Source: Steroidobacteraceae bacterium (GTDB lineage Bacteria > Pseudomonadota > Gammaproteobacteria > Steroidobacterales > Steroidobacteraceae). Taken from it: 64,000 bases of DNA. Positions 1 through 64,000 of the stretch are shown piece after piece (position 1 is the stretch's first letter; the number at the start of each line of letters is the position of its first letter). The notes beneath the pieces were generated by a model. The model worked only from the letters and a program-made list of their open reading frames with translations, searched no databases and was not told the origin of the DNA. The stretch spans positions 518 to 64,517 of the forward strand of contig DATEJG010000126.1 of the NCBI GenBank assembly GCA_035278165.1. Reading direction: 5' to 3'. The position numbers and the translations under genes were made by a program.

Positions 1-2
1 CG

Positions 3-1187
3 CTGGAGATCTGCGCGCCGCTCGAGACGGAGGACTTCGTCGTGCAGAGCATGCCGGACACGAGCCCGGCGAAGTGGCACCTCGCGCACACGAGCTGGTT
101 CTTCGAGCAGTTCCTGCTGCAGCCGCTGCTCGCCGGGTACCGCGCGTTTCATCCTGATTTCGAATACCTGTTCAACTCCTACTACCAGTCGGTCGGCCGC
201 ATGCACGAGCGGCCGCAGCGCGGTCTGCTGACGCGCCCGACGGTGCAGGAGGTCATGAGCTACCGGCAGCACGTCGACGAGCACATGCAAAAGCTGCTGC
301 GCGCGCGCCCCGAGGACGAAACACTGTTGTCGGTCGGCACGCTGGGCCTCAATCACGAGCAGCAGCACCAGGAATTGATGCTGACGGACATCAAGCACCT
401 GTTCTCGCGCAATCCGCTGCTGCCGGCATATCGACCGGGCACGGACGATTCGAGCGACGCGGCGGCGCCGATGCACTTCATCGCGTTCGATGGCGGCGTG
501 CGCGAGATCGGCGCGACCGGGCAGCACTTCTGTTTCGACAACGAGCTGCCGCGGCATCGCACGCTCGTCGAGCCGTATGCGCTCGCCGATCGCCTCGCGA
601 CCAACGGCGAGTATCTCGAATTCATCCGCGACGGCGGCTATCGGCGTCCGGAGTTCTGGCTCTCCGACGGCTGGAGCACTGTCGGCCGCGAGGGCTGGAC
701 CCGGCCGATCTACTGGTCGGAGTCGCTCGACAGCGAATTCACGCTGCACGGCGTGCAGCCGCTGCAAGCCGGCGCGCCCGTGTGCCACGTCAGTTTCTAC
801 GAGGCCGACGCGTTCGCGCGCTGGGCCGGCGCACGCCTGCCGACCGAAGCCGAGTGGGAGCTCGCCGCCGAATCGCTGCCGGTGATCGGCAACCTGCTCA
901 ACACCGGGGCACTGCACCCGACCTCGAGCGGCGTGCAACCGGGGCTCAAGCAGATGTTCGGCGACGTGTGGGAATGGACCGCCTCGCCGTACATCGCGTA
1001 CCCGGGCTACCAGCCGACCGGCGGCGCGCTCGGCGAGTACAACGGCAAGTTCATGTGCAACCAGCTGGTGCTGCGCGGCGGCTCGTGTGTCACGCCCGCC
1101 GATCACATCCGCGCCAGCTACCGCAACTTCTTCTACGCAGACGCACGCTGGCAGTTCATGGGCGTGCGGCTCGCGCGCAATCTGTGA
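3..1187 (+). CDS. egtB: Ergothioneine biosynthesis sulfoxide synthase EgtB (5' truncated by window edge)
   Basis: Frame is open to the window start (LEICAPLETEDFVVQSMPD). DinB-like N-terminus SPAKWHLAHT, FNSYY loop, HEQQHQE iron motif, FGE-sulfatase C-terminus (GDVWEWT, RGGS). Adjacent to egtD. Confidence 0.93.
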   Translation: MEICAPLETEDFVVQSMPDTSPAKWHLAHTSWFFEQFLLQPLLAGYRAFHPDFEYLFNSYYQSVGRMHERPQRGLLTRPTVQEVMSYRQHVDEHMQKLLRARPEDETLLSVGTLGLNHEQQHQELMLTDIKHLFSRNPLLPAYRPGTDDSSDAAAPMHFIAFDGGVREIGATGQHFCFDNELPRHRTLVEPYALADRLATNGEYLEFIRDGGYRRPEFWLSDGWSTVGREGWTRPIYWSESLDSEFTLHGVQPLQAGAPVCHVSFYEADAFARWAGARLPTEAEWELAAESLPVIGNLLNTGALHPTSSGVQPGLKQMFGDVWEWTASPYIAYPGYQPTGGALGEYNGKFMCNQLVLRGGSCVTPADHIRASYRNFFYADARWQFMGVRLARNL

Positions 1188-1200
1188 CAAAGGAAGATCC

Positions 1201-2172
1201 ATGGCCAAGCATCCGAGCACGATCCCTGCCCCGTCGCGCACCGACGCACTCACCAACGGAGTGCTCGATGGCATGCGCAAGCAACCGCGCCAGCTCTCGC
1301 CGGTGTGGTTCTACGACGAGCTGGGCTCGTTCCTGTTCGACAGCATCTGCGAGCTGCCGGAGTACTACCTCACGCGCACCGAGCTGCAGATCATGCGCAC
1401 GTATGCTGCGGACATGGCGCATCACATCGGTCCGGACGCGGCGATCATCGAGCTCGGCAGCGGCACCAGCATGAAGACGCGCGAGCTGCTCAATCATCTC
1501 GACAAGGCGGCCGCGTATGTGCCCGTCGATATCGCGCGGGATCACCTGCTGACTGCCGCCAGCGCGATCTCGCGCGATTACCAGACGCTGCGCGTGATCC
1601 CGATCTGCGCGGATTTCACCCAGCCGTTCGACCTGCCGGTTTCCGTGTACGCAGCGCACCGCCGCGTGGTCTATTTCCCGGGATCGACGCTCGGCAACTT
1701 CGATCCGGAGCATGCGCTCAGCCTGCTGCAGCGGATGCGCCAGATCATCGGCAGCAACGGCGCGGTGCTGATCGGCATCGATCTCAAGAAGGACCCTCGC
1801 GTGCTGGAGCGTGCGTACAACGATCGCGCCGGCGTCACGGCGGAGTTCAACGTCAACGCGCTGCGGCACCTGAACCGCGAGCTCGGCACGGACTTCGATC
1901 TAGACGCGTTCGAGCACCAGGCGGTGTGGGTCGAGGACCTGAGCCGCGTCGAGATGCACCTGGTGAGCAAGCGCGAGCAGGAGGTGCACGTCGGCGAGGA
2001 GACCGTGCACATCGGCAAGGGCGAGCACCTGACGACCGAGTTCTGCCACAAGTACACGCTCGAGAGCTTCGCGGACCTCGCCGCCGCCGCCGGGCTGTCG
2101 GTCAGCCGCGTGTGGATGGATCCCGCGAAGCTGTTCAGCGTGCAGCTGCTGGAGCCGCGCTCCCTGCAGTAG
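1201..2172 (+). CDS. egtD: L-histidine N-alpha-methyltransferase EgtD
   Basis: FYDELGSFLFDSICELPEYYLTRTE, ELGSG SAM motif, FPGSTLGNF, AYND..GVTAEFN, TEFCHKY; purine-rich RBS before ATG 1201. Confidence 0.93.
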   Translation: MAKHPSTIPAPSRTDALTNGVLDGMRKQPRQLSPVWFYDELGSFLFDSICELPEYYLTRTELQIMRTYAADMAHHIGPDAAIIELGSGTSMKTRELLNHLDKAAAYVPVDIARDHLLTAASAISRDYQTLRVIPICADFTQPFDLPVSVYAAHRRVVYFPGSTLGNFDPEHALSLLQRMRQIIGSNGAVLIGIDLKKDPRVLERAYNDRAGVTAEFNVNALRHLNRELGTDFDLDAFEHQAVWVEDLSRVEMHLVSKREQEVHVGEETVHIGKGEHLTTEFCHKYTLESFADLAAAAGLSVSRVWMDPAKLFSVQLLEPRSLQ

Positions 2173-2190
2173 GTCGGGCTTCGGCCCGAC
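2169..2190 (+). repeat. REP-like palindrome GTAG-GTCGGGC-TTCG-GCCCGAC
   Basis: Perfect 7-bp stem with a 4-nt loop (2173-2190); the preceding GTAG contains the egtD TAG stop. Confidence 0.75.
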
Positions 2191-2211
2191 AGCAGCGCCG
2201 AGTCGCACCTT

Positions 2212-2233
2212 GCCCTACATATATATGTGGGGC
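2212..2233. promoter_or_regulatory. Candidate operator palindrome upstream of DoxX gene
   Basis: GCCCTACATATATATGTGGGGC is a 22-bp inverted repeat with one mismatched pair and an AT-rich core, in a GC-rich context. Confidence 0.45.
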
Positions 2234-2271
2234 CAAACTCGCGGCCGGATCATTGCGACAGCGGGGCGGCC

Positions 2272-2742
2272 ATGTCGAACAACAATCTCGCCAGCTTCTA
2301 CGCGCGCCTGGCACAGCTGCTGAACCTGCTGCAGGCGCCATTCGCGCTGCTCGTGCGGATCTACGTCAGCTGGGTGTTCCTGAAGTCGGGCTGGCTCAAG
2401 ATCAGCGACTGGGGTCAGACACTGGGATTGTTCGAGTCCGAGTACCGCGTGCCGCTGCTGCCGCCGCATGCGGCAGCCGTCGCCGGCACTGCGGGCGAGC
2501 TGGTGTTCTCCGTGCTCGTGATCATCGGGCTGTGGGGACGATTGAGTGCGATCGGCCTGTTCGCCGTCAACGCGCTCGCAGTCATCTCGTACGCACACGT
2601 GCTGTTCCAGGAAGGCTTCGAGGCCGCCATCGGCCAGCACTACCTCTGGGGCTTCATGCTGCTGGTAATCGTCGTCTACGGGCCGGGAGCGTGGTCGCTC
2701 GACGGAGTGCTCGCGAGGCGCGTCACGCGCGGTTCTTATTGA
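2272..2742 (+). CDS. DoxX family membrane protein
   Basis: LLVRIYVSWVFLKSGWLKISDW, GTAGELVFSVLVIIGLWGRLSAIGL, YGPGAWSLD; about 4 TM segments. Confidence 0.85.
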   Translation: MSNNNLASFYARLAQLLNLLQAPFALLVRIYVSWVFLKSGWLKISDWGQTLGLFESEYRVPLLPPHAAAVAGTAGELVFSVLVIIGLWGRLSAIGLFAVNALAVISYAHVLFQEGFEAAIGQHYLWGFMLLVIVVYGPGAWSLDGVLARRVTRGSY

Positions 2743-2977
2743 CGATCGCCGCGAGGATCAGCAGGTACGAGAACAGCCGCACCGTGTAGATCAGCGGATT
2801 GCCCTCGTTGGGATGATCGAGGAACAGGAACGCAAGGCGGTTGACGCCCTCGATCGCGAACGCGGCGGCGAACAGCAGGAACAGCTTGTCGTGCGTCTGC
2901 CGCCAGAATTTCAGGAAGAACGCGCTCGCCACGAGCGAGGCGGTCACGATCACACCGAGCAGGAATCCTTCGAACAT
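2723..2977 (-). CDS. Small 3-TM membrane protein, DUF5985-like
   Basis: 84 aa; FFLKFWRQTHDKLFLLFAAAF...YTVRLFSYLLILAAIVNKNR pattern; tightly spaced with upstream genes. Confidence 0.75.
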   Translation of the reverse strand: MFEGFLLGVIVTASLVASAFFLKFWRQTHDKLFLLFAAAFAIEGVNRLAFLFLDHPNEGNPLIYTVRLFSYLLILAAIVNKNRA

Positions 2978-2980
2978 GCG

Positions 2981-3241
2981 TCAATCGCTCTCGAATATCA
3001 GCCCGTAGAGCAGCAACAGCATCGAGCCTGCGGCAATCGCGAGCCTCCAGGTATACAGGCTGATCTCCGCCGGCACGACGGCCAGGTCGAAGAACAGCAC
3101 TGCGTTCGAAACCGCCAGCCCGGCGAAGCACAAGCCGCTCCACAGCAGCAGGCGCTGCCGCACTCGCGCATAGCCGCGCAGCAGCAGGAAGGCACATAAG
3201 CCGGCCATTAGCGTGCCCAGTGCATTGACGATGGCAAGCAT
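2981..3241 (-). CDS. Small 3-TM membrane protein, DUF5985-like (second paralog)
   Basis: 86 aa; CAFLLLRGYARVRQRLLLWSGLCFAGLA...LLLLYGLIFESD pattern. Confidence 0.75.
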   Translation of the reverse strand: MLAIVNALGTLMAGLCAFLLLRGYARVRQRLLLWSGLCFAGLAVSNAVLFFDLAVVPAEISLYTWRLAIAAGSMLLLLYGLIFESD

Positions 3242-3245
3242 CGGT

Positions 3246-3635
3246 TCACCTGTCTTTCTTCAGATCGAACGCGCGTGCGAACTCGCGCACCGCGGTCGAG
3301 GCGCGAGAGTGAATGAACGTTGCAAGCTGGACAAGATGGCGGCTGTAAGCCGATGCGACTTCCGGCATCACCTCGCCGCTCGGATCCCACTGCGGGTTGT
3401 ACCGATACTGCGCGCCCTGCGCGGGCTCGGTCACGACGAGCTGTTGTCGCTGCAGCGCCTGCAGGATCTGCGCCGCGACCGCGCGCGAGACGTAGATGCG
3501 TGCCGCGACATGCTCATCGGACCAGGACCGCTGCGGGTTCTCCCACAGCAGCAGCAAGGCCTCCAGCTGCGGCACCGTATCGATGCGCTCTGCGAGGAAT
3601 TGCAGAACGCGTGCTGGGATATCCGGTGACGTCAT
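3246..3635 (-). CDS. Conserved hypothetical protein with probable winged HTH
   Basis: 129 aa; LEALLLL..WSDEHVAARIYVSRAVAAQILQALQRQQLV (HTH-like), a wing ending YRY, C-terminal VREFARAFDLKK. Confidence 0.7.
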   Translation of the reverse strand: MTSPDIPARVLQFLAERIDTVPQLEALLLLWENPQRSWSDEHVAARIYVSRAVAAQILQALQRQQLVVTEPAQGAQYRYNPQWDPSGEVMPEVASAYSRHLVQLATFIHSRASTAVREFARAFDLKKDR

Positions 3636-3764
3636 CGTCGCATCGATACGGTCTTCTCATGCGGCGCGCGCACCTGTGCACCGCTCGTGAGCGTGACGTT
3701 TTACTATAGGCGCCTGTCGCGAGTCGAGGCTGCCGGGACATTTCGGGTTCGGAAGCGCATACGA

Positions 3765-6437
3765 ATGACAACGAAGCTCGCCGAGCGCGCACGACTCGCG
3801 CGCTGCACGCCGCACGATCCCGCGTGGAAAAAGTGGGGCCCGTATCTCAGCGAGCGCCAGTGGGGCACCGTGCGCGAGGACTACAGCGCGAACGGCGACG
3901 TTTGGGGCTACTTTCCGCACGATCACGCGCGCAGCCGCGCGTACCGCTGGGGCGAGGACGGGCTCGCGGGCTTCTGCGACCACGAGCAGCGGCTGTGCCT
4001 GTCGCTGGCGCTGTGGAACGGCCGCGATCCGATCCTGAAGGAGCGGCTGTTCGGGCTCACCAACAGCGAGGGCAATCACGGCGAAGACGTCAAGGAGCTG
4101 TACTACTACCTCGACGCCACGCCGGCGCACTCGTATCTCAAGATGCTCTACAAGTATCCGCAGCGCGAGTATCCGTACGCCGCGCTCGTCGCGGAGAACG
4201 AGCGTCGCACGCGCGAGCAGACGGAGTACGAGCTGCTGGATACCGGCGTGTTCGCCGAGAACCGCTACTTCGACGTGTTCGTGGAGTACGCGCAGAACGA
4301 CATCGACGACGTGCTGATGCGTGTCACCGTGCACAACCGCGGGCCGGAGCGCGCAACGCTGCACGTGCTGCCGCAGCTGTTTTTCCGTAACACATGGAGT
4401 TGGCGCAACGGCGCAGCGAAGCCGCGCCTGTCGATGCAGGACGGGCACGTGCTCGTACATCACGACGTGCTCGGCGAATACCACTGGTACTCATGCGGCA
4501 CGCACGACGCCGACGTCCTGTTCACGGACAACGAGACCAACACGCAGCGTCTCTACGACATTGCGAACGCGGGCTACGTCAAAGACGCATTCCATGAGCG
4601 CGTCGTGCACGAGCGCATCGACGCGACCAATCCCGCGCAAACCGGTACGAAGGTCGCCGCGTGGTATCGCCTCGACGTGCCGGCCGGCGGCTCGGCGGAG
4701 ATCCGCACGCGACTTTCGAAGCAGCCGCAGCTGCAGCCGTTTGCGGAGCTCGCGGCAACGTTCGCCGCGCGCGTGCGCGAAGCGGATGAGTTCTACGAGG
4801 ACGTTCAGCACGATCTGCCCGACGCCGATCGGCGCCTGGTGCAGCGCCAGGCGTTCGCGGGAATGATCTGGAGCAAGCAGTTCTTCCACTTCGACGTGCC
4901 GCAGTGGCTGAAGGGCGACGAGACGCAGGTCGCGCCGCCGGCGAGCCGCAAGCACGGCCGCAACTGGGAATGGGAGCACCTCAACAATGCCGACATCATC
5001 TCGATGCCGGACAAGTGGGAGTACCCGTGGTACGCGTCATGGGATCTCGCGTTCCACACGCTGCCGCTGGCGCTGCTCGACGCCGAGTTCGCCAAGGAGC
5101 AGCTCGTGCTGCTGACGCGCGAGTGGTACATGCATCCGAACGGCCAGATTCCCGCGTACGAGTGGGCGTTCGGCGACGTGAATCCGCCGGTGCACGCGTG
5201 GGCGACCTGGCGCGTGTTCCAGATCGACCGCAAGCAGCGCGGCGACGACGGCGACCTGAAGTTCCTCGAGCGCGTGTTCCACAAGCTGCTGCTGAACTTC
5301 ACCTGGTGGGTGAATCGCAAGGACGCCGAAGGCCGCAACGTGTTCCAGGGCGGCTTTCTCGGGCTCGACAACATCGGTGTGTTCGATCGCAGCTCGACGC
5401 TGCCGAGCGGCGATCGCCTCGACCAGGCGGACGGCACCAGCTGGATGGCGATGTATGCGCTGAACCTGATGCGCATCGCGCTCGAGCTCGCCCGGCACAA
5501 CGACGTCTACGAGGACGTGGCCACCAAGTTCTTCGAGCACTTCCTGCACATCGCCGAGGCGATCAGCACCTTCGGCGAGGGCGACGTCGGGCTCTGGGAC
5601 GACGCGGACAAGTTCTTCTACGACGTGCTGCGCACGCCGGACGGCCGCAACACGCCGCTCAAGGTGCGCTCGATGATCGGGCTGATCCCGCTGTTCGCGG
5701 TCGAGACGCTCGAGCCCGAGCTGCTGGAGCGCGTGCCGGAATTCGCGGCGCGCCTCGAATGGTTTCTCAACTACCGGCCCGATCTCGCGCAGCTGGTCTC
5801 GCACTGGGATCAGCCGGGCCGCGGCAGGCGCCGCCTGCTGTCGCTGCTGCGCGGCCATCGCATGAAGAAGCTGCTGGTGCGCATGCTCGATCCGGCCGAG
5901 TTCCTCTCCGACTTCGGCGTGCGCGCGCTGTCCAAAGTGCACCAGCGCGAGCCGTACGTGCTGCGGGTGAACGGCTGCGATCTCACGGTGCGCTACGTCT
6001 CGGCGGAATCGGACTCGCCGCTGTTCGGCGGCAACTCCAACTGGCGCGGCCCGATCTGGTTCCCGGTGAACTTCCTGATCATCGAGTCGCTGCAGCGCTT
6101 CCATCACTACTACGGCGACGATTTCCTGGTCGAGTGCCCGACCGGCTCCGGCCAGCTGCGCACTCTCAACCAGATCGCCGACGAGCTCGCGACGCGCCTG
6201 GAACGCTTGTTTCTACGGGACGAGCGCGGGCTGCGGCCGGTGCACGGCCAGTATCCGCAGCAGCAGCGCGATCCGCATTTCCGCGACTACGTGCTCTTCT
6301 ACGAATACTTCTGCGGCGATACAGGTCGCGGCGTCGGCGCCGGACACCAGACCGGCTGGACGGGCCTGGTCGCGAAGCTGCTGAAACCGCGTGAAGCAGC
6401 TCACGGTGACCGCCGGCGCGCGCGACGCGGCGACTGA
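3765..6437 (+). CDS. MGH1-like glycoside hydrolase (GH63-like glucosidase)
   Basis: WKKWGPYLSERQWGTVREDYS, SMPDKWEYPWYASWDLAFH, GFLGLDNIG, NSNWRGPIWFP, GAGHQTGWT. Confidence 0.88.
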   Translation: MTTKLAERARLARCTPHDPAWKKWGPYLSERQWGTVREDYSANGDVWGYFPHDHARSRAYRWGEDGLAGFCDHEQRLCLSLALWNGRDPILKERLFGLTNSEGNHGEDVKELYYYLDATPAHSYLKMLYKYPQREYPYAALVAENERRTREQTEYELLDTGVFAENRYFDVFVEYAQNDIDDVLMRVTVHNRGPERATLHVLPQLFFRNTWSWRNGAAKPRLSMQDGHVLVHHDVLGEYHWYSCGTHDADVLFTDNETNTQRLYDIANAGYVKDAFHERVVHERIDATNPAQTGTKVAAWYRLDVPAGGSAEIRTRLSKQPQLQPFAELAATFAARVREADEFYEDVQHDLPDADRRLVQRQAFAGMIWSKQFFHFDVPQWLKGDETQVAPPASRKHGRNWEWEHLNNADIISMPDKWEYPWYASWDLAFHTLPLALLDAEFAKEQLVLLTREWYMHPNGQIPAYEWAFGDVNPPVHAWATWRVFQIDRKQRGDDGDLKFLERVFHKLLLNFTWWVNRKDAEGRNVFQGGFLGLDNIGVFDRSSTLPSGDRLDQADGTSWMAMYALNLMRIALELARHNDVYEDVATKFFEHFLHIAEAISTFGEGDVGLWDDADKFFYDVLRTPDGRNTPLKVRSMIGLIPLFAVETLEPELLERVPEFAARLEWFLNYRPDLAQLVSHWDQPGRGRRRLLSLLRGHRMKKLLVRMLDPAEFLSDFGVRALSKVHQREPYVLRVNGCDLTVRYVSAESDSPLFGGNSNWRGPIWFPVNFLIIESLQRFHHYYGDDFLVECPTGSGQLRTLNQIADELATRLERLFLRDERGLRPVHGQYPQQQRDPHFRDYVLFYEYFCGDTGRGVGAGHQTGWTGLVAKLLKPREAAHGDRRRARRGD

Positions 6438-6446
6438 CTCCAGAGT

Positions 6447-6776
6447 ATGCTCGGGATCATGAAAACCCCAGGCGCGACGGCAGCAGCGTGCATTCTTCTG
6501 AGCCTTCCCGGCGCGGCGTGGGCCGACTCGATGCGTTGCGGCAAGTGGGTGGTGAGCGAGCAGAGCTCCCCGGCCGAGATCCACGACAAATGCGGCGAGC
6601 CGCAGCAGAAGGACGTGTCGCACGAGGACGTGCTCGGCAGGAACGCGCTCGGCAATCCGATCAAGCTCGGGGTCAAGGTCACGGAGCGCTGGCGCTATCA
6701 GCGCAGCACCAGTGCTTTGCCGATGCTGGTGACGGTCGTCGATGGCAAGGTCGTCAGCATCGAGCGCACGCAATAG
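6447..6776 (+). CDS. Exported DUF2845-like protein
   Basis: Signal peptide (AAWA/DSMRCG), KCGEP, ERWRY...VDGKVVSIE; start may be at 6459. Confidence 0.75.
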   Translation: MLGIMKTPGATAAACILLSLPGAAWADSMRCGKWVVSEQSSPAEIHDKCGEPQQKDVSHEDVLGRNALGNPIKLGVKVTERWRYQRSTSALPMLVTVVDGKVVSIERTQ

Positions 6777-6800
6777 CAGCCCGCGCTCCTCGCGCAAGGC

Positions 6801-7571
6801 TCACCAGATCTTCCACCACGGCTTCGCAGAGCCTTCGTGGCGCAGCTCCATGACGCGTCCCGTGTTGCCGTACGTCGACTGCGTGAACACCACGCGAATC
6901 TTCTCCCGCGCGTCCTGACCGATCGTGTCGCGATCCTTGATCACCGGGCCGTGCTCCAGCAGGTAGCGCGCCAGCTCCTGGAATCTCTCGCGCAGCTCGC
7001 TAGGCTTCTGCGGCCAGTCGTGCGCCTCCAGCTCCATGTGTCCCAGAGCTGCCATGCCGGTGGTGAAGCCGGCGCTGGTCTTGCCGGTGCGCCAGCCGAC
7101 GCGACAGTCCACCCAGATATCGAGCGGCGGCCCGTGCGGCAACATCTTCTCGGCGTATTCCACGAACAGCGCCTTCGGCACGAGCAGCGTCGCATTGCCC
7201 CAGTACACGCCGATGGCGTCGTCGCACGCTGCCAGCACAGCGGTGGTCGCCTGGGTCAACAGGATCGATTGCTCGACCTCCTTGCGACCGCTGAGCACGG
7301 TGACGATGAGATGCGCGCGATGCGTCTGCACCTCGTCCGATGCGTTCTGCCAGAGCACGCTGGTGGCGCACGGGCCTTCGAGGTCGGACCACGGGATCGG
7401 TGCGGGCATGCAGGCAACGACGATGTCGCCGTTGCTGACCTTGAACGATGCGCTGCCGCCTTCGTCCGAGGTGGTGCTGGGCGCGAGGTGCGGATAGCGC
7501 GTCCCCAGCTCCTGCTCGACACGGCGCGCTGGCGCGCCCGTCGCTTCGCGCAACAGCACCATCGAGATCAT
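6801..7571 (-). CDS. DUF4261-like domain protein with C-terminal KPWWKIW
   Basis: HRAHLIVTVL, GVYWGNATLL, FTTGMAALGHMELE, YLLEHGPVIKDRDTIG; ATG overlaps the upstream TGA (TGATG). Confidence 0.7.
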   Translation of the reverse strand: MISMVLLREATGAPARRVEQELGTRYPHLAPSTTSDEGGSASFKVSNGDIVVACMPAPIPWSDLEGPCATSVLWQNASDEVQTHRAHLIVTVLSGRKEVEQSILLTQATTAVLAACDDAIGVYWGNATLLVPKALFVEYAEKMLPHGPPLDIWVDCRVGWRTGKTSAGFTTGMAALGHMELEAHDWPQKPSELRERFQELARYLLEHGPVIKDRDTIGQDAREKIRVVFTQSTYGNTGRVMELRHEGSAKPWWKIW

Positions 7572-8701
7572 CAGGCTTGCAGCGGCGCCGTGTCGGCGTG
7601 CAGGAACCAGCGATTCAGCACTACGTTTCGCGTGAACCACTGCGTCTGCATCAGAGAGCGCGCGAGCGCGAGCTTCCAGGACTCCGGCAGCGAGCTCGCC
7701 AGCGACGCGCCGTTGTTGCGCACACCGAAGCGCGCCTGGAGCTGCCTTTCGTATTCGGCCAGGCGCTGCTTGCTGTAGTCGCCGCGCGCGTTCGCGACGA
7801 TGCGCGCTGCCATGAGCCCCGACTCGATCGCCGGCCGGATGCCCTCGCCGCTCTCCGGATACGCAAGACCGGCCGCATCGCCGATGATCAGCACGCCATC
7901 GCCGACGACGGGCCGCTTCGCGTGCGAGTACAGCAGGTACGCGTGGCCCTTGAAGCGCGCGGGCGCATCGGCCGGCACTTTGCCCTGCGACTGCAGCCAG
8001 CGGCTGAACGCATGCACCTGCTCGGCCAGGCCCTTGTTGCCTTCGCGACCGAGGCCGACGTTGAGGAAGTTGCCCTTGCGGAAGCACCAGCCGTAGCCCT
8101 TCAGATCGTCGCAGAAGTACAGCTCCGGCCGGTCGTGCTCGACGCCGCAGCGCTGTGCCTGGGCGTCGCTCATCTCGAACTCGATCTCCTGCGCGCAGAT
8201 CGCGCGCTCGTCCTTGCCGAGATTCGCGCCGAGGAAGCGCACTACCGGGCAGAAGTGCCCGCCCGCGCCGATCACCAGCGCTGCATCGATGGCGCCGTTC
8301 ACGAGCCAGCGGCCGTCGCTACGCTCCATCGATTCCCACGCTTCGCCCAGCCGCAGCCGCGCACCGCAGCGCTGCAGGAGATAATTGTCGAACTCGCAGC
8401 GGCGGATGCCGTAGCTCACGGTCTTCCGGTAGTGCACGGGCTTCGCGGCGCGCTCGCCCATGCCGGTGATGAAGCTCGTGATCGGTTGCAGCACGCAGCT
8501 GCGAGCGTAGTCCCGCGTGTCGATCTGCAGCTCATCGACGACCTGCGGCGTAATCCAGCCCGCGCACACCTTGTCGCGGGGGAACTCGCTCTTGTCGAGG
8601 ATCAGCACGTCGAGACCGGCGCGCCGCAGCTCGCGGGCACACGAGGATCCGGCCGGCCCGCCGCCGACGATCAGCACGTCGCAGGTTTCGTGCGTGCTCA
8701 T
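7571..8701 (-). CDS. FAD-dependent oxidoreductase, geranylgeranyl reductase family
   Basis: DVLIVGGGPAGSSCA, FPRDKVCAG, GYGWCF, IGDAAGLAYPESGEGIRPAIESG. Confidence 0.88.
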   Translation of the reverse strand: MSTHETCDVLIVGGGPAGSSCARELRRAGLDVLILDKSEFPRDKVCAGWITPQVVDELQIDTRDYARSCVLQPITSFITGMGERAAKPVHYRKTVSYGIRRCEFDNYLLQRCGARLRLGEAWESMERSDGRWLVNGAIDAALVIGAGGHFCPVVRFLGANLGKDERAICAQEIEFEMSDAQAQRCGVEHDRPELYFCDDLKGYGWCFRKGNFLNVGLGREGNKGLAEQVHAFSRWLQSQGKVPADAPARFKGHAYLLYSHAKRPVVGDGVLIIGDAAGLAYPESGEGIRPAIESGLMAARIVANARGDYSKQRLAEYERQLQARFGVRNNGASLASSLPESWKLALARSLMQTQWFTRNVVLNRWFLHADTAPLQA

Positions 8702-8708
8702 CGGCCCG

Positions 8709-9989
8709 TCATCGCTGATAGATGTCGCTGCGCGTCCAGGGAATCTGGTTGTTGCGACCCGGCGCGAACACCACCTGGAACAGCTGCAGCTCGCCGGTCG
8801 TGAACGCGGCCTGCGAGCCGAGCAGGTACAGGCGCCACATGCGCACGAAGCGCTCGTCGAACATCTTCGTCACCCGATCCACGGCGCTCTCGTACAGGCC
8901 ATGCCACCACTCGAGCGTCTTCGCGTAATGCAGCCGGATGTTCTCGACGTCCAGCACCGAGAAGTTGCAGCCCTCGAAGATGTCCATCATCTCCCGCAGC
9001 GAGGGCGGCTGCGCGCCGGGGAAGATGCGCCGGTCGATCCAGCGGTGCATCTGCTTGGCGCGGTTACGGCCGATCGAGTGAATCAGGCCGAGGCCGGTCT
9101 GCTTGAGCGAGCCCAGCACGACGCGCCCGAGCTCCGGATAGTGCTCGACGCCGACGTGCTCCAGCATGCCGACCGAGACGAACTTGTCGTACTGGCCGCT
9201 GATGTTGCGATAATCGTCCTCGACGAACTCGACCTCGTTGCTCAGGCCCTGCTCCCTGGCGCGCTCGCGCGCATACGCGATCTGCTCGCGCGAAATGTTG
9301 AACGCACGCACCTTCACGCCGTAATGGCGCGCCATGTGCAGCGCCAGCGCGCCCCAGCCGCAACCCGCTTCGACCACGCGCTCGCCGCGATTCAGCCGCA
9401 CCTTGCGCGACACGTGATCCATCTTCGCGATCTGCGCCTGGTCGAGCGTCGCCGACGGCGTCGGGAAGTAGGCGCACGTGTACGCCATCGTCCGGCCGAG
9501 CCACAGCGAGTAGAACTCGTTGCCGATGTCGTAGTGATGGTGAATGTTCTCGCGCGAGCCGGTCAGCGTGTTGCGCGCTCGCCGATGGCGCCATTGAGCC
9601 AGGCGGCGGCGCAACGAGATCGGCGTGTCGGCCTGCGCTGCACCGAGATACAGCTCCTCGATCATGCGCAGGATGCTGCCTTCGACGTCGATCTTGCCGG
9701 CGCTGTACAGCTCGCCGAACTGCAGGTCCGGGTCCGTGCACAGGCGCAGCAGGGTGCGGCGGTCGCCGATGTGCAGCGTCGCGACGGGCGCCGAGCCGAG
9801 CGGCGCGATCCGCTCGCCGTTCCACAGCGCGAAGGCGATCGGCGGGTTGCCGAAGGCATGCAGCAGCGTGCGGATCAGCCGCGTTTCCAGCGAGTAGCGC
9901 GCGTCGTCGGCCACCGCAGGCTGCGGCTCGTACGTGGGCTCACGTATGGGCGGAGCCGGCGTCGGTCGACCTTCATTCGCCGTCTGCAC
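8709..9989 (-). CDS. Cyclopropane-fatty-acyl-phospholipid synthase family SAM methyltransferase
   Basis: NIHHHYDIGNEFY, MAYTCAYF, EAGCGWG, SVGMLEHVG, IFPG, HYAKTL. Confidence 0.9.
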   Translation of the reverse strand: MQTANEGRPTPAPPIREPTYEPQPAVADDARYSLETRLIRTLLHAFGNPPIAFALWNGERIAPLGSAPVATLHIGDRRTLLRLCTDPDLQFGELYSAGKIDVEGSILRMIEELYLGAAQADTPISLRRRLAQWRHRRARNTLTGSRENIHHHYDIGNEFYSLWLGRTMAYTCAYFPTPSATLDQAQIAKMDHVSRKVRLNRGERVVEAGCGWGALALHMARHYGVKVRAFNISREQIAYARERAREQGLSNEVEFVEDDYRNISGQYDKFVSVGMLEHVGVEHYPELGRVVLGSLKQTGLGLIHSIGRNRAKQMHRWIDRRIFPGAQPPSLREMMDIFEGCNFSVLDVENIRLHYAKTLEWWHGLYESAVDRVTKMFDERFVRMWRLYLLGSQAAFTTGELQLFQVVFAPGRNNQIPWTRSDIYQR

Positions 9990-10101
9990 GGGTCTGCTCC
10001 CCTTGAAGCTGCGAAAGCGCTCGATTGTAGGGGTTGTACCGGCCGGGCGGAATATCGATCATCATCGTCGGTAACGTCCTGCTCTCCATAAAGGTCCTGG
10101 C

Positions 10102-11451
10102 ATGTATACCCGCCTCGCTGCCTGCTGCCTGGCGCTCGTCGCGCTGCCCGCCACTGCCCAGACGGGCGGAATCACCAGCGCCCGGCTCGACGCCGCCGCC
10201 AAGGCGATCGAGCCGAAGACCATCGAATGGCGTCGCGACTTGCACTCGCATCCGGAGCTCAGCAATCGCGAAACGCGCACGGCAGAACAAATTGCAAAGC
10301 GGCTGCGCGCGCTCGGCCTCGAAGTGAAGACCGGCATCGGCCCGACCGGCGTGGTCGGCCTGCTGCGCGGCGCACAGCCCGGGCGGACGGTCGGCCTGCG
10401 CGCCGACATGGACGCGCTGCCGGTGACCGAGCAGACGGACGTGCCGTTCAAGTCGAAAGCCACGGCGCAGTTTCGCGGCGAGACCGTCGGCGTGATGCAC
10501 GCATGCGGCCATGACTCGCACGTGGCCATCCTGCTCGGCGTGGCCGAAGTGCTCGCGGGCATGCGGCAGCAGCTCGCCGGGCAAGTGCTGTTCGTGTTTC
10601 AGCCGGCGGAGGAAGGTCCGCCCGAAGGCGAGCGCGGCGGCGCCGAGCTGATGCTGGAACAGGGCGCGTTCGCCATGGCCAGGCCGGACGTGATGTATGG
10701 CTTGCACGTGATGGCGTCGCTCCCCACGGGCGTGATCGGCTATCGCGCCGGTCCGCTGATGGCAGGCGCGGACAGCTTCACGATCGTCGTCAAGGGCCGC
10801 CAGACGCACGGCTCCCGGCCGTGGGCCGGCGTGGATCCGGTCGTCACCGCCGGACAGATCCTGGTCGGCTTGCAGACCATCGTCAGCCGGCAGCTGGACA
10901 TCACCGCGCTGCCGGCCGTCGTGACGGTCGGCGCGATCAAGGGCGGCATCCGCTTCAACATCATTCCGGACCAGGTGGAGATGGTGGGCACGGTGCGCAC
11001 GTTCAGCACCGACATGCGCAACGACATCGTGCGCCGGATGCAGGCAACTGCGAGCGGCATCGCGCAGGCGAACGGTGCGACCGCGACGGTGCGCTTCAAG
11101 GATCTCTCGAAGCCGCAATCCGCGGACGAAGTCACCGTGCCGACCGTGATCAACGATGCCGCCGTCACTGCCGCGGCACTGCCCGTGTTCGAAAGGCTGG
11201 TCGGCAAGGACAATGTGCGCGAGATCGGTCTGCAGACCACCGCGGACGACTTCGCTGTCTTTGCCCAGCAGGTGCCGGCGCTGTACTTCTGGATCGGCAT
11301 CACGCCGCCGGACCGCGACCCGCAGACGGCTGCGTTCAACCACTCGCCGCTGTTCTATCTCGACGAGGCCGGCATGAATACCGGCGTGCGCGCATTGCTG
11401 GCACTCACGACAGAATATCTGGCCAACCCACCCAACCGAGGAACGAAATGA
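10102..11451 (+). CDS. Exported M20 family amidohydrolase/peptidase
   Basis: Signal peptide; WRRDLHSHPELS, LRADMDALP, MHACGHDSH, FQPAEEG, HSPLF. Confidence 0.9.
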   Translation: MYTRLAACCLALVALPATAQTGGITSARLDAAAKAIEPKTIEWRRDLHSHPELSNRETRTAEQIAKRLRALGLEVKTGIGPTGVVGLLRGAQPGRTVGLRADMDALPVTEQTDVPFKSKATAQFRGETVGVMHACGHDSHVAILLGVAEVLAGMRQQLAGQVLFVFQPAEEGPPEGERGGAELMLEQGAFAMARPDVMYGLHVMASLPTGVIGYRAGPLMAGADSFTIVVKGRQTHGSRPWAGVDPVVTAGQILVGLQTIVSRQLDITALPAVVTVGAIKGGIRFNIIPDQVEMVGTVRTFSTDMRNDIVRRMQATASGIAQANGATATVRFKDLSKPQSADEVTVPTVINDAAVTAAALPVFERLVGKDNVREIGLQTTADDFAVFAQQVPALYFWIGITPPDRDPQTAAFNHSPLFYLDEAGMNTGVRALLALTTEYLANPPNRGTK

Positions 11452-12785
11452 GCTCGACAAGAACAATCCTCTGCGCAGCCGCGCTGACACTGCTTGCCGG
11501 TGTCCCCGCTGGCGCGCAGACCGCGCAGCCGGCCGTCTACATTCACGCCGGCGCGCTGCTCGACCGCCCGGGCCAGGCGCCGCGCGGCGCTTCGACGATC
11601 ATCGTGCGCGAAGGTCGCGTGGAGGCCGTGCGCGAAGGCCTGGTCGCGCCGGAAGGCGGCGCGCGGCTGGTGGATCTCAGCAAGCAGTTCGTGCTGCCGG
11701 GCCTGATCGACCTGCACGTCCACATGTTCAACGACGACGACAAGATGCGCGCGCGGCTGGAGCAGAACAATCGCGACATCGAAGACAACCTGCTGATCGG
11801 TGTCGACAACGTGCGGCGCACGCTCGAAGCGGGCTTCACGACCGTGCGCGATCTCGGTTCCGAGATACGCAGCGTCACCGCGCTGCGCGACGCCATCAAC
11901 GCCGGCGCGGTGCCGGGGCCCACGATCCTGGCCGCGGGCCGCGCAATCTCGATCACCGGCGGTCACGGCGACGGCTCGAACAACGCCAATCGCGACATCA
12001 CCGAGATCGTGCGGGCACGCGCCACCAACAACTGCAATGGTGCCGACGATTGCCGTCGCGCGGTGCGCGAGCAGATCTCGCAAGGCGCCGACGTGATCAA
12101 GTTCGCGGCGACCGGCGGCGTGAACAGCAACATCGCCGGCGGCCTCAACCAGCAGATGTTCGCGGACGAGATGAAAGCCATCATCGACACCGCGCACATG
12201 TTCGGTCGCAAAGTCGCCGCGCACGCGCATGGGCAGAACGGCATCAAGACTGCGCTCGAATCAGGAGTCGACACCATCGAGCACGGCACGTACACCGACG
12301 CACAGACCAACGCGCTGTTCAAGAAGAACGGCGCGTGGCTCGTCCCGACGATGATCGCGCCGCACGCCGCGCTCGCGCAGGCGAAGGCCGGTGCGCGGTC
12401 GAAGGCAACCCTGGCGAAAGCGGAGGAAGCTGCCGCTGCCCACGCGAAGAACATCGGCGCTGCGATCCGCGATGGAGTGAAGATCGCCTTCGGCACCGAC
12501 ACCGGCGTTTCGGATCACGGCAAGAACGCGCAGGAGTTCGCGTTGCTGGTGAAAGCAGGAATGACGCCGGCGGCAGCAATTCGTGCAGCCACGCTCGACG
12601 CCGCGACGGTGCTCGACCGCGCCGATCGTCTCGGCACGATCGAGGCCGGCAAGGACGCCGACATCATCGCGGTCGCGACCAGCCCGCTGAACGATGTGAC
12701 GGAGCTGGAGCGCGTGCAGTTCGTGATGCGCAAAGGTGTCGTGCACAAGCTCGACGGCGCGCGACAGGCTTTTCCGCCGCAATGA
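11448..12785 (+). CDS. Exported metal-dependent amidohydrolase (Xaa-Pro dipeptidase-like)
   Basis: Signal peptide; PGLIDLHVH, AGFTTVRD, AAHAHG, IEHG, FGTD, GKDADIIAV; ATGA overlap with the upstream gene. Confidence 0.88.
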   Translation: MSSTRTILCAAALTLLAGVPAGAQTAQPAVYIHAGALLDRPGQAPRGASTIIVREGRVEAVREGLVAPEGGARLVDLSKQFVLPGLIDLHVHMFNDDDKMRARLEQNNRDIEDNLLIGVDNVRRTLEAGFTTVRDLGSEIRSVTALRDAINAGAVPGPTILAAGRAISITGGHGDGSNNANRDITEIVRARATNNCNGADDCRRAVREQISQGADVIKFAATGGVNSNIAGGLNQQMFADEMKAIIDTAHMFGRKVAAHAHGQNGIKTALESGVDTIEHGTYTDAQTNALFKKNGAWLVPTMIAPHAALAQAKAGARSKATLAKAEEAAAAHAKNIGAAIRDGVKIAFGTDTGVSDHGKNAQEFALLVKAGMTPAAAIRAATLDAATVLDRADRLGTIEAGKDADIIAVATSPLNDVTELERVQFVMRKGVVHKLDGARQAFPPQ

Positions 12786-12788
12786 AGA

Positions 12789-12803
12789 GTCAGGCTGAAG
12801 CCC
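12789..12803. repeat. Degenerate REP-like copy GTCAGGCTGAAGCCC
   Basis: Matches the first 14 nt of the GTCAGGCTGAAGCCTGAC family; lies just after a stop codon. Confidence 0.45.
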
Positions 12804-12896
12804 AAATGCGACCTGCGTCACAGCCGCAGGCGAAAGTTTCCGCGCACCCTGCCGCTGTTGCATAACAGGGCGAAACAGCCCGTTCATGGCAGGACA

Positions 12897-16724
<3,828 letters not shown>

Positions 16725-16726
16725 CA

Positions 16727-16750
16727 GTCAGGCTGAAGCCTGACTCCTAC
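16727..16750 (-). repeat. REP-like palindrome GTAG-GA-GTCAGGC-TTCA-GCCTGAC
   Basis: Perfect 7-bp stem at 16727-16744 between convergent genes; GTAG contains the yggX TAG stop. Confidence 0.75.
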
Positions 16751-17019
16751 TTCTCCGGCTCCACATATTCCTGCGGCCGCTGCGAGCCGCCGCCGAAGAA
16801 GAACTTCTCCATCTCCTCGACCAGGAACTTGCGCGCCTTCGGGTCGATGGGCGTCAGCCGGTACTCGTTCAGCAGCATCGTCTGGTGTTTCAGCCAGCGC
16901 TGCCAAGCTTCCTTGGAGACGTTCTCGTAGATGCGCTGCCCGAGCGCGCCGGGGTACGGCGCGTAGTCCAGCCCTTCCGCCTCGACGCCGAGCAGCACGC
17001 ATTTCACTGTTCTTGCCAT
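16747..17019 (-). CDS. yggX: Oxidative damage protection / Fe(II)-trafficking protein YggX
   Basis: [46 protein letters not shown]. Confidence 0.95.
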
Positions 17020-17027
17020 GCCGCCAT

Positions 17028-17435
17028 TCAATCCTTGCGCCACACGATGCGCAAGCGGGCGGTTGCCGTCGCGACGAGCAGGCCATCTTCGTCGCGCAGC
17101 TCGCCGGTGGTCTCCGCGGTACGCGCATCGCGGGACACGAGCCGGCTGGTCGCCGTGAACATGCCGGGCTTGGCGGGCTCGAGAAACGACACGTTCAGAT
17201 TCGCGGTCACCGCGGTCGTTTCCGCGGGCAAGACTGCGTACAGCGCGAGCGCAGTCACCGAGTCGAGCATCGCGCACAACAGGCCGCCCTGCACCGTGCC
17301 ATGACGATTCAGGAACTCCGGCCGCGCGCGGAAGCGCAGCACAGCCCCGCCGTTCGCCTGGTCGATTTCGACGACCTCGCGGCCGAGCATCTGCGCGGCC
17401 GGCGGCACGTACGCGAGGATCTCGTCCTTGGTCAT
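17028..17435 (-). CDS. PaaI family hotdog thioesterase
   Basis: [31 protein letters not shown]; ATGA overlap with the upstream gene. Confidence 0.85.
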
Positions 17436-18073
17436 CGCACCGGCGCCCTGCTCCGCCGCAGCCATGACTCCACGACCAGCCAGTTCGGCACCCACGAAAT
17501 CCATGCGACCAGCGTGTAGGCGAGCGGGAACGCCACGCCGCTGATGATCAGCAGCGGCAGCTCGATGCGCAGCGTCGCGGCGGCGAACGTCAGCGCATAG
17601 TTGCGCAGAATCCAGCGACGGTGCACCTGCACCTGGCCGGCACGGATGGCGAAGTACGCACGCGCGCCGCTGTACAGCCAGAACAGCGCGAGCGTCGTGA
17701 ACCCGGCGCTGCCAACGATGCCCGCAGTGCTTTGCGGTGCGAAGTACAAACCACCCAGCCCGCCTGCGAGCACCGCGAGCAGATACACGCGCCCCATCCA
17801 CACGTGCACCCGAGGCCATGTCGTGCGCAGCTTCGCGATCACCTGGAACGGGCCGATCAGGATCGCGACCGCGCCGCCCATCGTGTGCGCCCAGCCGGCC
17901 AGCGCAGTGCCGAAGAAGTGTTCCTTGATGTGCGGATTGCCGAAGCCCTTCACGACCATGAAGATCACCGCATTGCCGGCCGCGAACACGCCGCCGAGCA
18001 GCAGCAGCGTCCAGCCGATGCGTTTCCAGAGCCTGTTCGCCGTCGGAACGGCCAGCGCAGTGGTGACGCTCAT
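17432..18073 (-). CDS. DUF2306-like membrane protein
   Basis: [52 protein letters not shown]. Confidence 0.8.
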
Positions 18074-19134
18074 AGCAGAGCACTCTGACGCGGCAAGCGC
18101 GCGGAGGGTTGCCCGGCGAGCGAACGGATCAGCTCGACCGCCGGTTTCGCAAGGCCGATTCGCGCGGGCTGTTGCGGCTCGTACCAGCGATAGCGGTCGT
18201 CGTCAGAAACGGCAGATGCCGGCGTCGCGTGTACGAGCAGCGGATGGAGCGTGAGATCGAAGTGCGTGAACGCGTGCGCGTAGGGCGGCAAGTCGACAGC
18301 ACCCTCCTCTTTCCCGATCCACGACTGCGCGGCTGCGCGCTCGTCGAACTGCGGCAGCGTCCACAGTCCGCCCCAGATGCCTGCTGGCGGGCGGCGCTCG
18401 AGCAGCACCGCGCCGTCATCGCGCACCAGCAGAACGACATAGGCCGATCGCTGCGGACGAGCCTTCTTCGGGCGCGGCGCCGGCAGCGCAGACTGCCGTC
18501 CTTCGATGCGGGCAACGCAGGGCTCGGCCAGCGGACAAGCGGCGCACAGCGGACGCGATCGCACGCACAGTGTCGCGCCGAGATCCATGATCGCCTGCGT
18601 GTAGTGCGCAACGCGCTCGGCCGGGGTGCATTCGTCAGCACGCTCCCAGAGCACTTTCTCGACTTCGCGCTCGCCGGGAAATCCCTCGATGCCGAAGTAG
18701 CGCGCGAGCACGCGTTTCACGTTGCCGTCGAGAATCGGGTGCCGCTGCGAGCGCGACAACGCGAGGATCGCGCCGGCGGTCGAGCGCCCGATGCCAGGCA
18801 GAGCCTGCACTGACTCGATCGTCTGCGGAAACTCACCCGCGTATTCCGCGACGATGATCTGCGCCGCGCGATGCAGATTGCGCGCACGCGCGTAGTAGCC
18901 CAGCCCGGTCCACAGGTGCAGCACTTCGTCGCCCGGCGCGGCCGCGAGTGCGCGAACGTCAGGAAACCGCTGCATGAACCGCTCGTAATAGCCGATGACG
19001 GTCGCGACCTGCGTCTGCTGCAGCATGATCTCCGACACCCACACGCGATACGGCGTCGGATCGTGCTGCCACGGCAGGTTCTTGCGCCCGGCGCGGTCGA
19101 ACCACGCCAGCAGCGGAGTCGCTACCGAAGTCAT
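18070..19134 (-). CDS. mutY: A/G-specific adenine glycosylase MutY
   Basis: [61 protein letters not shown] 4Fe-4S motif. Confidence 0.96.
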
Positions 19135-19910
19135 TCCCGGCACACGTGCACGCGCGTCTGGCTGAAATCGTTCACGAACGACGGCGCCAGCTCGACCATG
19201 CGGCGCGCCGTGCGCGTCAAATGCGCCTGGTCGTAGAAGCCCGTGCGCTGCGCGATCTCGGCGATCGTGCTGCGGCCGTCGACCAGCTCGAGCGCGAACA
19301 TCAGCCGGCGCCACAGCACGTATTCGCGGATGCGCACGCCCAGCTCCGCCTTGAACCGCCGCATCAGCGTGTAGCCGGACAGGCCGACGCGGCGACCCAG
19401 CTCATCCGGCGTCGGCGTATCCGTGATCTCGCCACGCAGGATTTGCAACACCTCTTCGATGCGCGCGTCCAGCTCGTGAGGCGGCGCGTCGATGCCGCCG
19501 AACGCCTGCAGGATCGTGTGCGCAGCGCGCTGCGCCTCGCGGCAATCGCACGTGCCCTCGAACAGCGCGTCCCACGGGATCGACCGGCCGGCGAGCGCCG
19601 TGAAATCGAGCTTGACGATCGGCTGATCGCTCAACAGCGGCTTGATGTAGCAGAACCAGGGATGATCCGGGCCGATCAGCACCGTGACCGCGCGGCCGTT
19701 GCGGGCGTCGATGCGGTGCCACGCGTTCGGCGCGACGACTGCAGCCTGGCAGACCACCGGCCCGGCATCGCGCGACATAAGCGTGACGGGCGCATCGGGC
19801 GCGATCGTGACGATCGCCCCGAAATGACGGTGGCTGGAATTCTCGCGGCCCGGACCCGCGGAAATGACCAGCCGATCGCATGCATAGATTTGAATCTGCG
19901 CCAGTTTCAT
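19131..19910 (-). CDS. AraC family transcriptional regulator
   Basis: HRHF cupin-like N-terminus; [22 protein letters not shown]; [18 protein letters not shown]. Confidence 0.88.
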
Positions 19911-20046
19911 ACAAGCAACGGCAATGCCGGATTGCGCACAATGCACGCGCTTCGCATAGCCGGTCTCCGGTCACGCAACCCGGGGGCAACGAGCGGCGTC
20001 CAAGTGCAGGCGTAGTTTACGGGCTTTCCACATTGGGGAGTTGAGT

Positions 20047-21783
20047 ATGCGTTCCGTACAGAGCATGGCGGCCGCCGTCGCGGCAGTGCTGTGGGCGACC
20101 GGCGCCTCGGCCACGGCTCCGATCGATCACGTCGACAACTTCGCCCTGCTCGACCAGGCGGGCAAATACCACGACCTCTACTACCTGTCGGACGCCAAAG
20201 CCGTCGTGCTGATGACGCACGACGACGAGTGCGCCGCCGTCAGCGAAGCGCTGCCCGCGCTGGAACGGGCCAAGGCGAGCTATGGCAGCCGCGGCGTCGA
20301 GTTCCTGATGATCAACGCGCAGGACGACCGCGCTGCAGTCGCCGCCAAGGTCCAGGGCTCGAGCATCCCGGTGCTGGTCGACGATACGCACCTGGTCAGC
20401 GAGTCGCTGCAGCTCGCGCACGCCGGCGAAGTGCTGGTGATCGATCCGAAGGGCTGGAAGATCGCGTACCGCGGTCCGCTCGACAAGGCCAAGGCAGGCA
20501 ACGCCCTGCTCACCGGCGCGCTCGACTCCGTGCTCGCCGGCCAGCCGGTGAAGAAGGCTCAGGTCGCCGCGCGCGGTTGCGCAGTCAAGCTCACGAAGGC
20601 GGAGAAGGCCGGTGTGAAGGTTTCGTACTCCGAGCAGATCGCGCCGCTGCTGATCGACAACTGCGTCACCTGTCACCGCACCGGCGGCATCGGCCCGTGG
20701 CAGATGTCCAGCTACGACACGATCAAGGGCTTCGCGCCGATGATCCGCGAAGTGGTGCGCACCAAGCGCATGCCGCCGTGGCATGCCGATCCGCACATCG
20801 GCGTGTGGGACGGCGATCGCTCGCTGTCGACCGCAGAGAAGCAGACGCTGGTGCACTGGATCGAAGCCGGCGCGCCGCGCGGCAAAGGTCCGGATCCGCT
20901 CGCCGACCTGCACAAGACCTGGAGCGAGTGGGCGTTCGGCAAGCCGGACATGGTCATCGAAGTGCCGGCGTACGACGTGCCCGCCACCGGCATCGTCGAC
21001 TACCAGCGCTACGTGGTGAAGAACACGCTCGGCCGCGACGTGTGGGTGCGCGCGACCGACGTGATCCCCGGCGACCGCACCGTCGTGCATCACGTCATCG
21101 TGGGTGTCTACGACCCGAAGATCCCGGATGAGCGGATGCGCATGATCAAGGCGTCGAGCCCGTCGCTGGGCGCGTACGTGCCCGGCAACGGTCCGACGAT
21201 GTATCCGCAGGACACGGGCGTGCTGGTGCGCGCGGACCAGTCGTTCGCGTTCCAGATGCACTACACGACCTCGGGCAAGACGGCGCACGACGTGACGCGC
21301 TTCGGCCTGTACTTCCGCGATAGCGCGCCGACCTACGAGTTCAAGACCGTCGCGCTGGCGAATCCGAACCTGAAGATTCCGCCGAACACCAAGGAGCACG
21401 CCGAGACGATCACGCAGCAGTTCCCGCGCGACATCATCATCTACCGGCTCACGCCGCACGCGCATTATCGCGGCCGCGCTTCCGAGTTCGTCGCGATCTA
21501 CCCGGACGGCAACGAGGAAACGCTGCTGTCCGTGCCGAAGTACGACTTCAACTGGCAGACCACCTACACGCTGCATACGCCGAAGCAGGTGCCGGCGGGC
21601 ACGAAGATCGTGCACACGACGATCTACGACAACTCCTCGCAGAACCCGGCAAACCCGGATCCGAACCGCACCGTGCCGTGGGGCGAGCAGTCGTTCGACG
21701 AGATGCTGTACGGCGTCGTGCAGTTCCGCGAGCTGACGCCGGTGGGTGCGCCGGCGCAGGTATCGTCGAACGCGGGGAAGTGA
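20047..21783 (+). CDS. Exported redoxin + c-type cytochrome + copper type II (PHM/DBM-like) monooxygenase fusion protein
   Basis: Signal peptide; redoxin-like N-terminus (DNFALLDQAG, VLVIDP..AYRGPLD, RGC); CVTCH and RMPPW; VHH, QMHY, PHAH, DEM; GGGGAG RBS. Confidence 0.8.
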   Translation: MRSVQSMAAAVAAVLWATGASATAPIDHVDNFALLDQAGKYHDLYYLSDAKAVVLMTHDDECAAVSEALPALERAKASYGSRGVEFLMINAQDDRAAVAAKVQGSSIPVLVDDTHLVSESLQLAHAGEVLVIDPKGWKIAYRGPLDKAKAGNALLTGALDSVLAGQPVKKAQVAARGCAVKLTKAEKAGVKVSYSEQIAPLLIDNCVTCHRTGGIGPWQMSSYDTIKGFAPMIREVVRTKRMPPWHADPHIGVWDGDRSLSTAEKQTLVHWIEAGAPRGKGPDPLADLHKTWSEWAFGKPDMVIEVPAYDVPATGIVDYQRYVVKNTLGRDVWVRATDVIPGDRTVVHHVIVGVYDPKIPDERMRMIKASSPSLGAYVPGNGPTMYPQDTGVLVRADQSFAFQMHYTTSGKTAHDVTRFGLYFRDSAPTYEFKTVALANPNLKIPPNTKEHAETITQQFPRDIIIYRLTPHAHYRGRASEFVAIYPDGNEETLLSVPKYDFNWQTTYTLHTPKQVPAGTKIVHTTIYDNSSQNPANPDPNRTVPWGEQSFDEMLYGVVQFRELTPVGAPAQVSSNAGK

Positions 21784-21790
21784 GCCCGGA

Positions 21791-21813
21791 GTCAGGCTGA
21801 AGGCCTGACCCAC
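21791..21813 (-). repeat. REP-like palindrome GTGG-GTCAGGC-CTTCA-GCCTGAC
   Basis: 7-bp stem at 21791-21809 between convergent genes. Confidence 0.7.
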
Positions 21814-21836
21814 ACAAACAGGTGGCCAGCAGACTC

Positions 21837-22427
21837 TCAGTTGCTGGCCGCTTTTTCTTGGCGATCCTTCGCCTCGATCTCGACGTTCATGAACAGGTCG
21901 CCGGTCGCATCCTCCAGTGTGCGCAGCATCCAGCGCCGGCCGAGCACCGAAGGCACCCAGAAGCCGGGCGTGATGCTGGTTCGATAGGTCACGAGCGTGC
22001 CGCCGCGCTCATCCGGCGCCAGCTGGGTGTGCGTTTCGCCGAACTTCACGTCGCTGCGGCTCGGGTCGGCCTTCGCCGCCAGCGCGAGCTGCGACTCTTC
22101 GACCCGCTCGACGCGGGTGACGTTGCGGCAGAAGAGCCCGCCGATGCACACGCGCAGCGTCGTTTCCAGCATCACGATGTTCGGCTCCGGCCGCTCCAGC
22201 ACGCGCGCCTGCAAAATATGCGTGTTCAGCGCCGGGTAGTGCTCGTAGTCGCGCAGGACCGCCTCGACCTTGTCGGGCGGCGCGTCGAGCCGGACGTTCA
22301 TCTCGCACTGATAGCGCCGGTCCGCGTAACGCGTTGCGCTGTGCTCGATCTCGAAGGCGCCGGCCGGTGCGGCCTGCAGCGCGGCGGTCAGCCCGGCGGC
22401 AGCGAAAATGAACCGTTGCATGGACAT
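21837..22427 (-). CDS. Exported SRPBCC/START-like protein
   Basis: Signal peptide (AAPAGA/FEIE); LDAPPDKVEAVLRDYEHYPAL; GTLVTY...PGFWVPSVLG helix-grip pattern. Confidence 0.6.
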   Translation of the reverse strand: MSMQRFIFAAAGLTAALQAAPAGAFEIEHSATRYADRRYQCEMNVRLDAPPDKVEAVLRDYEHYPALNTHILQARVLERPEPNIVMLETTLRVCIGGLFCRNVTRVERVEESQLALAAKADPSRSDVKFGETHTQLAPDERGGTLVTYRTSITPGFWVPSVLGRRWMLRTLEDATGDLFMNVEIEAKDRQEKAASN

Positions 22428-22487
22428 GGACAGGACTGGCGTCGAGCGAGGGGATTCTGCCGTACGTGCCTATCCAGACGCCGGGAG

Positions 22488-22521
22488 TTCAGCCAGGTTC
22501 CCTGGCTGAAGCCTGACCCAC
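22488..22521. repeat. Composite hairpin TTCAGCCAGG-TTC-CCTGGCTGAA overlapping a REP-like half (GGCTGAAGCCTGAC-CCAC)
   Basis: Perfect 10-bp stem immediately after the asmA stop; shares GCCTGACCCAC with the 21791 copy. Confidence 0.6.
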
Positions 22522-22524
22522 GGC

Positions 22525-24690
22525 TCAGCGCTTGAAAATATCCTTCAGCTTGTCGCCCAGCTTGTCCTTGATCTTCTCCTCGACCTTCTTCTTCACTTCG
22601 CCCTTGAGCAGGTTCTCGACGTCCGGCCGCACCTTCGGATCGCTCAGCGAGCCGCTGACCTTCACCGGGATCTGCGCGTCGACCATATCCTCCATCTGCG
22701 TCGTATCGGCGCCCTCGCGCGGGATCTTCAGCACCGCCGCCACGAGCCGATAGTCGAGCGCGCTGCGCGGCAGATCCACGTTCCCCTGGCCGGTCACCTT
22801 CAGGTACTGCATGGCGACGTTCAGGTCGTTGTTGGTCAGCACGCCGTCTTTCATCGTGCCCGTGCCCGTCAGCGCGCTGAACGGGGTGCGCGGCGGTCCG
22901 GCCGCGCGCTCCGGAGCCGCCTGCCGCTTGAGCAGCGCGCGGGCGCGGCGGATTTCGTACCACAGGTCAGCGCCTTCGAGCGCACCGTCGGCCACGTTGA
23001 AGTCCACGGTGCCGTCGAGCGTCTTCATCAGGTCGTCGGTGTTGCGGCCGGCGCCCGCGAGCTTGATGTTCGCGCTGCCCTTGCCGGAGACGCGTGTGGT
23101 CTCGAACAGATCCTTGAACAGCGGCGCGAAGCTCACACCGCTGACGTGCTCGTCGAGCGTGACGCGCGCGACGCTGCCCGTCGCGTCGATGCCGATGTCG
23201 CCGCGATACTGGCCGCCGTACATCGCCGCTTCCGAGGGATAGAAGCGCACCTTGCCCTCGCGCGCGTTCACGCCGAGGCGCAACTTCGTGAACGTCATGC
23301 CGGCGAAGATCGCTTCGCCGACCGACAGCTGGCCGCGCGCATTGAGCTTGCGCAGCATGTCGACCGGGATCTCGGTCGGCGGCTGCTTCGCATCCTTGGC
23401 CGCCGGCTTGTCGCTCGAGGGCGGCAGATAGCGATCGGCGTTGATGCGATCGACGTTCAGGTCGAAGCGCAGCGCCTTCGACGCGAAGTCGGCCACGCCC
23501 AGCATGCCGCGCATCGTAGTGTCGTCGAGCTTCAGCACGATGTCGCCGACTTCGGCTGACGCCTTGGTGAGCTGCACATTGCCGCTGAAGCTCAGCTGCT
23601 CGAGCACCTTCGGGTCGGTGGTCTTGGGCGCGGCAATGCCGAGCTTCGGCAGCCACTCGCGCAGCGCCAGCGGATCGAGCTTGAGCGATCCCTTCAGGCT
23701 CGGCGCATCGAGAATCTCCGCTCCGGTGAGGCTGCCAGTGACGTGCGCCCCGGCGGCGTCGGCTTCCAGGCCGGCGAGCTCCAGCGTCTGCGAGGCGAGG
23801 TTGACGTTGCAGTCCTTGGCGTTGAGCGCCAGCGGCACCCCTGCAGCCGGCAGGCCGTCGCTCTTCCACGTGGTCTTCACGGCGAGGCTGTCCAGCCGGT
23901 ACAGCTCCTTGCCGATATCCGCTTCGAGCGACCTGGCCCGCACTTCCACCGGCACACCGTCCGCGGGATAGCCCTGGCCGGAAACCGTGACGTCGATCTT
24001 CGGCTCGGCGAGGCGGTGCACGTTGCGCTCGAGATCGGCGGTCACGGTGGCCGCGACCTTGACCTTCGCCGACAGCGAGCGATCCTGGTCGAGCACGAAA
24101 TCGGTGCTGAAGTCGAACGGCTCGCCCGAAGCGAGGCGGCCGGTCTTCAGGTTGAAGTCGCGCACCTCGCGGCGGCTCTTCGCCTGCCGGTTCTCGATGA
24201 CGACGGCGGCGTCGCTGATCTCGAGGCCGGCCACCGTCGGCACTTCGACGGCGCCGCTCTCGGCCTGCGGCTGGCTCTGCGCTGCCTCGTTCTTGCCGAG
24301 GTCGGCCCAGTTCTCGCGACCCTGCTCGTCGGTGATCAGGCGGATGCGCGCGCCGTCGAGCCGCACGTTGCCGACTTCGACCTTGCCCCGCAGCAGCGGC
24401 AGCAAGCGCACGCCGATGTGCGCCTCGCGCAGCGCGACGAACGGCTCCGGCCCGAACCCCGGCGCATCGCCCAGCGTCGCCGGCCCGCTCTCGAGCGCGA
24501 TCCAGGGAAAGACCGAGAGCTTGAGATCGCCGCTCAGCGTCAGCTCGCGCCCGGTCTTGTCCTTCACCAGCTTCTGGATGTCGTCGCGATAGTCGTTGGG
24601 ATCGACGAACAGCAGCACCAGCACCAGCGCGACGACGATGAGGCCAATCAATCCGGCTGCCGCGTAGGCAGCGATTCGCAACGCTCGCAT
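22525..24690 (-). CDS. asmA: AsmA family protein
   Basis: N-terminal TM, VDPNDYRDDI...TGRELTLSGDLKLSVFPW; C-terminal GGQYRG, GVLTNNDL, IPVKVSGSLSDPKVRPD; sits upstream of mutY. Confidence 0.85.
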   Translation of the reverse strand: MRALRIAAYAAAGLIGLIVVALVLVLLFVDPNDYRDDIQKLVKDKTGRELTLSGDLKLSVFPWIALESGPATLGDAPGFGPEPFVALREAHIGVRLLPLLRGKVEVGNVRLDGARIRLITDEQGRENWADLGKNEAAQSQPQAESGAVEVPTVAGLEISDAAVVIENRQAKSRREVRDFNLKTGRLASGEPFDFSTDFVLDQDRSLSAKVKVAATVTADLERNVHRLAEPKIDVTVSGQGYPADGVPVEVRARSLEADIGKELYRLDSLAVKTTWKSDGLPAAGVPLALNAKDCNVNLASQTLELAGLEADAAGAHVTGSLTGAEILDAPSLKGSLKLDPLALREWLPKLGIAAPKTTDPKVLEQLSFSGNVQLTKASAEVGDIVLKLDDTTMRGMLGVADFASKALRFDLNVDRINADRYLPPSSDKPAAKDAKQPPTEIPVDMLRKLNARGQLSVGEAIFAGMTFTKLRLGVNAREGKVRFYPSEAAMYGGQYRGDIGIDATGSVARVTLDEHVSGVSFAPLFKDLFETTRVSGKGSANIKLAGAGRNTDDLMKTLDGTVDFNVADGALEGADLWYEIRRARALLKRQAAPERAAGPPRTPFSALTGTGTMKDGVLTNNDLNVAMQYLKVTGQGNVDLPRSALDYRLVAAVLKIPREGADTTQMEDMVDAQIPVKVSGSLSDPKVRPDVENLLKGEVKKKVEEKIKDKLGDKLKDIFKR

Positions 24691-24705
24691 GGCTGTCCTC
24701 GGAAG

Positions 24706-25668
24706 CTAATCCAGCGGCCGCGTGCTGACGCAGTTCCTGCCGGCCGCCTTGCTGGCATAGACGCCTTCGTCGCAGCGGCCGACGAGCGCGTCGAAGGTCG
24801 CGCCTTGCGGCACCACGTCTTTCCAGCCGGCGACGCCGAAGCTCGCGGTGACGGCCAGCCCGCCCTGGACGCCGGGAAACGGCGTGGCGGCAATGTGCGC
24901 GCGCAGGTGCTCGGCTGCGACCGCCGCGTTGGTCACGTTGGTCTCCACCAGGACGATCATGAACTCCTCGCCGCCATAGCGCGCGACCCAGTCGCTGGCG
25001 CGCACCCCGGTCTGCAGCTGCGCGACGAACCACTTCAGCACGTCGTCGCCGACCAGGTGGCCCTGCGTGTCGTTGATGCGCTTGAAGTGATCGACGTCGC
25101 ACATGATCGTCGCGAGCTGCCGCCCGTAGCGCGCGGCGCGCTCGATCTCCCGCGGCAGCTGTTCCGTGAGATAGCGGCGGTTGTACGCGCCGCTCAAGGG
25201 ATCGGTGATCGACAACCGCCGGTTCTCTTCGTTGGCAGCGCGCAGCGAGCGCTCCAGCGTCACGATGCGCCGCCCGGTGTTGAGCCGCGCCATCAGCTCC
25301 GGCTCGATCACGGGCTTGGTGAGATAGTCGTCGGCGCCGGACTGCAGCCCCGTCACCAGGTGCTCGATGGCGTCGCGAGCGGTCAGCAGGATCGTGTAGA
25401 TGTAAGCCTTGCCAGGTGTCGAGCGCAGCTCCCGGCACAGCGCGATGCCGTCCATCTCCGGCATCTCCCAGTCGGTGATCATCAGCTGGAAGTCGCCGGC
25501 GGCGATTTTGGCGAGCGCCTCGCGGCCGTTGCCCGCCACTTCGACGCTGTAGCCGGCGCGCTTGAGGAGCCGGGCCATGATGAGCCGCTGCGTGGGCTCA
25601 TCGTCAACGAGCAGGATGCGCCAGGCCTCCTGCGACGTCGCGCTCGGTGAAGCTGCGGGCTCGCTCAT
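24706..25668 (-). CDS. REC-GGDEF diguanylate cyclase
   Basis: LLVDDEP, ITDWEMPEMDG; DVDHFKRINDTQGHLVGD; RASD I-site (RxxD) followed by GGEEF. Confidence 0.92.
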   Translation of the reverse strand: MSEPAASPSATSQEAWRILLVDDEPTQRLIMARLLKRAGYSVEVAGNGREALAKIAAGDFQLMITDWEMPEMDGIALCRELRSTPGKAYIYTILLTARDAIEHLVTGLQSGADDYLTKPVIEPELMARLNTGRRIVTLERSLRAANEENRRLSITDPLSGAYNRRYLTEQLPREIERAARYGRQLATIMCDVDHFKRINDTQGHLVGDDVLKWFVAQLQTGVRASDWVARYGGEEFMIVLVETNVTNAAVAAEHLRAHIAATPFPGVQGGLAVTASFGVAGWKDVVPQGATFDALVGRCDEGVYASKAAGRNCVSTRPLD

Positions 25669-25715
25669 GTGCCATGGATCGTACCCGCAGGGCCGCAGGT
25701 CGCCAATAGCGGCGC

Positions 25716-26600
25716 TCAGCGGTTGCAGATCTCCACGGTGCCGTTCAGGGCCTTGATCCGGATACGGCCGTCGCCGTTGCCTTCCTTGAAGCGCAGCTCG
25801 TTGCCGGGCCCGTATTCGCGCGAGCGGCGCGGCTGCGGCCCGAAGCAGTTCTCGATGTCGCCGTTGAAGGTCTCGATGTCGAACTCGGCGTCCAGCGTGC
25901 GCGGGAAGCGGAAGCGCAGGTCGCCGTTGATGCCCTCGGCGTCGATGCGCGCGTCGCGGGTCAGCGCCGCCATGCGCATGTCCAGATTGCCGTTGGTGGT
26001 CTTGATGCGCGCCCTCGACAGCTCCTTGACGCGCACCTCCATGTCGCCGGTGACGGTGTTGAGGTCCATCTCCGAGCCGATGTCCTGCAGGCGCGCGTCG
26101 CCGCTGACGGTCGTGAGGCGCACCACGCCCTTGCCGTTGCTGCCGCGGATCGACACGTCGCCGCTGACGCTCTTGATCTCGACATCCTCGTTGTAGAGCT
26201 CCGTCTGGATCATGCCGCTCACTGCCTGCAGGCGCTGCATGCCGCGCACGTCCTTGACGATCTGGTCGGCGCTCACGGTGTTGATCGACAACGAGCTGCC
26301 GCGCGGCACGTTCACCACCAGGTCGCTCGAGGCTTCGTAGCTGCCCCGACCCTTCGGCAGCACCACCTTGATGGTGGTCCGCGCGCCGCTGCTTTCGAAA
26401 TCCAGCCGCTCGACGCTCGAGGAGAGGTCGGCGCGCACCTGCACCTCGTTGCGGTCCCAGCCGTTCACCTGCACCTCGCCGGCGACGTTGCCGATGACGA
26501 CCTCACCGCGCGGGTCGGCGTTTGCCTTGCGCACGACTTCGTCCGCGCCAGCCGCTTGCGCCAGGGTCAGCGCGACGGCCACCAGAACAGCCACTCTCAT
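25716..26600 (-). CDS. Exported DUF4097-like beta-strand repeat protein
   Basis: Signal peptide; repeated (T/S)VSGD, TTNGN, TFNGD units; GWDRNEVQV; ATGA overlap with the upstream gene. Confidence 0.82.
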   Translation of the reverse strand: MRVAVLVAVALTLAQAAGADEVVRKANADPRGEVVIGNVAGEVQVNGWDRNEVQVRADLSSSVERLDFESSGARTTIKVVLPKGRGSYEASSDLVVNVPRGSSLSINTVSADQIVKDVRGMQRLQAVSGMIQTELYNEDVEIKSVSGDVSIRGSNGKGVVRLTTVSGDARLQDIGSEMDLNTVTGDMEVRVKELSRARIKTTNGNLDMRMAALTRDARIDAEGINGDLRFRFPRTLDAEFDIETFNGDIENCFGPQPRRSREYGPGNELRFKEGNGDGRIRIKALNGTVEICNR

Positions 26601-27190
26601 AGATCGGTCCTCATCGAGCCTGCGGTCGGCAGCTCGCTCACGTTGGCGAGCAACTGCAGCTCGCTCTGATAGGTGCTCATCAACAGATCCTGCAGCAGCG
26701 GATCCGACGGATGCTCGGCCAGCGTCTTGGAGATGTCGTCCGCGGCACGGCGCAGGTCGGCGAGATCGGCCTCGACCTTGGCGCGCGCGGCGGGCGGCAG
26801 CCCGGCGAGGCGTTGCTGGAAGCTCTTGTCGAGCTCGGCGCGCGCGTTCATGTAGCCGGCGCCGAGCCGCTCCGATCCGAAGCTGAAGCTCGCGGGCTGC
26901 GCGACAGCTACCGGCGCCGGCAGGGTTTGCGGTGCGGTGGTCTGCGCGACCTGCTGTTGCATCGACTGACGCGTAACGTAGTAAGTAACGAGCGAGGTGC
27001 CGACCACGAGCAGCACGGTGGCCGCGAGACGAAACCATGTCGCCTGCATGCGGCTGCGCGGCTCCTCCGCGACGATCGGCGTCGTGGCGATCTCGGCGCG
27101 GATCTGCGGCCAGAGGTCGCGCTCCGGCGCCACGTCCTTGGCGAGCGAGGCCAGCGCCTCGTCCAGCGGGTCGTGCTTTCGCTCACTCAT
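26597..27190 (-). CDS. Putative membrane-anchored anti-sigma factor
   Basis: APERDLWPQI, one TM (RLAATVLLVVG), C-terminal ALxxxP.DP.L..LL..TYQ helical domain; directly downstream of the ECF sigma. Confidence 0.7.
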   Translation of the reverse strand: MSERKHDPLDEALASLAKDVAPERDLWPQIRAEIATTPIVAEEPRSRMQATWFRLAATVLLVVGTSLVTYYVTRQSMQQQVAQTTAPQTLPAPVAVAQPASFSFGSERLGAGYMNARAELDKSFQQRLAGLPPAARAKVEADLADLRRAADDISKTLAEHPSDPLLQDLLMSTYQSELQLLANVSELPTAGSMRTDL

Positions 27191-27782
27191 CTGACATCTC
27201 CGGCAAACCCATGCGCTCGCGCAGCAGGCGGCGGCCGCGGTGCAACTGGGCCTTGCACGTGCCGACTGCGATGCCGAGCATCTCGGCAACTTCTTCGTGG
27301 CTGTAGCCGTACACGGTCTGCAGCACCACGACATGGCGGGAGCCGGGCGGCAGCGTCTCGAGCGCGCGCTCCACGTCCATCACTTCGCCTGCGTCGTATT
27401 CACGGTTCGTCTCGCCGGGAACGGCCTGCGCGTCCTCGACGGCCTCGCCGTCGGATTCCGCACGCGTCCCATGATTGCGCTCGTGCGTCAGCACTTCGTT
27501 GACGGCGATGCGATGCAGCCACGTGCCGAAAGCGCTGCGCCCCTCGAAGGCCGCGAGACTCCGCCAGGCACGTATGAAAGTCTGTTGCACGCAATCCTCC
27601 GCCACATCGCGCCTGCGGGTCATGCGCAGGCACAGGCCCATGACCTTGCCGCTATGAAGGCGGTACAGGCGCTCGAACGCCTTCATGTCGCCCTTGCGGG
27701 CCGCAGCCACCAACGCGCCGTCCGAAAGCGGCGAGCGATCAGCAGTCAGTGCCGAACTATGGGTTCCGGCGCCGGTCGTCAA
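27183..27782 (-). CDS. ECF sigma-70 factor
   Basis: GDMKAFERLY, AEDCVQQTFIRAW, FGTWLHRIAVN, YSHEEVAEMLGIAVGTCKAQLHRGR; start codon uncertain. Confidence 0.9.
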   Translation of the reverse strand: MTTGAGTHSSALTADRSPLSDGALVAAARKGDMKAFERLYRLHSGKVMGLCLRMTRRRDVAEDCVQQTFIRAWRSLAAFEGRSAFGTWLHRIAVNEVLTHERNHGTRAESDGEAVEDAQAVPGETNREYDAGEVMDVERALETLPPGSRHVVVLQTVYGYSHEEVAEMLGIAVGTCKAQLHRGRRLLRERMGLPEMSDE

Positions 27783-27815
27783 AGTCGCCTCTCTCTCCTG
27801 TCGCGTTTGTCTTTT

Positions 27816-27843
27816 GGATGCAGTCCAGGGAGGGCAGGTTTAA
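27816..27843 (-). promoter_or_regulatory. Candidate ECF autoregulatory promoter (TAAACC...GCATCC on minus strand)
   Basis: AAAC-N16-GCATC arrangement about 35-60 bp upstream of the ECF gene; by-eye match only. Confidence 0.3.
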
Positions 27844-27880
27844 GGCAGAAAGGGGCGGGTTGTCACGGAAATGGGGACAA

Positions 27881-27972
27881 GTGACACGGGTGACGGAGGT
27901 GACACAAGTGACAAAGGCCAGAAGCACTCCGGACCTGTGTCACCTATGTCACTTGTGTCACCTGTGTCACTG
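27881..27972. repeat. Inverted array of 9-bp units: 4x GTGACNNNN, 20-bp spacer, 4x NTGTCACNN
   Basis: Left units at 27881/27890/27899/27908, right units at 27937/27946/27955/27964; strict 9-bp period. Confidence 0.85.
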
Positions 27973-29142
27973 GCCTTGTTTCCCATTCCACTCCCGCACC
28001 GCACCCTCCAGCGCCTCCCCAGGCATCGGGCGGCCGATGAAGTAGCCCTGGGCGCGGTCGCACTCGACCGAGTCGAGGAAGTCGAGAACTTCCTGCGATT
28101 CGACGCCCTCGGCGCAGGCAGTCAGACGCAGCTTGTGCGCCAGCAGCACCATCGTATCCACCATCGTGCGCGCGTCCTCGTGCGCCAGGACGTCACGCAC
28201 GAACGAGGTGTCGATCTTCAGCTCGCTGAACGGCATCAGGTACAGCTGCTTGAGCGAGGAGTAGCCGGTGCCGAAGTCGTCGATCGACAGGCCGAAGTTC
28301 TTGACGCGCATGCGGGTGAGCACGTCCATGGTCGTGCCCGGGTCGAACATCGCGGCGCTCTCGGTGACCTCGAAGATGAGGCGGCGCGCGTCGGCGCCGA
28401 CCTGCGCAGCCATGCGCGCGACCTGGTCCGGGAACGACAGGTCGTTCAGGAGCTGCGGCGACAGGTTGATCGCGACCGAGAGCTCCAGCCCCGCCGCATC
28501 CCACTTGCGACATTGCGACAGCGACGTCTCGAGCACCTGCTCGGTGAGGCGGCGGATCAGCCCGTTCTTCTCGGCGAGCGGAATGAAGCGGGCCGGCGAG
28601 ATGAAGCCCAGCGAAGGATGATGCCAGCGCGCCAGCGCTTCCACGCCTTCGACGATCCAGCGCTTTGCGGCGACGCGCGTCGCCTTCGGCTGGTAGTGGA
28701 CCTTGATTTCCTGCGCATCGAGCGCCGCCGCGAGCACGGCGGGATTGATCGGCGAATCGGCGCGCAGGCACTGGCGCAGCGTGACCTCGAGATCCGCGAG
28801 CAGGATCGGCTTCTGCAGCGCGCCGATCATCTGCAGGCCCTGCGCCTTGCCGATCTGCTGCGCCGTGGCCAGCACGCGCTGATCCATGCCGCTCGCGACC
28901 AGCACCTGCGCCTTGCTGCCGCGCTCGCCGAGATAGCGCAGCAGCTCGATGCCGTCCGCGCCGGGCATCTGCAGGTCCAGCACCACGACGGTCGGCTGGA
29001 AATCCTGCACCGCGCGCCGGAACTGGTCGGGCTCCGTGACGGCCAGCGACTCGAAGCCGAGGCCGGTGGCGGCCTCGGAGATGAATTCGCACAGGTCCGG
29101 CTGATCGTCGATCACCAGCAGCTTGTTCGCCGGCTCAGGCAA
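27967..29142 (-). CDS. REC-EAL c-di-GMP phosphodiesterase
   Basis: VLDLQMPGADG; VEALARW, AINLSP, FEVTE, IDDFGTGYSS, ELKID, AEGVE, QGY; TTG start. Confidence 0.9.
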   Translation of the reverse strand: MPEPANKLLVIDDQPDLCEFISEAATGLGFESLAVTEPDQFRRAVQDFQPTVVVLDLQMPGADGIELLRYLGERGSKAQVLVASGMDQRVLATAQQIGKAQGLQMIGALQKPILLADLEVTLRQCLRADSPINPAVLAAALDAQEIKVHYQPKATRVAAKRWIVEGVEALARWHHPSLGFISPARFIPLAEKNGLIRRLTEQVLETSLSQCRKWDAAGLELSVAINLSPQLLNDLSFPDQVARMAAQVGADARRLIFEVTESAAMFDPGTTMDVLTRMRVKNFGLSIDDFGTGYSSLKQLYLMPFSELKIDTSFVRDVLAHEDARTMVDTMVLLAHKLRLTACAEGVESQEVLDFLDSVECDRAQGYFIGRPMPGEALEGAVREWNGKQGQ

Positions 29143-31549
29143 CGCGCGCCTCCCGATCCAGCACCAGACGGATGCGCGTCGCCAGATCCTCGTTCCGATA
29201 AGGCTTGGTGATCACTTCCGCGCTCGTGAGTCCGGCGGTGCCGGCGAGCGTGCTGGCGTCGGCGTACCCGGTCGTGAACAGCACTTCGATCTCCGGCCGC
29301 AGCTCGCGCGCGCGAGTCGCGAGCGCCGGGCCGAGCATGCCGCCGGGCATCATGATGTCTGTGAACAGCAGGTCGATGCGCTCCGTGCCGGAAAGAATGC
29401 GCAGCGCGGCGTTGCCGTTCGGCGCCGACAGCGCGCGATAGCCGAGTTGCGAGAGCGCGGTGACCACCGTCTCGCGCAGATCCGCGTCGTCCTCGACGAC
29501 CAGGATCGTCTCGTTGCCGCCCGGTGACAGCTTGGTGGTGACGATCGTGTCCTCGCGCACCGTCTGCTCTTCCAGGCAGCGCGGCAGCAGGATCGTCACG
29601 GTCGTGCCTTCGCCGACCGTGCTCTCGATCGTGGCCACGCCGCCGGCCTGCTCCGCGAAGCTGTCGACCATCGCGAGACCGAGGCCGCTGCCGCGCCCCG
29701 ATTCCTTGGTCGTGAAGAACGGCTCGAACACGCGCTTGAGCACGTCGGGCTCGATGCCGACGCCGGTGTCGCTGACGCTGATCGACACGAACTCGCCCGG
29801 CTCGATCTCCGGGTGCTCGCTGCAGAAGATCGAATCGAGGTAGACGTTGCGGGTGCGCACCGTCAGGCGGCCGCCCTCCGGCATCGCATCGCGCGCGTTG
29901 ATCGCGAGATTGAGGATCGCGTTCTCGAACTGGCCGGCGTCGACGCGCGTGTGCCACATGTCGTGCGCCTGCACCATGTGCACCTCGACCGACTCGCCGA
30001 GCGTGCGCTGCATGAGCTCGGTCAGGCCCGACAGCTGCCGGTTCAGGTCGAGCACGACCGGATCGAGAATCTGCCGGCGCGCGAATGCCAGCAAGCGACG
30101 CGTCAGGTCCGCGCCGCGCACGGCCGCGCGCATCGCCGTGTGAACCTTGCGGGCCAGGGTCGGCGTCTCGGAGACGCTGCGCTCGAGCAGCTGCAGGTTG
30201 CCGATCACGACGCCGAGCAGGTTGTTGAAGTCGTGCGCGATGCCGCCCGTGAGCTGGCCGATCGCTTCCATCTTCTGCGCCTGCAGCAGGCGCGCCTCGA
30301 GGCGCCGCTGCTCGGTGAGATCGTAGATGATCGAGAAGAAGCCGAGCACGTTGCCGTTGCCGTCGACCTGCGGCACGTAATGATTCTGCCACTCGCGCAT
30401 GATGCCGTGACGCATGCCGGTGTGGCGCGAATGCACGCGCTCGCCTTCCAGCACCTTGTCGACGTACGGCATCACCGTCGAGAACATGTCCGTCGGCAGC
30501 AGCTCGCGCAGGCTCTTGCCGAGCAGGTCGGAGCTCGGCCGCCCGACCCACTCCTCGAACGCGCGATTCACGTAGCTCATCGCCAGGTCGCGATTGAAAT
30601 AGTTGATCGGCGTCGGCACCGCGTTCAGCGTCAGCTCGAAGAAGTCGCGCGTCTCGCGCAGCTGGCGCTCGGCGACCACGCGATCGGTGACGTCCTGCAG
30701 CGTGCCGTGCAGGCGCACGATCTTGCCGTTGCGGCGCTCCGCTTTGATGATCATGCGCACCCACAGCTGGCGGCCGCGCGCGCTGGTCAGGCGCAGATGC
30801 AGGTCGCTGCTGGCGCCGCTGTCGATCGCCTGCTGCGAGGCCTCGATCAGCTTCTTGCGATCCTCCGGCTGGAACATCTCGCGGCTCGCTTCGAGCTCGA
30901 TCGGCTGCCCGAACGGCAGGTCGTGGATCGCGTACAGCGCTTCGGTCCAGTGCACCTTGCGCGTCTCGACGTCGTATTCCCAGCCGCCGATGCGCGCCGT
31001 GGTCTGCATGTCCTTCAGCAGGTTGTCGAGCCGCACGCGCTCGCCGACGTCGTGGAACACGAGCACGGTGCCGACCGTCGCGCCGTTCTCGGTGACCGGC
31101 ACGATGCGGTATTCGACCGGGCGGAACTGGCCGTTCTTCCGACGCAGCAGCGCGCCGACGCCGCGCATGATGTCGGTGGTGTAGCGCACGCGGCGCACGG
31201 GGTCGGTGCGGTTCTCGTCGTCCGACTGCGTGTTGATCAGGACGCGGTAGTCGAGCCCCGGCAGCTCTTCGATGTCGTAGCCGAGCAGCTTCGCCGCAGC
31301 AGGATTCGCATAACGGACCTGGCCGACGTTGTCGAGCTCGAGCACGCCTTCGCCCGCGCCTTCGACGATCGCCTGGTTGCGGCGATTGCTGGCAACAGCG
31401 CCGCTCGCGCGCGCCGGTGTTCCTTTACTCTGGCGGGCGCGCGCCAGCAGCCATACGAGCGGAACGCCTGCGAGCAACAGGCCGGCGACGAGACCTGCGA
31501 TCCCGGGAGCGGTGAGCAGGCCCTGCAGCCCCCCCGTTATTGCGTCCAT
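29135..31549 (-). CDS. Hybrid PAS sensor histidine kinase (TM, 3 PAS, HisKA, HATPase, REC)
   Basis: LTGGIAHDFNNLL, NLAINARDAM, PFFTTK..GSGLGL, LLFTDIMMPG. Confidence 0.92.
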   Translation of the reverse strand: MDAITGGLQGLLTAPGIAGLVAGLLLAGVPLVWLLARARQSKGTPARASGAVASNRRNQAIVEGAGEGVLELDNVGQVRYANPAAAKLLGYDIEELPGLDYRVLINTQSDDENRTDPVRRVRYTTDIMRGVGALLRRKNGQFRPVEYRIVPVTENGATVGTVLVFHDVGERVRLDNLLKDMQTTARIGGWEYDVETRKVHWTEALYAIHDLPFGQPIELEASREMFQPEDRKKLIEASQQAIDSGASSDLHLRLTSARGRQLWVRMIIKAERRNGKIVRLHGTLQDVTDRVVAERQLRETRDFFELTLNAVPTPINYFNRDLAMSYVNRAFEEWVGRPSSDLLGKSLRELLPTDMFSTVMPYVDKVLEGERVHSRHTGMRHGIMREWQNHYVPQVDGNGNVLGFFSIIYDLTEQRRLEARLLQAQKMEAIGQLTGGIAHDFNNLLGVVIGNLQLLERSVSETPTLARKVHTAMRAAVRGADLTRRLLAFARRQILDPVVLDLNRQLSGLTELMQRTLGESVEVHMVQAHDMWHTRVDAGQFENAILNLAINARDAMPEGGRLTVRTRNVYLDSIFCSEHPEIEPGEFVSISVSDTGVGIEPDVLKRVFEPFFTTKESGRGSGLGLAMVDSFAEQAGGVATIESTVGEGTTVTILLPRCLEEQTVREDTIVTTKLSPGGNETILVVEDDADLRETVVTALSQLGYRALSAPNGNAALRILSGTERIDLLFTDIMMPGGMLGPALATRARELRPEIEVLFTTGYADASTLAGTAGLTSAEVITKPYRNEDLATRIRLVLDREARVA

Positions 31550-31571
31550 CCGCGCCGCCGTATCCTTGCCA

Positions 31572-32300
31572 TCAAGGTTTCTGTCCGGGCTCCCGGCCCG
31601 CGTACCAGTTCACCGCGTACTGCATCAGCTGCGCCGACGTGCGCAGCGACAACTTGCGCTTGATGCGCTGGCGATGCGACTCGACCGTCTTGACGCTGAG
31701 GTTGAGCGCCTCGGCAGTCTGCCGCGTCGACAGGCCCTTGCCGATCATGTGCAGCACCTGCAGCTCGCGGTTCGTCAGGCTGTCGACCGGGTTCGAGGAG
31801 ATGTACGCGCCGCCGGACGCGAACTTCTCGATCATGCTGTTGCCGACCGCCTCGGACACGTAGATGCCGCCGTCGAGCACGCGGCGCAGCGCGATCAGGA
31901 ACTGATCCGACGCAGCCTGTTTCATGATGTAGCCGTTCGCGCCGGCCGACAGCATGCGCTCCGCGTAGATCGCTTCGTCGTGCATGGACAGCACGAGCAG
32001 CGGCAGCGAGGGGTAATGCGCGCGCGCGTCCTTCACCAGCTCCAGGCCGTCGCCCTGCTTGAGCGACACGTCGACGATGACCGCATCGGGCTCGAGCTCG
32101 CGGATCAGCGACTTCGCTTCGCGCGCGGTCTCGGCCTCGCCGCACACCTCGAGATCGGCTTCCGCCTCGATCAGGCGGCGCAGACCCTGCCGCACGATCG
32201 GATGATCGTCGACGATCAGCACGCGCCGCTTGCGGTCCTTGGAGACGCCGCTGCTGCCGGTGCGGTGCCCAGTCTTGAACAGAGAGGGGCCAACGGTCAT
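31572..32300 (-). CDS. NarL/LuxR family response regulator
   Basis: VLIVDDHPIVRQG, VLSMHDE, LTNRELQVLHMIGKG, LSVKTVESHR. Confidence 0.92.
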   Translation of the reverse strand: MTVGPSLFKTGHRTGSSGVSKDRKRRVLIVDDHPIVRQGLRRLIEAEADLEVCGEAETAREAKSLIRELEPDAVIVDVSLKQGDGLELVKDARAHYPSLPLLVLSMHDEAIYAERMLSAGANGYIMKQAASDQFLIALRRVLDGGIYVSEAVGNSMIEKFASGGAYISSNPVDSLTNRELQVLHMIGKGLSTRQTAEALNLSVKTVESHRQRIKRKLSLRTSAQLMQYAVNWYAGREPGQKP

Positions 32301-32351
32301 TGCATCACTCCTCGCAATTGGATTCCTTGTTGTACGAGCGGATCGCTCCGG

Positions 32352-33800
32352 TCAACCCGCCGCGCTGCTCAGCCGGCGGCGCCGGCGGGCGCGCGGCGCG
32401 CGCGCTGGTTGTGCCAGGGGTTCCAGCGGACATTCACACACGATGCGGGTGCCACGCGGCTCGGCTCGCTCGAAGCGGACTTCGCCGCCGAGTATGCGCG
32501 CTCGATATTGCATTATCTTCAGGCCCATTCCCGCTGCATCGACCGCTCCCGCCGGCATGCCAGCGCCGTCGTCGGTCACGGTGAGCCGCACCTTAGCGCG
32601 GGCGCCATGCAAGTGCAGCCGTATAGTCCGCGCGTGGCCGTGGCGGACCGCATTGCGCACTGCTTCCTGCGCAATGCGATAGAGATGGTTGGCCAGCTCG
32701 GCGCCGAGCGGGCGGATGGTCTTGACCCGATGCGTGCAGACGATCTGCACGCCGTAGAGATCCGCGGCATGCATCGCGAGGCCTTCCAGAGCGTCCTGCA
32801 GACCGCCGCGCTCGAGGTTCACGGGCGACAGGCCGCGAGCCAGCGCCCGCGTGCTCTCGATAGCGTTGTTGACCAGTCGCGTGATGCTCTCGATCTCCGG
32901 CAGGATCGGCGCGTACTCGCTGGCAAGCCGGCCGGCGACGCCGCGCAGCATCAGCGCGATGCCGGTGAGCTCCTGGCCGAGGCCGTCGTGCAGGTCGTTG
33001 CCGATCCGATACTGCTCGCGGTTCACAGCTTGCAGGATCGCGCGCTCCAGTTGTTTGCGCTCGCTCACATCCTGCAACACGACCAGGCAGTGATTGCGGC
33101 CGGCGACGTCGAACCGGGACAGCAGGCCGGCCGCCGCGAAGTGCGTGCCGTCGCTGCGCAAGCCGTCGAACTCGACGCGCATCGAGCCCTGCCCGGCCGG
33201 GTCCGACGCCAGCTGCTGCCAGCGCTCAGGTTGCTCGAACGGCCAGCCTGCGAGCGTCGTCATCGCGCGGCCGATCAGGTCGCCGCGGCGGTAGCCGAAC
33301 ATGGTGTCGAACGCCGGGTTGGTGATCTCGATCACCGCCTGCTCGCTGACGACCGCGACGCCTTCGAGCATCGACTCGATCATGCGGGCCTGCGTGGCGA
33401 TGGCGCGCTCGGCGCGCACCTGCTCCGTAGTCTCGGACGCAATCAGCGTGATCGCGACGATCTCCTGCTGCGAGCGGATCGGGCTGATGCGGATGTCGAA
33501 GTGGCGTGCCTCGCCGTCGTCGAGCATCGCCGAGTAGCCGTCGATCTGGCCGGTCGCAAGCACGCGGTGCATCGCCGCCAGCGCCTGGGGGTGCATCTGC
33601 GGCGGGAAGAACTCCGTGACCGCCATGCCTTCCAGCTGCTGCGCGCTACGGTGGCCGACGCCGCGGTTCGCCAGCAGCACGCGCAGGCGCCGGTCGAGGA
33701 CCAGCACGTAGTCGGGAACGGAAGCGATCAGCTCGCGCACCGGCTCGCTGGCCCAGGCAGCGGGGGACGACAGGTCGGTCGTCGCGACAGCGGAGCTCAC
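32352..33800 (-). CDS. PAS-PAS HisKA_3 sensor histidine kinase
   Basis: DLHDGLGQELT, YRIAQEAVRNA, DDGAG, GMGLKIM; GTG start at 33800 is my estimate. Confidence 0.85.
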   Translation of the reverse strand: MSSAVATTDLSSPAAWASEPVRELIASVPDYVLVLDRRLRVLLANRGVGHRSAQQLEGMAVTEFFPPQMHPQALAAMHRVLATGQIDGYSAMLDDGEARHFDIRISPIRSQQEIVAITLIASETTEQVRAERAIATQARMIESMLEGVAVVSEQAVIEITNPAFDTMFGYRRGDLIGRAMTTLAGWPFEQPERWQQLASDPAGQGSMRVEFDGLRSDGTHFAAAGLLSRFDVAGRNHCLVVLQDVSERKQLERAILQAVNREQYRIGNDLHDGLGQELTGIALMLRGVAGRLASEYAPILPEIESITRLVNNAIESTRALARGLSPVNLERGGLQDALEGLAMHAADLYGVQIVCTHRVKTIRPLGAELANHLYRIAQEAVRNAVRHGHARTIRLHLHGARAKVRLTVTDDGAGMPAGAVDAAGMGLKIMQYRARILGGEVRFERAEPRGTRIVCECPLEPLAQPARAPRARRRRRLSSAAG

Positions 33801-34014
33801 CGCGTGTTTTTTGGAAGCAATGCTCAAGGGCCCGATCCCGGCACGAGGGAAGGAAAACAGGCGGCATGGTGTTGGAGGGCTCGTGTAGGGGATATCAGCT
33901 GTTCCCTTAATGTCGCAGGCGACGCGTGCGCGTTTGGGCAAACTGCGCAGCCGGTCGCGCCGGCCGCCAGCAGCCGCGCGAACTCTCAAGGGAAACAGGG
34001 AATTAAGTCAGCGC

Positions 34015-34701
34015 TCAGGCCGAGCCGTGGCTCACGCTGGGCGCCCCGCCGCGGTCGGCGACCCACTGGGTGGCGTAGCGGATCAGCTCGCTGGTCGAGC
34101 GCAGGTTGAGCTTCTCGCGCATGTGGCGCCGGTGCGCATCCACGGTCTTCATCGACAGGTCCAGCCGCTGCGAGATCTCGCGGGTGCTGATGCCTTCGCC
34201 GATGAGGCGGAAAACTTCCAGCTCCCGCTCGGTGAGCGCCGAGACCGGGTCTTCGTCCACTCCGGGCGCGCGGCCGCGGGCGACTTGCGTCAGCAGACGC
34301 TCGCCCATTGCGGCGCTGACGTGCTTCTGTCCCCGGGCGACTTTGCGCAGTGCACCAAGGAAATCAGTCCCGGCCACATTCTTCATTACATAACCACTGA
34401 CGCCCAGCCGGAGCAGCCGCTCGGCGTAGAGGGCTTCGTCCTGCATGGACAGCACCAGGACGCGGACGGTGGGGTGCGCGCCGCGGATCCAGCGCACCAG
34501 GTCGATGCCGTCGTCCGCCCCGAGCGCGAGGTCTACGACGGCGACATCCGGCTTGTGTGTATCGATTGCGGTCCGCGCGTCCGGGATCGATGACGCCTCC
34601 GCCGCCAGCAGGAATTCGCTCTGACCCGCGAGCAATTGCTTCAAGCCCTCGCGGACGAACGGGTGGTCGTCGACGATCACGATCCGGGTCTGCTCCGCCA
34701 T
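34015..34701 (-). CDS. NarL/LuxR family response regulator
   Basis: VIVDDHPFVREG, VLSMQDE, LTERELEVFRLIGEG, LSMKTVDAHR. Confidence 0.92.
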   Translation of the reverse strand: MAEQTRIVIVDDHPFVREGLKQLLAGQSEFLLAAEASSIPDARTAIDTHKPDVAVVDLALGADDGIDLVRWIRGAHPTVRVLVLSMQDEALYAERLLRLGVSGYVMKNVAGTDFLGALRKVARGQKHVSAAMGERLLTQVARGRAPGVDEDPVSALTERELEVFRLIGEGISTREISQRLDLSMKTVDAHRRHMREKLNLRSTSELIRYATQWVADRGGAPSVSHGSA

Positions 34702-34832
34702 GCTGGTTCCTCTGGATTCCTTTGCGAACGAGTCTTGCGGTGCGATCTACCGGGGGCAATCCTCATTTTCCACAAGCGCCGCAGAGTGATAGCGTTGCCG
34801 CCGGACACGGAAGGAAGGGCTGCGACGGCATT

Positions 34833-36290
34833 ATGAAGAAAGGTACGACCGCACCGCTGCGTTTCGTGCTGCTGGAAGACGATCCCAACGACGCCGAGCT
34901 GATCCAGTTGCAACTGGCGAAAGACGGCATCGAGGTGGAATGGCGACACGTCGTCACCGAGCGCGACTTCCGTGAGGCATTGGCCGGCGCACCGCCGGAC
35001 CTGGTGCTCGCCGACTACACCTTGCCCGGCTTCGACGGCCTGGCGGCGCTGAAGATCCTGCTGCAGCACTCGCCGGACATCCCCTTCATCTTCGTTTCCG
35101 GCTCGCTTGGCGAGGAACGCGCCATCGAGGCGCTGAAGAGCGGCGCGACCGACTACGTGCTCAAGGACCGGCTGCAACGGCTGCCCGCCGTCGTCACGCG
35201 CGCGCTGATGGAAGCTCGCGAGCGCCGCGAGCGGCGCCTGGCCGAGGCAGCTCTCGAAGAGCAGCGTGTGCTGCTTGGCACGCTGATCGACAGCCTCCCG
35301 GAGATCATCTACGCGGTCGACCCGAGCAATCGCGTGACCGTCGTCAACAAGGCGCTGCTGGACACGCTGAAGCGCAGGCGCGACCAGGTGCTGGGCAAGA
35401 CGCTGTCGGAGATCACGAGCGACGAGAACGTCGCCGACATCGAGGCGCAGGCCGCCACGACGATGCGGACCGGGCGCGCGCTCACCGATCAGGAGCGTGC
35501 CTGGATCTCGCCGGACGGCTCGGTGCGCTGGTTCAACTTCACGCACGTGCCGCTGCGCGACCACGGCGGCGTGTCCGGCCTGGTCTGCACGGTGCAGGAA
35601 GTCACGACGCGGCGCGAGCTCGAGCAGGAAATCCTCGAGATCTCCAATCGCGAGCAGCGCCGGCTCGGCAGCGACCTGCACGACGGCCTCGGCCAGGAGC
35701 TGACCGGGCTGTCGTTGCTGCTGAAAGGCCTGGAATTGCAGCTGTCGCGCGAAGCCCCGCAATACACGGCGCACACGACCAAGATCGCCGACCTGCTGGC
35801 GCACGCGATCCAGAGCACGCGCTCGCTGGCACGCGGCCTCGCTCCGGTGAACCTGGAGCGCGGCGGCCTGCCGGAGGCGCTCAAGCATCTGGCCGCACGC
35901 TGCACCGATATTTACAGCCTGGAATGCACGTTCGGCAACGAGAGCCCGAAGCTGCCCGACCTGGAAGAAGGCGCAGCGACGCACCTGTATCGCATCGCGC
36001 AGGAAGCGACGACGAATGCAGCTCGTTACGCACGGGCGAAGACGATCGCGATCGACCTGCGCTCCACCGGCCGCAAGCTCCAGCTCTCCATCGCCGACGA
36101 TGGCATCGGGCTCTCGGCCGGACTCGCGCAGCGCAGTCCGGGAATGGGGCTGAAGATCATGGAATACCGTGCGCGCATGCTCGGCGGCACGATCAACTTC
36201 GAGGAGCCCGGCCCGGGAACGCGCATCGTGCTGTCGGCGCCGCTGCACCTGCTGCGGCAATCGAAGGACAAGCTGCGCCGGGCGGTGTAG
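34833..36290 (+). CDS. REC-PAS-HisKA_3 histidine kinase
   Basis: VLLEDDPND, LADYTLPGFDG, ATDYVLKDRL; DLHDGLGQELT, YRIAQEATTNA, GMGLKIM. Confidence 0.9.
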   Translation: MKKGTTAPLRFVLLEDDPNDAELIQLQLAKDGIEVEWRHVVTERDFREALAGAPPDLVLADYTLPGFDGLAALKILLQHSPDIPFIFVSGSLGEERAIEALKSGATDYVLKDRLQRLPAVVTRALMEARERRERRLAEAALEEQRVLLGTLIDSLPEIIYAVDPSNRVTVVNKALLDTLKRRRDQVLGKTLSEITSDENVADIEAQAATTMRTGRALTDQERAWISPDGSVRWFNFTHVPLRDHGGVSGLVCTVQEVTTRRELEQEILEISNREQRRLGSDLHDGLGQELTGLSLLLKGLELQLSREAPQYTAHTTKIADLLAHAIQSTRSLARGLAPVNLERGGLPEALKHLAARCTDIYSLECTFGNESPKLPDLEEGAATHLYRIAQEATTNAARYARAKTIAIDLRSTGRKLQLSIADDGIGLSAGLAQRSPGMGLKIMEYRARMLGGTINFEEPGPGTRIVLSAPLHLLRQSKDKLRRAV

Positions 36291-36298
36291 GTCGGGCT
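36287..36298 (+). repeat. Truncated REP-like remnant GTAG-GTCGGGCT
   Basis: Identical to the first 12 nt of the 2169 copy; GTAG contains the kinase TAG stop; lies between convergent stops. Confidence 0.4.
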
Positions 36299-37499
36299 AC
36301 TTTCGCACCACCGGGACGAGCGTGTGGTCCGCGCCGTTCCACACCTGGATGAAGTTCTCGATCTCCGCGGCCGGCATCGCCGATGCGATGAAGTCGCCCT
36401 GCATGGCGTCGCACGCGCTCTGGTCGAGGAACTCGAACACTCCGGGCGTCTCGATTCCTTCCGCGCAGACGGTCAGCGACAGGTTGTGCGCGAGGTCGAT
36501 GATCGCGCGCACGATCGTCCCCGCCGGCTTGGCAGTCGCGATCTCCGCGATCACCAGGCGGTCGATCTTCACTTCGCTGAACGGCATCTTGTAGAGCTGC
36601 GTCAGCGACGACGTGCCGACGCCGAAGTCGTCGAGCGAAAGGCCGACGCCCTTGACGCGCAGCCGAGTGAAGATGTCCATCACCAGCTCGGGATCGTCGA
36701 GCGAAGCCGCTTCGGTGACCTCGAGCGTGAGCTGCTCGGGCGCGACCTCGAACTCGCGCAGCGTGCGCGTCAGGCGATCCGGAAACTCCAGGTCCTGCAC
36801 CAGCCGCGGCGACAGGTTGACCGCGGCGGCGAGGTCGAGCCCGCGATGCCGCCAGTGGCCGATCTGCCGGATGGCGTCGGTGAGCACGAAATCGGTGACG
36901 TTGACGATCAGGCCGGACTGCTCCGCCAGCGGCAGGAACTCGCCGGGATAGAGCAGGCCGAGCCGCGGATGGCGCCAGCGCACCAGCGCCTCGGCGCTGC
37001 GCACCTGCCAGTCGCCGCCGGCGCGCAGCACCTTCGGCTGGTAGTGGACGACGAGCTCGTGCTCTTCGATGCCGCGACGCAGCTCATCCACGGAAATCCG
37101 AGCGCCCGGCTCGAGGTGCTTTGCAAGCATGCTTTCGATCTCCTCGAGCATCGCCGGCTTCTGCAGCGTGCCGAGCATTTTCAGGCCAAGTGAATCGCCG
37201 AGCTGACGGGCGCTGGCGAGGACGCGCTGGTCCATGCCGCTCGCGAGCAGGATGCCGGACGTGACGCCCTGCCGCGCCAGGTAGCGCAGCGCCTCGATGC
37301 CGTCCATGCCGGGCATCTGCAGGTCGAGCAGGATGAGCGAAGGCTGGCGGCGCCCCACCTGGTCGCGAAAGCTCGCGGCGGTATCGGCAGTGATGACGTC
37401 GCAGCCGATTCCCTGACCGATCTGCTCGATCAGCTCCAGGAAATCGGTCTCATCATCCACCGCCAGTAACAGGTTCCTCTCGCGCCGGGACACGCTCAT
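36297..37499 (-). CDS. REC-EAL c-di-GMP phosphodiesterase (second paralog)
   Basis: LLDLQMPGMDG; AEALVRW, AVNLSP, LEVTE, LDDFGVGTSS, EVKID, AEGIE, QGD. Confidence 0.9.
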   Translation of the reverse strand: MSVSRRERNLLLAVDDETDFLELIEQIGQGIGCDVITADTAASFRDQVGRRQPSLILLDLQMPGMDGIEALRYLARQGVTSGILLASGMDQRVLASARQLGDSLGLKMLGTLQKPAMLEEIESMLAKHLEPGARISVDELRRGIEEHELVVHYQPKVLRAGGDWQVRSAEALVRWRHPRLGLLYPGEFLPLAEQSGLIVNVTDFVLTDAIRQIGHWRHRGLDLAAAVNLSPRLVQDLEFPDRLTRTLREFEVAPEQLTLEVTEAASLDDPELVMDIFTRLRVKGVGLSLDDFGVGTSSLTQLYKMPFSEVKIDRLVIAEIATAKPAGTIVRAIIDLAHNLSLTVCAEGIETPGVFEFLDQSACDAMQGDFIASAMPAAEIENFIQVWNGADHTLVPVVRK

Positions 37500-37652
37500 C
37501 CTCCTGATTGCGATCGACAGCCTACTCGCCCGGCAGCATTACGTCTGCATTCGAGGCTGCAGCAAGTGACGGAAATCACATAGGGAAAGTTACGGACGGC
37601 GGTCCCGGCGCGCGGGCCAGCCGCCATCGACCCGGATCACGCTGCTCTGACC

Positions 37653-39065
37653 CTAGAGCTTGTAGGCCTGCTTCGGCAGGCGATAGGCAAGGTCGGCGGC
37701 GACCTCGGCAGCTTCGTCTTCTTCGAGCCGGTGCTCGACGACCAGCCGCGCGAGGAAGCTGCAATCGACGCGGCGCGCCAGATCGTGCCGCGCCGGAATC
37801 GACAGGAACGCACGCGTGTCGTCGTTGAAGCCGACGGTGTTGTAGAAGCCGGCGCTCTCGGTGGTCTGCTCGCGGAAGCGGCGCATGCCTTCGGGGCTGT
37901 CGTGAAACCACCAGGCGGGGCCGAGCTTGAGCATCGGATAGTGCCCGGCGAGCGGCGCGAGCTCGCGGCTGTACGAGGTCTCGTCGAGCGTGAACAGGAT
38001 CAACGTGAGCGCGCGCTCGTTGCCGAAACGCTCGAGCAACGGACGCAGCGCGTGCACGTATTCGGTGGCTCGCGGAATGTCGGCGCCCTTGTCGCGGCCG
38101 TAGTGCGTGAACAGCCAGCTGTTGTGGTTGCGAAACGAGCCCGGGTGCAGCTGCATGACCAGGCCGTCGTCGAGACTCATGCGCGCCATCTCGACGAGCA
38201 TGGCCGCGCGGAACAGCTCCGCATCGGTCGCCGAGAAGCTTCCCGATGTGACGCGCGCAAACAGGCGCTCGGCCTCGCGGCCCGACAGATCGGCGGTCGC
38301 CGCAGTGGGGTGCCCATGATCGGTCGAGGTCGCGCCGGCCGCCGCAAAAACCGCGCGGCGCTTGCGATGCGCATCCAGGTAGCCGCGCCAGGAAAGCACG
38401 TCCTCGCCCGTGAGCTCGCCGAAGCGCTCGAGCGCGGCGCCGAATGCCTCGTGCTCGGGATCGATGACCGGATCGGGACGATAGGCGGTGACGACGCGGC
38501 CGCGCCAGCCGCTCGCCGCGATCGCCCGATGCTCATCGAGCGTGTCGACCGGCGACTCGGTAGTCGCCAGCACTTCGATGTTGAACCGTTCGAACAGCCG
38601 GCGCGGCCGGAACTCGTCCTGGGCGAGCTTCGCAGCAATGACGTCGAAGTAGTGGTCGGCTGTCTGCGCTTCGAGCCGTAGTTCGAGTTCGAACACCTTC
38701 GTAAACACGTAGTTCAGCCACAGCGCCGACGGCGTGCCGCGAAACAAGTGAAAGCGCTCCGCGAAGAGCCGCCATGCAGCGCGCGGGTCGGCGGGCGAAG
38801 GCCCGCGACGCGAGCCGACGCCGAGCGCGTCGAGCTCGACGCCCTGGCTGTAGAGCATCCGGTAGAGGTAGTGATCCGGCGCGAGCAGCAGCTCGGTCGC
38901 GTTCGTGAACGGCTCGTTGCGCGCAAACCATTGCGGATCGGTATGGCCGTGCGGGCTGATGATCGGCAGCTCCGCCACCTTGCGATACAGGCGCTGCGCG
39001 ACCCCGCGCGCGGCCGGCTCTGCAGGAAACAGCCTGTCTTCGTGAAGCTGAAGTGGCGTGGGCAT
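37653..39065 (-). CDS. uxaC: Glucuronate (uronate) isomerase
   Basis: LPIISPHGHTDP, PDHYLYRML, TSTDHGH, QLHPG, GPAWWFHDS, GFNDDTRAFLSIPARHD. Confidence 0.95.
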   Translation of the reverse strand: MPTPLQLHEDRLFPAEPAARGVAQRLYRKVAELPIISPHGHTDPQWFARNEPFTNATELLLAPDHYLYRMLYSQGVELDALGVGSRRGPSPADPRAAWRLFAERFHLFRGTPSALWLNYVFTKVFELELRLEAQTADHYFDVIAAKLAQDEFRPRRLFERFNIEVLATTESPVDTLDEHRAIAASGWRGRVVTAYRPDPVIDPEHEAFGAALERFGELTGEDVLSWRGYLDAHRKRRAVFAAAGATSTDHGHPTAATADLSGREAERLFARVTSGSFSATDAELFRAAMLVEMARMSLDDGLVMQLHPGSFRNHNSWLFTHYGRDKGADIPRATEYVHALRPLLERFGNERALTLILFTLDETSYSRELAPLAGHYPMLKLGPAWWFHDSPEGMRRFREQTTESAGFYNTVGFNDDTRAFLSIPARHDLARRVDCSFLARLVVEHRLEEDEAAEVAADLAYRLPKQAYKL

Positions 39066-39125
39066 GGTTTCGACATCGCGGTGGTGGTGCCGGCGCGCGC
39101 TGGCCGCAGCGCCATGTCCTGACGA

Positions 39126-39140
39126 TGGTAACCGGTGTCA
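39126..39140. promoter_or_regulatory. Candidate LacI-family operator upstream of uxaC (TGACACCGGTTACCA on minus strand)
   Basis: Quasi-palindrome with central ACCGGT; near-identical copy at 40330. Confidence 0.65.
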
Positions 39141-39193
39141 CGGCGGTGCGTCCATGGTGCTCCCGCGGCGGCGGCAATTCAGTCGACGTCACA

Positions 39194-40306
39194 TCATTGC
39201 CGCGGCGGTCCGGATGACTCGCGCACTATCAGGTGCGGCAGGACAGTCGTGGCGGCGATGGCGGCTCCGCTCTCGAGACCCGAGACCTTGGCCACGAGCT
39301 TCTCCGCGGCCATCCGCCCCATGTCGCGAATCGGCTGGCGCATCGTCGTCAGGGACGGGCACAGTCGCGAAGCCAGCGGACTGTCGTCGAAGCCGATCAC
39401 GGTCAGGTCGTCCGGAATTTTCAGGCCGCGCCCATAGGCGCTGCGGTACACGCCAGCTGCGGTCTCGTCGTTGGCGGCGAAGATCGCCGTCGGCCGTGGC
39501 GTTCGCGACAGCAACGCATCCGCGCAGGCCACGCTCGACTCGAACGTGTACGAGCCTTCGGCGACGAATTCCGGCGGCAGCGACCGGCCACGCGCCGCGA
39601 GCGCATCGGCAAAGCCCTCGAGGCGCTCGATCGCCGAACGGAAGCTGCGCGGGCCCATGATCATCGCGATGCGCTCGTGGCCGAGCTTCGCGAGATGCTC
39701 TGCTACTTCGGCCGCCGACTCGCGGTCCATCGACATGATCAGGTTCTTCGGGTCGTCGAGCGCCGCGGCGAGCACGCGGATATACGGGCATCCCAGCTGG
39801 CGCAGCATGTCGGCGAGCAGCGGGTTCTCCGACACCGGCGGCAGCAGCACGACGCCGTCGAGCTTCTGGCGCGCGACGAAGCGGCGGATGTCGGGGAGGA
39901 ATTCCTCGCTGTGGCGGTCGCACGGATGCACCACCAGCTCGTAGCCCACGCGGCGCAGCGCGCCGAGCATGCCTTCCTGGATGTTGATCACGTACGGCGC
40001 GTTCGGGTTGTCGTAGATCAGCCCGATGAGGAACGAGCGGCGGAACGCGAGCGCGCGCGCCTGCGGGTCCGGCGTGAAGCCCGTGCGCTCGATGATCTCG
40101 GTGATGCGCGCCCGCGTTTCCTCGCGCACGAACGGCGATTCGTTGATCACGCGCGAGACGGTCTTCTTGGACACGTTGGCGAGACGCGCGATGTCGTTGA
40201 TCGTGTGCTTGCGCTCTGAGTCGGCAACGTGCTCCGGCCGGCGCGCGCGCGGCTCCGGACGGGCTCTGGCCGGGACGCGGACGACTTTGCTGGACTTCTT
40301 GGGCAT
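39194..40306 (-). CDS. LacI family transcriptional regulator
   Basis: TINDIARLANVSKKTVSRVIN, PDPQARAL, PTAIFAANDETA, LTVIGFDD, LTTMRQP. Confidence 0.93.
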   Translation of the reverse strand: MPKKSSKVVRVPARARPEPRARRPEHVADSERKHTINDIARLANVSKKTVSRVINESPFVREETRARITEIIERTGFTPDPQARALAFRRSFLIGLIYDNPNAPYVINIQEGMLGALRRVGYELVVHPCDRHSEEFLPDIRRFVARQKLDGVVLLPPVSENPLLADMLRQLGCPYIRVLAAALDDPKNLIMSMDRESAAEVAEHLAKLGHERIAMIMGPRSFRSAIERLEGFADALAARGRSLPPEFVAEGSYTFESSVACADALLSRTPRPTAIFAANDETAAGVYRSAYGRGLKIPDDLTVIGFDDSPLASRLCPSLTTMRQPIRDMGRMAAEKLVAKVSGLESGAAIAATTVLPHLIVRESSGPPRQ

Positions 40307-40329
40307 GCGACGCGGCCAATTCGATCATC

Positions 40330-40344
40330 TGACACCGGTTTCCT
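40330..40344. promoter_or_regulatory. Candidate LacI-family operator between lacI-like gene and kdgK (TGACACCGGTTTCCT)
   Basis: 13 of 15 positions match the uxaC site; lies in the divergent intergenic region. Confidence 0.6.
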
Positions 40345-40387
40345 GCAAGGGTAAGATGTCGCGGGCCGGCTCGCGACGACACGAGGT

Positions 40388-41416
40388 ATGTTCGAGACCA
40401 TGAGTGCAACCGTCCTGTGCTTCGGGGAGATTCTGCTGCGGCTGTCCGCGCCGGATAAGGAGCTGCTGCTGCAATCCGCTCGTTTCGACGCGCACGTCGG
40501 TGGGGCCGAAGCGAATGTAGCGGTGTCGTTGAGCATGCTCGGTCATAGCGCACGGGTTGCGAGCACGCTGCCCGATTCCGCGCTCGGGCGTGCTTGCGCA
40601 GGTGAGTTGCGGCGTCACGGCGTGTACACGGAAGCGATTCAGTTCCGCACGGGCCGGATGGGTGTGTATTTCCTCACGCACGGCGCCGGCCATCGACCGG
40701 CCGAAGTGCTGTACGACCGTGCCGGATCAGCGTTCGCCGAAGCATCAGCAAGCGCCTACGACTGGAATGTGCTGCTGGATGGCTGCGATTGGCTGCACGT
40801 TTCGGGCATTACGCCCGCGGTAAGCGATGCGGCCGGCGAAGCTGCGCTGCGTGCGATGTCGGCCGCGCGCCAGCGCGGCACGAAGATCGCGTTCGATTGC
40901 AATTTTCGCTCGCGCGTCTGGGGTGAACGTGTGCAGAAGGCGCCAGCCGTGCTGCGCAAACTTTGCGAGCAGGTCGACCTCATCTTCGGCGACGAGCGCG
41001 ATGTCGCGTTCATGCTGGGCAGCGCTATCGACGGCGAAGCTGCATCCGACCGGCAGCGCCGCGCCGCCGATGCTGCGTTCGAGGCATTCACTCGTCTGCA
41101 GTTCATGGCGTGCACCAGCCGCACACGTCAAAGCGCCGACGTGCAACAGCTCGCGGGCTGCCTGCAGAGCCGGCGGGACACCTACACGAGCCGTCCCTAC
41201 CCGCTGTACGGCATCGTCGATCGCATCGGCGCCGGCGATGCATTTGCCGCGGGCGTTCTGCACGGCCTCATCAGCGGTTTCGATCCGCAGAAGACCATCG
41301 ACTTCGCCACCGCGGCGGGCTGTCTCAAGCACTCGATTCCCGGCGATTTCAACCTGGCCGGCGTTGCCGACATCGAGCTGGTGCTGGCCGAACAGGTCAC
41401 GGACGTGCGCCGCTGA
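40388..41416 (+). CDS. kdgK: PfkB sugar kinase, probable 2-keto-3-deoxygluconate kinase
   Basis: FGEILLRLS, GGAEANVAVSL, LHVSGITPA, DCNFRSRVW, VDRIGAGDAFAAG, LKHSIPGDFN; hexuronate context. Confidence 0.8.
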   Translation: MFETMSATVLCFGEILLRLSAPDKELLLQSARFDAHVGGAEANVAVSLSMLGHSARVASTLPDSALGRACAGELRRHGVYTEAIQFRTGRMGVYFLTHGAGHRPAEVLYDRAGSAFAEASASAYDWNVLLDGCDWLHVSGITPAVSDAAGEAALRAMSAARQRGTKIAFDCNFRSRVWGERVQKAPAVLRKLCEQVDLIFGDERDVAFMLGSAIDGEAASDRQRRAADAAFEAFTRLQFMACTSRTRQSADVQQLAGCLQSRRDTYTSRPYPLYGIVDRIGAGDAFAAGVLHGLISGFDPQKTIDFATAAGCLKHSIPGDFNLAGVADIELVLAEQVTDVRR

Positions 41417-41492
41417 GGACAGCCGCCGCAGGCCGCTTGCAGTATCATTTCGGCCCGGTTTCGTGCCGCGATCGACGCCCAGCGGAGGCCCC

Positions 41493-42926
41493 ATGTACGA
41501 CTTCAGAAAGTTCTTCATCGACGGCGCGTGGGTGAGCCCGGCGGGACGCCGCGAGCTCGACGTGATCAATCCGGCGACGGAACAGGCGGTCGGCAAGATC
41601 CTGCTCGGCACCGCCGAAGATGTGGATGCCGCCGTGAAGGCGGCGCGTGCCGCATTCGAGACGTTCTCCCAGACTTCGCGCGAAGAGCGCGTGGCACTGC
41701 TCGAGCGCATCATCGGCGCGTACAAGGCGCGCATGAAGGACGTCGCGGTCGCGATCTCCGACGAGATGGGCGCGCCGATGAAGCTCGCGTTGAACGCGCA
41801 AGCCGGCAGCGGCCTGGGTCATTTCATGAGCACGCTGAGCGTGCTCAAGGATTTCGAGTTCGAAGAGCAGGTCGGCACGACGCAGATCCGCCGCGAGCCG
41901 GTCGGCGTGTGCGGCCTGATCACGCCGTGGAACTGGCCGATCAACCAGATCAGCTGCAAGGTCGCGCCGGCGCTCGCGGCCGGCTGCACGGTCGTGCTGA
42001 AGCCGAGCGAGATCGCGCCGCTGAGCGCGCATCTGTTCGCCGAGATCCTCGCCGAGGCGGGCGTGCCGAAAGGCGTGTTCAATCTGGTGGACGGCGACGG
42101 GCCGACCGTAGGCGAGGCGATCTCGCGCCATCCCGACATCGACATGGTCTCGTTCACCGGCTCGACTCGCGCCGGCGTGCAGGTCGCGAAGGCCGCGGCG
42201 GACACGGTGAAGCGCGTTTCGCAGGAGCTCGGCGGCAAGTCCGCGAACATCATCCTCGAGGACGCCGACCTGAACGCCGCGGTGAAGAGCGGTGTGCTGT
42301 CGATGATGTCGAACACCGGGCAGTCGTGTAACGCGCCCTCGCGCATGCTGATTCCCGCGAAGCTGTACGACGAGGCCGTGAAGATCGCCAGGACGGTTGC
42401 GGAGAAACCGGTCGTCGGCGACCCGAAGGCCGAGGGCGTGACCATGGGCCCGGTGGCGAACAAGACGCAGTTCGAGAAGATCCAGCGGCTGTTGCAGAAG
42501 GGCGTGGAGGAAGGCGCGACCGTCGTCATCGGCGGGCCCGGGCGGCCGACCGGCCTCGCCAAGGGCTACTTCGTCAGGCCGACCGTGTTCGCCAACGTGA
42601 ACAACGCGATGACCATCGCGCGCGAGGAGATCTTCGGACCGGTGCTGGTGATGATTCCCTATCGCGACGAAGCCGAAGCCGTGCGCATCGCCAACGACAC
42701 GGTGTACGGGCTGTCGGGATACGTGTACTCGGGCAACATCGACAACGCCCGCCGCGTGGCGCGCCGGCTGCGCACCGGCATGGTCCACCTCAACGGTGCG
42801 CCGACGGACGTGAATGCGCCGTTCGGCGGTTACAAGCAATCCGGTAACGGTCGCGAATGGGGCCGCGAAGGCCTGAAGGAATTTCTCGAGACCAAGGCAG
42901 TGATGGGCTATTCCAGCGCTGCCTGA
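41493..42926 (+). CDS. Aldehyde dehydrogenase family protein
   Basis: ITPWNWP, LKPSE, SFTGST, ELGGKS, GQSCNA, EEIFGPV, PFGGYKQSG; GGAGG RBS. Confidence 0.93.
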   Translation: MYDFRKFFIDGAWVSPAGRRELDVINPATEQAVGKILLGTAEDVDAAVKAARAAFETFSQTSREERVALLERIIGAYKARMKDVAVAISDEMGAPMKLALNAQAGSGLGHFMSTLSVLKDFEFEEQVGTTQIRREPVGVCGLITPWNWPINQISCKVAPALAAGCTVVLKPSEIAPLSAHLFAEILAEAGVPKGVFNLVDGDGPTVGEAISRHPDIDMVSFTGSTRAGVQVAKAAADTVKRVSQELGGKSANIILEDADLNAAVKSGVLSMMSNTGQSCNAPSRMLIPAKLYDEAVKIARTVAEKPVVGDPKAEGVTMGPVANKTQFEKIQRLLQKGVEEGATVVIGGPGRPTGLAKGYFVRPTVFANVNNAMTIAREEIFGPVLVMIPYRDEAEAVRIANDTVYGLSGYVYSGNIDNARRVARRLRTGMVHLNGAPTDVNAPFGGYKQSGNGREWGREGLKEFLETKAVMGYSSAA

Positions 42927-42947
42927 TCGCCGTCAGCGACGAACCCG

Positions 42948-43643
42948 TCACTTCCGATACTGAACCGGACCCGCCGCCGGATCGACCGGCGGCAGCTGCA
43001 CCGTCTCGCGGTCGAACACGCGCCTGATCTTCATGCCGGCGAGCTCGCTGTCGCCGGACCACTTCATCTCGTACTCGAGCTGGCCGGTCTTCGGCGCCAG
43101 CCGGAATTTCTCGACCACGTGCGGCCCCTGACGCACGGTGCGGTCGATCACGAACCACTGGCCGTCCCAGCCGACGTTGGAATCGGCCAGCTCGCCCTCG
43201 GGCATCGACACCTGGGTGCGCGAGCCGGCGACCACGCGGCGCGACTCGACCGCGGACGTGAAGTCGAGCGTCGCACCCTCCTGGCGGATCGTCAGCGTGT
43301 CCGAGATCGCCAGCATCTTGAAGACGTTTTCCATGTGGCGCTTGATCGAGGCGCGCCGTGCCGAGCTCGGCTCACGCGGCGAGCCGCCCGCATCGACGTC
43401 GATCGGCGGCACCGCGCCCGGCGGGTAGCTGCGCTCCTGCTGACGGCGCCACCGCATGTAGCGCTCGCGTTCCACGCGCTGGCGTTCCTCCAGCATGTGC
43501 TGCGCGTCGTCGCTGAGTGCGGCGTTCAGTTTCCAGCTGCCGCTCAGATCGGTACCGCGCGACGAAACTGCATCGAGCGCCAAAGCGCTGAATGCCGCGC
43601 AGCCCGACAGCGCGAATGCGAGGAAGCGGACGCGAATGGACAC
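42948..43643 (-). CDS. Exported hypothetical protein (possible lipocalin-like barrel)
   Basis: Signal peptide, DLSGSWKLN (GxW), charged helical insert, beta-rich C-terminus; GTG start estimated. Confidence 0.55.
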   Translation of the reverse strand: MSIRVRFLAFALSGCAAFSALALDAVSSRGTDLSGSWKLNAALSDDAQHMLEERQRVERERYMRWRRQQERSYPPGAVPPIDVDAGGSPREPSSARRASIKRHMENVFKMLAISDTLTIRQEGATLDFTSAVESRRVVAGSRTQVSMPEGELADSNVGWDGQWFVIDRTVRQGPHVVEKFRLAPKTGQLEYEMKWSGDSELAGMKIRRVFDRETVQLPPVDPAAGPVQYRK

Positions 43644-43738
43644 GAGCGGAGTTCTTGGACACGCAGGACTGGGTTGCGCGCACTCTAGCAGCGATTCCAG
43701 CCGTGCGCCCACCTTGTCACAGAGGCCCGCTGCGACGC

Positions 43739-45865
43739 TCAGCGCACGGTGAAAAGGATGCGGTCGACCAGCCGGCCATTCGCATCCTGAAGCTCCAGCA
43801 GATGCGAGCCGGGCTGCGGCGTCCACAGCAGCGAGCCCCCCGCCGACGCGAGCCGCTTGCCGTTGAGCTGCAGCTGCATCTTCGCAGTCGCGCCCTCGGC
43901 GCTGATCAGCACCTTCTGATGGGCAGGCGGAATGTCCGGATCGGAAGCGATCACCATCCCGTTCGCCGGCGTGACGATGCGCGCGATCTGCGCGGCACGA
44001 GCGATCGTCGCTACTGCATCCGGCTGCTGTTGCCCGGCGAGGAACCACTCGCGTCGACGGGGCTCGACTGCCGGCTCGAACGTAGCGGCCGTCGCGATCA
44101 CACCTGCAGGCGGCTGCGGCGCAACCGAGGCCACGTTCTGATGCAAGGCGCTCATGATCTCGCGCCACACCGGCGCCGCACCTGTCACGCCGCTGACGTC
44201 ATGCATCGCGTCGCCCTCGAAGTTGCCGACCCACACGGCGACCGTGTAGCGCGACGAGAAGCCGATGCACCAGTTGTCGCGCATGTCCTTGCTGGTGCCG
44301 GTCTTCGCCGCGCTCCAGAAGGGCGTGTTGAGATGATTGTCCATGCCGAACGTCAGGGCGCGCGCCGCAGGATCACTGAGGATGTCGCTGACGATGAACG
44401 CCGCATCCGCCGGCAGCAGGCTCGACTGCGGCTGCACGGATTCATCCGTGAGGACGCGCAACGGCGACCAGCGGCCGCCCGCCGCGAGCGCGCGATAAGC
44501 CTGCGCCTGCTGCCACAACGTCACCTCCGCCGAGCCGAGCGCCAGCGAGTAACCGTAGAAGTCGCCTGCCTCCTTGATCTGCACATACCCCAGCGCGTTC
44601 AGGCGATCGCGGAACGGCTCGACTCCGACCAGCACGAGCGTGCGCACCGCAGGGATGTTCAGCGAGCTGCCGAGCGCCGTGCGCACGCTGACCAGGCCTT
44701 TGAAGTCCTTGTCGTAGTCCTGCGGAATGTAGGCGCCCGTCGCAGTGTCGAGATGTACGGGCGAATCCTTGAGCAGCGATGCCGCGGTGATATAGCGGCG
44801 TTCCAGCGCCAGCTCGTAGAGGAACGGCTTCAGTGTCGAGCCCGCCTGGCGCAAGGCGCGAACACCGTCCACTTCGCGCGAGCGGGAGCGCGGGCCCGCC
44901 GATCCCACGTAGGCCAGCACGTCGCCAGTCGCGTTGTCTGCGACGAGCACGGCGCCGTCGCGGACATTGCGATCGTACAAGGAGCCCAGCTGCTGACCGA
45001 GAATGTCGCGCGCGAGTCGCTGCACGCCGGCGTCGAGTGTCGTCTGCACACGTTCGCCGGCAACGCGCAGCTTCGTATTCGCCAGTTGCGGGGCGAGCTG
45101 CGGCACGGGCGGCGAATCGACGCCATGAGTCAACAGCAACGTCGCTGCTGCCTGCAGCTCATCACAGCTTGCAACCATTTTCGCAGCAAGCGCCCGACCG
45201 CATGCACGCGCCGCGATGCGCTCCGGAGCGCCGTTCGGCTCCGGCAAGAGCGCCGCGATCACCAGGCTCTCCGGCAACGACAAGCCCGACGGCACCTTGC
45301 CCGCGAGCAGATGCGCTGTCGCGCCGATGCCCTGCAGCTCGCCGCGAAAATACGCGAGATTCAGATACGCCTCGAGGATCTGCTCCTTGCTCCAACGCTT
45401 CTCGATAGCCAGCGCCAGCCGTACCTGATTGCGCTTGTGCCGCCACGCCGACGGTCCTTTGCGCGAGTGCGGTCGAGACTCCAGGAGAGAGGCAACCTGC
45501 ATGGTGATCGTGCTCGCGCCGCGCGCTCGCCCGCGCAGAAATCGATCACGTGCCGCGCCGGCGACGCTGCGCCAGTCGATCCCACTATGTTCGCGGAAGC
45601 GCGCGTCTTCGCCGCGTACGACTGCCGCGACGAGCGCTGGAGAAACGGCGGTCAGCGGTTGCCACTCGAAGCGCCTGACGTCGAGGTTGATGCGGCTCGT
45701 GTCCAGTACGACGCCGTTGCGGTCGAGCATGAAGGCATCGGAAGGCGTGAAGCTCGCGCGCACGGTGGCGAAGTCCGGTGCGCGCGCAGGCCACGCCAGC
45801 ACGAGCACGGCCGTGATGACCGATGCCGCGAGCGAGCCAAGCGCCATTCGCATGCGTCGGCTCAC
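43739..45865 (-). CDS. pbpC: Penicillin-binding protein 1C
   Basis: EDARF, RGASTITMQ, LEAYLN transglycosylase motifs; GSTLKP (SxxK), SLN (SxN), KTGT; downstream of alpha-2-macroglobulin. Confidence 0.92.
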   Translation of the reverse strand: MSRRMRMALGSLAASVITAVLVLAWPARAPDFATVRASFTPSDAFMLDRNGVVLDTSRINLDVRRFEWQPLTAVSPALVAAVVRGEDARFREHSGIDWRSVAGAARDRFLRGRARGASTITMQVASLLESRPHSRKGPSAWRHKRNQVRLALAIEKRWSKEQILEAYLNLAYFRGELQGIGATAHLLAGKVPSGLSLPESLVIAALLPEPNGAPERIAARACGRALAAKMVASCDELQAAATLLLTHGVDSPPVPQLAPQLANTKLRVAGERVQTTLDAGVQRLARDILGQQLGSLYDRNVRDGAVLVADNATGDVLAYVGSAGPRSRSREVDGVRALRQAGSTLKPFLYELALERRYITAASLLKDSPVHLDTATGAYIPQDYDKDFKGLVSVRTALGSSLNIPAVRTLVLVGVEPFRDRLNALGYVQIKEAGDFYGYSLALGSAEVTLWQQAQAYRALAAGGRWSPLRVLTDESVQPQSSLLPADAAFIVSDILSDPAARALTFGMDNHLNTPFWSAAKTGTSKDMRDNWCIGFSSRYTVAVWVGNFEGDAMHDVSGVTGAAPVWREIMSALHQNVASVAPQPPAGVIATAATFEPAVEPRRREWFLAGQQQPDAVATIARAAQIARIVTPANGMVIASDPDIPPAHQKVLISAEGATAKMQLQLNGKRLASAGGSLLWTPQPGSHLLELQDANGRLVDRILFTVR

Positions 45866-48800
45866 GGCTGCGCCTCCACCGTGACCGCTGCGTTCGGCGA
45901 CTCGCCGAACATCTCCGGCGCGTACATCGCCTCGACGCGCGTCGCCGGCAGCAGGAACTCGCCGGGATTATTGAGACGCAGCGTGTACTCGACGACCCAG
46001 CGTCCCTTGGGCACGTAGCGATAGTAAGCACGGAAAGAATCGAACCGTCGCTCCTCGAACGCGAGCCACGCGTAGCCTTCGCGACGCTCTTCGCGCGTCA
46101 GCAGCGCCGACTGGCCGCCGAGACCGCTCCCCATGACGGTCGCGCCGCCAGGGATCGGATCTTCCACTGCCACCCACGCCATGTCGGACTGCGCTTCGAT
46201 CTCGAGCCTGACGCGCGCGACGTCACCGCGCGTCCAGCGACCGGCGACCTGCTGATCCACCGGCGTCACGCTGCGCGTGATCTTGTAGCCCGACGAAAGC
46301 GGCTTGCGCAGCGGCAGCGCCGCTGTGGCGCGGATCATGACCCAAGGCTGGCCCGCGCCTTCGTGGCTCACGTCGAGCGATGCCGGTCCGTCCTGCCACG
46401 GCAGATCGACTTGCTTGCTGTTGCTCTGCCGGGGCCACGTGATCCGCGTCTGCTGCGAGCCGTAGCGGATCCCGGAGGAACCGCTGACCGGCGTGGACTC
46501 GAACGCCGCCGAGAACTTCTCCATCGCCAGCACGCCGAGCGCATTGGCAACCGTCGTGTTCCAGTGCCCGCGCTGCTGCCTGCCGAGCGAGCCGCGCACC
46601 AGCCGCGGGATGTCCTCGCGCCATTGCGGCTCGTCGAGCACCGACATCAGCATGCGGTTGGCATTGGAGTCGGCGGAAATCATCAACCACCACAGCGCGT
46701 CGCTGTGCTCGGTCGAGAAGCCCATGGTGGTGCCCTGGAAGTTGAGGCGCGTGCGCAGAATCTGCAGCGCCGCCTTGCGACGATCATCGCCGCGCGCGAT
46801 CCCTTTCACGCGCTTCAGGATGTCGATCCAGTCGAGCACTGCAGAGGTCGGCCATATGTCCGGTTGCAGCTGGATGCTGTCGAGCATCTGCGGCGGTGCG
46901 GCCTCGTAGCGCGCAAGCGCAGCGATGGCTGCGAGCTTGCGGATCGCCAGGTCGGCGGTTGGCAGCGCCGAGCGACGCACGATCCTGCCCGCGACGAAGC
47001 GCGTGAGTGCGTCGATCATCCGCCGCTGATCTGCTTCGGCGATCTGCCAGCCGGCTTCGTGCGCCAGCACGAGAACGTAGGCTGTAAGCGCGTCATCGCC
47101 TTCGAGACGGTCCGTCGGGAAGTATTTCAGCAGGCCGTCCGCATCCATGTATGCCGGCAGTCGCGCACTCGATGCGAGCCAGAGCGACTCATTGCGCAAC
47201 GCGACTGCCTGCGACAGCCGCTGCTCGATGCACGTGAACGGATACCAGCTCATGTACTCGCGCACGCCGTCCAGCCCGTCGCCGAGCTTCGCACGCAGGG
47301 TCACTTCTAGACCGCCGCGCCCCTTCACTGCATCAGCCGGGCGCTCAGCCGGGAGCGAGAGCGGCGCGGCGAGTTGCGCAATCGTCGCCTGGTACGTGCG
47401 CACCGGGTACGCAGGGATGACCGATTGCGTGAGCCTGATCTTGTCGCCGGCAGTGCCGTTGACTTCCCGCGCAGCGACCTCCCACTTCAGCTGCTCGACT
47501 CCGACGGGCGCCGTCACGCGCCACACGACGTCGCGCGCGTGACCCGCGGGAATCTCCACGCGCTGCGGCGCCAGTGTCGGTGCGCGATCGAGTGCCAGTC
47601 GCGCCTGTGCATCGACGGTCAGCGCACGATTCGTGGTGTTGCGCAGCGTGAATGTCGCAGCATAACGGTCGCCTTCACGCACGAGCGGCGCAAGCCCCGA
47701 CATGAGGATCAGGTCCTGCGTCGTATTGATCGTCGCCGAGCCTGTACCAAAGAGATGCGCTGCGCCGTTCGCCACCGCCACGATGCGGAACGACGTCAAC
47801 GAGTCGTTCAACGTGACCGGCACGACCGCGTTGCCCTGGCCGTCGAGCTTCACACGTCCCTTCCACAACAGCAGGCTGTCGAACTGCTCGCGGGCGCGAT
47901 CGCGCTCACGACCGCCACCGCCGCCGTGCGGCGCGGCCTTGCGTCCATAGTGACGCTTGCCCACAACTTGCATCTGCGCTGTGGAGGTCCAGACTTCCAC
48001 GCCGCGCTCGCCCATCATCGCGGCCAGCAGATCCCACGAGGGATTCGGCGACAGCTCGAGCAGCGCCTCGTCCACGACCGCGACGGCGATCTCGCTGTCC
48101 GCAGGCAGCACCGCGCCGTCCTCGCGCTCGACGTGCACGTTCACCGTCGCCTTTTCCGCGACCTCGAGCACCTTCTTCTGCGGCGTCACCGTGACGTTGA
48201 GCCGATGCGGCTTCCAGCCGACATTGATCTTGGCCATGCCGAGCCGGTACGCAGGCTTGTTCAGATCCACGAGCGCCGTCACGGCTTCGCGCTGCGACTT
48301 GCCGCCCGACAGCACTCCAACCCGGCCGCGCACGGCGAGCACCGCGACGAACACGTTCGGCGCGTAGCTGTCGGCGATGGGCACTTCGATGACCGGCATC
48401 TGGCCCTTCAGCCGCGTGACGAAGCTGGACAGCACGCCCTCGCGCTCCACCGTCACGAGCGCAGTGGCCTGACGGAACGGCATGCGCACCTGAAAGCGCG
48501 CCGTCTCTCCGGCCGAGTACTCCTTCTTCTCCGGCAGCAAGTCCATGCGGTCGCCTTGCGTGCCGCCGAACCACCAGTCGTCCTTGCCCGCCACCCAGAA
48601 CGATGTCGTCGCACCCGCGACGTTGTGCTCCGCGTCGACTGTTTCGGCGCGCGCCACCACTTCGCCGCTGATGCCCGGCGCGACGTCGCAGATCAGCAGG
48701 CCCTGCTCGTTCGTCTGGCCTTTGCAGGTCGCCGCGAGCCTGGTGGTCTCACGCGTCGTCTCGTACGCGTAGAAGCCGCCGATGAGACGCTTGCGATACG

Positions 48801-51639
48801 AATACGCGCTCGATCGGTAAAGCGCGACCTGGACCGGCTGCTGCGCGCGCGGCTTGCCGTCCAGGTCCAGCACCACGACGCGGAAGCGCAATTGCTCTTC
48901 GCTCGCCACCCAGGCTTCCGGGCGAATGCCGACGCTGAGGGCGGCGGGCACGAGTCGCACGCGACCGGTCGCAGTCAACAGCTCGCCGTTAGCGTCCTCG
49001 TATTCGAGCTCGGCGGTGAGCTGACTGGCGGCCTGCAACTGCGGCAGATCGCCGACCGTGACCCGCGCGGCGCCTTCGCCATCGAGCGTAATCGGCAGCA
49101 CCTGCACTTTGCCGGGCTGCGCCGGCGGCTCGGCCGAGTCTTCGTAGAAGTAGGAGTCGTCACCGGTCACGATGCCTTCGCGCACGGCGCCGCCGCCAAA
49201 TCGATAGTCGTCGTAGCCCGCGTAGGAGACCGCTGCCGGCTCGACGACAGTTCGCAGCTTGGCCGGCAAACCCGCCGCGCCGCCGCCAGACATGTAAGCG
49301 ACGTGCAGATCGAGCACCGCGGACTTCTGCCGCACCAGCGGCCGCGGCGAGCCGATGACGCTGGCGCGCATCGACGGCAGCCGGAACTGCTCGACCTTGA
49401 AGCTCGCGCTCTGCCGCGGGTAGCCGTCGACGATCGACACCGAGTAGTCGCCGAGCTTCGCCTCGGCCGGAATCGTCCACTCGCTTTCAGCGATGCCGTC
49501 CGCGCCGAAGCCCGCATCGAGCTCGTACTTCTGGCCGCTCCCCAGGTGCATGATCGCGACCTTGCGAGTCGTCGGCAGCGGCTCAGGCAGCACGATCCCC
49601 GGCGACGCGTGCCGCCGCAGGAAATGCTTCATCGAGACCTTCTCGCCGGCGCGGAACAGCGCGCGGTCGAGCACGGTGTGATAGATGTCTGCGTTCCACT
49701 CGCCGCCGGTGTTCAGACCGAAGCGGTCGGGCGTGATGCCCTGGTTCCAGGACGACAGCGTGAAAGCGAAGTCTGCGTCGCGCTGCGCGAGCACGAGCAG
49801 GGGCACCACGCGATCCGACCAGCATCCATCGGCGTTGTGCGGCTCGCCGAAGGAATCGGCGATTGCGGCCAGACCGTCGGCGCCGGTTTTCCCCTGCCAG
49901 AGGATGGCGCGCCGACAATAGTCGACGATGGTGATCGCGGCGCCCGCCACGGGCTGGCCGTCGTCGAGCTGTGTCACCCATGCAGTGGAGCTCTCGCGTC
50001 CCCAGTTGAAGTGCACCGACAGGTTGGTGACGAGCGCACCGGTCGTGACGTAACGCAGCTGATCGCGACCCAGCAGCGAGCGCCCCAGCGCGCGACTGCC
50101 GATCTCGACGACGTAGAAGCCCGGCTTGCGCAGAGGGATGCCGATCACCTCGGCAGGCTTGCCGCCCGCGGGCTTCTTCAGTGTGAAGGCTGTCGTCTGA
50201 TCCGCGGCTGCGAACACCGAGCTGGTGCCGGTCGCCTCGCGCCAGACAGTGCTTTGCCCGTCTTCGGCGGGCTGCTCGCCGGGCGCGGGCGCAATCCATT
50301 CTCCGGCGCTGCGATTCGCGTTCGCGACGCGCTGCAGCCAGTCGGCGATCGCAGCGGGATCGGCGTCGACGCGCAGCATCTTCGCCGGCAGATCCGGCTG
50401 CTGTCCGCCGAACTCGGCTTCGACGTTGCGCAGCGTCACCGGCAGCACGCCGCCCTGCTTCGCTTCGAGAATGCCGAAATCGGCGGCGAACCTGGCGAGC
50501 GCGGGGAATGCGTCGATGCGCAGCTCGAGCGGAAAGCGCGCCGCATTGCTCAGCGGCCGACCGGAGTCGTCGACGATGCCGGCGGGCAGCATGACGATTG
50601 CAGTCGACTCTTCGGGAAACGGCCCGCTGAACGCGACGCGCTCGAGCGTCGGCGCGGACTTCGAGTCCTTGTCTTCGGGACTGAGCACCTCGCCGTCGCT
50701 GGTCTTGATGCGGACGCCGAGCGCCAGGTCGCGAGGCACGGGCGACGCGAAGCTCACGACGACCGGTTGCGTCGGCGTACACCCAGCGCGTGCGTTGGCG
50801 CGCGTGCACTCGACCTGTACCGTGAAGGCCGGACGTACTTTGAACGCCAGCTGCTGGTCCTGTGTCGTCGCGATGCCGGAGAGCGTGGCAATGCCCGCAC
50901 CCCAGTTCAGGCGCACCTGCGTCGCCGGAGGCAATCGGCGCTTGCACCGAACCACTGCGATGCTCTGCTCAGCCTGATCCAGCTCGTCGCCTCGAAGGCG
51001 TGCGTGCGTTACTGCTCCGTTCTTCCACAGCAACTGGAAGTACTGATAGCCGAGCAGGCGACGCGCCTTGAGGACTGCGGCGCGCTCCTCGCCAGAGAGC
51101 ACGTCGACTCCAATCCGCTCCTCGATCCCCTGCACGACGCACTGGGCGTGCTCTTCGATGGACTGTGGGCTCGCGGCGGCGTCGAGACGCAGCAGGAAGA
51201 CCTGCTCCTCGTCGATCGCTTCCCACCCTTCGCGCGGATACGAAGCCGCGATGCCGGGCCCGCCGGTGTCGAAGGAGAACTTGCGCGTGCCGGTCAACTC
51301 ACCGCCTGCGGCCGTCCGCAGCTGCGGCCGCAACGTGAAGGTGCAGCGCAGTCCCGCGGGCAGGTCCTCATCGAAGTCATAGACCCAGTTGCGTGGATCG
51401 GCCCAGCGCCCCTGGCCGGGGCCGCCGGGGCATTGCACGTCGAACGGATCAGGAAGACGCGGATCGCCGAGCGTCACGATCGGCGCGGTAAAGCGCGCGG
51501 TCACCTGCCGGACCTGCCGCGCGGTACCCTGCGGAGAGAACAGCTCGACCTGCGCCGACGGGGCGCGCGCTTCCTGCGCAAGCAGCGGCAGCGCGACGAG
51601 TTGCACCAGGAGACCGATCCACAGCCCAGGGATGCGCAT
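45862..51639 (-). CDS. Bacterial alpha-2-macroglobulin (MG2 domain protein)
   Basis: About 1925 aa; signal peptide, DRALFRAGEKV, FKVEQFRLP, NDSLTSFRIVA, YPFTCIEQ thioester motif, PATRVEAMYAPE. Confidence 0.92.
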   Translation of the reverse strand: MRIPGLWIGLLVQLVALPLLAQEARAPSAQVELFSPQGTARQVRQVTARFTAPIVTLGDPRLPDPFDVQCPGGPGQGRWADPRNWVYDFDEDLPAGLRCTFTLRPQLRTAAGGELTGTRKFSFDTGGPGIAASYPREGWEAIDEEQVFLLRLDAAASPQSIEEHAQCVVQGIEERIGVDVLSGEERAAVLKARRLLGYQYFQLLWKNGAVTHARLRGDELDQAEQSIAVVRCKRRLPPATQVRLNWGAGIATLSGIATTQDQQLAFKVRPAFTVQVECTRANARAGCTPTQPVVVSFASPVPRDLALGVRIKTSDGEVLSPEDKDSKSAPTLERVAFSGPFPEESTAIVMLPAGIVDDSGRPLSNAARFPLELRIDAFPALARFAADFGILEAKQGGVLPVTLRNVEAEFGGQQPDLPAKMLRVDADPAAIADWLQRVANANRSAGEWIAPAPGEQPAEDGQSTVWREATGTSSVFAAADQTTAFTLKKPAGGKPAEVIGIPLRKPGFYVVEIGSRALGRSLLGRDQLRYVTTGALVTNLSVHFNWGRESSTAWVTQLDDGQPVAGAAITIVDYCRRAILWQGKTGADGLAAIADSFGEPHNADGCWSDRVVPLLVLAQRDADFAFTLSSWNQGITPDRFGLNTGGEWNADIYHTVLDRALFRAGEKVSMKHFLRRHASPGIVLPEPLPTTRKVAIMHLGSGQKYELDAGFGADGIAESEWTIPAEAKLGDYSVSIVDGYPRQSASFKVEQFRLPSMRASVIGSPRPLVRQKSAVLDLHVAYMSGGGAAGLPAKLRTVVEPAAVSYAGYDDYRFGGGAVREGIVTGDDSYFYEDSAEPPAQPGKVQVLPITLDGEGAARVTVGDLPQLQAASQLTAELEYEDANGELLTATGRVRLVPAALSVGIRPEAWVASEEQLRFRVVVLDLDGKPRAQQPVQVALYRSSAYSYRKRLIGGFYAYETTRETTRLAATCKGQTNEQGLLICDVAPGISGEVVARAETVDAEHNVAGATTSFWVAGKDDWWFGGTQGDRMDLLPEKKEYSAGETARFQVRMPFRQATALVTVEREGVLSSFVTRLKGQMPVIEVPIADSYAPNVFVAVLAVRGRVGVLSGGKSQREAVTALVDLNKPAYRLGMAKINVGWKPHRLNVTVTPQKKVLEVAEKATVNVHVEREDGAVLPADSEIAVAVVDEALLELSPNPSWDLLAAMMGERGVEVWTSTAQMQVVGKRHYGRKAAPHGGGGGRERDRAREQFDSLLLWKGRVKLDGQGNAVVPVTLNDSLTSFRIVAVANGAAHLFGTGSATINTTQDLILMSGLAPLVREGDRYAATFTLRNTTNRALTVDAQARLALDRAPTLAPQRVEIPAGHARDVVWRVTAPVGVEQLKWEVAAREVNGTAGDKIRLTQSVIPAYPVRTYQATIAQLAAPLSLPAERPADAVKGRGGLEVTLRAKLGDGLDGVREYMSWYPFTCIEQRLSQAVALRNESLWLASSARLPAYMDADGLLKYFPTDRLEGDDALTAYVLVLAHEAGWQIAEADQRRMIDALTRFVAGRIVRRSALPTADLAIRKLAAIAALARYEAAPPQMLDSIQLQPDIWPTSAVLDWIDILKRVKGIARGDDRRKAALQILRTRLNFQGTTMGFSTEHSDALWWLMISADSNANRMLMSVLDEPQWREDIPRLVRGSLGRQQRGHWNTTVANALGVLAMEKFSAAFESTPVSGSSGIRYGSQQTRITWPRQSNSKQVDLPWQDGPASLDVSHEGAGQPWVMIRATAALPLRKPLSSGYKITRSVTPVDQQVAGRWTRGDVARVRLEIEAQSDMAWVAVEDPIPGGATVMGSGLGGQSALLTREERREGYAWLAFEERRFDSFRAYYRYVPKGRWVVEYTLRLNNPGEFLLPATRVEAMYAPEMFGESPNAAVTVEAQP

Positions 51640-51775
51640 GATCCGCGAACCTCGAATTCTTATTCGGACTGAGGCGAAGCGTGCCTCACGCCGGGCGGCG
51701 CCGCCGTGACGCTTCCGGTCATGCCGCTGACGAATCGTGGCAATTTGTGGAGGGTGTGCCACCGCTCCGGTGGAA

Positions 51776-51849
51776 TGGAGCGGGTGATGGGAATCGAACC
51801 CACGTTAGTAGCTTGGGAAGCTACAGTTCTACCATTGAACTACACCCGC
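51776..51849 (-). tRNA. tRNA-Gly (CCC)
   Basis: GCGGGTGTAGTTCAATGGTAGAAC...TTCCCAA anticodon loop...GGTTCGATTCCC...CCCGCTCCA; 74 nt with encoded CCA. Confidence 0.97.
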
Positions 51850-51901
51850 GTTCCGGCTTGATTCTATGCAGCGCGCCGCCCAACCGGCAAGCTACGCCCC
51901 C

Positions 51902-52798
51902 ATGAAGTTCGACTTGCGCGACCTGGAGCTGTTCGTCGCCGTCGCCGACGCCGGCAGCATCGCCCGGGCGGCCGACCGCTCGCACACAGTGGCCTCTGCA
52001 GTCAGCAAGCGCATTTCCGATCTGGAAGTGGTTTTCGGCTGCGCTCTCATCGTGCGCGCCGCCAAGGGCGTCGAGCTGACGGCCGCCGGTCACGCGCTGC
52101 TGGTCCGCGCCCGTGTGCTGCTCAACCAGGCTGCGCAGCTCGACGACGAGATGCGGCGTCATGCGAGCGGGTCGCGCGGCTACGTACGGGTCTTCGCCAA
52201 CATCTCGGCGATCGTGGAATTCCTGCCGGGCGCCCTTGCCTCTTTCAACGCCGCGCATCCCGACATTCACGTGCAGCTCGAAGAGCACGTCAGCTCGGCC
52301 ATCGCTGCCGCAGTCGCCGATGGGTCGGCGGACTTCGGCATCCTGAGCGAGCTGCCGCTGATCGAAGGCCTGACGACCCTGCCGTTCCGCAACGACGAGC
52401 TCGTCGTCGTGCTGCAAGCCGGTCATCCGCTCGCACGCCGCGCAGCCGTCTTCTTTGCCGAGATCGCCGATCAGCCGTTCGTCGGCCTGCATGCCGACAG
52501 CGCCCTGCACCACGTGCTCACGCGCGCCGCGACGGAGACCGGCCGCACGTTGAACTGGCGCATCAACGTGACCAGTTTCGATGCCGCCTGCGCCATGGTC
52601 GCCGCTGGCCTCGGTGTTGGCATCGTGCCACGCGCGGCGACGACGCCGTATATCCGCTCGCTTTCGCTCGCGACCATCGCCCTGAGCGATGCGTGGGCGC
52701 GGCGGCAACTGTTCCTGTGTACGCGCAAAGACGCGCCGCTCCCGTCGGCGGCGCGACTGCTGTTCGAACACCTGCTCAACCAAAAGCAAACACCGTGA
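51902..52798 (+). CDS. LysR family transcriptional regulator
   Basis: DLRDLELFVAVADAGSIARAA, SAVSKRISDLE, LTAAG, MVAAGLGVGIVP. Confidence 0.92.
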   Translation: MKFDLRDLELFVAVADAGSIARAADRSHTVASAVSKRISDLEVVFGCALIVRAAKGVELTAAGHALLVRARVLLNQAAQLDDEMRRHASGSRGYVRVFANISAIVEFLPGALASFNAAHPDIHVQLEEHVSSAIAAAVADGSADFGILSELPLIEGLTTLPFRNDELVVVLQAGHPLARRAAVFFAEIADQPFVGLHADSALHHVLTRAATETGRTLNWRINVTSFDAACAMVAAGLGVGIVPRAATTPYIRSLSLATIALSDAWARRQLFLCTRKDAPLPSAARLLFEHLLNQKQTP

Positions 52799-53499
52799 GC
52801 TCTGAGAAAGATCCCGACGCTGCGCGCCGGCGCAGCGTTCGCAGCTTCGTGCTGCGGGCCGGACGCGCGACGGCTGGCCAGCAGCGCGCGCTCGCGCAAT
52901 TGTGGCCGAAATACGGCGTCGAATTTTCCGCCGCGCCGCTCGACCTGCAGGCACTCTTCGGACGCGACGCGACGCGCATGGTGGAGATCGGCTTCGGCGC
53001 CGGCGAAGCGCTGCTGGAATTCGCCGCCGCGCATCGCGACGTCGACTGCATCGGCATCGAGGTGCATCGCCCCGGCGTCGGACATCTGCTGCTCGGCGCG
53101 GAAGCGCAATCGCTCGGCAATCTGCGCGTGATTTGCCACGACGCCGTGGAAGTGTTGCAACAGCAGCTCGCGCCGGCGTCGATCGCACTGGTTCACATCT
53201 TCTTTCCGGATCCGTGGCCGAAGAAGCGTCATCACAAGCGCCGGCTGATTCAGCCAGCATTCGTCGAGCTGCTCGCGCGAGTGATCGCGCCCGGCGGCAC
53301 GCTGCGCCTGGCGACGGATTGGGAGCCGTACGCCGCGCACATGCGCGAGGTCATCGACGCGTCGCCCGCGTTCAGCAACGTCGCTGGCGACGCGGGTTTC
53401 GTTGCGCGATCTGCAGAACGAACGCTCACGCGTTTCGAGCGACGCGGTCAGCGTCTCGGTCATGACGTATGGGATCTCGAATATCGCAGAACGAATTGA
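52795..53499 (+). CDS. trmB: tRNA (guanine-N7)-methyltransferase
   Basis: RSFVLRAGR, VEIGFGAG, GIEVHRPG, FFPDPWPKKRHHKRRL, LATDWEPYA, TRFERRG; GTGA overlap with the LysR stop. Confidence 0.95.
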   Translation: MSSEKDPDAARRRSVRSFVLRAGRATAGQQRALAQLWPKYGVEFSAAPLDLQALFGRDATRMVEIGFGAGEALLEFAAAHRDVDCIGIEVHRPGVGHLLLGAEAQSLGNLRVICHDAVEVLQQQLAPASIALVHIFFPDPWPKKRHHKRRLIQPAFVELLARVIAPGGTLRLATDWEPYAAHMREVIDASPAFSNVAGDAGFVARSAERTLTRFERRGQRLGHDVWDLEYRRTN

Positions 53500-53640
53500 C
53501 AGCAGTGTCATCAACGCGTGCGCGCGCGACAAAGCTTGATGCTCTGCAGAAAAAATGCCTCTTGAATCCGCACGCTCACAGGACTAAAACAATTCCCGGA
53601 CAAGGAACACTTGCGATCAGTCCCACGGAGTAACGCACGC

Positions 53641-53973
53641 ATGATTTCGCCGAGTCCTGTTGTGGGTGAGTGGTATCGCCGACCCGGCGGCGCGCTGTTC
53701 GAAGTGGTGGCCATCGATCGCGACGACGCAACCGTCGAAGTGCAACACTTCGACGGCACACTGGAAGAATTCGACCTGGAATCGTGGGCCGAGCAGGAGT
53801 TCGAAGAAGCGCAGCCGCCCGAAGACTGGAGCGGCTCGGTCGACGTGGACACCGAGGACTACGAGTCCGATCGCGAAGTGAGCGCCGGCGCGGCGTGGAC
53901 CGACCCGCTCACCAGTCTCGACCGCTCGGAAGCGTCCGGCTATTCGGAGTGGCCGTCGCCGCGCGACCTGTAA
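53641..53973 (+). CDS. Small acidic DUF6763-like protein
   Basis: PVVGEWY..FEVVAID..VEVQHFDG.LEE..W..AQPPEDWSG. Confidence 0.7.
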   Translation: MISPSPVVGEWYRRPGGALFEVVAIDRDDATVEVQHFDGTLEEFDLESWAEQEFEEAQPPEDWSGSVDVDTEDYESDREVSAGAAWTDPLTSLDRSEASGYSEWPSPRDL

Positions 53974-53988
53974 GAGTTGCCGTCCCGC

Positions 53989-55347
53989 TCAGCTGCTGCT
54001 CGCGTCGCTGCGCGAGCCGGCGGTCGCAGCTGTGCCGATCGAAGCATCGACGAAGCCCGAGCGCATCATCATCCAGAACAGGACGATTGCCGGCAGCGCG
54101 AGCACCGTCGTCAGCACATAGAAATTCACGTACCCGAATGTCTCGATCAGCGCGCCCGCGCTCGTTCCGGTCAGCACCCGGCCAACGACGCTCGCCGCGG
54201 CGGAGATGAGCGCGTACTGCGCCGCCGTGTAGCGCAGATCGCAAAGCGCAGAAAAGTACGCTACGACCGTGACGCCGCCGATGCCGCTCGCCACGTTCTC
54301 GAAACCGATCGCGCCCGCGAGCGCCCAGTTCGAATGGCCCAGCGCGGCGAGCCCGGCGAAACTCAGGTTGGAAACGGCCATCAGCACGAGGCTCAGCAGC
54401 ACCGAGCGCTTCATCCCGAGGCGCGTGTACATCATCCCGCCGAGGAAGATACCGGCCAGGTAAGCCCAGAAGCCGAACCCGACGTCATACAGCGCGATCT
54501 CGTCGTTTGTGTAGTGGAGATCGTCGAACAGCAGCCGGAACGTCAGGTTCGCCAGCGTGTCGCCGATCTTGTGCAATAACACGAAGAGCAGCACGAGCAG
54601 CGCACCGCGGCGCCGAAAGAATTCGGCCAGCGGCGCAACGATCGAGTCGCCGACGGCAGCAATGCCTTTGCGCAGCGACGGATCGCGATGGCGGGAAGGC
54701 TCGCCGAGCAGCAAGCCGACCAGCATCGCCGGCAGCGCGAACGCTGCGCACACCAGGTACGCCATGTGCCAGTCGGTGCGCGCCGCGACCACCAGCGCCA
54801 ACGCCCCCGCGGTCACCGAGCCGATGCGCCATCCGTACTGGCTCATGCCCGAGCCAACCCCGAGTTGGCGCGGTTCCAGCGACTCGATGCGATAAGCGTC
54901 GATGACGATGTCGTAGGTCGCGCCGGCAACAGCAACGAGGATGGCGGCAACAGCTGTGGCGGTCAGACTCGCCTTGGGATCGACGAGGGCGAGATTGATG
55001 ATGCTGGCCGCGGACAGAACGCCTGCGACCAGCAGCCACGAGACGCGCTGCCCCAACCGGCCGATGACTGGCAAGCGCACACCGTCGACGACCCAGGCCC
55101 ACAGCCACTTCAGGTTGTAGACGAGGAAGGCCAGCGTGAATGCGGTGACCGCCCGCTTGTTGATCCCGTCTTGCGCAAGCCGCGTCGTCAGCGTCGCGGC
55201 AATGAGCGCGTACGGCGCGCCGGAAGACACTCCGAGAAACAGCGCTGCCAGCGGTGCGGCCTCCGTGTAGGGCCGCACGCTCGCAGGAACGTACGCGCGC
55301 CACCCTTGGTCCGCAGCCGGCGGCGGGACGCTGTTCGCCGTCATCAC
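53989..55347 (-). CDS. ampG: AmpG family muropeptide MFS permease
   Basis: LGVSSGAPY, YNLKWLWA, ATYDIVIDAYRIE, HKIGD, YTAAQYALIS. Confidence 0.88.
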   Translation of the reverse strand: MMTANSVPPPAADQGWRAYVPASVRPYTEAAPLAALFLGVSSGAPYALIAATLTTRLAQDGINKRAVTAFTLAFLVYNLKWLWAWVVDGVRLPVIGRLGQRVSWLLVAGVLSAASIINLALVDPKASLTATAVAAILVAVAGATYDIVIDAYRIESLEPRQLGVGSGMSQYGWRIGSVTAGALALVVAARTDWHMAYLVCAAFALPAMLVGLLLGEPSRHRDPSLRKGIAAVGDSIVAPLAEFFRRRGALLVLLFVLLHKIGDTLANLTFRLLFDDLHYTNDEIALYDVGFGFWAYLAGIFLGGMMYTRLGMKRSVLLSLVLMAVSNLSFAGLAALGHSNWALAGAIGFENVASGIGGVTVVAYFSALCDLRYTAAQYALISAAASVVGRVLTGTSAGALIETFGYVNFYVLTTVLALPAIVLFWMMMRSGFVDASIGTAATAGSRSDASSS

Positions 55348-56117
55348 GGCTTGAGGTCGTAGTCCATGACGAGCGGAGCGTGATCGGAGAACCGCCGCCT
55401 CTTATAGATGCTCGCGCGCAGCACGCTGCCGCGCAGCCCGGGACTCAGGATCTGGTAGTCGATGCGCCAGCCGACGTTCTTGGCCCACGCTTGGCCGCGA
55501 TTCGACCACCACGTGTACTGGTCGGCGCTCGGATCGATCTCGCGGAAGCCGTCGACGTAGCCGACCTCGCCGAACAGCTGGTCGAGCCAGGCGCGCTCCT
55601 CGGGCAGGAAGCCGGAGTTCTTGCGGTTCGAGCGCCAGTTGCGCAGGTCGATCTCCTTGTGCGCGATGTTCCAATCGCCGCACAGCACGAAATCGCGCCG
55701 CTTGCGCTTCAACGCGCCCAGGTAGGGCATGAACTCGTCGAGGAAGCGGAACTTCGCGCGTTGCCGATCCTCGCCGGAGGAGCCGGACGGCAGATACAGC
55801 GAGACGACCGAGAGCCGGCCGAACTGTGCCTCGAGGTAACGACCCTCGGCATCGAACTCCTTCGAGCCGTAGCCGACGACGACGTTGTCGGGTTTGCGCT
55901 TGGCGTAGATCGCAACGCCGCTGTAGCCCTTCTTCTGCGCGTCGAAGTAGTAGCAGTGATAGCCCTTCGGCCGATACAGCGCGTCGCCGAGCTGGTGCTC
56001 CTGCGCCTTGGTCTCCTGCACGCACACGACGTCGGGCTCCTGCCGGGCGATCCAGCCGAACATGCCCTTGCTGCCCGCGGAGCGGATGCCGTTGGCGTTG
56101 AGAGTGATGATGCGCAT
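55344..56117 (-). CDS. xth: Exodeoxyribonuclease III family AP endonuclease
   Basis: LNANGIRSA, VQETK, KKGYSGVA, SLYLPSG, CGDWNIAH, YTWWS, GWRIDY, FSDHAP; catalytic residues intact. Confidence 0.9.
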   Translation of the reverse strand: MRIITLNANGIRSAGSKGMFGWIARQEPDVVCVQETKAQEHQLGDALYRPKGYHCYYFDAQKKGYSGVAIYAKRKPDNVVVGYGSKEFDAEGRYLEAQFGRLSVVSLYLPSGSSGEDRQRAKFRFLDEFMPYLGALKRKRRDFVLCGDWNIAHKEIDLRNWRSNRKNSGFLPEERAWLDQLFGEVGYVDGFREIDPSADQYTWWSNRGQAWAKNVGWRIDYQILSPGLRGSVLRASIYKRRRFSDHAPLVMDYDLKP

Positions 56118-56152
56118 GCCGCCATTATAGAGAGAATGTATAGAATCCCTTC

Positions 56153-56785
56153 ATGTCCGCGTCCTTCATCGAGCTGTGCCTCGGCCTCGGCGTGCTGCGC
56201 TTCGGCGAATTCAAGCTGAAGTCCGGGCGCCTGAGCCCGTATTTCTTCAACGCTGGACTGTTCAACACCGGCCGCGCCCTCGCCGAGCTCGGGCGTCACT
56301 ACGCCGCCGCGATCGAGCAGGCCGCGTGGCCGTTCGACGTGCTGTTCGGTCCGGCCTACAAGGGCATTCCCCTGGTCGCGACTGCATCGATAGCGCTCGC
56401 GGACCGCCACGGTCGCGACGTGCCGTGGGCGTTCAATCGCAAGGAGGCGAAGGACCACGGCGAGGGCGGCAACATCGTCGGCACCCCGCTGCGCGGCCGC
56501 GTGCTGATCATCGACGACGTGATCACCGCCGGGACTGCGATTCGCGAGGCCGTCGAGATCATCACCGCGGCGGGGGCGCAGCCGGTTGGCGTCGTGCTGG
56601 CGCTCGACCGGCAGGAGCGCGGCACCGGCCAGCTCTCGGCAGTTCAGGAAGTCGAGCAGACGCTGCGGCTGCCGGTGACCAGCATCCTGAAGCTCGCCGA
56701 TCTCATCGACTACCTCGAGCGCTCCGGCAACGAGAGTCAGCTGGCAGCGACGCGGGCGTATCGCAGCCAGTACGGCGTCGCGTGA
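56153..56785 (+). CDS. pyrE: Orotate phosphoribosyltransferase
   Basis: [52 protein letters not shown]. Confidence 0.97.
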
Positions 56786-56805
56786 TAGCGGGACTCGGCA
56801 AAAAG

Positions 56806-56833
56806 TTGACCGCCGGGGTTCCTCCGGCACAAT
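56806..56833 (+). promoter_or_regulatory. Candidate sigma-70 promoter TTGACC-N16-CACAAT
   Basis: Near-consensus hexamers directly upstream of the CDS at 56863. Confidence 0.45.
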
Positions 56834-56862
56834 ACCCGCGAATGATGGCGGCTCGAGCCCAC

Positions 56863-57516
56863 ATGCGCGGGATTCGCAGCATCGCGACGGCGATCGTCCT
56901 CGCGGCCGCCTGCTCGACCGCACCTGCCGCGCAGAATACCCAGAAGACTCCGTCACGCGAGGCCTTCTTCCGCTGCAAGGACCGTCAGGGCCAGGTTCAC
57001 TACGGCGACAGCATGCCGCAGGAATGCATCGGCCAGGACACCGAAGTGCTCAACGAGAACGGCATGCAGGTGCGGCTGATCGAAGGCGAGGCAACGCGCC
57101 TCAAACGGCTGGAGCGCGAGGCGGTCGAGGCGAAGATCCGCAAGGAACGGGATCAGCGTGACCTGCGCGACCGCACGCTCATCGAGACTTATCTCACCGT
57201 CGATGACATCGAGCGCCTGCGCGACCAGCGGCTCGAACAGCTCAACGCGCAATATCGCGTCACCGAGCAGAACATCGTCAACTTGCGGGACCGCCAGACC
57301 CGGCTGCAGACGCAGATCGCGCGGTTCAAGCCGTACAGCGACAATCCCAGCGCTCCGCCGCTCCCCGATCATCTCGCCGCGGAGATGGTCAACACCGTGA
57401 ACGGCCTGCGCGTGTACGAGCAGTCGCTGACCGCGAATCGCAAGGAACAGGCGGAGCTCAACGAGGCGTTCGCCTCGGACATCAAGCGCTTCAAGGAATT
57501 GAAGGGAATCCGCTAG
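56863..57516 (+). CDS. Exported DUF4124-like protein with coiled coil
   Basis: Signal peptide; FRCKDRQGQVHYGDSMP; DRTLIETY..DIERLRD; start may be 56842. Confidence 0.72.
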   Translation: MRGIRSIATAIVLAAACSTAPAAQNTQKTPSREAFFRCKDRQGQVHYGDSMPQECIGQDTEVLNENGMQVRLIEGEATRLKRLEREAVEAKIRKERDQRDLRDRTLIETYLTVDDIERLRDQRLEQLNAQYRVTEQNIVNLRDRQTRLQTQIARFKPYSDNPSAPPLPDHLAAEMVNTVNGLRVYEQSLTANRKEQAELNEAFASDIKRFKELKGIR

Positions 57517-58008
57517 TCAGCCGCGGCCGGAGCTGCCGAAGCCGCCGGCGCCGCGCTGCGACTGCGCGAACTCTTCGACCACTTCGAACTCCACTTGCAC
57601 GACCGGCACCACGACGAGCTGCGCGATGCGCTCGCCCGGCTGGATCGTGAATGTCGTCTGGCCGCGATTCCAGCACGAGACGAACACCTGGCCCTGGTAG
57701 TCCGAGTCGATCAGCCCGACCAGGTTGCCGAGCACGATGCCGTGCTTGTGCCCGAGACCGGAGCGCGGCAGCACGATCGCCGCGTAGCCCGCATCCTCCA
57801 GATGAATCGCGATGCCGGATGGAATGAGCTGCGTGTCGCCGGGCTTCAGCTCGAGTGGCGCGTCGATGCATGCGCGCAGATCGACGCCTGCCGAGCCTTG
57901 GGTCGCGTACTGCGGCAACGGATAGTCGCGACCGATGCGCGGATCGAGGATGCGGACTTCGAGCCGGCGTCGCGTGCCCGCCGCGGGCTGCGCGCCGTCA
58001 GCTGGCAT
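57517..58008 (-). CDS. dut: dUTP diphosphatase
   Basis: [51 protein letters not shown]. Confidence 0.97.
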
Positions 58009-59248
58009 GGACCGGGCTCTTCGCTTTCGCGGCGACCGTGCGCACTTTGTTGCTCGCCTGATAACGCTCGGCGATGACTTCGACGAGCTGCCGCGCGAGC
58101 GCGAGCTTGCTGGTGAAGGCCAGCTCCCGCTTACCGCCACCTGGCCAATACACGGTCAGCGCATTGTCGTCCTTGTCGAACGCGAGTCCGCCGCCGACCT
58201 TGTTGGCCGCGATCATGTCCAGGCCCTTGCCGCTGAGTTTCGCGAGGGCATTGCGCTCGACATTTTCGGTCTCGGCGGCAAATCCCACGAGGAACGGCGC
58301 CGACGCGGAGCGCGCGATCGTCGCCAGCACATCGGGAGCGCGCGCCAGCGACAACGACATCGTGTCGCTCGTCTTCTTGATCTTCTCGCTCGCGACCTGG
58401 CTCGAACGATAATCGGACACCGCGGCGGCAGAGATGAAGATGTCGGCGCCGGCAGTAGTGCGTTGCACCGTCGCCAGCATTTCCTCCGCGCTTTCGACGT
58501 CGATGCGCTCGACGCCGCGCGGTGTCGGAATCTGCACCGGCCCGCTCACCAGCACGACTTCCGCGCCGGCTTCGCGCGCCGCCTGCGCAACTGCGTAACC
58601 CATCTTGCCCGAGCTGCGATTGCTGATGAACCGCACGGGGTCGATCGCCTCGCGCGTCGGTCCGGCGGTGACGACGACTTTCAGACCCTGCAGCGGACCC
58701 GCGGCCCCGCGCGTCGTAAAGATTTCTTCTGCGATCTGCGTCGGTTCCAACATGCGTCCGACGCCGACTTCGCCGCAAGCCTGCTCGCCGCTGGCCGGGC
58801 CGAGCAAGCGCACGCCGCGCTCCTTCAGAATCTGCACGTTCGCTTGAGTTGCGGCATTGGCCCACATCTCACGATTCATCGCCGGCGCCAACGTGATGCG
58901 TGCGCGCGTCGCGAGACAGATCGTCGCGAGCAGATCGTCGGCAAACCCATGCGCGAGGCGCGCCATGAATTCGGCGGTTGCCGGCGCGACGACGATTTCG
59001 TCGGCCCAGCGCGCCAGCTCGATGTGGCCCATCGCCGCTTCCGCCGCCGGGTCCCACAGATCGGTGCGCACGGCACGGCCCGACACGGCCTGGAACGTCA
59101 GCGGGGTCACGAACTGCTGCGCGCCGCGCGACATGACGACCTGCACCTCCGCGCCGTGCTCCATGAGCCGACGCACGAGGTCCGGACTCTTGTAGGCGGC
59201 GATGCCGCCGGTCACGCCGAGCAGAATCTTGCGGGGCTGCGGGCTCAT
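57998..59248 (-). CDS. coaBC: Phosphopantothenoylcysteine decarboxylase/synthase CoaBC
   Basis: [62 protein letters not shown]. Confidence 0.96.
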
Positions 59249-59438
59249 GGGCGAATTATGGGGGTGGGGTCCGGAAGCATCAAACGGACGCGGTCGCATA
59301 CAGGTATTCCGCAACCGCATGCCCCGGCGCCGCACCCCACGCATTTCGCCGCAAACACGCGGCGAATCGCGGCAGATCGCCTACTGGCAGCGGCACAATT
59401 CAACGGCCGCTATGAATCGCCGAGGTCCAGGACAACGA

Positions 59439-60113
59439 ATGTCGATACGCCAATGGCCCGAAGGCGAACGACCTAGGGAGAAGCTGCTCGAACTCGGCCC
59501 GAGCGTGCTGACCGAGGCCGAGCTATTGGCGATCCTCCTGCAGACCGGGGTACGCGGACATTCGGCTCTCGACGTGGCCCGGGAGCTGCTGGTGGAATTC
59601 GGCTCGCTGCGCAGCCTCCTGACAGCGGAACGCGTACGGCTGTGCGAAGCACGCGGTCTCGGCCCAGCCCGCTATGTGCTGCTGCAAGCCTCGCTGGAGC
59701 TGGCGCGACGCCACTACCAGGAGCTGATGACCAACGGCTCAACTTTGATCGATCCGCTCGCCGTCCGCACATTCCTGCAGATGCGGCTGCGCGACCTGCC
59801 ATACGAGGTTTTCTGCTGCCTGTGGCTGGACACGCGACATCGCGTGATCTCGTTCGACGAGCTGTTTCGGGGCACGCTCGACGGCGCGACCGTCCATGTC
59901 CGGGAAGTGGTCAAGCAGGCCCTGGCCCGCAACGCAGCGAGCGTCATCGTCGCTCATAACCACCCCTCCGGCGTGGCCGAGCCCAGCGTCGCGGACCAGA
60001 TGCTCACCGGCCGCCTGAAGGAAGCCCTGGCCCTGATGGACGTCCGGTTGCTGGACCACCTGGTGATCGGCGACGGGGTCTGCGAGTCCTTCGCCGAGCG
60101 CGGCCTGCTATAG
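59439..60113 (+). CDS. radC: RadC/YicR JAB-domain protein
   Basis: [37 protein letters not shown]...[10 protein letters not shown]. Confidence 0.93.
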
Positions 60114-60246
60114 GCCGGCATTGCGGTCCTTTTACAAGGCCAACTAAGGACTTACTTCCCTCCGGGCGCCGAGGCTGGTATAAAGCGCGACTCGTTTTCG
60201 GGCCCGCGGCCCTGCGCCCGCCGGGCATCCCTTGAGGATTGCAGCC

Positions 60247-60483
60247 ATGTCCAGAGTCTGTCAGATCACCGGCAAGCGGCCGATGACCGGCAACACGGTC
60301 TCCCACGCCAACAACCGCCGCCGCCGCCGCTTCCTGCCCAACCTGCACGTGCAGCGCTTCTGGCTGGAGAGCGAGCGTCGTTTCGTCAGTCTGCGCGTCT
60401 CCACGCGCGGCCTGCGCACGATCGAGAAGAAGGGCATCGAGACCGTGGTGCGCGAGCTGCGCGACCAAGGCATCGAGCTCTGA
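60247..60483 (+). CDS. rpmB: 50S ribosomal protein L28
   Basis: [33 protein letters not shown]. Confidence 0.97.
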
Positions 60484-60502
60484 TCAGTCGAGGAGAGAAG
60501 CC

Positions 60503-60658
60503 ATGCGTGAAAAGATCAAGCTGCTGAGCTCTGCCGGCACCGGCCACTTCTACACCACGACCAAGAACAAGCGGCTCCATCCGGACAAGATGGAGGTCAA
60601 GAAATTCGACCCGAAGGCCCGCAAGCACGTCGTGTACAAGGAAGCGAAGATCAAGTGA
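60503..60658 (+). CDS. rpmG: 50S ribosomal protein L33 (absent from the supplied ORF track)
   Basis: Manual translation: [51 protein letters not shown]; GAGGAG RBS. Confidence 0.97.
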
Positions 60659-60661
60659 TCG

Positions 60662-60679
60662 GTCAGGCTTCAGCCTGAC
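60662..60679. repeat. REP-like palindrome GTCAGGC-TTCA-GCCTGAC
   Basis: Perfect 7-bp stem, 3 bp after the rpmG stop. Confidence 0.75.
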
Positions 60680-60683
60680 AAAT

Positions 60684-60711
60684 AAAAAGCCCGCCTGTCG
60701 GCGGGCTTTTT
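60684..60711. terminator. Bidirectional intrinsic terminator
   Basis: AAAAAGCCCGCC-TGTC-GGCGGGCTTTTT between convergent rpmG and desaturase genes. Confidence 0.9.
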
Positions 60712-60731
60712 CTTTAGGCGTCGATTCGCGC

Positions 60732-61910
60732 TCAGGCGGGCTGCATCGCGTAGCCGCGCAGCGAGGCCGCGAAATCCTGCAGCACCTTGATGCGGCTCTC
60801 TTCTGCCTGAGCAATCCAGTCCTTCAGGTGCTGCACGAGCTTTTCGTTGCTCATGTTCGCGCCGCTCCACATCTGGCGCAGACGTTCCCGGAACTCGTGC
60901 ACGGTGTGCAACGACGCGTTCGAAGCGAGCACTTCGCGCAGATGCGACTGCGCAGTCGTGTCCAGCAGCACCGGCTCGCGCACCAGGAGCTTGCGCACAC
61001 GCCGGCTCAGCTTGCTGCCCGCGATGCTCAACTCGGCACGGAACACCGGCAGCGTCACGTGGCGCGTGTAATCGCGCAGCACGTGCATGCGATTGACGAT
61101 CACGGCGCGCACTGTTTCCAGGTCGATGTGATTGCGCGGCGCGACGCGCGCCGGTGCCGGCGCGACACGGATGACCTTGGCGAGACCCAGCATCTGGAAC
61201 ATGCGGATGTAGAGCCAGCCGATGTCGAACTCCCAGCGATAGATCGAGAACTTCGCCGAGCTCGGGAAGGCGTGGTGATTGTTGTGCAGCTCCTCGCCGG
61301 CGACGAGGAAGGCCCACGGCACGATGTTGCGCGCGGCGTCCGGGCACTCGAAGTTGCGGTAGCCGTAGTAGTGGCCGATGCCGTTGATCACGCCCGCGGC
61401 CATCACGGGGTTTGCCATCATCTGCACGGCGAACACGATGATGCCGGGAATGCCGAACAACAGCAGGTCGATGAAGAACAGCAGCGTGATGCCGCCGTTG
61501 CGGTAGCGCGAATAGACGTTGCGCTCCATCCAGTCGTTGGGCGCGCCGCGACCGAACTTCTCCTGCGTCTCCGGATTGCGCGCCTGCACCTGGTACAGCT
61601 CGGCGCCTTCGAGCAGCACCTTCTTCAATCCGAAGATGACGGGGCTGTGCGGATCGTCCGGCGTCTCGCAGCGGGCGTGATGCTTGCGGTGAACCGCCAC
61701 CCATTCCTTGGTGACGATGCCCGAGGTCAGCCACAGCCAGAAGCGGAACACGTGGCGCAGCGCCGGGTGGAGATCGTGGCTGCGATGGGTGGCGTCGCGG
61801 TGCAGGTAGAGGGTGACGCCCATGAAGGTGAACTGCACCATCAGGAACGTCACGACGACGTACGACCAGAAGTTAAGGTTCAGAATTCCATAGAGAAATT
61901 CGAGGTTCAC
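60732..61910 (-). CDS. Delta-9-type acyl-lipid/acyl-CoA desaturase with C-terminal extension
   Basis: His boxes HRDATH, HRKHH, HNNHH; DDPHSP; GEELHNN; WEFDIGW. Confidence 0.9.
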   Translation of the reverse strand: MNLEFLYGILNLNFWSYVVVTFLMVQFTFMGVTLYLHRDATHRSHDLHPALRHVFRFWLWLTSGIVTKEWVAVHRKHHARCETPDDPHSPVIFGLKKVLLEGAELYQVQARNPETQEKFGRGAPNDWMERNVYSRYRNGGITLLFFIDLLLFGIPGIIVFAVQMMANPVMAAGVINGIGHYYGYRNFECPDAARNIVPWAFLVAGEELHNNHHAFPSSAKFSIYRWEFDIGWLYIRMFQMLGLAKVIRVAPAPARVAPRNHIDLETVRAVIVNRMHVLRDYTRHVTLPVFRAELSIAGSKLSRRVRKLLVREPVLLDTTAQSHLREVLASNASLHTVHEFRERLRQMWSGANMSNEKLVQHLKDWIAQAEESRIKVLQDFAASLRGYAMQPA

Positions 61911-62116
61911 TGCGGGGTACCTGCGGGCCCTGCCGGGCGACGTTTTAGATTACGGAAAATTAAGGCCGGGCGACTATAGCGGAGGCCCCCGGTGACCACA
62001 AATGAGCAAATCCCTGCTCCCCGCAACGGTCGTGACCTGCGGCCCGCGACGGTGGTGGATACTGTGATGGCGATCTCATCAGTATCAATGCGCCGCTGAC
62101 GATTCAGGTCCTCCCC

Positions 62117-62932
62117 ATGCCCGAGCTTCCGGAAGTCGAAACGACGCGTCGCGGCATCGAGCCGTCGATCCGCGGCCAGGTCATCCGCTCGGTCCTGGTT
62201 CGCGAGCCCCGGTTACGCTGGCGCGTGCCGCGCGAGCTGCCCCAGGAGGCCGCCGGTCAGCGCCTGCGCGAGCTGCGGCGGCGCGCGAAGTATCTGCTGT
62301 TCGATCTCGAGCGCGGGACCATGATCCTGCATCTCGGCATGTCCGGAAGCCTGCGCCTGATGCCCAGCTCGATCGCGCCGGCGCTGCACGATCACGTCGA
62401 CATCGTGCTCGACTCCGGGCTGTGCGTACGGTTCAACGATCCCCGGCGCTTCGGCAGCCTGCTGTGGACGCGCGAGGATCCACTACAGCATCCGCTGCTG
62501 CGATTGCTTGCGCCCGAGCCGCTGTCAGCAGAATTCAACGGCGCCTATCTTGCTCGCGCCGCAGCGGGTCGCAGCGTGGCGATCAAACAGCTGATCATGA
62601 ACAGTCAGATCGTCGTGGGCGTCGGCAACATCTACGCGAGCGAAGCGCTGTTCCGCGCCGGCATCCGGCCACGCCGGCCGGCGAACCGGATCACGCGCGC
62701 AGAGTTCAATGCACTCGCGAAATCCATCAAGGTCGTGCTGCGCGCCGCGATCCGCGCTGGCGGTACGACCTTGCGCGACTACGTCAATCCCGAGGGAGCG
62801 CCGGGATACTTCCGGCAGAAGCTGTTCGTCTACGAGCGCACGCGCGAGCCGTGTCGCGTGTGCCGCACGCCGATCAAGCATTTCGTCCAGGGACAGCGCT
62901 CGACGTACTTCTGCCCGAAGTGTCAGAGATAG
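62117..62932 (+). CDS. mutM: Formamidopyrimidine-DNA glycosylase MutM
   Basis: MPELPEVET, RRAKYL, HLGMSG, DPRRFG, GVGNIYASE, CRVC...CPKCQ zinc finger. Confidence 0.97.
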   Translation: MPELPEVETTRRGIEPSIRGQVIRSVLVREPRLRWRVPRELPQEAAGQRLRELRRRAKYLLFDLERGTMILHLGMSGSLRLMPSSIAPALHDHVDIVLDSGLCVRFNDPRRFGSLLWTREDPLQHPLLRLLAPEPLSAEFNGAYLARAAAGRSVAIKQLIMNSQIVVGVGNIYASEALFRAGIRPRRPANRITRAEFNALAKSIKVVLRAAIRAGGTTLRDYVNPEGAPGYFRQKLFVYERTREPCRVCRTPIKHFVQGQRSTYFCPKCQR

Positions 62933-62937
62933 CCAGA

Positions 62938-62955
62938 GTCAGGCTGACGCCTGAC
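62938..62955. repeat. REP-like palindrome GTCAGGC-TGAC-GCCTGAC
   Basis: Perfect 7-bp stem between convergent mutM and ggt. Confidence 0.72.
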
Positions 62956-62961
62956 ACCTTC

Positions 62962-64000
62962 CTAGTACACGACGCCGACGCCGACGCCGCGCGGATCCGA
63001 CACCGCTTTCACTTCGCCGCTGCGGTAATCCCACGTGACGATCTGCGCATTGCCGGGCATGCGCGACTCGCGCAGCGTGTGGCCGTACTTCTGCAGCGTC
63101 TGCTTCTCGTCTTCGGTGAGCGCGCCGGGCTCGTACGTGATCGTGTCCGGCATGTACTGGTGGTGAAAGCGCCCTTTCTTGACGAAGTCCTCGGGCGGCG
63201 TGCCGTCCATCCAGTCGAGAATCGACAGCAGCACGACCGTCATGATGACGCTGCCGCCGGGCGAGCCGACGATCATCAGGCCGTCCGGCTTTTCGATGAA
63301 CGTCGGCGTCATGCTGGACAGCGGCCGCTTGCCCGGCGCGATCGCGTTGGCGTCGGCGCCGACGAGACGGAAGCCGTTCGGCACGCCGGCCTTGGCGACG
63401 AAGTCGTCCATCTCGTTGTTCAGCATCACGCCGGTGCCCGGCACCATCAGGCCCGAGCCGAAGAAGAAGTTGATCGACTGCGTGCCGGCGACGCGATTGC
63501 CGTCGGCGTCGATGATCGAGAAGTGCGAAGTCTCGGGACCCGGCGCCGGAGCTTCGATGCTCGGCAACATCGAGCTCGGCGTGGCGCGATCCATGCGGAT
63601 CGAGGCGCGCTGCCCGTCCGCGTAGTACGCGTGCGTCAGCCGCTCGATCGGTATCTTCACGAAATCCGGATCGCCGAGGAACTCCGCGCGGTCGCGGTGC
63701 GCGCGGCGCATCGCTTCCACGATGAGATGCTTGCGCGTCGCGCTGTCGACTGCGCCGAGATCGAAACCCGACAGGATGTTGAGCGCGTCGATGATCGCCA
63801 CGCCGCCCGACGACGGCGGCGGCGCAGAGGTGATGCGCGCACCGCGATACTCGCCGTGCAGCGGCTTGCGCTCGTGAACGCGATAGTCGGCGAAATCCTC
63901 CAGTGACCAGATGCCGCCGAGCTTGCGCACGCCGTCGACCATGCGCTTCGCAATTGCGCCTTTGTAGAAGCCGTCGGGGCCGCGCTCGGCGAGCGCCGTC
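62962..64000 (-). CDS. ggt: Gamma-glutamyltransferase (5' truncated by window edge)
   Basis: LAERGPDGFYKG, PPPSSGG, ETSHFS (autoprocessing Thr), LNNEMDDF, KRPLSSMTP, GSPGGS. Confidence 0.93.
   Translation of the reverse strand, partial: TALAERGPDGFYKGAIAKRMVDGVRKLGGIWSLEDFADYRVHERKPLHGEYRGARITSAPPPSSGGVAIIDALNILSGFDLGAVDSATRKHLIVEAMRRAHRDRAEFLGDPDFVKIPIERLTHAYYADGQRASIRMDRATPSSMLPSIEAPAPGPETSHFSIIDADGNRVAGTQSINFFFGSGLMVPGTGVMLNNEMDDFVAKAGVPNGFRLVGADANAIAPGKRPLSSMTPTFIEKPDGLMIVGSPGGSVIMTVVLLSILDWMDGTPPEDFVKKGRFHHQYMPDTITYEPGALTEDEKQTLQKYGHTLRESRMPGNAQIVTWDYRSGEVKAVSDPRGVGVGVVY

Follow-up and report, generated by a model that had tools for sequence, protein, structure and literature searches.

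In the window, by which we mean the whole 64,000-nucleotide stretch of Steroidobacteraceae DNA that was analysed, an operon of three short genes, here called W, A and B, lies on the minus strand, with ATG as the start codon of each gene (Table 1). A gap of 4 nt separates W from A and one of 3 nt separates A from B, and the SD-like sequences AGGTGA and GAGAG are sited within the end of the preceding gene. A first-pass annotation had described three short same-strand genes 4 and 3 bp apart, and this layout was confirmed by the ORF listing and the sequence. The trio is one ordinary, typical copy of a very widespread W-A-B operon, to which the window adds no special feature. The DNA sequencing runs that carry the stretch are soil and rhizosphere metagenomes, and the search for co-transcription found no RNA runs with the stretch. 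Comparison of the window trio with PADLOC gave one weak wHTH match (PDC-M05A, E 0.0048) and comparison with PHROG gave no credible matches; a defence or phage origin, supported by neither collection, was rejected.

Table 1. Features of the W-A-B operon in the window.
Feature	Position	Strand	Description and basis
W	3246..3635	-	129-aa winged-helix protein with a divergent MarR fold, leads the operon; ORF listing, AlphaFold2, Foldseek
A	2981..3241	-	86-aa 3-TM protein, DUF5985 subfamily A; Pfam PF19447, subfamily HMM, conservation, charge topology
B	2723..2977	-	84-aa 3-TM protein, DUF5985 subfamily B; Pfam PF19447, subfamily HMM, conservation, charge topology
Basic amphipathic C-terminal helix of W, residues 108-129 (IHSRASTAVREFARAFDLKKDR)	3249..3314	-	Conservation, charge, hydrophobic moment
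Candidate promoter motif CCTATAGTAAAACGTCACGC (TATAGT as -10 candidate)	3691..3710	-	Recurs upstream of W at other loci

The order W-A-B on one strand is kept in 135/135 informative loci, made up of 80 loci from genomes, all of which have the trio, and 55 loci from soil metagenomes, which are all those having enough upstream DNA; the metagenome set was anchored on a B subfamily that is 35-48% identical to the B of the window. Carriers in the genome set are Steroidobacteraceae and other Gammaproteobacteria, Acidobacteriota, one Bdellovibrionales MAG and one 'Aquilonibacter' MAG. Because the trio is present in every informative locus, the arrangement is far beyond chance, and the gene-neighbourhood check that had been proposed for co-occurrence returned an obligate, tightly coupled unit of constant order. 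Junctions across the trio loci are mostly 1-nt or overlapping (of the genome loci, 37 have W and A 1 nt apart and 13 have a W-A gap of -1 nt, and in 43 A and B share a 4-nt ATGA overlap), and they favour coupled translation. Relatives of B are encoded by at least 590 stretches in a collection of species-representative genomes, and the DUF5985 family to which A and B belong is matched by more than 1,100 protein clusters (50% identity). The operon is common and architecturally constant at every locus checked, yet a literature search for DUF5985 found no paper.

The trio forms a self-contained, autonomous unit, since the genes on either side of it vary from locus to locus: a census of 148 flanking genes spread over 131 Pfam families, and the largest cluster of neighbours occurs in at most 23/80 loci. 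The recurrent groups are DUF520 (6), URO-D (5) and MscS, TatD, TPM, CutA1 and CcsA (4 each). We rejected a conserved functional neighbour; apart from the kinases described below, these small groups are probably local synteny.

The predicted structure of W (AlphaFold2, pLDDT 87.3, pTM 0.79) is a compact fold of helices and wing in the order a1-a2-a3-a4-wing-a5-a6, which is the secondary-structure order of MarR regulators. Its best PDB matches in Foldseek belong to the MarR family (E 1.5e-4, TM ~0.5), the top ones including HcaR (3k0l), ZitR (5yhx), PefR (7dvu), AdcR (5jls), MepR (3eco) and OhrR (2pfb), and the claim of a soluble protein with an HTH and a wing is thereby borne out. In sequence W is more remote from these regulators. 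It has no Pfam family model of its own, its Pfam matches are all below threshold (Rrf2 19.7, MarR_2 18.5 and MarR 15.4 bits, where the gathering cut-offs are 27 bits for MarR_2, PF12802, and 24.6 bits for MarR, PF01047), and it weakly matches OhrR over residues 16-72. Homologues number 503, the best 120 of them at least 79% identical, and in a set of 77, MarR and MarR_2 are matched at E <= 0.01 by 17 and 19 members respectively. W further differs from MarR regulators in being shorter and in being always translationally linked to two membrane proteins.

MarR proteins contact DNA through a basic recognition helix and a wing that carries a conserved Arg. Counted within the W family alone, the mean net charge is -0.2 in the recognition helix, -0.5 in the wing and -0.9 over HTH plus wing, and the only positions in this region that are basic in at least 50% of homologues are 36 (0.67) and 64 (0.57), with none in the wing (65-82). 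The HTH and wing are thus variable and acidic to neutral and lack the conserved basic wing residue of MarR regulators, which makes doubtful the DNA-binding role that the first-pass annotation had offered for the soluble protein beside that of an adaptor. The most conserved stretches of W are instead helix a2 and the C-terminal tail AVREFARAFDLKK (129 homologues), the tail having already been picked out as conserved-looking in the first-pass annotation. Over residues 108-129, 77 sequences show no variation at H109, F119, A120, A122 or F123 and at least 90% conservation of R117 and R121, and the C-terminal helix has a net charge of +3.3 and a hydrophobic moment of ~0.8, so that the most conserved part of W, unlike that of MarR regulators, is a basic amphipathic helix. 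The pLDDT of the tail is low, at 61 and then 56 in the last two 10-residue blocks of an otherwise confident model. The helix occupies the position of a6, the dimerisation helix of MarR proteins, and this could explain its conservation without any membrane partner.

From its sequence we infer that CCTATAGTAAAACGTCACGC, located 55 nt upstream of the W start codon, may serve as a promoter. The same 20-mer, or close variants with a TAGTAAAAC core, is found upstream of W in loci L004-L008, L009 and L023, and TAGTAAAA occurs in 8 upstream regions, compared with 0.5 in controls. Loci L004, L005, L006, L007 and L008 come from Steroidobacteraceae relatives, and L023 is the locus of Peristeroidobacter soli JW-3, a cultured carrier. 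MarR proteins bind palindromic operators as homodimers. K-mer enrichment found no operator-like motif upstream of W that is conserved across lineages; it gave lineage-specific promoter-like boxes only, and a conserved operator was rejected.

A (75.7 bits) and B (78.3 bits) exceed the 27.3-bit gathering cut-off of DUF5985 (PF19447) and are full-length members of this family, whose Pfam model carries no function. The subfamily HMMs match with E 1.7e-38 for A and 4e-38 for B, and 150/150 relatives scanned have a DUF5985 match. The two proteins had been called paralogous: by profile this stands, since both are DUF5985, but their relatedness is visible through the family profile only, pairwise BLASTP finding no match between them. 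Both pass the family threshold and yet they are only ~22% identical, which makes them old paralogs. As read from the sequences, DUF5985 is two old subfamilies, A and B, always paired A then B behind a MarR-like gene.

These ~85-aa proteins had been described as three-helix membrane proteins whose TM1 is followed by a basic loop, and this was also confirmed for both: each has three hydrophobic stretches in its sequence, from which Lys/Arg and Asp/Glu are almost absent, and family-wide the mean number of Lys plus Arg is 3.8 in loop 1 of A, 3.5 in loop 1 of B and 3.2 at the C-terminus of B, with acidic N-termini and an acidic loop 2. Loops that are basic on the cytoplasmic side are usual in membrane proteins of every kind. 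This charge distribution predicts an N-out/C-in topology for A and B alike, and the same topology in both is what a parallel heterodimer requires. The conserved patterns are LLLRGY.R.R.RLLLWSGLCF...WRL...YGLIWE.E in A (146 sequences) and FFLRFWR.TRD.LF..FA.AF...NR...Y.VRL...LIL.AI..KNR in B (151 sequences). Conservation profiles place the strongest conservation of A and B on their cytoplasmic faces, and there are conserved polar residues inside TM2 and TM3 of both.

At locus L087 a natural in-frame read-through joins A to B through a 19-residue linker, and AlphaFold2 modelled this chain, at moderate confidence, with six helices, three long ones per half (pLDDT 80, pTM 0.62). As the pTM comes from an artificial single-chain fusion, the model lends weak support to a six-helix A-B core. 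Foldseek comparison of the A-B model with solved structures found nothing significant (best E 0.07), and no solved relatives of the B family were found. Library proteins of 150-230 aa with two DUF5985 stretches look like frameshift artefacts, in which out-of-frame junk replaces TM3 of A, and natural A-B fusions were therefore rejected as Rosetta-stone evidence. A comparison with MASE sensor folds had also been suggested. In the MASE3 model (PF17159, cut-off 31 bits) it is the last three helices that B matches, with 20.4 bits, and MASE3 is matched at E <= 0.01 in 8/150 DUF5985 relatives, all below threshold, so we rejected homology to MASE3; with a resemblance this weak and this rare, DUF5985 is tied to no known sensor domain.

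A soluble AskA-type poly-HAMP hybrid kinase adjoins the trio in 29/160 loci, or about one fifth (20/80 genome loci and 9/80 metagenome loci, the census having covered 80 of each), and in about one quarter of the loci with long flanks. These kinases have ~10 HAMP matches followed by GAF, HisKA, HATPase and REC, the architecture of AskA; the closest known systems are the AskA, AskB and AskC poly-HAMP hybrid kinases of Myxococcus xanthus and the fungal group III kinases (Nik1/Os-1). The kinase lies within a few hundred bp, in at least four kinds of arrangement: it may be upstream and divergent, downstream and co-directional, or part of the operon that holds the trio. In one operon type (L011, L013, L030) the poly-HAMP kinase is followed by a REC-HK-REC kinase and then by W-A-B, with the REC-HK-REC gene ending 6-12 nt before the start of W; the order resembles that of askB followed by the hybrid kinase gene askC (PMC7643160). 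Trio and kinase are linked in members of two phyla, and the link extends across two B subfamilies that share less than 50% identity; because some of the 29 loci belong to related species the number of independent events is lower than 29. A Kyte-Doolittle scan detected no hydrophobic segment in the adjoining poly-HAMP kinases, which start directly with a HAMP-like motif. The module had been described as kinase-free, and this holds for the window, where no poly-HAMP match was found in 64 kb, but not for the family. With no kinase adjacent in the window, any partner or target of W would be encoded elsewhere.

The reading we tentatively prefer, and regard as possible rather than probable, is that the products of this invariant, autonomous operon assemble at the membrane into a small stoichiometric signalling complex, with W docked on a core of A and B. 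A and B would lie side by side and parallel to form the six-helix core, and the conserved surface of this core would face the cytoplasm, running from the end of TM1 through the basic loop 1 into the start of TM2 and taking in the C-terminal ends. The near-invariant basic amphipathic C-terminal helix of W may hold W against this surface and against the inner leaflet of the membrane. Conserved polar residues towards the outer ends of TM2 and TM3 (candidates are N46, D52, Y63 and R66 in A and R47, Y64 and R67 in B) might sense a small ligand or some state of membrane or envelope, and the readout would change how W is held. W would then relay the signal in one of two ways: it may bind DNA as a MarR-type protein once released, or it may be an adaptor for soluble partners, and the acidic and variable HTH and wing fit the adaptor role better. 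In about one fifth of the sampled loci the obvious partner would be the adjacent AskA-type poly-HAMP hybrid kinase. No kinase lies nearby in about three quarters of the loci, this window included, and this counts against the signalling complex, as do the failure of the A-B model to match a solved structure, the rarity of the MASE3 similarity, the absence of a cross-lineage operator motif upstream of W and the absence of the trio from the M. xanthus askBC locus.

A narrower proposal, which we consider unlikely, is that the trio serves soluble AskA-type poly-HAMP phosphorelays as their own dedicated input or anchor in the membrane, with A/B as the sole membrane-embedded part and W coupling A/B to the kinase, either at the N-terminal end of its rod or at its receiver domains; where no kinase is adjacent it would be encoded elsewhere. 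The short distance to such kinases in the 29 loci, their lack of any hydrophobic segment ahead of the HAMP-like start, and the spread of the link over two phyla and two divergent B subfamilies all favour this, as does the literature: poly-HAMP arrays typically have no upstream input domain (PMC13446029), and a Myxococcus study sought a membrane osmosensor upstream of the Ask kinases and found none (PMC7643160). The concept is like that of sensory rhodopsin II and HtrII (discussed in PMC13446029), where a separate membrane sensor polypeptide acts on a HAMP-containing signalling protein, but there is no relationship to the trio in sequence or fold, and HtrII has two TM helices of its own that contact the rhodopsin, whereas the trio-adjacent kinases are soluble, so that a soluble adaptor such as W would be needed. 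Against the proposal, most loci have no adjacent kinase, the window among them, the related species reduce the number of independent events, and the background frequency of poly-HAMP kinases is an estimate. The published Ask system has no small membrane proteins and no MarR-like partner. In M. xanthus itself a trio downstream of askBC is excluded: MXAN_6732, which comes second after askC in the downstream direction, has the annotation of a class II aldolase in a unit of one gene (PMC9765219). This leaves room for at most one gene between the two, and the askBC locus is thus without the trio.

It is likewise improbable, in our judgement, that A/B is a heteromeric pore or exporter and W a MarR-type repressor of its own operon that is released by substrate. 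Membrane-protein operons headed by a MarR-like gene are classic (marRAB, emrRAB, mepRAB), and W, with its MarR-like fold and its own -10-like box upstream at many loci, would fit such a layout. Such a transporter can be likened to paired SMR proteins or to the SemiSWEET dimer. SemiSWEETs are proteins of ~85-90 aa with three TM helices and N-out/C-in topology that form parallel 3+3-helix dimers, and A and B resemble these PQ-loop proteins in size, helix number and topology, are paired, and have the conserved polar residues within TM2 and TM3. Pfam, however, gives no transporter family as a match, MtN3/PQ-loop and SMR included, and SWEET/SemiSWEET proteins are absent from the top 50 Foldseek matches, none of which is significant; a SemiSWEET-like transporter (MtN3_slv) was rejected on these grounds. 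Nor would a repressor be expected to have an acidic to neutral HTH and wing with no conserved basic wing residue, or a pump to recur beside soluble kinases. Conservation in A/B is strongest on the cytoplasmic face and not along a putative pore, and coupling of a regulator to its structural genes by 1-nt or overlapping junctions in every lineage is unusual. We think it very unlikely that the trio serves the membrane in a structural or housekeeping capacity and takes no part in signalling, e.g. as a membrane-integrity or lipid-handling complex with W as a peripheral winged-helix subunit: this would suit an autonomous trio, apparently single-copy per locus, that has URO-D, TatD, CcsA, LpxI and DUF520 among its housekeeping neighbours, and a W whose surface charge is not DNA-like and whose amphipathic basic tail appears to resemble membrane-targeting helices, but winged-helix MarR folds are overwhelmingly regulatory, the recurrent kinase adjacency points to signalling, and no enzyme or lipid-binding domain is present.

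If the trio is the signalling complex that we prefer, it would be a compact device, lacking any kinase domain, that couples the state of the membrane to a winged-helix protein. For the soluble AskA-type ('group III-like') poly-HAMP kinases it might even be the missing membrane input device, A/B reading the membrane or osmotic state and the adaptor W passing it to the rod or receiver domains of the kinase, with a distant kinase or transcription as the target in genomes that have no adjacent kinase; we consider this unlikely. The adjacency of trio and kinase nevertheless offers a concrete candidate for an acknowledged gap, the input of poly-HAMP kinases (PMC13446029, PMC7643160).

The ORF listing and the sequence both agree with the first-pass annotation that the window carries a minus-strand cassette of three genes, W, A and B, with gaps of 4 nt between W and A and 3 nt between A and B. 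A and B share one frame, since CGC alone separates the stop of A from the ATG of B, and an SD-like AGGTGA lies 4 bases 5' of the ATG of A, within the final codons of W (AAG AAA GAC AGG TGA). A and B had been called paralogous; both score above the Pfam cut-off of 27.3 bits for DUF5985 (A, 75.7 bits; B, 78.3 bits), yet they are only about 22% identical, a relationship below detection by pairwise BLASTP, and they are paralogs of old divergence, with no recent duplication behind them. W gave sub-threshold Pfam matches, all to wHTH families (Rrf2, 19.7 bits; MarR_2, 18.5 bits; MarR, 15.4 bits), no family model for it exists, and searches of NCBIfam, PADLOC and PHROGs with the trio added no further assignment. 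The closest relatives are Steroidobacteraceae MAGs, and the stretch is present in DNA runs from soil and rhizosphere metagenomes; the window therefore most probably derives from a soil-dwelling gammaproteobacterium of this family.

Features of the W-A-B region in the window
Feature	Position	Strand	Description
W	3635-3246	minus	ATG-initiated ORF, 129 aa
A	3241-2981	minus	ATG-initiated ORF, 86 aa; Pfam PF19447 (DUF5985)
B	2977-2723	minus	ATG-initiated ORF, 84 aa; Pfam PF19447 (DUF5985)
DoxX/HvfX-like membrane protein gene	2227-2742	plus	Pfam DoxX 2.9e-14; NCBIfam HvfX family 3e-11, below cut-off
GH63/mannosylglycerate-hydrolase-like glycoside hydrolase	3687-6437 (likelier start ATG 3765)	plus	PF22422 3.8e-23; PF03200 2.5e-7
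egtB-like ORF	42-1187	plus	own reading of sequence
egtD-like ORF	1087-2172 (start probably ~1200)	plus	own reading of sequence
20-mer CCTATAGTAAAACGTCACGC	3691-3710	minus	upstream of W

We searched 1.84 billion representative proteins with an A+B profile, which matched 1,164 clusters (E <= 1e-3), nearly all of 80-125 aa; the best 150 included 28 A-like and 121 B-like clusters. A B-anchored scan of species-representative genomes found at least 590 stretches, and in all of the best 80 loci, which were kept, W-A-B lie on one strand in constant order. These loci come from Steroidobacteraceae, other Gammaproteobacteria and Acidobacteriota (Terriglobia, Bryobacterales, 'Acidiferrales'), together with one Bdellovibrionales MAG and one 'Aquilonibacter' MAG. 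When metagenomes were scanned with a distant B subfamily as anchor (35-48% identical to window B), A and W were present in all 55 loci whose sequence extends 700 nt or more beyond B on the upstream side. In total the trio is complete in 135/135 loci and is an obligate unit. The W-A junction is most often 1 nt (37 of the 80 genome loci), then -1 nt (13 loci), and the commonest A-B junction is a 4-nt ATGA overlap (43 loci); such 1-nt or overlapping junctions favour coupled translation. The flanks are not conserved, the 148 immediate neighbours falling into 131 Pfam families and the co-directional neighbours examined (MscS, TatD, trehalose phosphatase, fucosidase, sulfotransferase, CcsA, class IV aminotransferase, LpxI, DUF520) being mutually unrelated, and many loci have a -10-like box of their own upstream of W; W-A-B is therefore a self-contained transcription unit, moving as a block.

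A few 150-230-aa double-DUF5985 proteins (A then B) were considered as natural fusions and rejected, as they carry frame-shifted junk in place of TM3 of A and look like artefacts. The apparent double-DUF5985 library proteins P0136, P0158, P0173, P0181, P0190 and P0238 arise by frameshift. Frameshifted W or A copies also occur in two of the 80 genome loci (L029, L040), both in assemblies labelled MFD, and gene calls in assemblies of this type can mimic domain fusions. In six Acidobacteriota loci (L024, L031, L035, L039, L040, L041) a DUF520 (YajQ-like) gene follows B on its strand after 12-121 nt, probably as lineage synteny; YajQ-type proteins bind nucleotides or second messengers, so the pairing may deserve attention.

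The basic loop after TM1 noticed in the three-helix proteins A and B of the window holds for the family: across about 150 sequences each, mean Lys+Arg is 3.8 in loop 1 of A, 3.5 in loop 1 of B and 3.2 in the B C-terminus, and the N-termini and loop 2 of both are acidic, so both proteins are predicted to be N-out/C-in. Such a shared topology would allow a parallel dimer. Conservation is highest from the end of TM1 through loop 1 to TM2 (A, LLLR.Y.R.R.RLLLWSGLCF.GLA.SN; B, LFFLRFWR.TRD.LFL.FA.AF..EG.NR), with another peak at the C-terminal ends on the cytoplasmic side (A, YGLIWE.E; B, AI..KNR); a smaller set of conserved residues marks the outer ends of both TM2 and TM3 (A, N46, D52, Y63 and R66; B, R47, Y64 and R67). 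At one related locus, L087, A is followed by an in-frame stop, 18 codons and then B, and we modelled this A-B chain with the TGA read as Gly (189 residues), using an alignment in which 27 further read-through pairs were combined with 122 rows of unpaired A or B. The AlphaFold2 single-chain model of this artificial fusion has six helices and a disordered linker (pLDDT 80.1, pTM 0.62); it is compatible with a compact A-B bundle in which the halves may lie in either orientation. Foldseek with this model gave no significant match (best E 0.07; generic 7-TM and CDF bundles), and no solved sequence relatives of the B profile were found. No SWEET or SemiSWEET entry stood among the top 50 Foldseek matches.

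W had been described as a soluble protein with an HTH and a wing, and AlphaFold2 (77-sequence alignment) predicted a MarR-like fold (pLDDT 87.3, pTM 0.79) consisting of a1 (8-17), a2 (21-32), a3 (40-47), a4 (51-63), a beta-hairpin wing (67-79), a5 (89-99) and a6 (101-124); MarR-family structures topped the Foldseek list (E 1.5e-4, TM ~0.5). Among 129 homologues the conserved-looking tail of the first-pass annotation proved to be one of two conservation peaks, helix a2 (IDSVPHLEALLLLW) and the C-terminal stretch (IHSKA..VR.FARAFRL.KD). The 77-sequence alignment shows no variation at H109, F119, A120, A122 and F123, and the recognition helix is variable except at core positions. Mean net charge is -0.9 for the HTH plus wing, -0.2 for the recognition helix, -0.5 for the wing and +3.3 for the last 22 residues, a pattern unusual for a DNA binder when general knowledge of typical MarR wings is the yardstick. 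These last 22 residues form a strongly amphipathic helix (hydrophobic moment ~0.8) whose pLDDT is low within an otherwise confident model, as one expects of a segment ordering on a partner or membrane. Weak Pfam matches were seen between W and haloarchaeal DUF7342 (E 0.048) and between A and haloarchaeal 3-TM DUF7521 (E 0.17); if these two families adjoin in Haloarchaea, the module may have a counterpart in archaea.

The DoxX-like gene of the window converges on B and overlaps its 3' end by 20 nt (2723-2742). In the closest relative of the window, L001/L006, a GAF-GAF kinase and a sigma-54 activator are convergent with the trio, and the L001 counterpart of DoxX closes a bufferin-type operon (BufA1, MbnB, HvfC, DoxX) located after an EgtD-like gene. 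The window DoxX starts 55 nt past the stop of the preceding plus-strand ORF, a probable egtD, so the BufA1, MbnB, HvfC, GAF kinase and sigma-54 regulator genes of L001 are absent here. By sequence the two ORFs at 42-2172 resemble egtB and egtD of the ergothioneine pathway, and the syntenic gene in L001 is annotated as PF10017 (Methyltransf_33). The GH63-like gene (product ~890-916 aa), divergent from W, is probably local synteny, since L001 has one like it within a few kb of its trio; enzymes of this kind act on compatible solutes, a loose fit with the MscS and trehalose-phosphatase neighbours at other loci. CCTATAGTAAAACGTCACGC, 55 nt upstream of the W ATG in the window, or variants with the core TAGTAAAAC, recur before W at varying distances in the Steroidobacteraceae relatives L004-L009 and L023, and in L004, L007 and L008 the motif ends 2 nt before the ATG, as in a leaderless transcript or one with a very short leader.

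Obligate co-occurrence, coupling-type junctions, 3-TM paralogs of equal predicted topology and the MarR-like fold of W together suggest a membrane complex that signals. A and B would form a parallel six-helix core, whose conserved cytoplasmic face, with the inner membrane leaflet, would hold W through W's C-terminal helix, which is basic and amphipathic; a cue from the membrane, the envelope or a ligand would alter this hold, and W would then act on DNA or, its HTH being acidic and variable, on soluble partners. We favour this reading tentatively, at somewhat less than an even chance as a whole; against it counts that the conserved W tail may be no more than the dimer helix a6 of MarR proteins.

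Candidate soluble partners lie beside some trios. When the flanking ORFs were clustered, one sizeable group alone emerged, at 23/80 genome loci, and it has members of two kinds. The first are giant hybrid kinases in which about 10 HAMP matches precede GAF, HisKA, HATPase_c and REC (Pfam), and the second, at L011, L013 and L030, is a REC-HisKA-HATPase-REC kinase whose gene ends 6-12 nt before the W start. With the poly-HAMP part as phmmer query against the trio loci, a poly-HAMP kinase was found to adjoin the trio at 20/80 genome and 9/80 metagenome loci (4/15 of the metagenome loci that reach 6 kb or more). The kinase gene takes at least four arrangements: upstream of W by 150-700 bp and divergent from it; downstream of B by 190-370 bp and co-directional; upstream in one operon with the REC-HK-REC kinase between; and upstream with one gene between. 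The adjacency spans two phyla and both B subfamilies. These kinases start directly with a HAMP-like motif, and a Kyte-Doolittle scan found no hydrophobic segment in them. They share the architecture of Myxococcus xanthus AskA/AskB, a soluble kinase type related to fungal group III kinases (PMC7643160). Poly-HAMP arrays are stated typically to have no input domain ahead of them (PMC13446029), and the Myxococcus study notes that it could not identify a membrane osmosensor acting on the Ask kinases (PMC7643160). The REC-HK-REC gene follows the poly-HAMP kinase gene at L011, L013 and L030 much as the hybrid kinase gene askC directly follows askB in M. xanthus. In that species askBC is not followed by the trio, since MXAN_6732 carries the annotation of a class II aldolase in a single-gene unit (PMC9765219). 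The module had been called kinase-free, which stands for the window, where no poly-HAMP kinase lies within all 64 kb, but not for the family. Under the complex-and-signal reading, AskA-type kinases would be the soluble partners of W wherever they are adjacent. That the trio is a dedicated kinase-input device is unlikely, its adjacency to these kinases speaking for it and the many loci lacking one, the window included, against. A mini-transporter regulated by W as a MarR protein would suit the predicted fold of W but not its charge pattern, and is slightly less likely still; a non-signalling membrane role is improbable.

A full-text literature search for DUF5985 or PF19447, a catalogued family, found no paper. 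The window copy is typical of the family and shows no peculiarity; the W-A-B family is a widespread, unstudied module and offers a testable lead on the input of poly-HAMP kinases.

Follow-up and report, generated by a model that had tools for sequence, protein, structure and literature searches.

A tmpBA-type gene pair in a Steroidobacteraceae genome, with a probable role in mid-chain methyl branching

Operons linked to mid-chain methyl branching

Mid-chain methyl fatty acids serve as PLFA markers of sulfate-reducing bacteria and of actinomycetes. In Actinobacteria, tuberculostearic acid is made through the bfaAB/tms operon, reportedly the subject of work by Machida in 2017. The chemistry proposed for it has two steps, in which a Cfa-like enzyme forms a 10-methylene intermediate and a flavoprotein then reduces it.

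The same two steps are proposed for the tmpBA (ten-methyl-palmitate) operon, which pairs a Cfa-like gene with a gene of the geranylgeranyl reductase (GGR) family and was described by Blitzblau et al. 2021 (PMC7791843). Gammaproteobacterial tmpBA is represented there by Marinobacter hydrocarbonoclasticus (MARHY3375/3376) and Thiohalospira halophila (SAMN05660831_00818/00819), and the Desulfobacter type by D. curvatus, D. postgatei and Desulfobacula toluolica. According to the supplement text of that paper, our only source on this point, Desulfobacter TmpB appears to be more like E. coli Cfa and to lack the long N-terminal stretch. In both E. coli and yeast, TmpB formed 10-methylene fatty acids, with 10-methylene-16:0 from four of the five operons tested in E. 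coli; this activity was shown for Marinobacter, Thiohalospira and Desulfobacter-group operons only, and the Marinobacter and Thiohalospira products were methylene, not cyclopropane, fatty acids (PMC7791843). GGR-like TmpA is the presumed reductase; because all five operons failed to yield 10-methyl fatty acids in either host (PMC7791843), that role is assigned from gene context and family. According to the tables of the paper, saturated 10-methyl-16:0 is produced by the organisms from which tmpBA was defined, and the published hosts have two Cfa homologues (PMC7791843). We found no literature on TmpA after 2021. The bfaAB/tms operon differs in its reversed gene order and in BfaA, which is of another flavoprotein family without meaningful homology to TmpA, while BfaB is ~31% identical to TmpB (PMC7791843).

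Organization of the locus

The window is a 64,000-nucleotide stretch of DNA from a Steroidobacteraceae bacterium. An earlier note, made from its letters, had reported a Cfa-family methyltransferase gene followed after 7 bp by a gene for an FAD reductase and had named, subject to verification, a proteobacterial pathway combining a Cfa-like enzyme with a GGR-family reductase. Open reading frames and matches to PF02353 and TIGR02032 confirm the two genes and the gap, on the minus strand, and the pathway named exists as the tmpBA operon (PMC7791843).

The upstream, tmpB-type gene (8709-9989, minus strand) encodes a Cfa/CMAS-family SAM-dependent lipid methyltransferase of 426 amino acids from a GTG start; a ribosome-binding site read from the sequence, GGGGAG (9997-10002, minus strand), lies 7 nt upstream of that start. 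The spacer between its stop and the next start is the 7-bp cgggccg (8702-8708, minus strand). Directly downstream, the tmpA-type gene (7571-8701, minus strand; ATG start) encodes a GGR-family FAD flavoprotein of 376 amino acids, of the long, Marinobacter-like form and a presumed exomethylene reductase. We read tmpB and tmpA as a single predicted transcription unit; a consensus scan found no sigma-70-like promoter, and a terminator scan gave nothing useful. The order, methyltransferase then flavoprotein, matches the published B-then-A order. With this order and a GGR-family partner, the locus falls outside bfaAB/tms, the family of BfaA being taken from PMC7791843. At related loci the gap mostly falls within -32 to +39 bp, and the commonest values are overlaps of 4 bp and 14 bp.

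When ORFs from 80 related loci and the window were clustered, no third conserved gene or electron donor was widely shared beyond the pair; the next most shared clusters were a class-I methyltransferase (11 loci), a response regulator (9) and a PEBP protein (7). Likewise, the neighborhoods of related loci held no conserved isoprenoid genes near the pair. A DUF4261 gene downstream on the minus strand (~6801-7520) was considered as an operon member and rejected: it is absent from all 80 related loci, including relatives that are 88-91% identical. An apparent natural TmpB-TmpA fusion at one related locus (L020), a single open frame of 793 amino acids, was also set aside as a frameshift, because the C-terminal 45 residues of its methyltransferase lie in a different frame.

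The methyltransferase

The methyltransferase matches the Pfam CMAS profile PF02353 (1.3e-83) and consists of an N-terminal DUF7884 domain (residues 40-115) and a CMAS catalytic domain (residues 145-406). It shares the fold family, the SAM site and the bicarbonate ligands with cyclopropane fatty acid synthases (E. coli Cfa; PDB 6bqc, 5z9o, 7qos): C172, E277, H304, I306 and Y355 correspond to C139, E239, H266, I268 and Y317 of the E. coli enzyme. Because all bicarbonate-site residues of cyclopropane synthases are conserved, the sequence by itself is compatible with ring closure. The alignment with the phospholipid CFA synthase structures 5z9o and 7qos begins at residue 48 or 73, runs to near the C-terminus and covers most of the DUF7884 region. 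In contrast, identity to E. coli Cfa is ~38%, the two proteins fall in separate clades, and the methyltransferase scores below the cut-offs of the canonical CFA-synthase equivalogs NF008686 (280.3 against 400 bits), NF040703 (294.2 against 650) and NF053839 (323.8 against 600). The product would be expected to be an exomethylene rather than a ring. Residues specific to its clade when compared with E. coli Cfa are W163, A208, N231, F270, L276, R352, S392 and G399, of which L276 and R352 neighbor bicarbonate ligands.

The flavoprotein

The flavoprotein scores above the cut-off of the NCBIfam model TIGR02032, ‘geranylgeranyl reductase family’ (166.2 against 158.8 bits), and also matches FAD_binding_3. 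It is far below the cut-offs for BchP/ChlP (107/343), MenJ (79/700) and the DGGGPL reductase (68/580). Its AlphaFold model (pLDDT 95.3) is a confident GGR fold, with the GGR-like protein of T. acidophilum as best PDB match (3oz2; TM 0.76, E 3.4e-26). FAD motifs and a GD motif are likewise shared with archaeal GGRs (3oz2; S. acidocaldarius 3atq/4opc), as is a cysteine: Cys46, invariant across 38 sequences, falls in the alignment on the Cys of the ‘RCGEG’ stretch of 3oz2. Identity to the archaeal proteins is only ~24%, however, the YxWxFP motif reads YGWCFR, and the substrate would be an acyl exomethylene. To our knowledge, the characterized members of the GGR family are reductases, and their conserved cysteine is a possible proton supplier.

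Relationship to the tested Marinobacter pair

For the published TmpA and TmpB sequences we used as stand-ins a Marinobacter locus (L125) together with short diagnostic peptides; three peptides of L125 are identical to MARHY3375/3376 (25/25, 20/20 and 21/21 positions) and a fourth agrees at 13/15. Over nearly their full length, the window proteins are 53.4% (TmpB) and 53.9% (TmpA) identical to those of L125 and are similar in size (426 against 437 amino acids for the methyltransferase, 376 against 374 for the flavoprotein). In its diagnostic motifs, the flavoprotein has 18/21 and 19/22 positions in common with the Marinobacter type.

The earlier note had suggested a tree that includes Cfa enzymes, and a tree with Cfa sequences as outgroup supports the tmpBA assignment. 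All 78 flavoprotein-partnered methyltransferases, including those of the window and Marinobacter, form one clade (SH-aLRT 99), apart from an outgroup that is small, with six canonical Cfa sequences (that of E. coli, and five from Marinobacter and Steroidobacter Cfa-family genes that have no flavoprotein partner). Identity, clade and motifs together indicate that the window pair is orthologous to the experimentally tested pair. It thus resembles Marinobacter-type tmpBA in gene order, in both protein families, in methyltransferase clade and in the motifs of the long TmpA, but differs in its high-G+C Steroidobacteraceae host and in its 7-bp spacer, where many loci overlap.

Conservation of the pairing

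Of the 79 testable loci, 78 have a Cfa-family gene as immediate upstream neighbor in the same orientation, often with overlapping stop and start codons; the loci span Pseudomonadota, Planctomycetota, Nitrospirota, Binatota and other phyla. Since these loci were retrieved by the flavoprotein alone, the adjacency is not due to chance. The pairing itself is not new, the operon type being both published and common.

A search of the window's own family recovered the methyltransferase in ~50 of 151 genomes and the long TmpA in only 12. The impression that many relatives have the methyltransferase without TmpA did not hold, as 19 of 20 further loci of this kind carry a shorter, Desulfobacter-like GGR-family gene (324-340 amino acids) directly downstream. 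In most of the other genomes of the family that have the pair, the sister methyltransferases are partnered by short forms of this type, and the long TmpA of the window is 35-39% identical to them; the two-gene logic is common to the window and the Desulfobacter type. By sequence comparison, one methyltransferase lineage within a single family is thus partnered by two diverged GGR-family flavoproteins.

Host genome and substrate supply

The methyltransferase of the pair is the sole true Cfa homologue in the host genome, unlike the two homologues of published tmpBA hosts. A fatty acid desaturase gene at 60732-61910 (minus strand), described in the earlier note as a delta-9-type enzyme that could supply substrate, belongs to the DesA family (NF049918 equivalog, 542.7 bits, cut-off 400) and has three His boxes. 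Its ISL3-like tail raised the possibility of a transposase chimera, which we rejected because the tail is a catalogued DesA feature (domain NF049919). The genome has one DesA, one FabZ-like gene and no FabA equivalog, which makes the supplier remark reasonable, but the gene is unlinked, lying 51 kb from the pair and outside the operon. A role for this desaturase in supplying the monounsaturated acyl substrate is plausible.

Proposed pathway and alternative readings

The window pair is probably a tmpBA-type operon with the ‘long TmpA’ form known from Marinobacter and Thiohalospira, acting in mid-chain methyl branching of membrane fatty acids. The placement in a methyl-branch pathway, which the earlier note had proposed, is supported by gene order, 53-54% identity, phylogeny and diagnostic motifs; because these features assign the pair to tmpBA, the best reading is that the lipid gains a methyl branch in mid-chain and not a cyclopropane ring, with published TmpB assays of orthologues as its basis. 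In the proposed route, a double bond probably introduced by the single DesA-family desaturase would be converted to an exomethylene by TmpB, a step shown for orthologues. TmpA, in a role presumed in every organism, would then reduce the exomethylene to a methyl group via FAD, and Cys46 may supply the proton, by analogy with other GGRs. For the window pair we infer this reductase role and 10-methyl-16:0 as the product.

The methyltransferase could instead be an ordinary cyclopropane synthase beside an unrelated flavoprotein that, for example, saturates a polyprenyl or quinone side chain. The CMAS domain with its five conserved bicarbonate ligands, the lack of any other true Cfa homologue in the genome and the inactivity of TmpA in heterologous hosts (PMC7791843) would all fit, yet we consider this very unlikely: all three CFA-synthase equivalogs are missed by wide margins, the protein groups with the Marinobacter TmpB and not with E. 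coli Cfa, the Marinobacter and Thiohalospira enzymes made methylene products (PMC7791843), and the nearly constant coupling to a GGR-family gene in many phyla, often with overlapping reading frames, suggests that both enzymes serve one pathway. Methylation and saturation of an isoprenoid double bond (polyprenyl, quinone or carotenoid) by the pair would accord with the isoprenoid substrates known for the GGR family, as indicated by the names of its families and by PDB entries 3oz2 and 4opc. The nearly full alignment of the methyltransferase with phospholipid CFA synthases and the lack of conserved isoprenoid genes near the pair make that idea scarcely credible.

The furan fatty acid route, in which UfaM is followed by UfaD, offers an analogy for another reading, in which a methylene or methyl-branched lipid is made but TmpA isomerizes or desaturates it towards a different lipid, the true reductase being encoded elsewhere. 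This is unlikely, even though TmpA activity was absent from five operons (PMC7791843) and the 80 loci and the window share no electron-donor gene; the flavoprotein scores above the cut-off for the GGR family and shares the fold and conserved Cys of GGRs, the organisms that define tmpBA make the saturated acid (PMC7791843), and both diverged TmpA forms stay paired with TmpB.

Unlikely, too, is a broader proposal: that TmpA does not act by itself as a simple methylene reductase, but needs an electron donor absent from E. coli and yeast or transforms the methylene lipid differently; that mid-chain methyl acids come from many more lineages than assumed; and that long and short TmpA are functionally distinct reductase solutions. 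If it were true, the module in Steroidobacteraceae, Gallionellaceae, Burkholderiales, Planctomycetota and Nitrospirota would extend these acids to further lineages, and the alternation between long and short TmpA along a single methyltransferase lineage in one family would mark two distinct solutions.

With the tmpBA-type assignment as the preferred reading, this copy contributes little by itself, since operons of this type are common and already published. Its aerobic-type host nonetheless offers another TmpA for a pathway whose reductase half is presumed only, and the two diverged flavoproteins on one methyltransferase lineage are a natural experiment for what TmpA requires. The spread of the pair over soil and freshwater lineages bears on 10-methyl-16:0 as a taxon marker, and also on ‘summed feature 9’ of the MIDI system, an ambiguous category in reports on Steroidobacter. 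This feature, an indirect lead to 10-methyl-16:0 in a pair-carrying host, stands for iso-17:1w9c and/or 10-methyl-16:0; it makes up 7.6-11.3% in Steroidobacter agaridevorans (PMC7966939), and S. agaridevorans carries the pair (locus L008).

The gene pair in the window

In the window (G+C ~67%), a tmpB-type methyltransferase gene (8709-9989, minus strand; 426 aa) is directly followed by a tmpA-type flavoprotein gene (7571-8701, minus strand; 376 aa). In the methyltransferase, an N-terminal DUF7884 precedes a CMAS domain (PF02353, 1.3e-83, aa 145-406), while the flavoprotein passes the cut-off of the NCBIfam geranylgeranyl-reductase (GGR) family TIGR02032 (166.2 bits; cut-off 158.8). The methyltransferase starts with GTG, with GGGGAG ahead of it, and 7 bp separate its stop codon from the flavoprotein ATG; the two ORFs and the spacer are as described in the earlier note, which read them as a Cfa-family methyltransferase followed by an FAD reductase. 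Upstream of the pair, in divergent orientation, is an M20 peptidase gene. A DUF4261 gene (6801-7520, minus strand) lies ~50 bp 3' of tmpA, with no predicted terminator in between; it was found in none of 80 related loci, including relatives that are 88-91% identical. For an ORF unrelated to the pair (886-2172, plus strand), the match is to the EgtD-like family of histidine-specific SAM methyltransferases (Methyltransf_33, 2.7e-107).

Relationship to the tmp operon

The tmp (ten-methyl-palmitate) operon (Blitzblau et al. 2021, PMC7791843) is known from Marinobacter hydrocarbonoclasticus and Thiohalospira halophila as well as from the Desulfobacter group, and is the proteobacterial route, combining a Cfa-like enzyme with a GGR-family protein, to which the earlier note referred. 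TmpB is a methyltransferase resembling Cfa; of five operons tested in E. coli, four led to 10-methylene-16:0, and the Marinobacter and Thiohalospira enzymes accept C14-C18 chains with unsaturation at delta-9, delta-10 or delta-11 (PMC7791843). TmpA, a presumed reductase, resembles archaeal geranylgeranyl reductases; neither E. coli nor yeast formed a 10-methyl product with it, and the paper gives no known mechanism (PMC7791843). A search of a literature library for TmpA studies later than Blitzblau et al. 2021 found none.

The published TmpA and TmpB sequences (PMC7791843 supplement) were represented in the comparisons by a Marinobacter genome locus, L125; three L125 peptides are identical to MARHY3375/3376 (25/25, 20/20 and 21/21) and a fourth matches at 13/15. 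The flavoprotein is present in 113 of the 121 Marinobacter-genus genomes searched. Over nearly their full length, the window proteins share 53.4% (methyltransferase) and 53.9% (flavoprotein) identity with those of L125. Maximum likelihood (IQ-TREE, LG+G4, quick search) groups all 78 partnered methyltransferases in a single clade (SH-aLRT 99). The window protein lies inside this clade with Marinobacter TmpB, and E. coli Cfa falls outside it, as do Cfa-family genes without a flavoprotein partner from Marinobacter sp. QJJ-212, M. lipolyticus and Steroidobacter agaridevorans. The window methyltransferase also scores below the cut-off, by wide margins, for all three NCBIfam equivalogs of canonical cyclopropane synthases. 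Membership of the window pair in the already published tmpBA kind is well supported.

Proposed pathway and alternatives

By analogy with its orthologues, the window TmpB would form an exomethylene fatty acid, which TmpA, judging from its family, fold and near-universal pairing, would then reduce. This pathway as a whole probably holds, and tmpBA membership favors the original interpretation of the pair as a source of mid-chain methyl branches, by way of these putative exomethylene and reduction steps.

An ordinary cyclopropane synthase beside an unrelated neighbor is quite improbable given the clade described here. The window methyltransferase retains each of the five bicarbonate ligands known from E. 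coli Cfa (C172, E277, H304, I306, Y355), but TmpB and BfaB keep them likewise (PMC7791843), so that the ligands cannot tell an enzyme that closes the ring from one that releases an exomethylene. Eight other positions (W163, A208, N231, F270, L276, R352, S392, G399) are near-fixed in the partnered clade and different in all six canonical sequences; L276 adjoins ligand E277 and R352 lies beside ligand Y355. Because this outgroup is small, the eight positions serve as leads only.

For the flavoprotein, the AlphaFold model is confident (pLDDT 95.3). Its best solved match is the GGR-like protein 3oz2 of Thermoplasma acidophilum (TM 0.76, E 3.4e-26); FixC, flavin monooxygenases, halogenases and Sulfolobus GGR come next. 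The GxGxxG and GD motifs and Cys46 are invariant across 38 diverse members, and Cys46 aligns with the Cys of the 'RCGEG' stretch in 3oz2; the corresponding GGR cysteine has been implicated in catalysis. It is unlikely that TmpA isomerises or desaturates instead of reducing. An isoprenoid substrate for the pair, as the GGR likeness might suggest, is very improbable beside a methyltransferase whose relatives act on fatty acyl chains. Reduction of an exomethylene fatty acid remains our preferred reading.

Lipid context of the host genome

Judging by protein names and by the loci closest to the pair, the host belongs to Steroidobacteraceae. The window methyltransferase is the only true CMAS homologue in the host genome. 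A desaturase that had been noted at 60732-61910 proved to be a full-length DesA-family enzyme (60732-61949, minus strand; NF049918, 542.7 bits). Its C-terminal region (aa 282-401) matches ISL3 transposases; an insertion was ruled out by NF049919 ('DesA/ISL3 alpha bundle tail'), a feature catalogued for the DesA family, and the tail is therefore a domain common to lipid desaturase and transposase families. The host genome, rated 100% complete, has one DesA and one FabZ-like gene, and a search of it for the FabA equivalog (TIGR01749) found none. The delta-9 double bond could thus plausibly come from DesA alone, encoded 51 kb from the pair, and unsaturated fatty acid synthesis in the host may rely on oxygen-requiring desaturation alone. 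S. agaridevorans, which carries the pair (L008), is reported to contain 7.6-11.3% of MIDI summed feature 9, in which iso-17:1w9c and 10-methyl-16:0 are not distinguished (PMC7966939).

Long and short forms of TmpA

Of 151 genomes in the GTDB family to which the window belongs, only 12, from 5 of 40 genera, have the long flavoprotein (~375 aa); methyltransferases 48-71% identical to the window's occur in about 50 of the 151. Widespread unpartnered methyltransferases were ruled out, since a short GGR-family gene lies directly downstream, 5-39 bp away, in 19 of 20 fetched loci (L127-L146); at L131 none was seen beside the methyltransferase. The short forms (324-340 aa) share 35-39% identity with residues 5-305 of the window TmpA. 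At two diagnostic motifs, eight short forms checked match Desulfobacter TmpA at 14-17 of 21 positions and Marinobacter TmpA at just 6-7 of 21, whereas the window TmpA resembles the Marinobacter rather than the Desulfobacter type at both (18/21 and 19/22). In a second tree, methyltransferases of the window's family form one clade (97) and the short-partnered ones a single subclade (96). One methyltransferase lineage is therefore served by two diverged TmpA forms, of which the window has the long one.

Distribution of the pairing

The long-flavoprotein subfamily is sharply bounded, with 335 of 1.84 billion cluster representatives at E <= 1e-30, against about 17,000 for the wider superfamily at E <= 0.001. 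Scanning species-representative genomes with the subfamily alignment gave at least 594 loci, of which the best 80 were analysed; they span Steroidobacteraceae, Gallionellaceae, Burkholderiales, Marinobacter, Thiohalophilus, Planctomycetota, Nitrospirota, Binatota and other groups. In 78 of these 80, the gene directly upstream on the same strand is of the Cfa family, with 47-87% identity to the window methyltransferase; L028 has no upstream DNA, leaving pairing testable in 79, and at L071 the upstream CMAS gene is only 30% identical. Gaps between tmpB and tmpA are mostly -32 to +36 bp, most commonly 4-bp and 14-bp overlaps. Across the loci, no conserved third gene and no ferredoxin or ETF gene travelling with the pair was found. 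In one long-read MAG, a 793-aa open frame (L020:3738-6116) seemed to fuse methyltransferase and flavoprotein; it was rejected as a frameshift near position 4855, because the final 45 methyltransferase residues sit in another frame.

A small class-I SAM methyltransferase gene (Methyltransf_11) occurs in 11 of the 80 loci, Gallionellaceae MAGs included; in the one case inspected (L016:2968-3633), it sits upstream of tmpB. A PEBP-family (phosphatidylethanolamine-binding) gene is near the pair in 7 of the 80. The pair is also found in Nitrospirota MAGs (L040, L057, L063). A statement in PMC5516240, citing Lipski 2001, reports production of 11-methyl-hexadecanoic acid by Nitrospira moscoviensis. 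Since TmpB takes delta-11 substrates, the Nitrospirota pair could be a source of this marker lipid.

Follow-up and report, generated by a model that had tools for sequence, protein, structure and literature searches.

Peptidylglycine alpha-hydroxylating monooxygenase (PHM) and dopamine beta-hydroxylase (DBH) are textbook copper enzymes, in which the path of electrons between the copper sites, and from the reductant to them, is still debated. Enzymes of their class bind two coppers ~11 Å apart and use ascorbate and O2 to hydroxylate a C-H bond. The donor of DBH is ascorbate, which is regenerated via cytochrome b561. Copper sites are also served by cytochromes, as in the three-domain nitrite reductase (NiR) of Ralstonia pickettii, a cytochrome-c-tethered copper enzyme, and in cellobiose dehydrogenase (CDH), whose cytochrome domain feeds LPMOs. 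A 2020 review of the metalloproteome lists the PHM/DBM enzyme class as eukaryote-only (PMC7435645). Here we describe a gene in a 64,000-nucleotide stretch of DNA from a Steroidobacteraceae bacterium (hereafter the window) whose product is predicted to join a redoxin-like domain, a cytochrome c domain and a PHM-like copper domain in one exported polypeptide. Our literature search found no bacterial cytochrome c-PHM protein and no biochemical study of the architecture, in agreement with the first-pass annotation of this DNA, which knew of no characterization.

A program-made list of open reading frames gives a 580-residue frame on the forward strand at 20041-21783, opening at TTG 20041 and ending with the stop codon at 21781-21783. 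The true start is probably ATG 20047 rather than TTG 20041, since this ATG and a GGGGAG ribosome-binding site are both kept in a relative of 91% identity, and a 578-residue database protein is 100% identical to the product begun there (Table 1). Every residue position reported for the protein at first reading (CVTCH, HH, QMHY, HAH, DEM, HDDEC and RGC) was found to be right when checked in the frame, and its description as three domains in a single polypeptide is supported by Pfam, predicted fold and conservation. The export signal that had been proposed can be read in the sequence, and a hydrophobic N-terminus is present across all homologues aligned (n=33); residues 1-27 have pLDDT values below 50 in the AlphaFold2 (AF2) model. 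Taken together, the signal peptide and the c-type heme point to a periplasmic location. The hairpin downstream is one consensus match, a number not above shuffled expectation. The locus turns up in sequencing runs from soil and rhizosphere metagenomes and in one metatranscriptome, and the host is described as a soil bacterium.

Table 1. Features of the locus, in window coordinates.
Feature	Position	Strand	Residues	Basis or remark
AraC/XylS-family regulator gene	19131..19910	-		HTH_18 at about 19179-19397
Divergent intergenic region, 136 bp, presumed promoters	19911..20046			Conserved in 91% relative
Redoxin-like / cytochrome c / PHM-like copper protein gene	20047..21783	+		ORF, database copy, conserved RBS/ATG
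Sec-type signal peptide MRSVQSMAAAVAAVLWATGASA	20047..20112	+		Read from sequence; cleavage probably after A-S-A
Thioredoxin-fold redoxin-like domain	20125..20601	+	29-187	Pfam, PDB sequence matches, Foldseek
Mono-heme class-I-type cytochrome c domain	20626..20880	+	196-280	Pfam in relatives, AF2 helices, conservation
PHM-like N-lobe	20929..21330	+	297-430	Foldseek 4zel, 1phm/3mll; hhalign register; conservation
PHM-like C-lobe	21331..21735	+	431-565	Pfam Cu2_monoox_C, Foldseek, hhalign register
Terminator-like hairpin (weak)	21820..21853	+		Between copper protein gene and convergent SRPBCC gene

The copper domain is where the resemblance to PHM and DBH lies. In a Foldseek search with the AF2 model, residues ~290-565 matched human DBH (4zel) over both lobes at E 1.2e-11, followed by about 30 entries of rat PHM (E ~1e-10, target TM 0.5-0.6), the alignments spanning 270-300 columns; no closer bacterial structure stands among the best 50 matches listed. 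The model has a mean pLDDT of 77, mostly 80-95 in the strands, with low confidence at residues 536-554, adjoining Met555. Against the validated rat PHM sequence, hhalign gave a single collinear alignment of 220 columns, with all six copper ligands and Q170 in register. The predicted CuH ligands H350/H351 (21088-21093) and H407 (21259-21261, QxHY) correspond to PHM H107/H108 and H172, with Q405 on Q170, and the predicted CuM ligands H473 and H475 (21457-21465, HAH) and M555 (21703-21705, DEM) correspond to H242/H244 and M314. The protein thus shows three features of the PHM/DBM/TBM superfamily, a two-lobed beta-sandwich (as predicted), the CuH histidine set and a CuM His-x-His plus Met, and the ligand assignment made at first reading, three histidines for CuH and two histidines plus a methionine for CuM, agrees with fold match, register and family-wide conservation.

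Sequence profiles connect the two groups far less readily. The hhalign probability against PHM is only 11%, a family profile searched against the PDB reached redoxins only and neither PHM nor DBH, and PF01082 (Cu2_monooxygen) found no N-lobe match even at E <= 10. Cu2_monoox_C (PF03712) matches residues 440-535 at 23.2-25.1 bits, marginal to its cut-off of 23, and scores up to 31.6 bits in relatives. With sequence-profile support this thin, the link to PHM rests on predicted structure and ligand register. The profile search that had been suggested as a check accordingly gave a divided answer for this protein, with Redoxin above cut-off and Cu2_monoox_C marginally so, PF01082 without a match and Cytochrome_CBB3 below cut-off. 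The PHM substrate residues R240, N316 and Y318 align with R469, Y557 and V559, and position 469 is variable within the family (R/S/A/N/K). Because these residues are not kept, the substrate should differ, and the protein is not to be filed as a peptidylglycine hydroxylase. The C-lobe has invariants specific to its own family instead: R477, YDFNWQ (501-506) and DNSxQNxANPDP (530-541).

Upstream of the copper domain, CVTCH at 20662-20676 provides C208, C211 and H212, and Met244 of RMPPW (20770-20772), conserved in the family, would be the sixth heme ligand. Three helices are modelled by AF2 (196-209, 225-241 and 264-275), with low confidence in the loop after Met244, so that a CxxCH motif and a Met are found in what is predicted to be a small helical domain, the hallmark of class I c-type cytochromes. 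Cytochrome_CBB3 scores 17-22.6 bits here against a cut-off of 27, and exceeds that cut-off in the relatives P0121 (37.1 bits) and P0147 (34.1 bits), the former also matching Haem_bd at 27.4 bits.

Conservation binds the heme and copper parts into one unit. All residues named at first reading are invariant in 33 homologues of 55-91% identity. Among 140 complete cores, taken from representatives clustered at 50% identity, C208, C211, H212 and M244 are present in every one and the ten heme and copper ligands are intact in 135, so the absence of conservation that had been named as grounds for rejecting the idea did not materialize. In 41 distant homologues, CVTCH with M244, H350, H473, H475 and M555 are found in all, and H351 and H407 in 40; the ligand sets and the Q-x-H-Y motif are retained down to ~32% identity. 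Such a motif set, as read across these sequences, is far beyond chance, and the domain identities and ligand conservation can be regarded as established. Clustering at 50% identity gave 14,238 clusters with the unit of cytochrome c and PHM-like domain, and the module is carried by over 590 loci from species genomes, cultured strains included. The family is common among Gammaproteobacteria and Burkholderiales from soil and the sea, often in two copies per genome, and some members bear extra Ig, CBM48 or EF-hand modules. Since the unit recurs whether or not a redoxin domain is attached, and alongside different extra modules, it appears to be the invariant functional unit.

The genomic neighbourhood is far less constant. 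A divergent 271-residue frame at 19131-19946 on the reverse strand encodes, as first reported, an AraC-family protein (HTH_18, E 2e-15, no equivalog); its start is probably ATG 19910, given a homologue length of 259 residues. The gene is the first in a closely spaced array of genes of the same direction that includes mutY. At the locus of the 91% relative (L002) it is present too, overlapping mutY by 4 nt, and the intergenic region is conserved except for a 76-bp insertion. The AraC neighbour is missing beside relatives of 67% identity or less and from every one of the 80 loci examined in named genomes (0/80), and neither a sigma-70 consensus nor AraC operator repeats were detected in 19890-20060. 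A helix-turn-helix domain is therefore present without a conserved divergent pairing; the regulator appears lineage-specific, its link to the copper enzyme is putative, and the earlier suggestion that it induces the enzyme loses its footing. At most 12 of the 80 loci share any one neighbour cluster, the window's own neighbour genes occur in none of them, and no conserved neighbour among the loci compared hints at a substrate or electron donor. Within the window we found no paralogue, ccm gene or copper-handling gene.

We favour, with moderate confidence, the reading that the gene encodes a periplasmic noncoupled two-copper monooxygenase of PHM/DBM type fused to its own mono-heme cytochrome c relay, with the redoxin-like domain as an accessory. 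Electrons probably come from the fused heme instead of from vitamin C (ascorbate); ascorbate is not expected in the periplasm, and the periplasmic location and the fused heme make ascorbate dependence doubtful. With heme and both coppers presumably bound, the c-heme would take up single electrons from the periplasmic pool of respiratory c-type cytochromes or from bc1 and would hand them on to CuH (H350, H351, H407), while CuM (H473, H475, M555) would bind O2 and hydroxylate a C-H bond of a substrate other than peptidylglycine. The invariant Arg477, adjoining the CuM histidines, hints that this substrate is anionic. A relay of this kind would still require an outside reductant, so the hydroxylase cannot be called self-sufficient, as it originally was.

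The role of the redoxin-like domain turns on its cysteines. Pfam AhpC-TSA/Redoxin matches residues 29-146 at 33.8 bits (cut-off 26), a match that reflects fold only. The best PDB sequence matches are 2ywi, 3u5r and 2cvb (E 1e-11 to 3e-8), with which Foldseek gives TM 0.71-0.76 and the features of which all align: a first-position Cys (CxxV-like), YRG and a C-terminal GC cysteine. As had been described, CxxC is lacking and a single Cys in HDDEC is accompanied by a distal RGC. Cys64 (20230-20232) takes the first-Cys position of CxxC in the local sequence C64-A-A-V, which lacks the active site of thiol-disulfide oxidoreductases (TlpA/ResA/DsbE), and Cys180 (20578-20580) lies within the distal 'GC' motif; canonical CxxC is found in only 2 of 83 Cys64-bearing representatives. 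The PxxxTxxC motif of peroxiredoxins is absent as well, LMTHDDEC having no Pro at -7 and no Thr at -3. Across 122 redoxin-bearing representatives the two cysteines co-vary, with both present in 76, neither in 39, Cys64 only in 7 and Cys180 only in 0 (Fisher p 4e-25, shared ancestry of members being ignored). The 39 Cys-less members keep every heme and copper ligand, and keep P110, D114 and Y143-R144-G145 at the same frequencies as Cys-bearing members. Judging from its fusion in 121 of 150 representatives, and from one split form in which a redoxin of CPVT...GC type has a gene of its own, translationally coupled to that for cytochrome c-PHM, the link of the redoxin to the core is real; about 8 genuine members, counted by inspecting N-termini and leaving out P0212, which is cut by a contig end, lack the domain and retain the heme and copper ligands.

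These counts bear most directly on the first-pass proposal of a self-contained electron wire from thiol to heme to copper. In the form considered here, a Cys64/Cys180 dithiol, recharged by a periplasmic reducing pathway of DsbD/CcdA type, would reduce the heme and the heme would reduce the coppers. The frequent fusion and the coupled split form would suit it, as would the strong co-variation and the alignment of the pair with both cysteines of 2ywi, 3u5r and 2cvb, for the last of which a 'reduced' entry, 2ywo, exists. However, the pair is missing in a third of redoxin-bearing members, which keep the heme and copper ligands, and the whole domain in a few, so that such a wire cannot be obligatory; the rarity of CxxC counts against it, no DsbD/CcdA-type gene was found near the copper protein gene in the window or the fetched loci, and transfer from a two-electron, low-potential dithiol to a one-electron c-heme would be unusual by established redox chemistry. 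We consider this wire unlikely. Under the favoured reading of a heme-fed monooxygenase, the redoxin-like domain would be a functionally linked accessory rather than an obligatory wire; where present, the cysteine pair is probably a redox-active disulfide that regulates or protects the enzyme or acts as an auxiliary reductant, and the domain may also have a thiol-independent role in binding or scaffolding.

That AhpC/TSA is the best Pfam match of the N-terminal domain, that the gene stands alone without catabolic or biosynthetic partners, and that the CuM site of PHM binds the small ligands nitrite, azide and CO (PDB titles) might suggest a function in O2 or peroxide handling, as a cytochrome-c-dependent oxidase or peroxidase or a ROS/RNS detoxifier rather than a substrate hydroxylase. 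O2, H2O2 or nitrite would then be reduced at copper with electrons from the heme, peroxide being left to the peroxiredoxin-like domain. We regard both this function and its detailed scheme as quite unlikely: the complete CuH and CuM set is kept, including the Met, a hallmark of O2-activating hydroxylases; the invariant polar block around CuM (R477, YDFNWQ and DNSxQNxANPDP) suggests a specific organic ligand; PxxxTxxC is missing and Cys64 sits at the thioredoxin position; and both the frequent paralogues and the accessory Ig, CBM48 and EF-hand modules accord with a diversity of substrates.

It is very improbable that the redoxin-like domain serves maturation in cis only, outside the catalytic cycle, by reducing the CxxCH cysteines or loading metal in the manner of ResA/CcmG/TlpA. 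Its next-best PDB sequence relatives are indeed ResA and DsbE/CcmG, apocytochrome c reductases, and it lies directly upstream of the CxxCH domain, but ResA and CcmG rely on a CxxC, which the domain lacks, CxxCH persists in the Cys-less third of the family, the 2ywi/3u5r/2cvb group is closer than ResA, and copper ligands that are His and Met need no thiol reduction. A non-catalytic copper-binding or electron-shuttle protein for buffering or delivery, retaining a PHM-like fold, is scarcely credible, for although the gene lacks conserved context, no activity is known for the family and the fold superfamily includes non-copper members such as PNGase F, two geometry-specific ligand sets and Q-x-H-Y kept strictly across 14,238 clusters are hard to explain by buffering, and a fused heme implies redox turnover.

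A wider picture, which we put forward tentatively and at somewhat less than even confidence, is that of an overlooked and very large bacterial branch of PHM/DBM enzymes, in which a fused c-type cytochrome linked to the respiratory chain has replaced ascorbate, C-H bonds of probably diverse environmental or envelope substrates are hydroxylated in the periplasm, and the enzyme is gated or protected by the disulfide of a thioredoxin-like domain. With a built-in heme donor that can be followed by spectroscopy, a bacterial relative of PHM and DBH would allow electron delivery to CuH and CuM to be timed without ascorbate, and its expression and mutagenesis should be simpler than those of the animal enzymes. 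If its substrate were identified, thousands of genes could be annotated, and an oxidation reaction new to the periplasm might come to light. As several cultured hosts exist, the question is directly testable.

Among known systems, PHM (the catalytic core of PAM; 1PHM, 1SDW, 3MLL) shares with the predicted model a two-lobed beta-sandwich (target TM ~0.6), HH...H and HxH...M ligands that align position by position, and the motifs QxHY and DEM, yet its identity to the copper protein is about 15% and sequence profiles barely connect them. PHM is an ascorbate-dependent eukaryotic enzyme of the secretory pathway, whereas the protein described here is bacterial, presumably periplasmic and fused to c-heme and redoxin-like domains, and R477, YDFNWQ and DNSxQNxANPDP are invariants of the bacterial family only. 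DBH, with tyramine beta-monooxygenase and MOXD1, has the same catalytic core and gives the best structural match to the model (4ZEL). DBH likewise has a further domain at its N-terminus, DOMON, which in other proteins is a heme-binding fold; the DOMON of DBH itself is no c-type cytochrome, nor is it known to hold heme. Unlike the bacterial protein, DBH has no redoxin domain, and the substrates of its group are phenylethylamines. The redoxin-like domain has its closest counterparts in 2YWI (Geobacillus), 3U5R (Sinorhizobium SMc02350) and 2CVB/2YWO (Thermus), which we take to be the CDD group 'PRX_like1' and which share C-x-x-V/S/A, YRG and the distal GC cysteine; each of these stands alone as a protein of ~190 residues, whereas in the protein described here the domain is joined to a heme-copper core, and a third of the family have lost the cysteines. 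The copper domains of R. pickettii NiR (a cupredoxin trimer) and of LPMOs (a histidine brace) are unrelated to the one described here and perform other chemistry, and CDH carries heme b. By analogy, not homology, these systems would nonetheless share a principle with the bacterial fusion, in that a fused or tethered heme domain gives single electrons to an extracytoplasmic copper site and so replaces a diffusible reductant.

The copper-enzyme gene, a fusion of redoxin-like, cytochrome c and PHM-like parts, was first listed as an ORF of 580 aa, and the divergent AraC regulator as one of 271 aa. Because the database protein 100% identical to the copper enzyme has 578 aa, and because a GGGGAG Shine-Dalgarno sequence 6-7 nt before ATG 20047 is conserved along with that codon in a 91%-identical relative, the true start appears to be ATG 20047; the AraC homologue has 259 aa, which makes ATG 19910 the regulator's most likely start codon. 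These revised starts match the 136-bp intergenic region named in the first-pass annotation, whose residue coordinates were all correct when checked against the ORF and which had described a real feature accurately. GC content is uniform across the window at ~67%, and two ORFs overlapping the real gene, one antisense (598 aa, 20017-21813, minus strand) and one in another frame (346 aa, 20091-21131, plus strand), were rejected as shadow ORFs typical of high-GC DNA. The closest named relatives are Steroidobacteraceae MAG proteins annotated merely as 'redoxin domain-containing protein', and the sequencing runs indexed as containing the locus are all metagenomes, sampled from soil, rhizosphere, roots and mine tailings.

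Features of the window, with rat PHM counterparts taken from the profile-sequence alignment
Feature	Position	Strand	Rat PHM	Assignment
Copper-enzyme ORF, 580 aa	20041-21783	+		
Divergent ORF, 271 aa	19131-19946	-		AraC regulator
Cys64 in HDDEC; Cys180 in RGC		+		redoxin-like domain
CVTCH	20662-20676	+		heme c attachment motif
HH (H350/H351)	21088-21093	+	H107/H108	CuH ligands
His of QMHY (H407)	21259	+	H172	CuH ligand
HAH (H473/H475)	21457-21465	+	H242/H244	CuM ligands
Met of DEM (M555)	21703	+	M314	CuM ligand
Packed array	16747-19910	-		araC, mutY (HhH-GPD + NUDIX_4), DUF2306 membrane protein, 4HBT thioesterase, yggX-like Iron_traffic
Convergent gene, 196 aa, signal peptide	21837-22427	-		secreted SRPBCC/Polyketide_cyc2 protein
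1966-aa protein	45862-51762	-		bacterial alpha-2-macroglobulin (bMG3, MG2, A2M_BRD, A2M, bMG10 domains)
Signalling gene	12858-16724	+		
Signalling gene	24706-25668	-		
Signalling gene	29135-31549	-		
Signalling gene	34557-36290	+		
Signalling gene	36297-37499	-		

A profile search for the domains named in the first-pass annotation bore out the redoxin domain (AhpC-TSA/Redoxin over residues 29-146, above the Pfam cut-off) and, marginally, Cu2_monoox_C (residues 440-535; 23.2 bits for the whole protein and 25.1 for the isolated region against a cut-off of 23), but not cytochrome c, for which Cytochrome_CBB3 reached 17-22.6 bits, below its cut-off of 27. More distant family members score 37.1 and 34.1 bits with the cytochrome c profile, comfortably beyond the cut-off, and as much as 31.6 bits with Cu2_monoox_C. 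No specific NCBIfam model matches the copper enzyme, and single-sequence and family-profile searches of the PDB reached only thioredoxin-fold proteins. Best among these were 2ywi, 3u5r and 2cvb, none of which has been characterised; both their cysteines line up with those of the window protein, Cys64 and Cys180. The same three entries match the N-terminal domain of an AlphaFold2 prediction based on 33 homologues (mean pLDDT 77, pTM 0.68) at TM 0.71-0.76 in Foldseek, while the C-terminal half of this predicted model matches human dopamine beta-hydroxylase (4zel, E 1.2e-11) and some 30 rat PHM entries (E ~1e-10, target TM 0.5-0.6, 270-300 columns). Among the 50 best Foldseek matches listed from the PDB, no bacterial structure is closer than PHM/DBH.

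The copper ligands were compared with those of rat PHM, using a catalytic-core query that is 100% identical to PDB 1sdw_A and whose position 1 is PAM residue 44. The family profile aligns collinearly over 220 columns with all ligands in register, although at a modest E of 0.0027 (probability 11%); it also pairs Q405 with PHM Q170 and D553-E554 with D312-E313. The ligand set first proposed, three His for CuH and two His plus Met for CuM, is thus upheld by its register with rat PHM and by the predicted PHM-like fold. The residues with which PHM holds peptidylglycine (R240, N316 and Y318) correspond to a variable position, Y557 and V559, and the family has its own invariants around CuM: R477, YDFNWQ at 501-506 and DNSxQNxANPDP at 530-541. 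Ligands in register, missing peptidylglycine residues and a private CuM block together argue for a PHM/DBM-type copper centre acting on a substrate other than PHM's. Membership of the PHM/DBM superfamily is backed by the predicted fold and both ligand sets; the Pfam match is marginal and the substrate-binding residues are not conserved.

Conservation of the ligands in homologs, on which the original proposal depended, is pronounced. C64, C180, C208, C211, H212 and M244, and likewise H350, H351, H407, H473, H475 and M555, are invariant in 33/33 homologues of 55-91% identity, and the heme and copper ligands are invariant or nearly so in 41 sequences reaching down to 32% identity. Queried by phmmer against 1.84 billion cluster representatives, the cytochrome c plus PHM-like part (the core) matches 14,238 proteins at E <= 1e-3, of which 2,384 reach E <= 1e-30. 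The window's gene is an ordinary representative of this family, which is very large and uncharacterised. Within the best 150 of the 14,238 representatives, 121 combine all three domains, and about eight are genuine redoxin-less members consisting of signal peptide, cytochrome c and PHM-like part; the remaining apparent short forms were rejected as fragments or miscalled starts. Where the core is complete, as it is in 140, the ten ligands are intact in 135. By sequence, the cytochrome c plus PHM-like part is the invariant unit of the family. Other architectures add EF-hands, Ig/He_PIG, CBM48, TPR or a BlaR1-type M56 membrane domain, or are tandem duplications; fusion to CBM and Ig modules may point to substrates that are polymers or part of a surface. 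Six family members (P0121, P0147, P0178, P0211, P0238 and P0152) join the core to very different extra modules, one case being the whole three-domain unit duplicated in tandem (1251 aa); CBM48/AMPK1_CBM are carbohydrate-binding modules, and M56 BlaR1-type is an N-terminal membrane peptidase or sensor domain.

The redoxin-like domain lacks the peroxiredoxin PxxxTxxC motif in alignments of family members. Cys64 sits at the first-Cys position of the thioredoxin CxxC, the motif here being C-x-x-V/S/A, with a true CxxC in only 2 of 83 Cys64-bearing members. Among 122 redoxin-bearing representatives, 76 have both cysteines, 39 neither, seven Cys64 only and none Cys180 only, a co-variation (Fisher p 4e-25, members counted regardless of kinship) that looks like that of a disulfide pair. 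The Cys-less members nevertheless retain F34, L36, D38, the cis-Pro P110, E130 and Y143-R144-G145 at unchanged frequencies, and D114 at 100%, which argues that the domain is maintained for a thiol-independent reason too. The pair is linked yet dispensable, a third of the family doing without it. Redoxin domain and core are genuinely linked: on a TARA marine scaffold (L090, 1999-4142), the end of a 436-aa gene for signal peptide, cytochrome c and PHM-like part shares 4 nt with the beginning of its own redoxin gene, encoding a 278-aa lipoprotein with the same GCPVT, YRGP and PGC features; the loci of two other redoxin-less members have no such neighbouring redoxin gene. The L090 redoxin has an unusual Cys-rich N-terminal linker, CLTCEKSWAFCECQPEECCAEESQACDCC.

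The protein is exported and carries a conserved CxxCH/Met heme-c domain, and a conserved PHM-type CuH/CuM ligand set lies on its PHM-like predicted fold. We regard as moderately probable a heme-fed PHM-type monooxygenase with an accessory redoxin-like domain. The heme would take its electrons from the pool of c-type cytochromes in the periplasm and feed CuH; CuM would activate O2 and hydroxylate a substrate other than peptidylglycine, possibly an anionic one; the redoxin-like domain would act as an accessory binding or scaffolding element, and in members that have the disulfide this may play a regulatory, protective or auxiliary reducing role. The obligatory thiol-to-heme-to-copper wire of the first-pass annotation could draw on the co-varying cysteines, but we consider it unlikely, chiefly because of the 39 members with neither. 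A role as oxidase, peroxidase or ROS handler is likewise unlikely, and a redoxin domain confined to maturation is highly improbable. A non-catalytic copper protein is slightly less probable still.

Comparison lent no support to the proposed induction by the AraC protein. The 91% relative (L002) has the same neighbourhood, AraC gene included; in it the stop codon of the AraC gene overlaps the start of mutY, and AraC heads a co-directional araC-mutY-DUF2306-thioesterase-yggX array. In a 67% relative, which lacks the AraC, DUF2306 and 4HBT genes, mutY is the gene immediately upstream of the copper-enzyme gene, and in 55-59% relatives the context is unrelated. Stops and starts within the array overlap in the 91% relative. 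A scan of species-representative genomes gave more than 590 loci (a lower bound), the best 80 belonging mostly to Gammaproteobacteria (Steroidobacteraceae and marine Pseudomonadales-type lineages) and Burkholderiales. When every flanking ORF of these 80 was clustered de novo, no neighbour was present in more than 12 of them; the commonest were generic enzymes of acyl-CoA and lipid metabolism, encoded on either strand, and the window's AraC, SRPBCC, MutY and AsmA proteins occur in none. The intergenic region shows no conspicuous repeats or sigma-70 consensus, and the 64-kb window has no paralogue, ccm gene or copper-handling gene. Judged from gene order, the copper-enzyme gene is a stand-alone unit and the AraC pairing a recent, lineage-specific adjacency; the AraC protein may belong to the mutY array rather than to the copper enzyme, and local regulation by it is possible, with no comparative support. 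The convergent SRPBCC gene keeps its place beside the copper enzyme at 91% and 67% identity (L002, L003 and L004), but in 0/80 wider loci. Signalling genes are dense in the window, the set comprising a 1288-aa hybrid PAS histidine kinase with Hpt, a GGDEF response regulator, two further PAS histidine kinases and an EAL response regulator.

Several hosts among the 80 loci are cultured strains; cultured hosts of the family include Steroidobacter flavus, S. gossypii, Peristeroidobacter agariperforans, Povalibacter uvarum DSM 26723 and HTCC2143. Several genomes have two copies, a pattern more in keeping with diversified substrates than with one housekeeping function. Such paralogues, which occupy unrelated chromosomal positions, are found in Steroidobacter flavus (L001 and L029), Peristeroidobacter agariperforans (L006 and L022) and the Pseudomonadales MAG OY761542 (L043 and L055).

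Annotation already names the parts, as in JGI's 'AhpC/TSA family / Copper type II ascorbate-dependent monooxygenase, C-terminal domain'. In line with the earlier remark that no biochemical characterisation was known, a full-text literature search covering few subscription journals found no paper on such a bacterial protein, and a 2020 review (PMC7435645) places PHM and DBM solely in its eukaryote column. By predicted fold and ligands, the copper centre of the window protein may be likened to those of PHM and DBH. At the level of domains, the copper enzyme would resemble heme-tethered copper enzymes, of which the cytochrome-c-fused nitrite reductase and the CDH-LPMO pair are examples.
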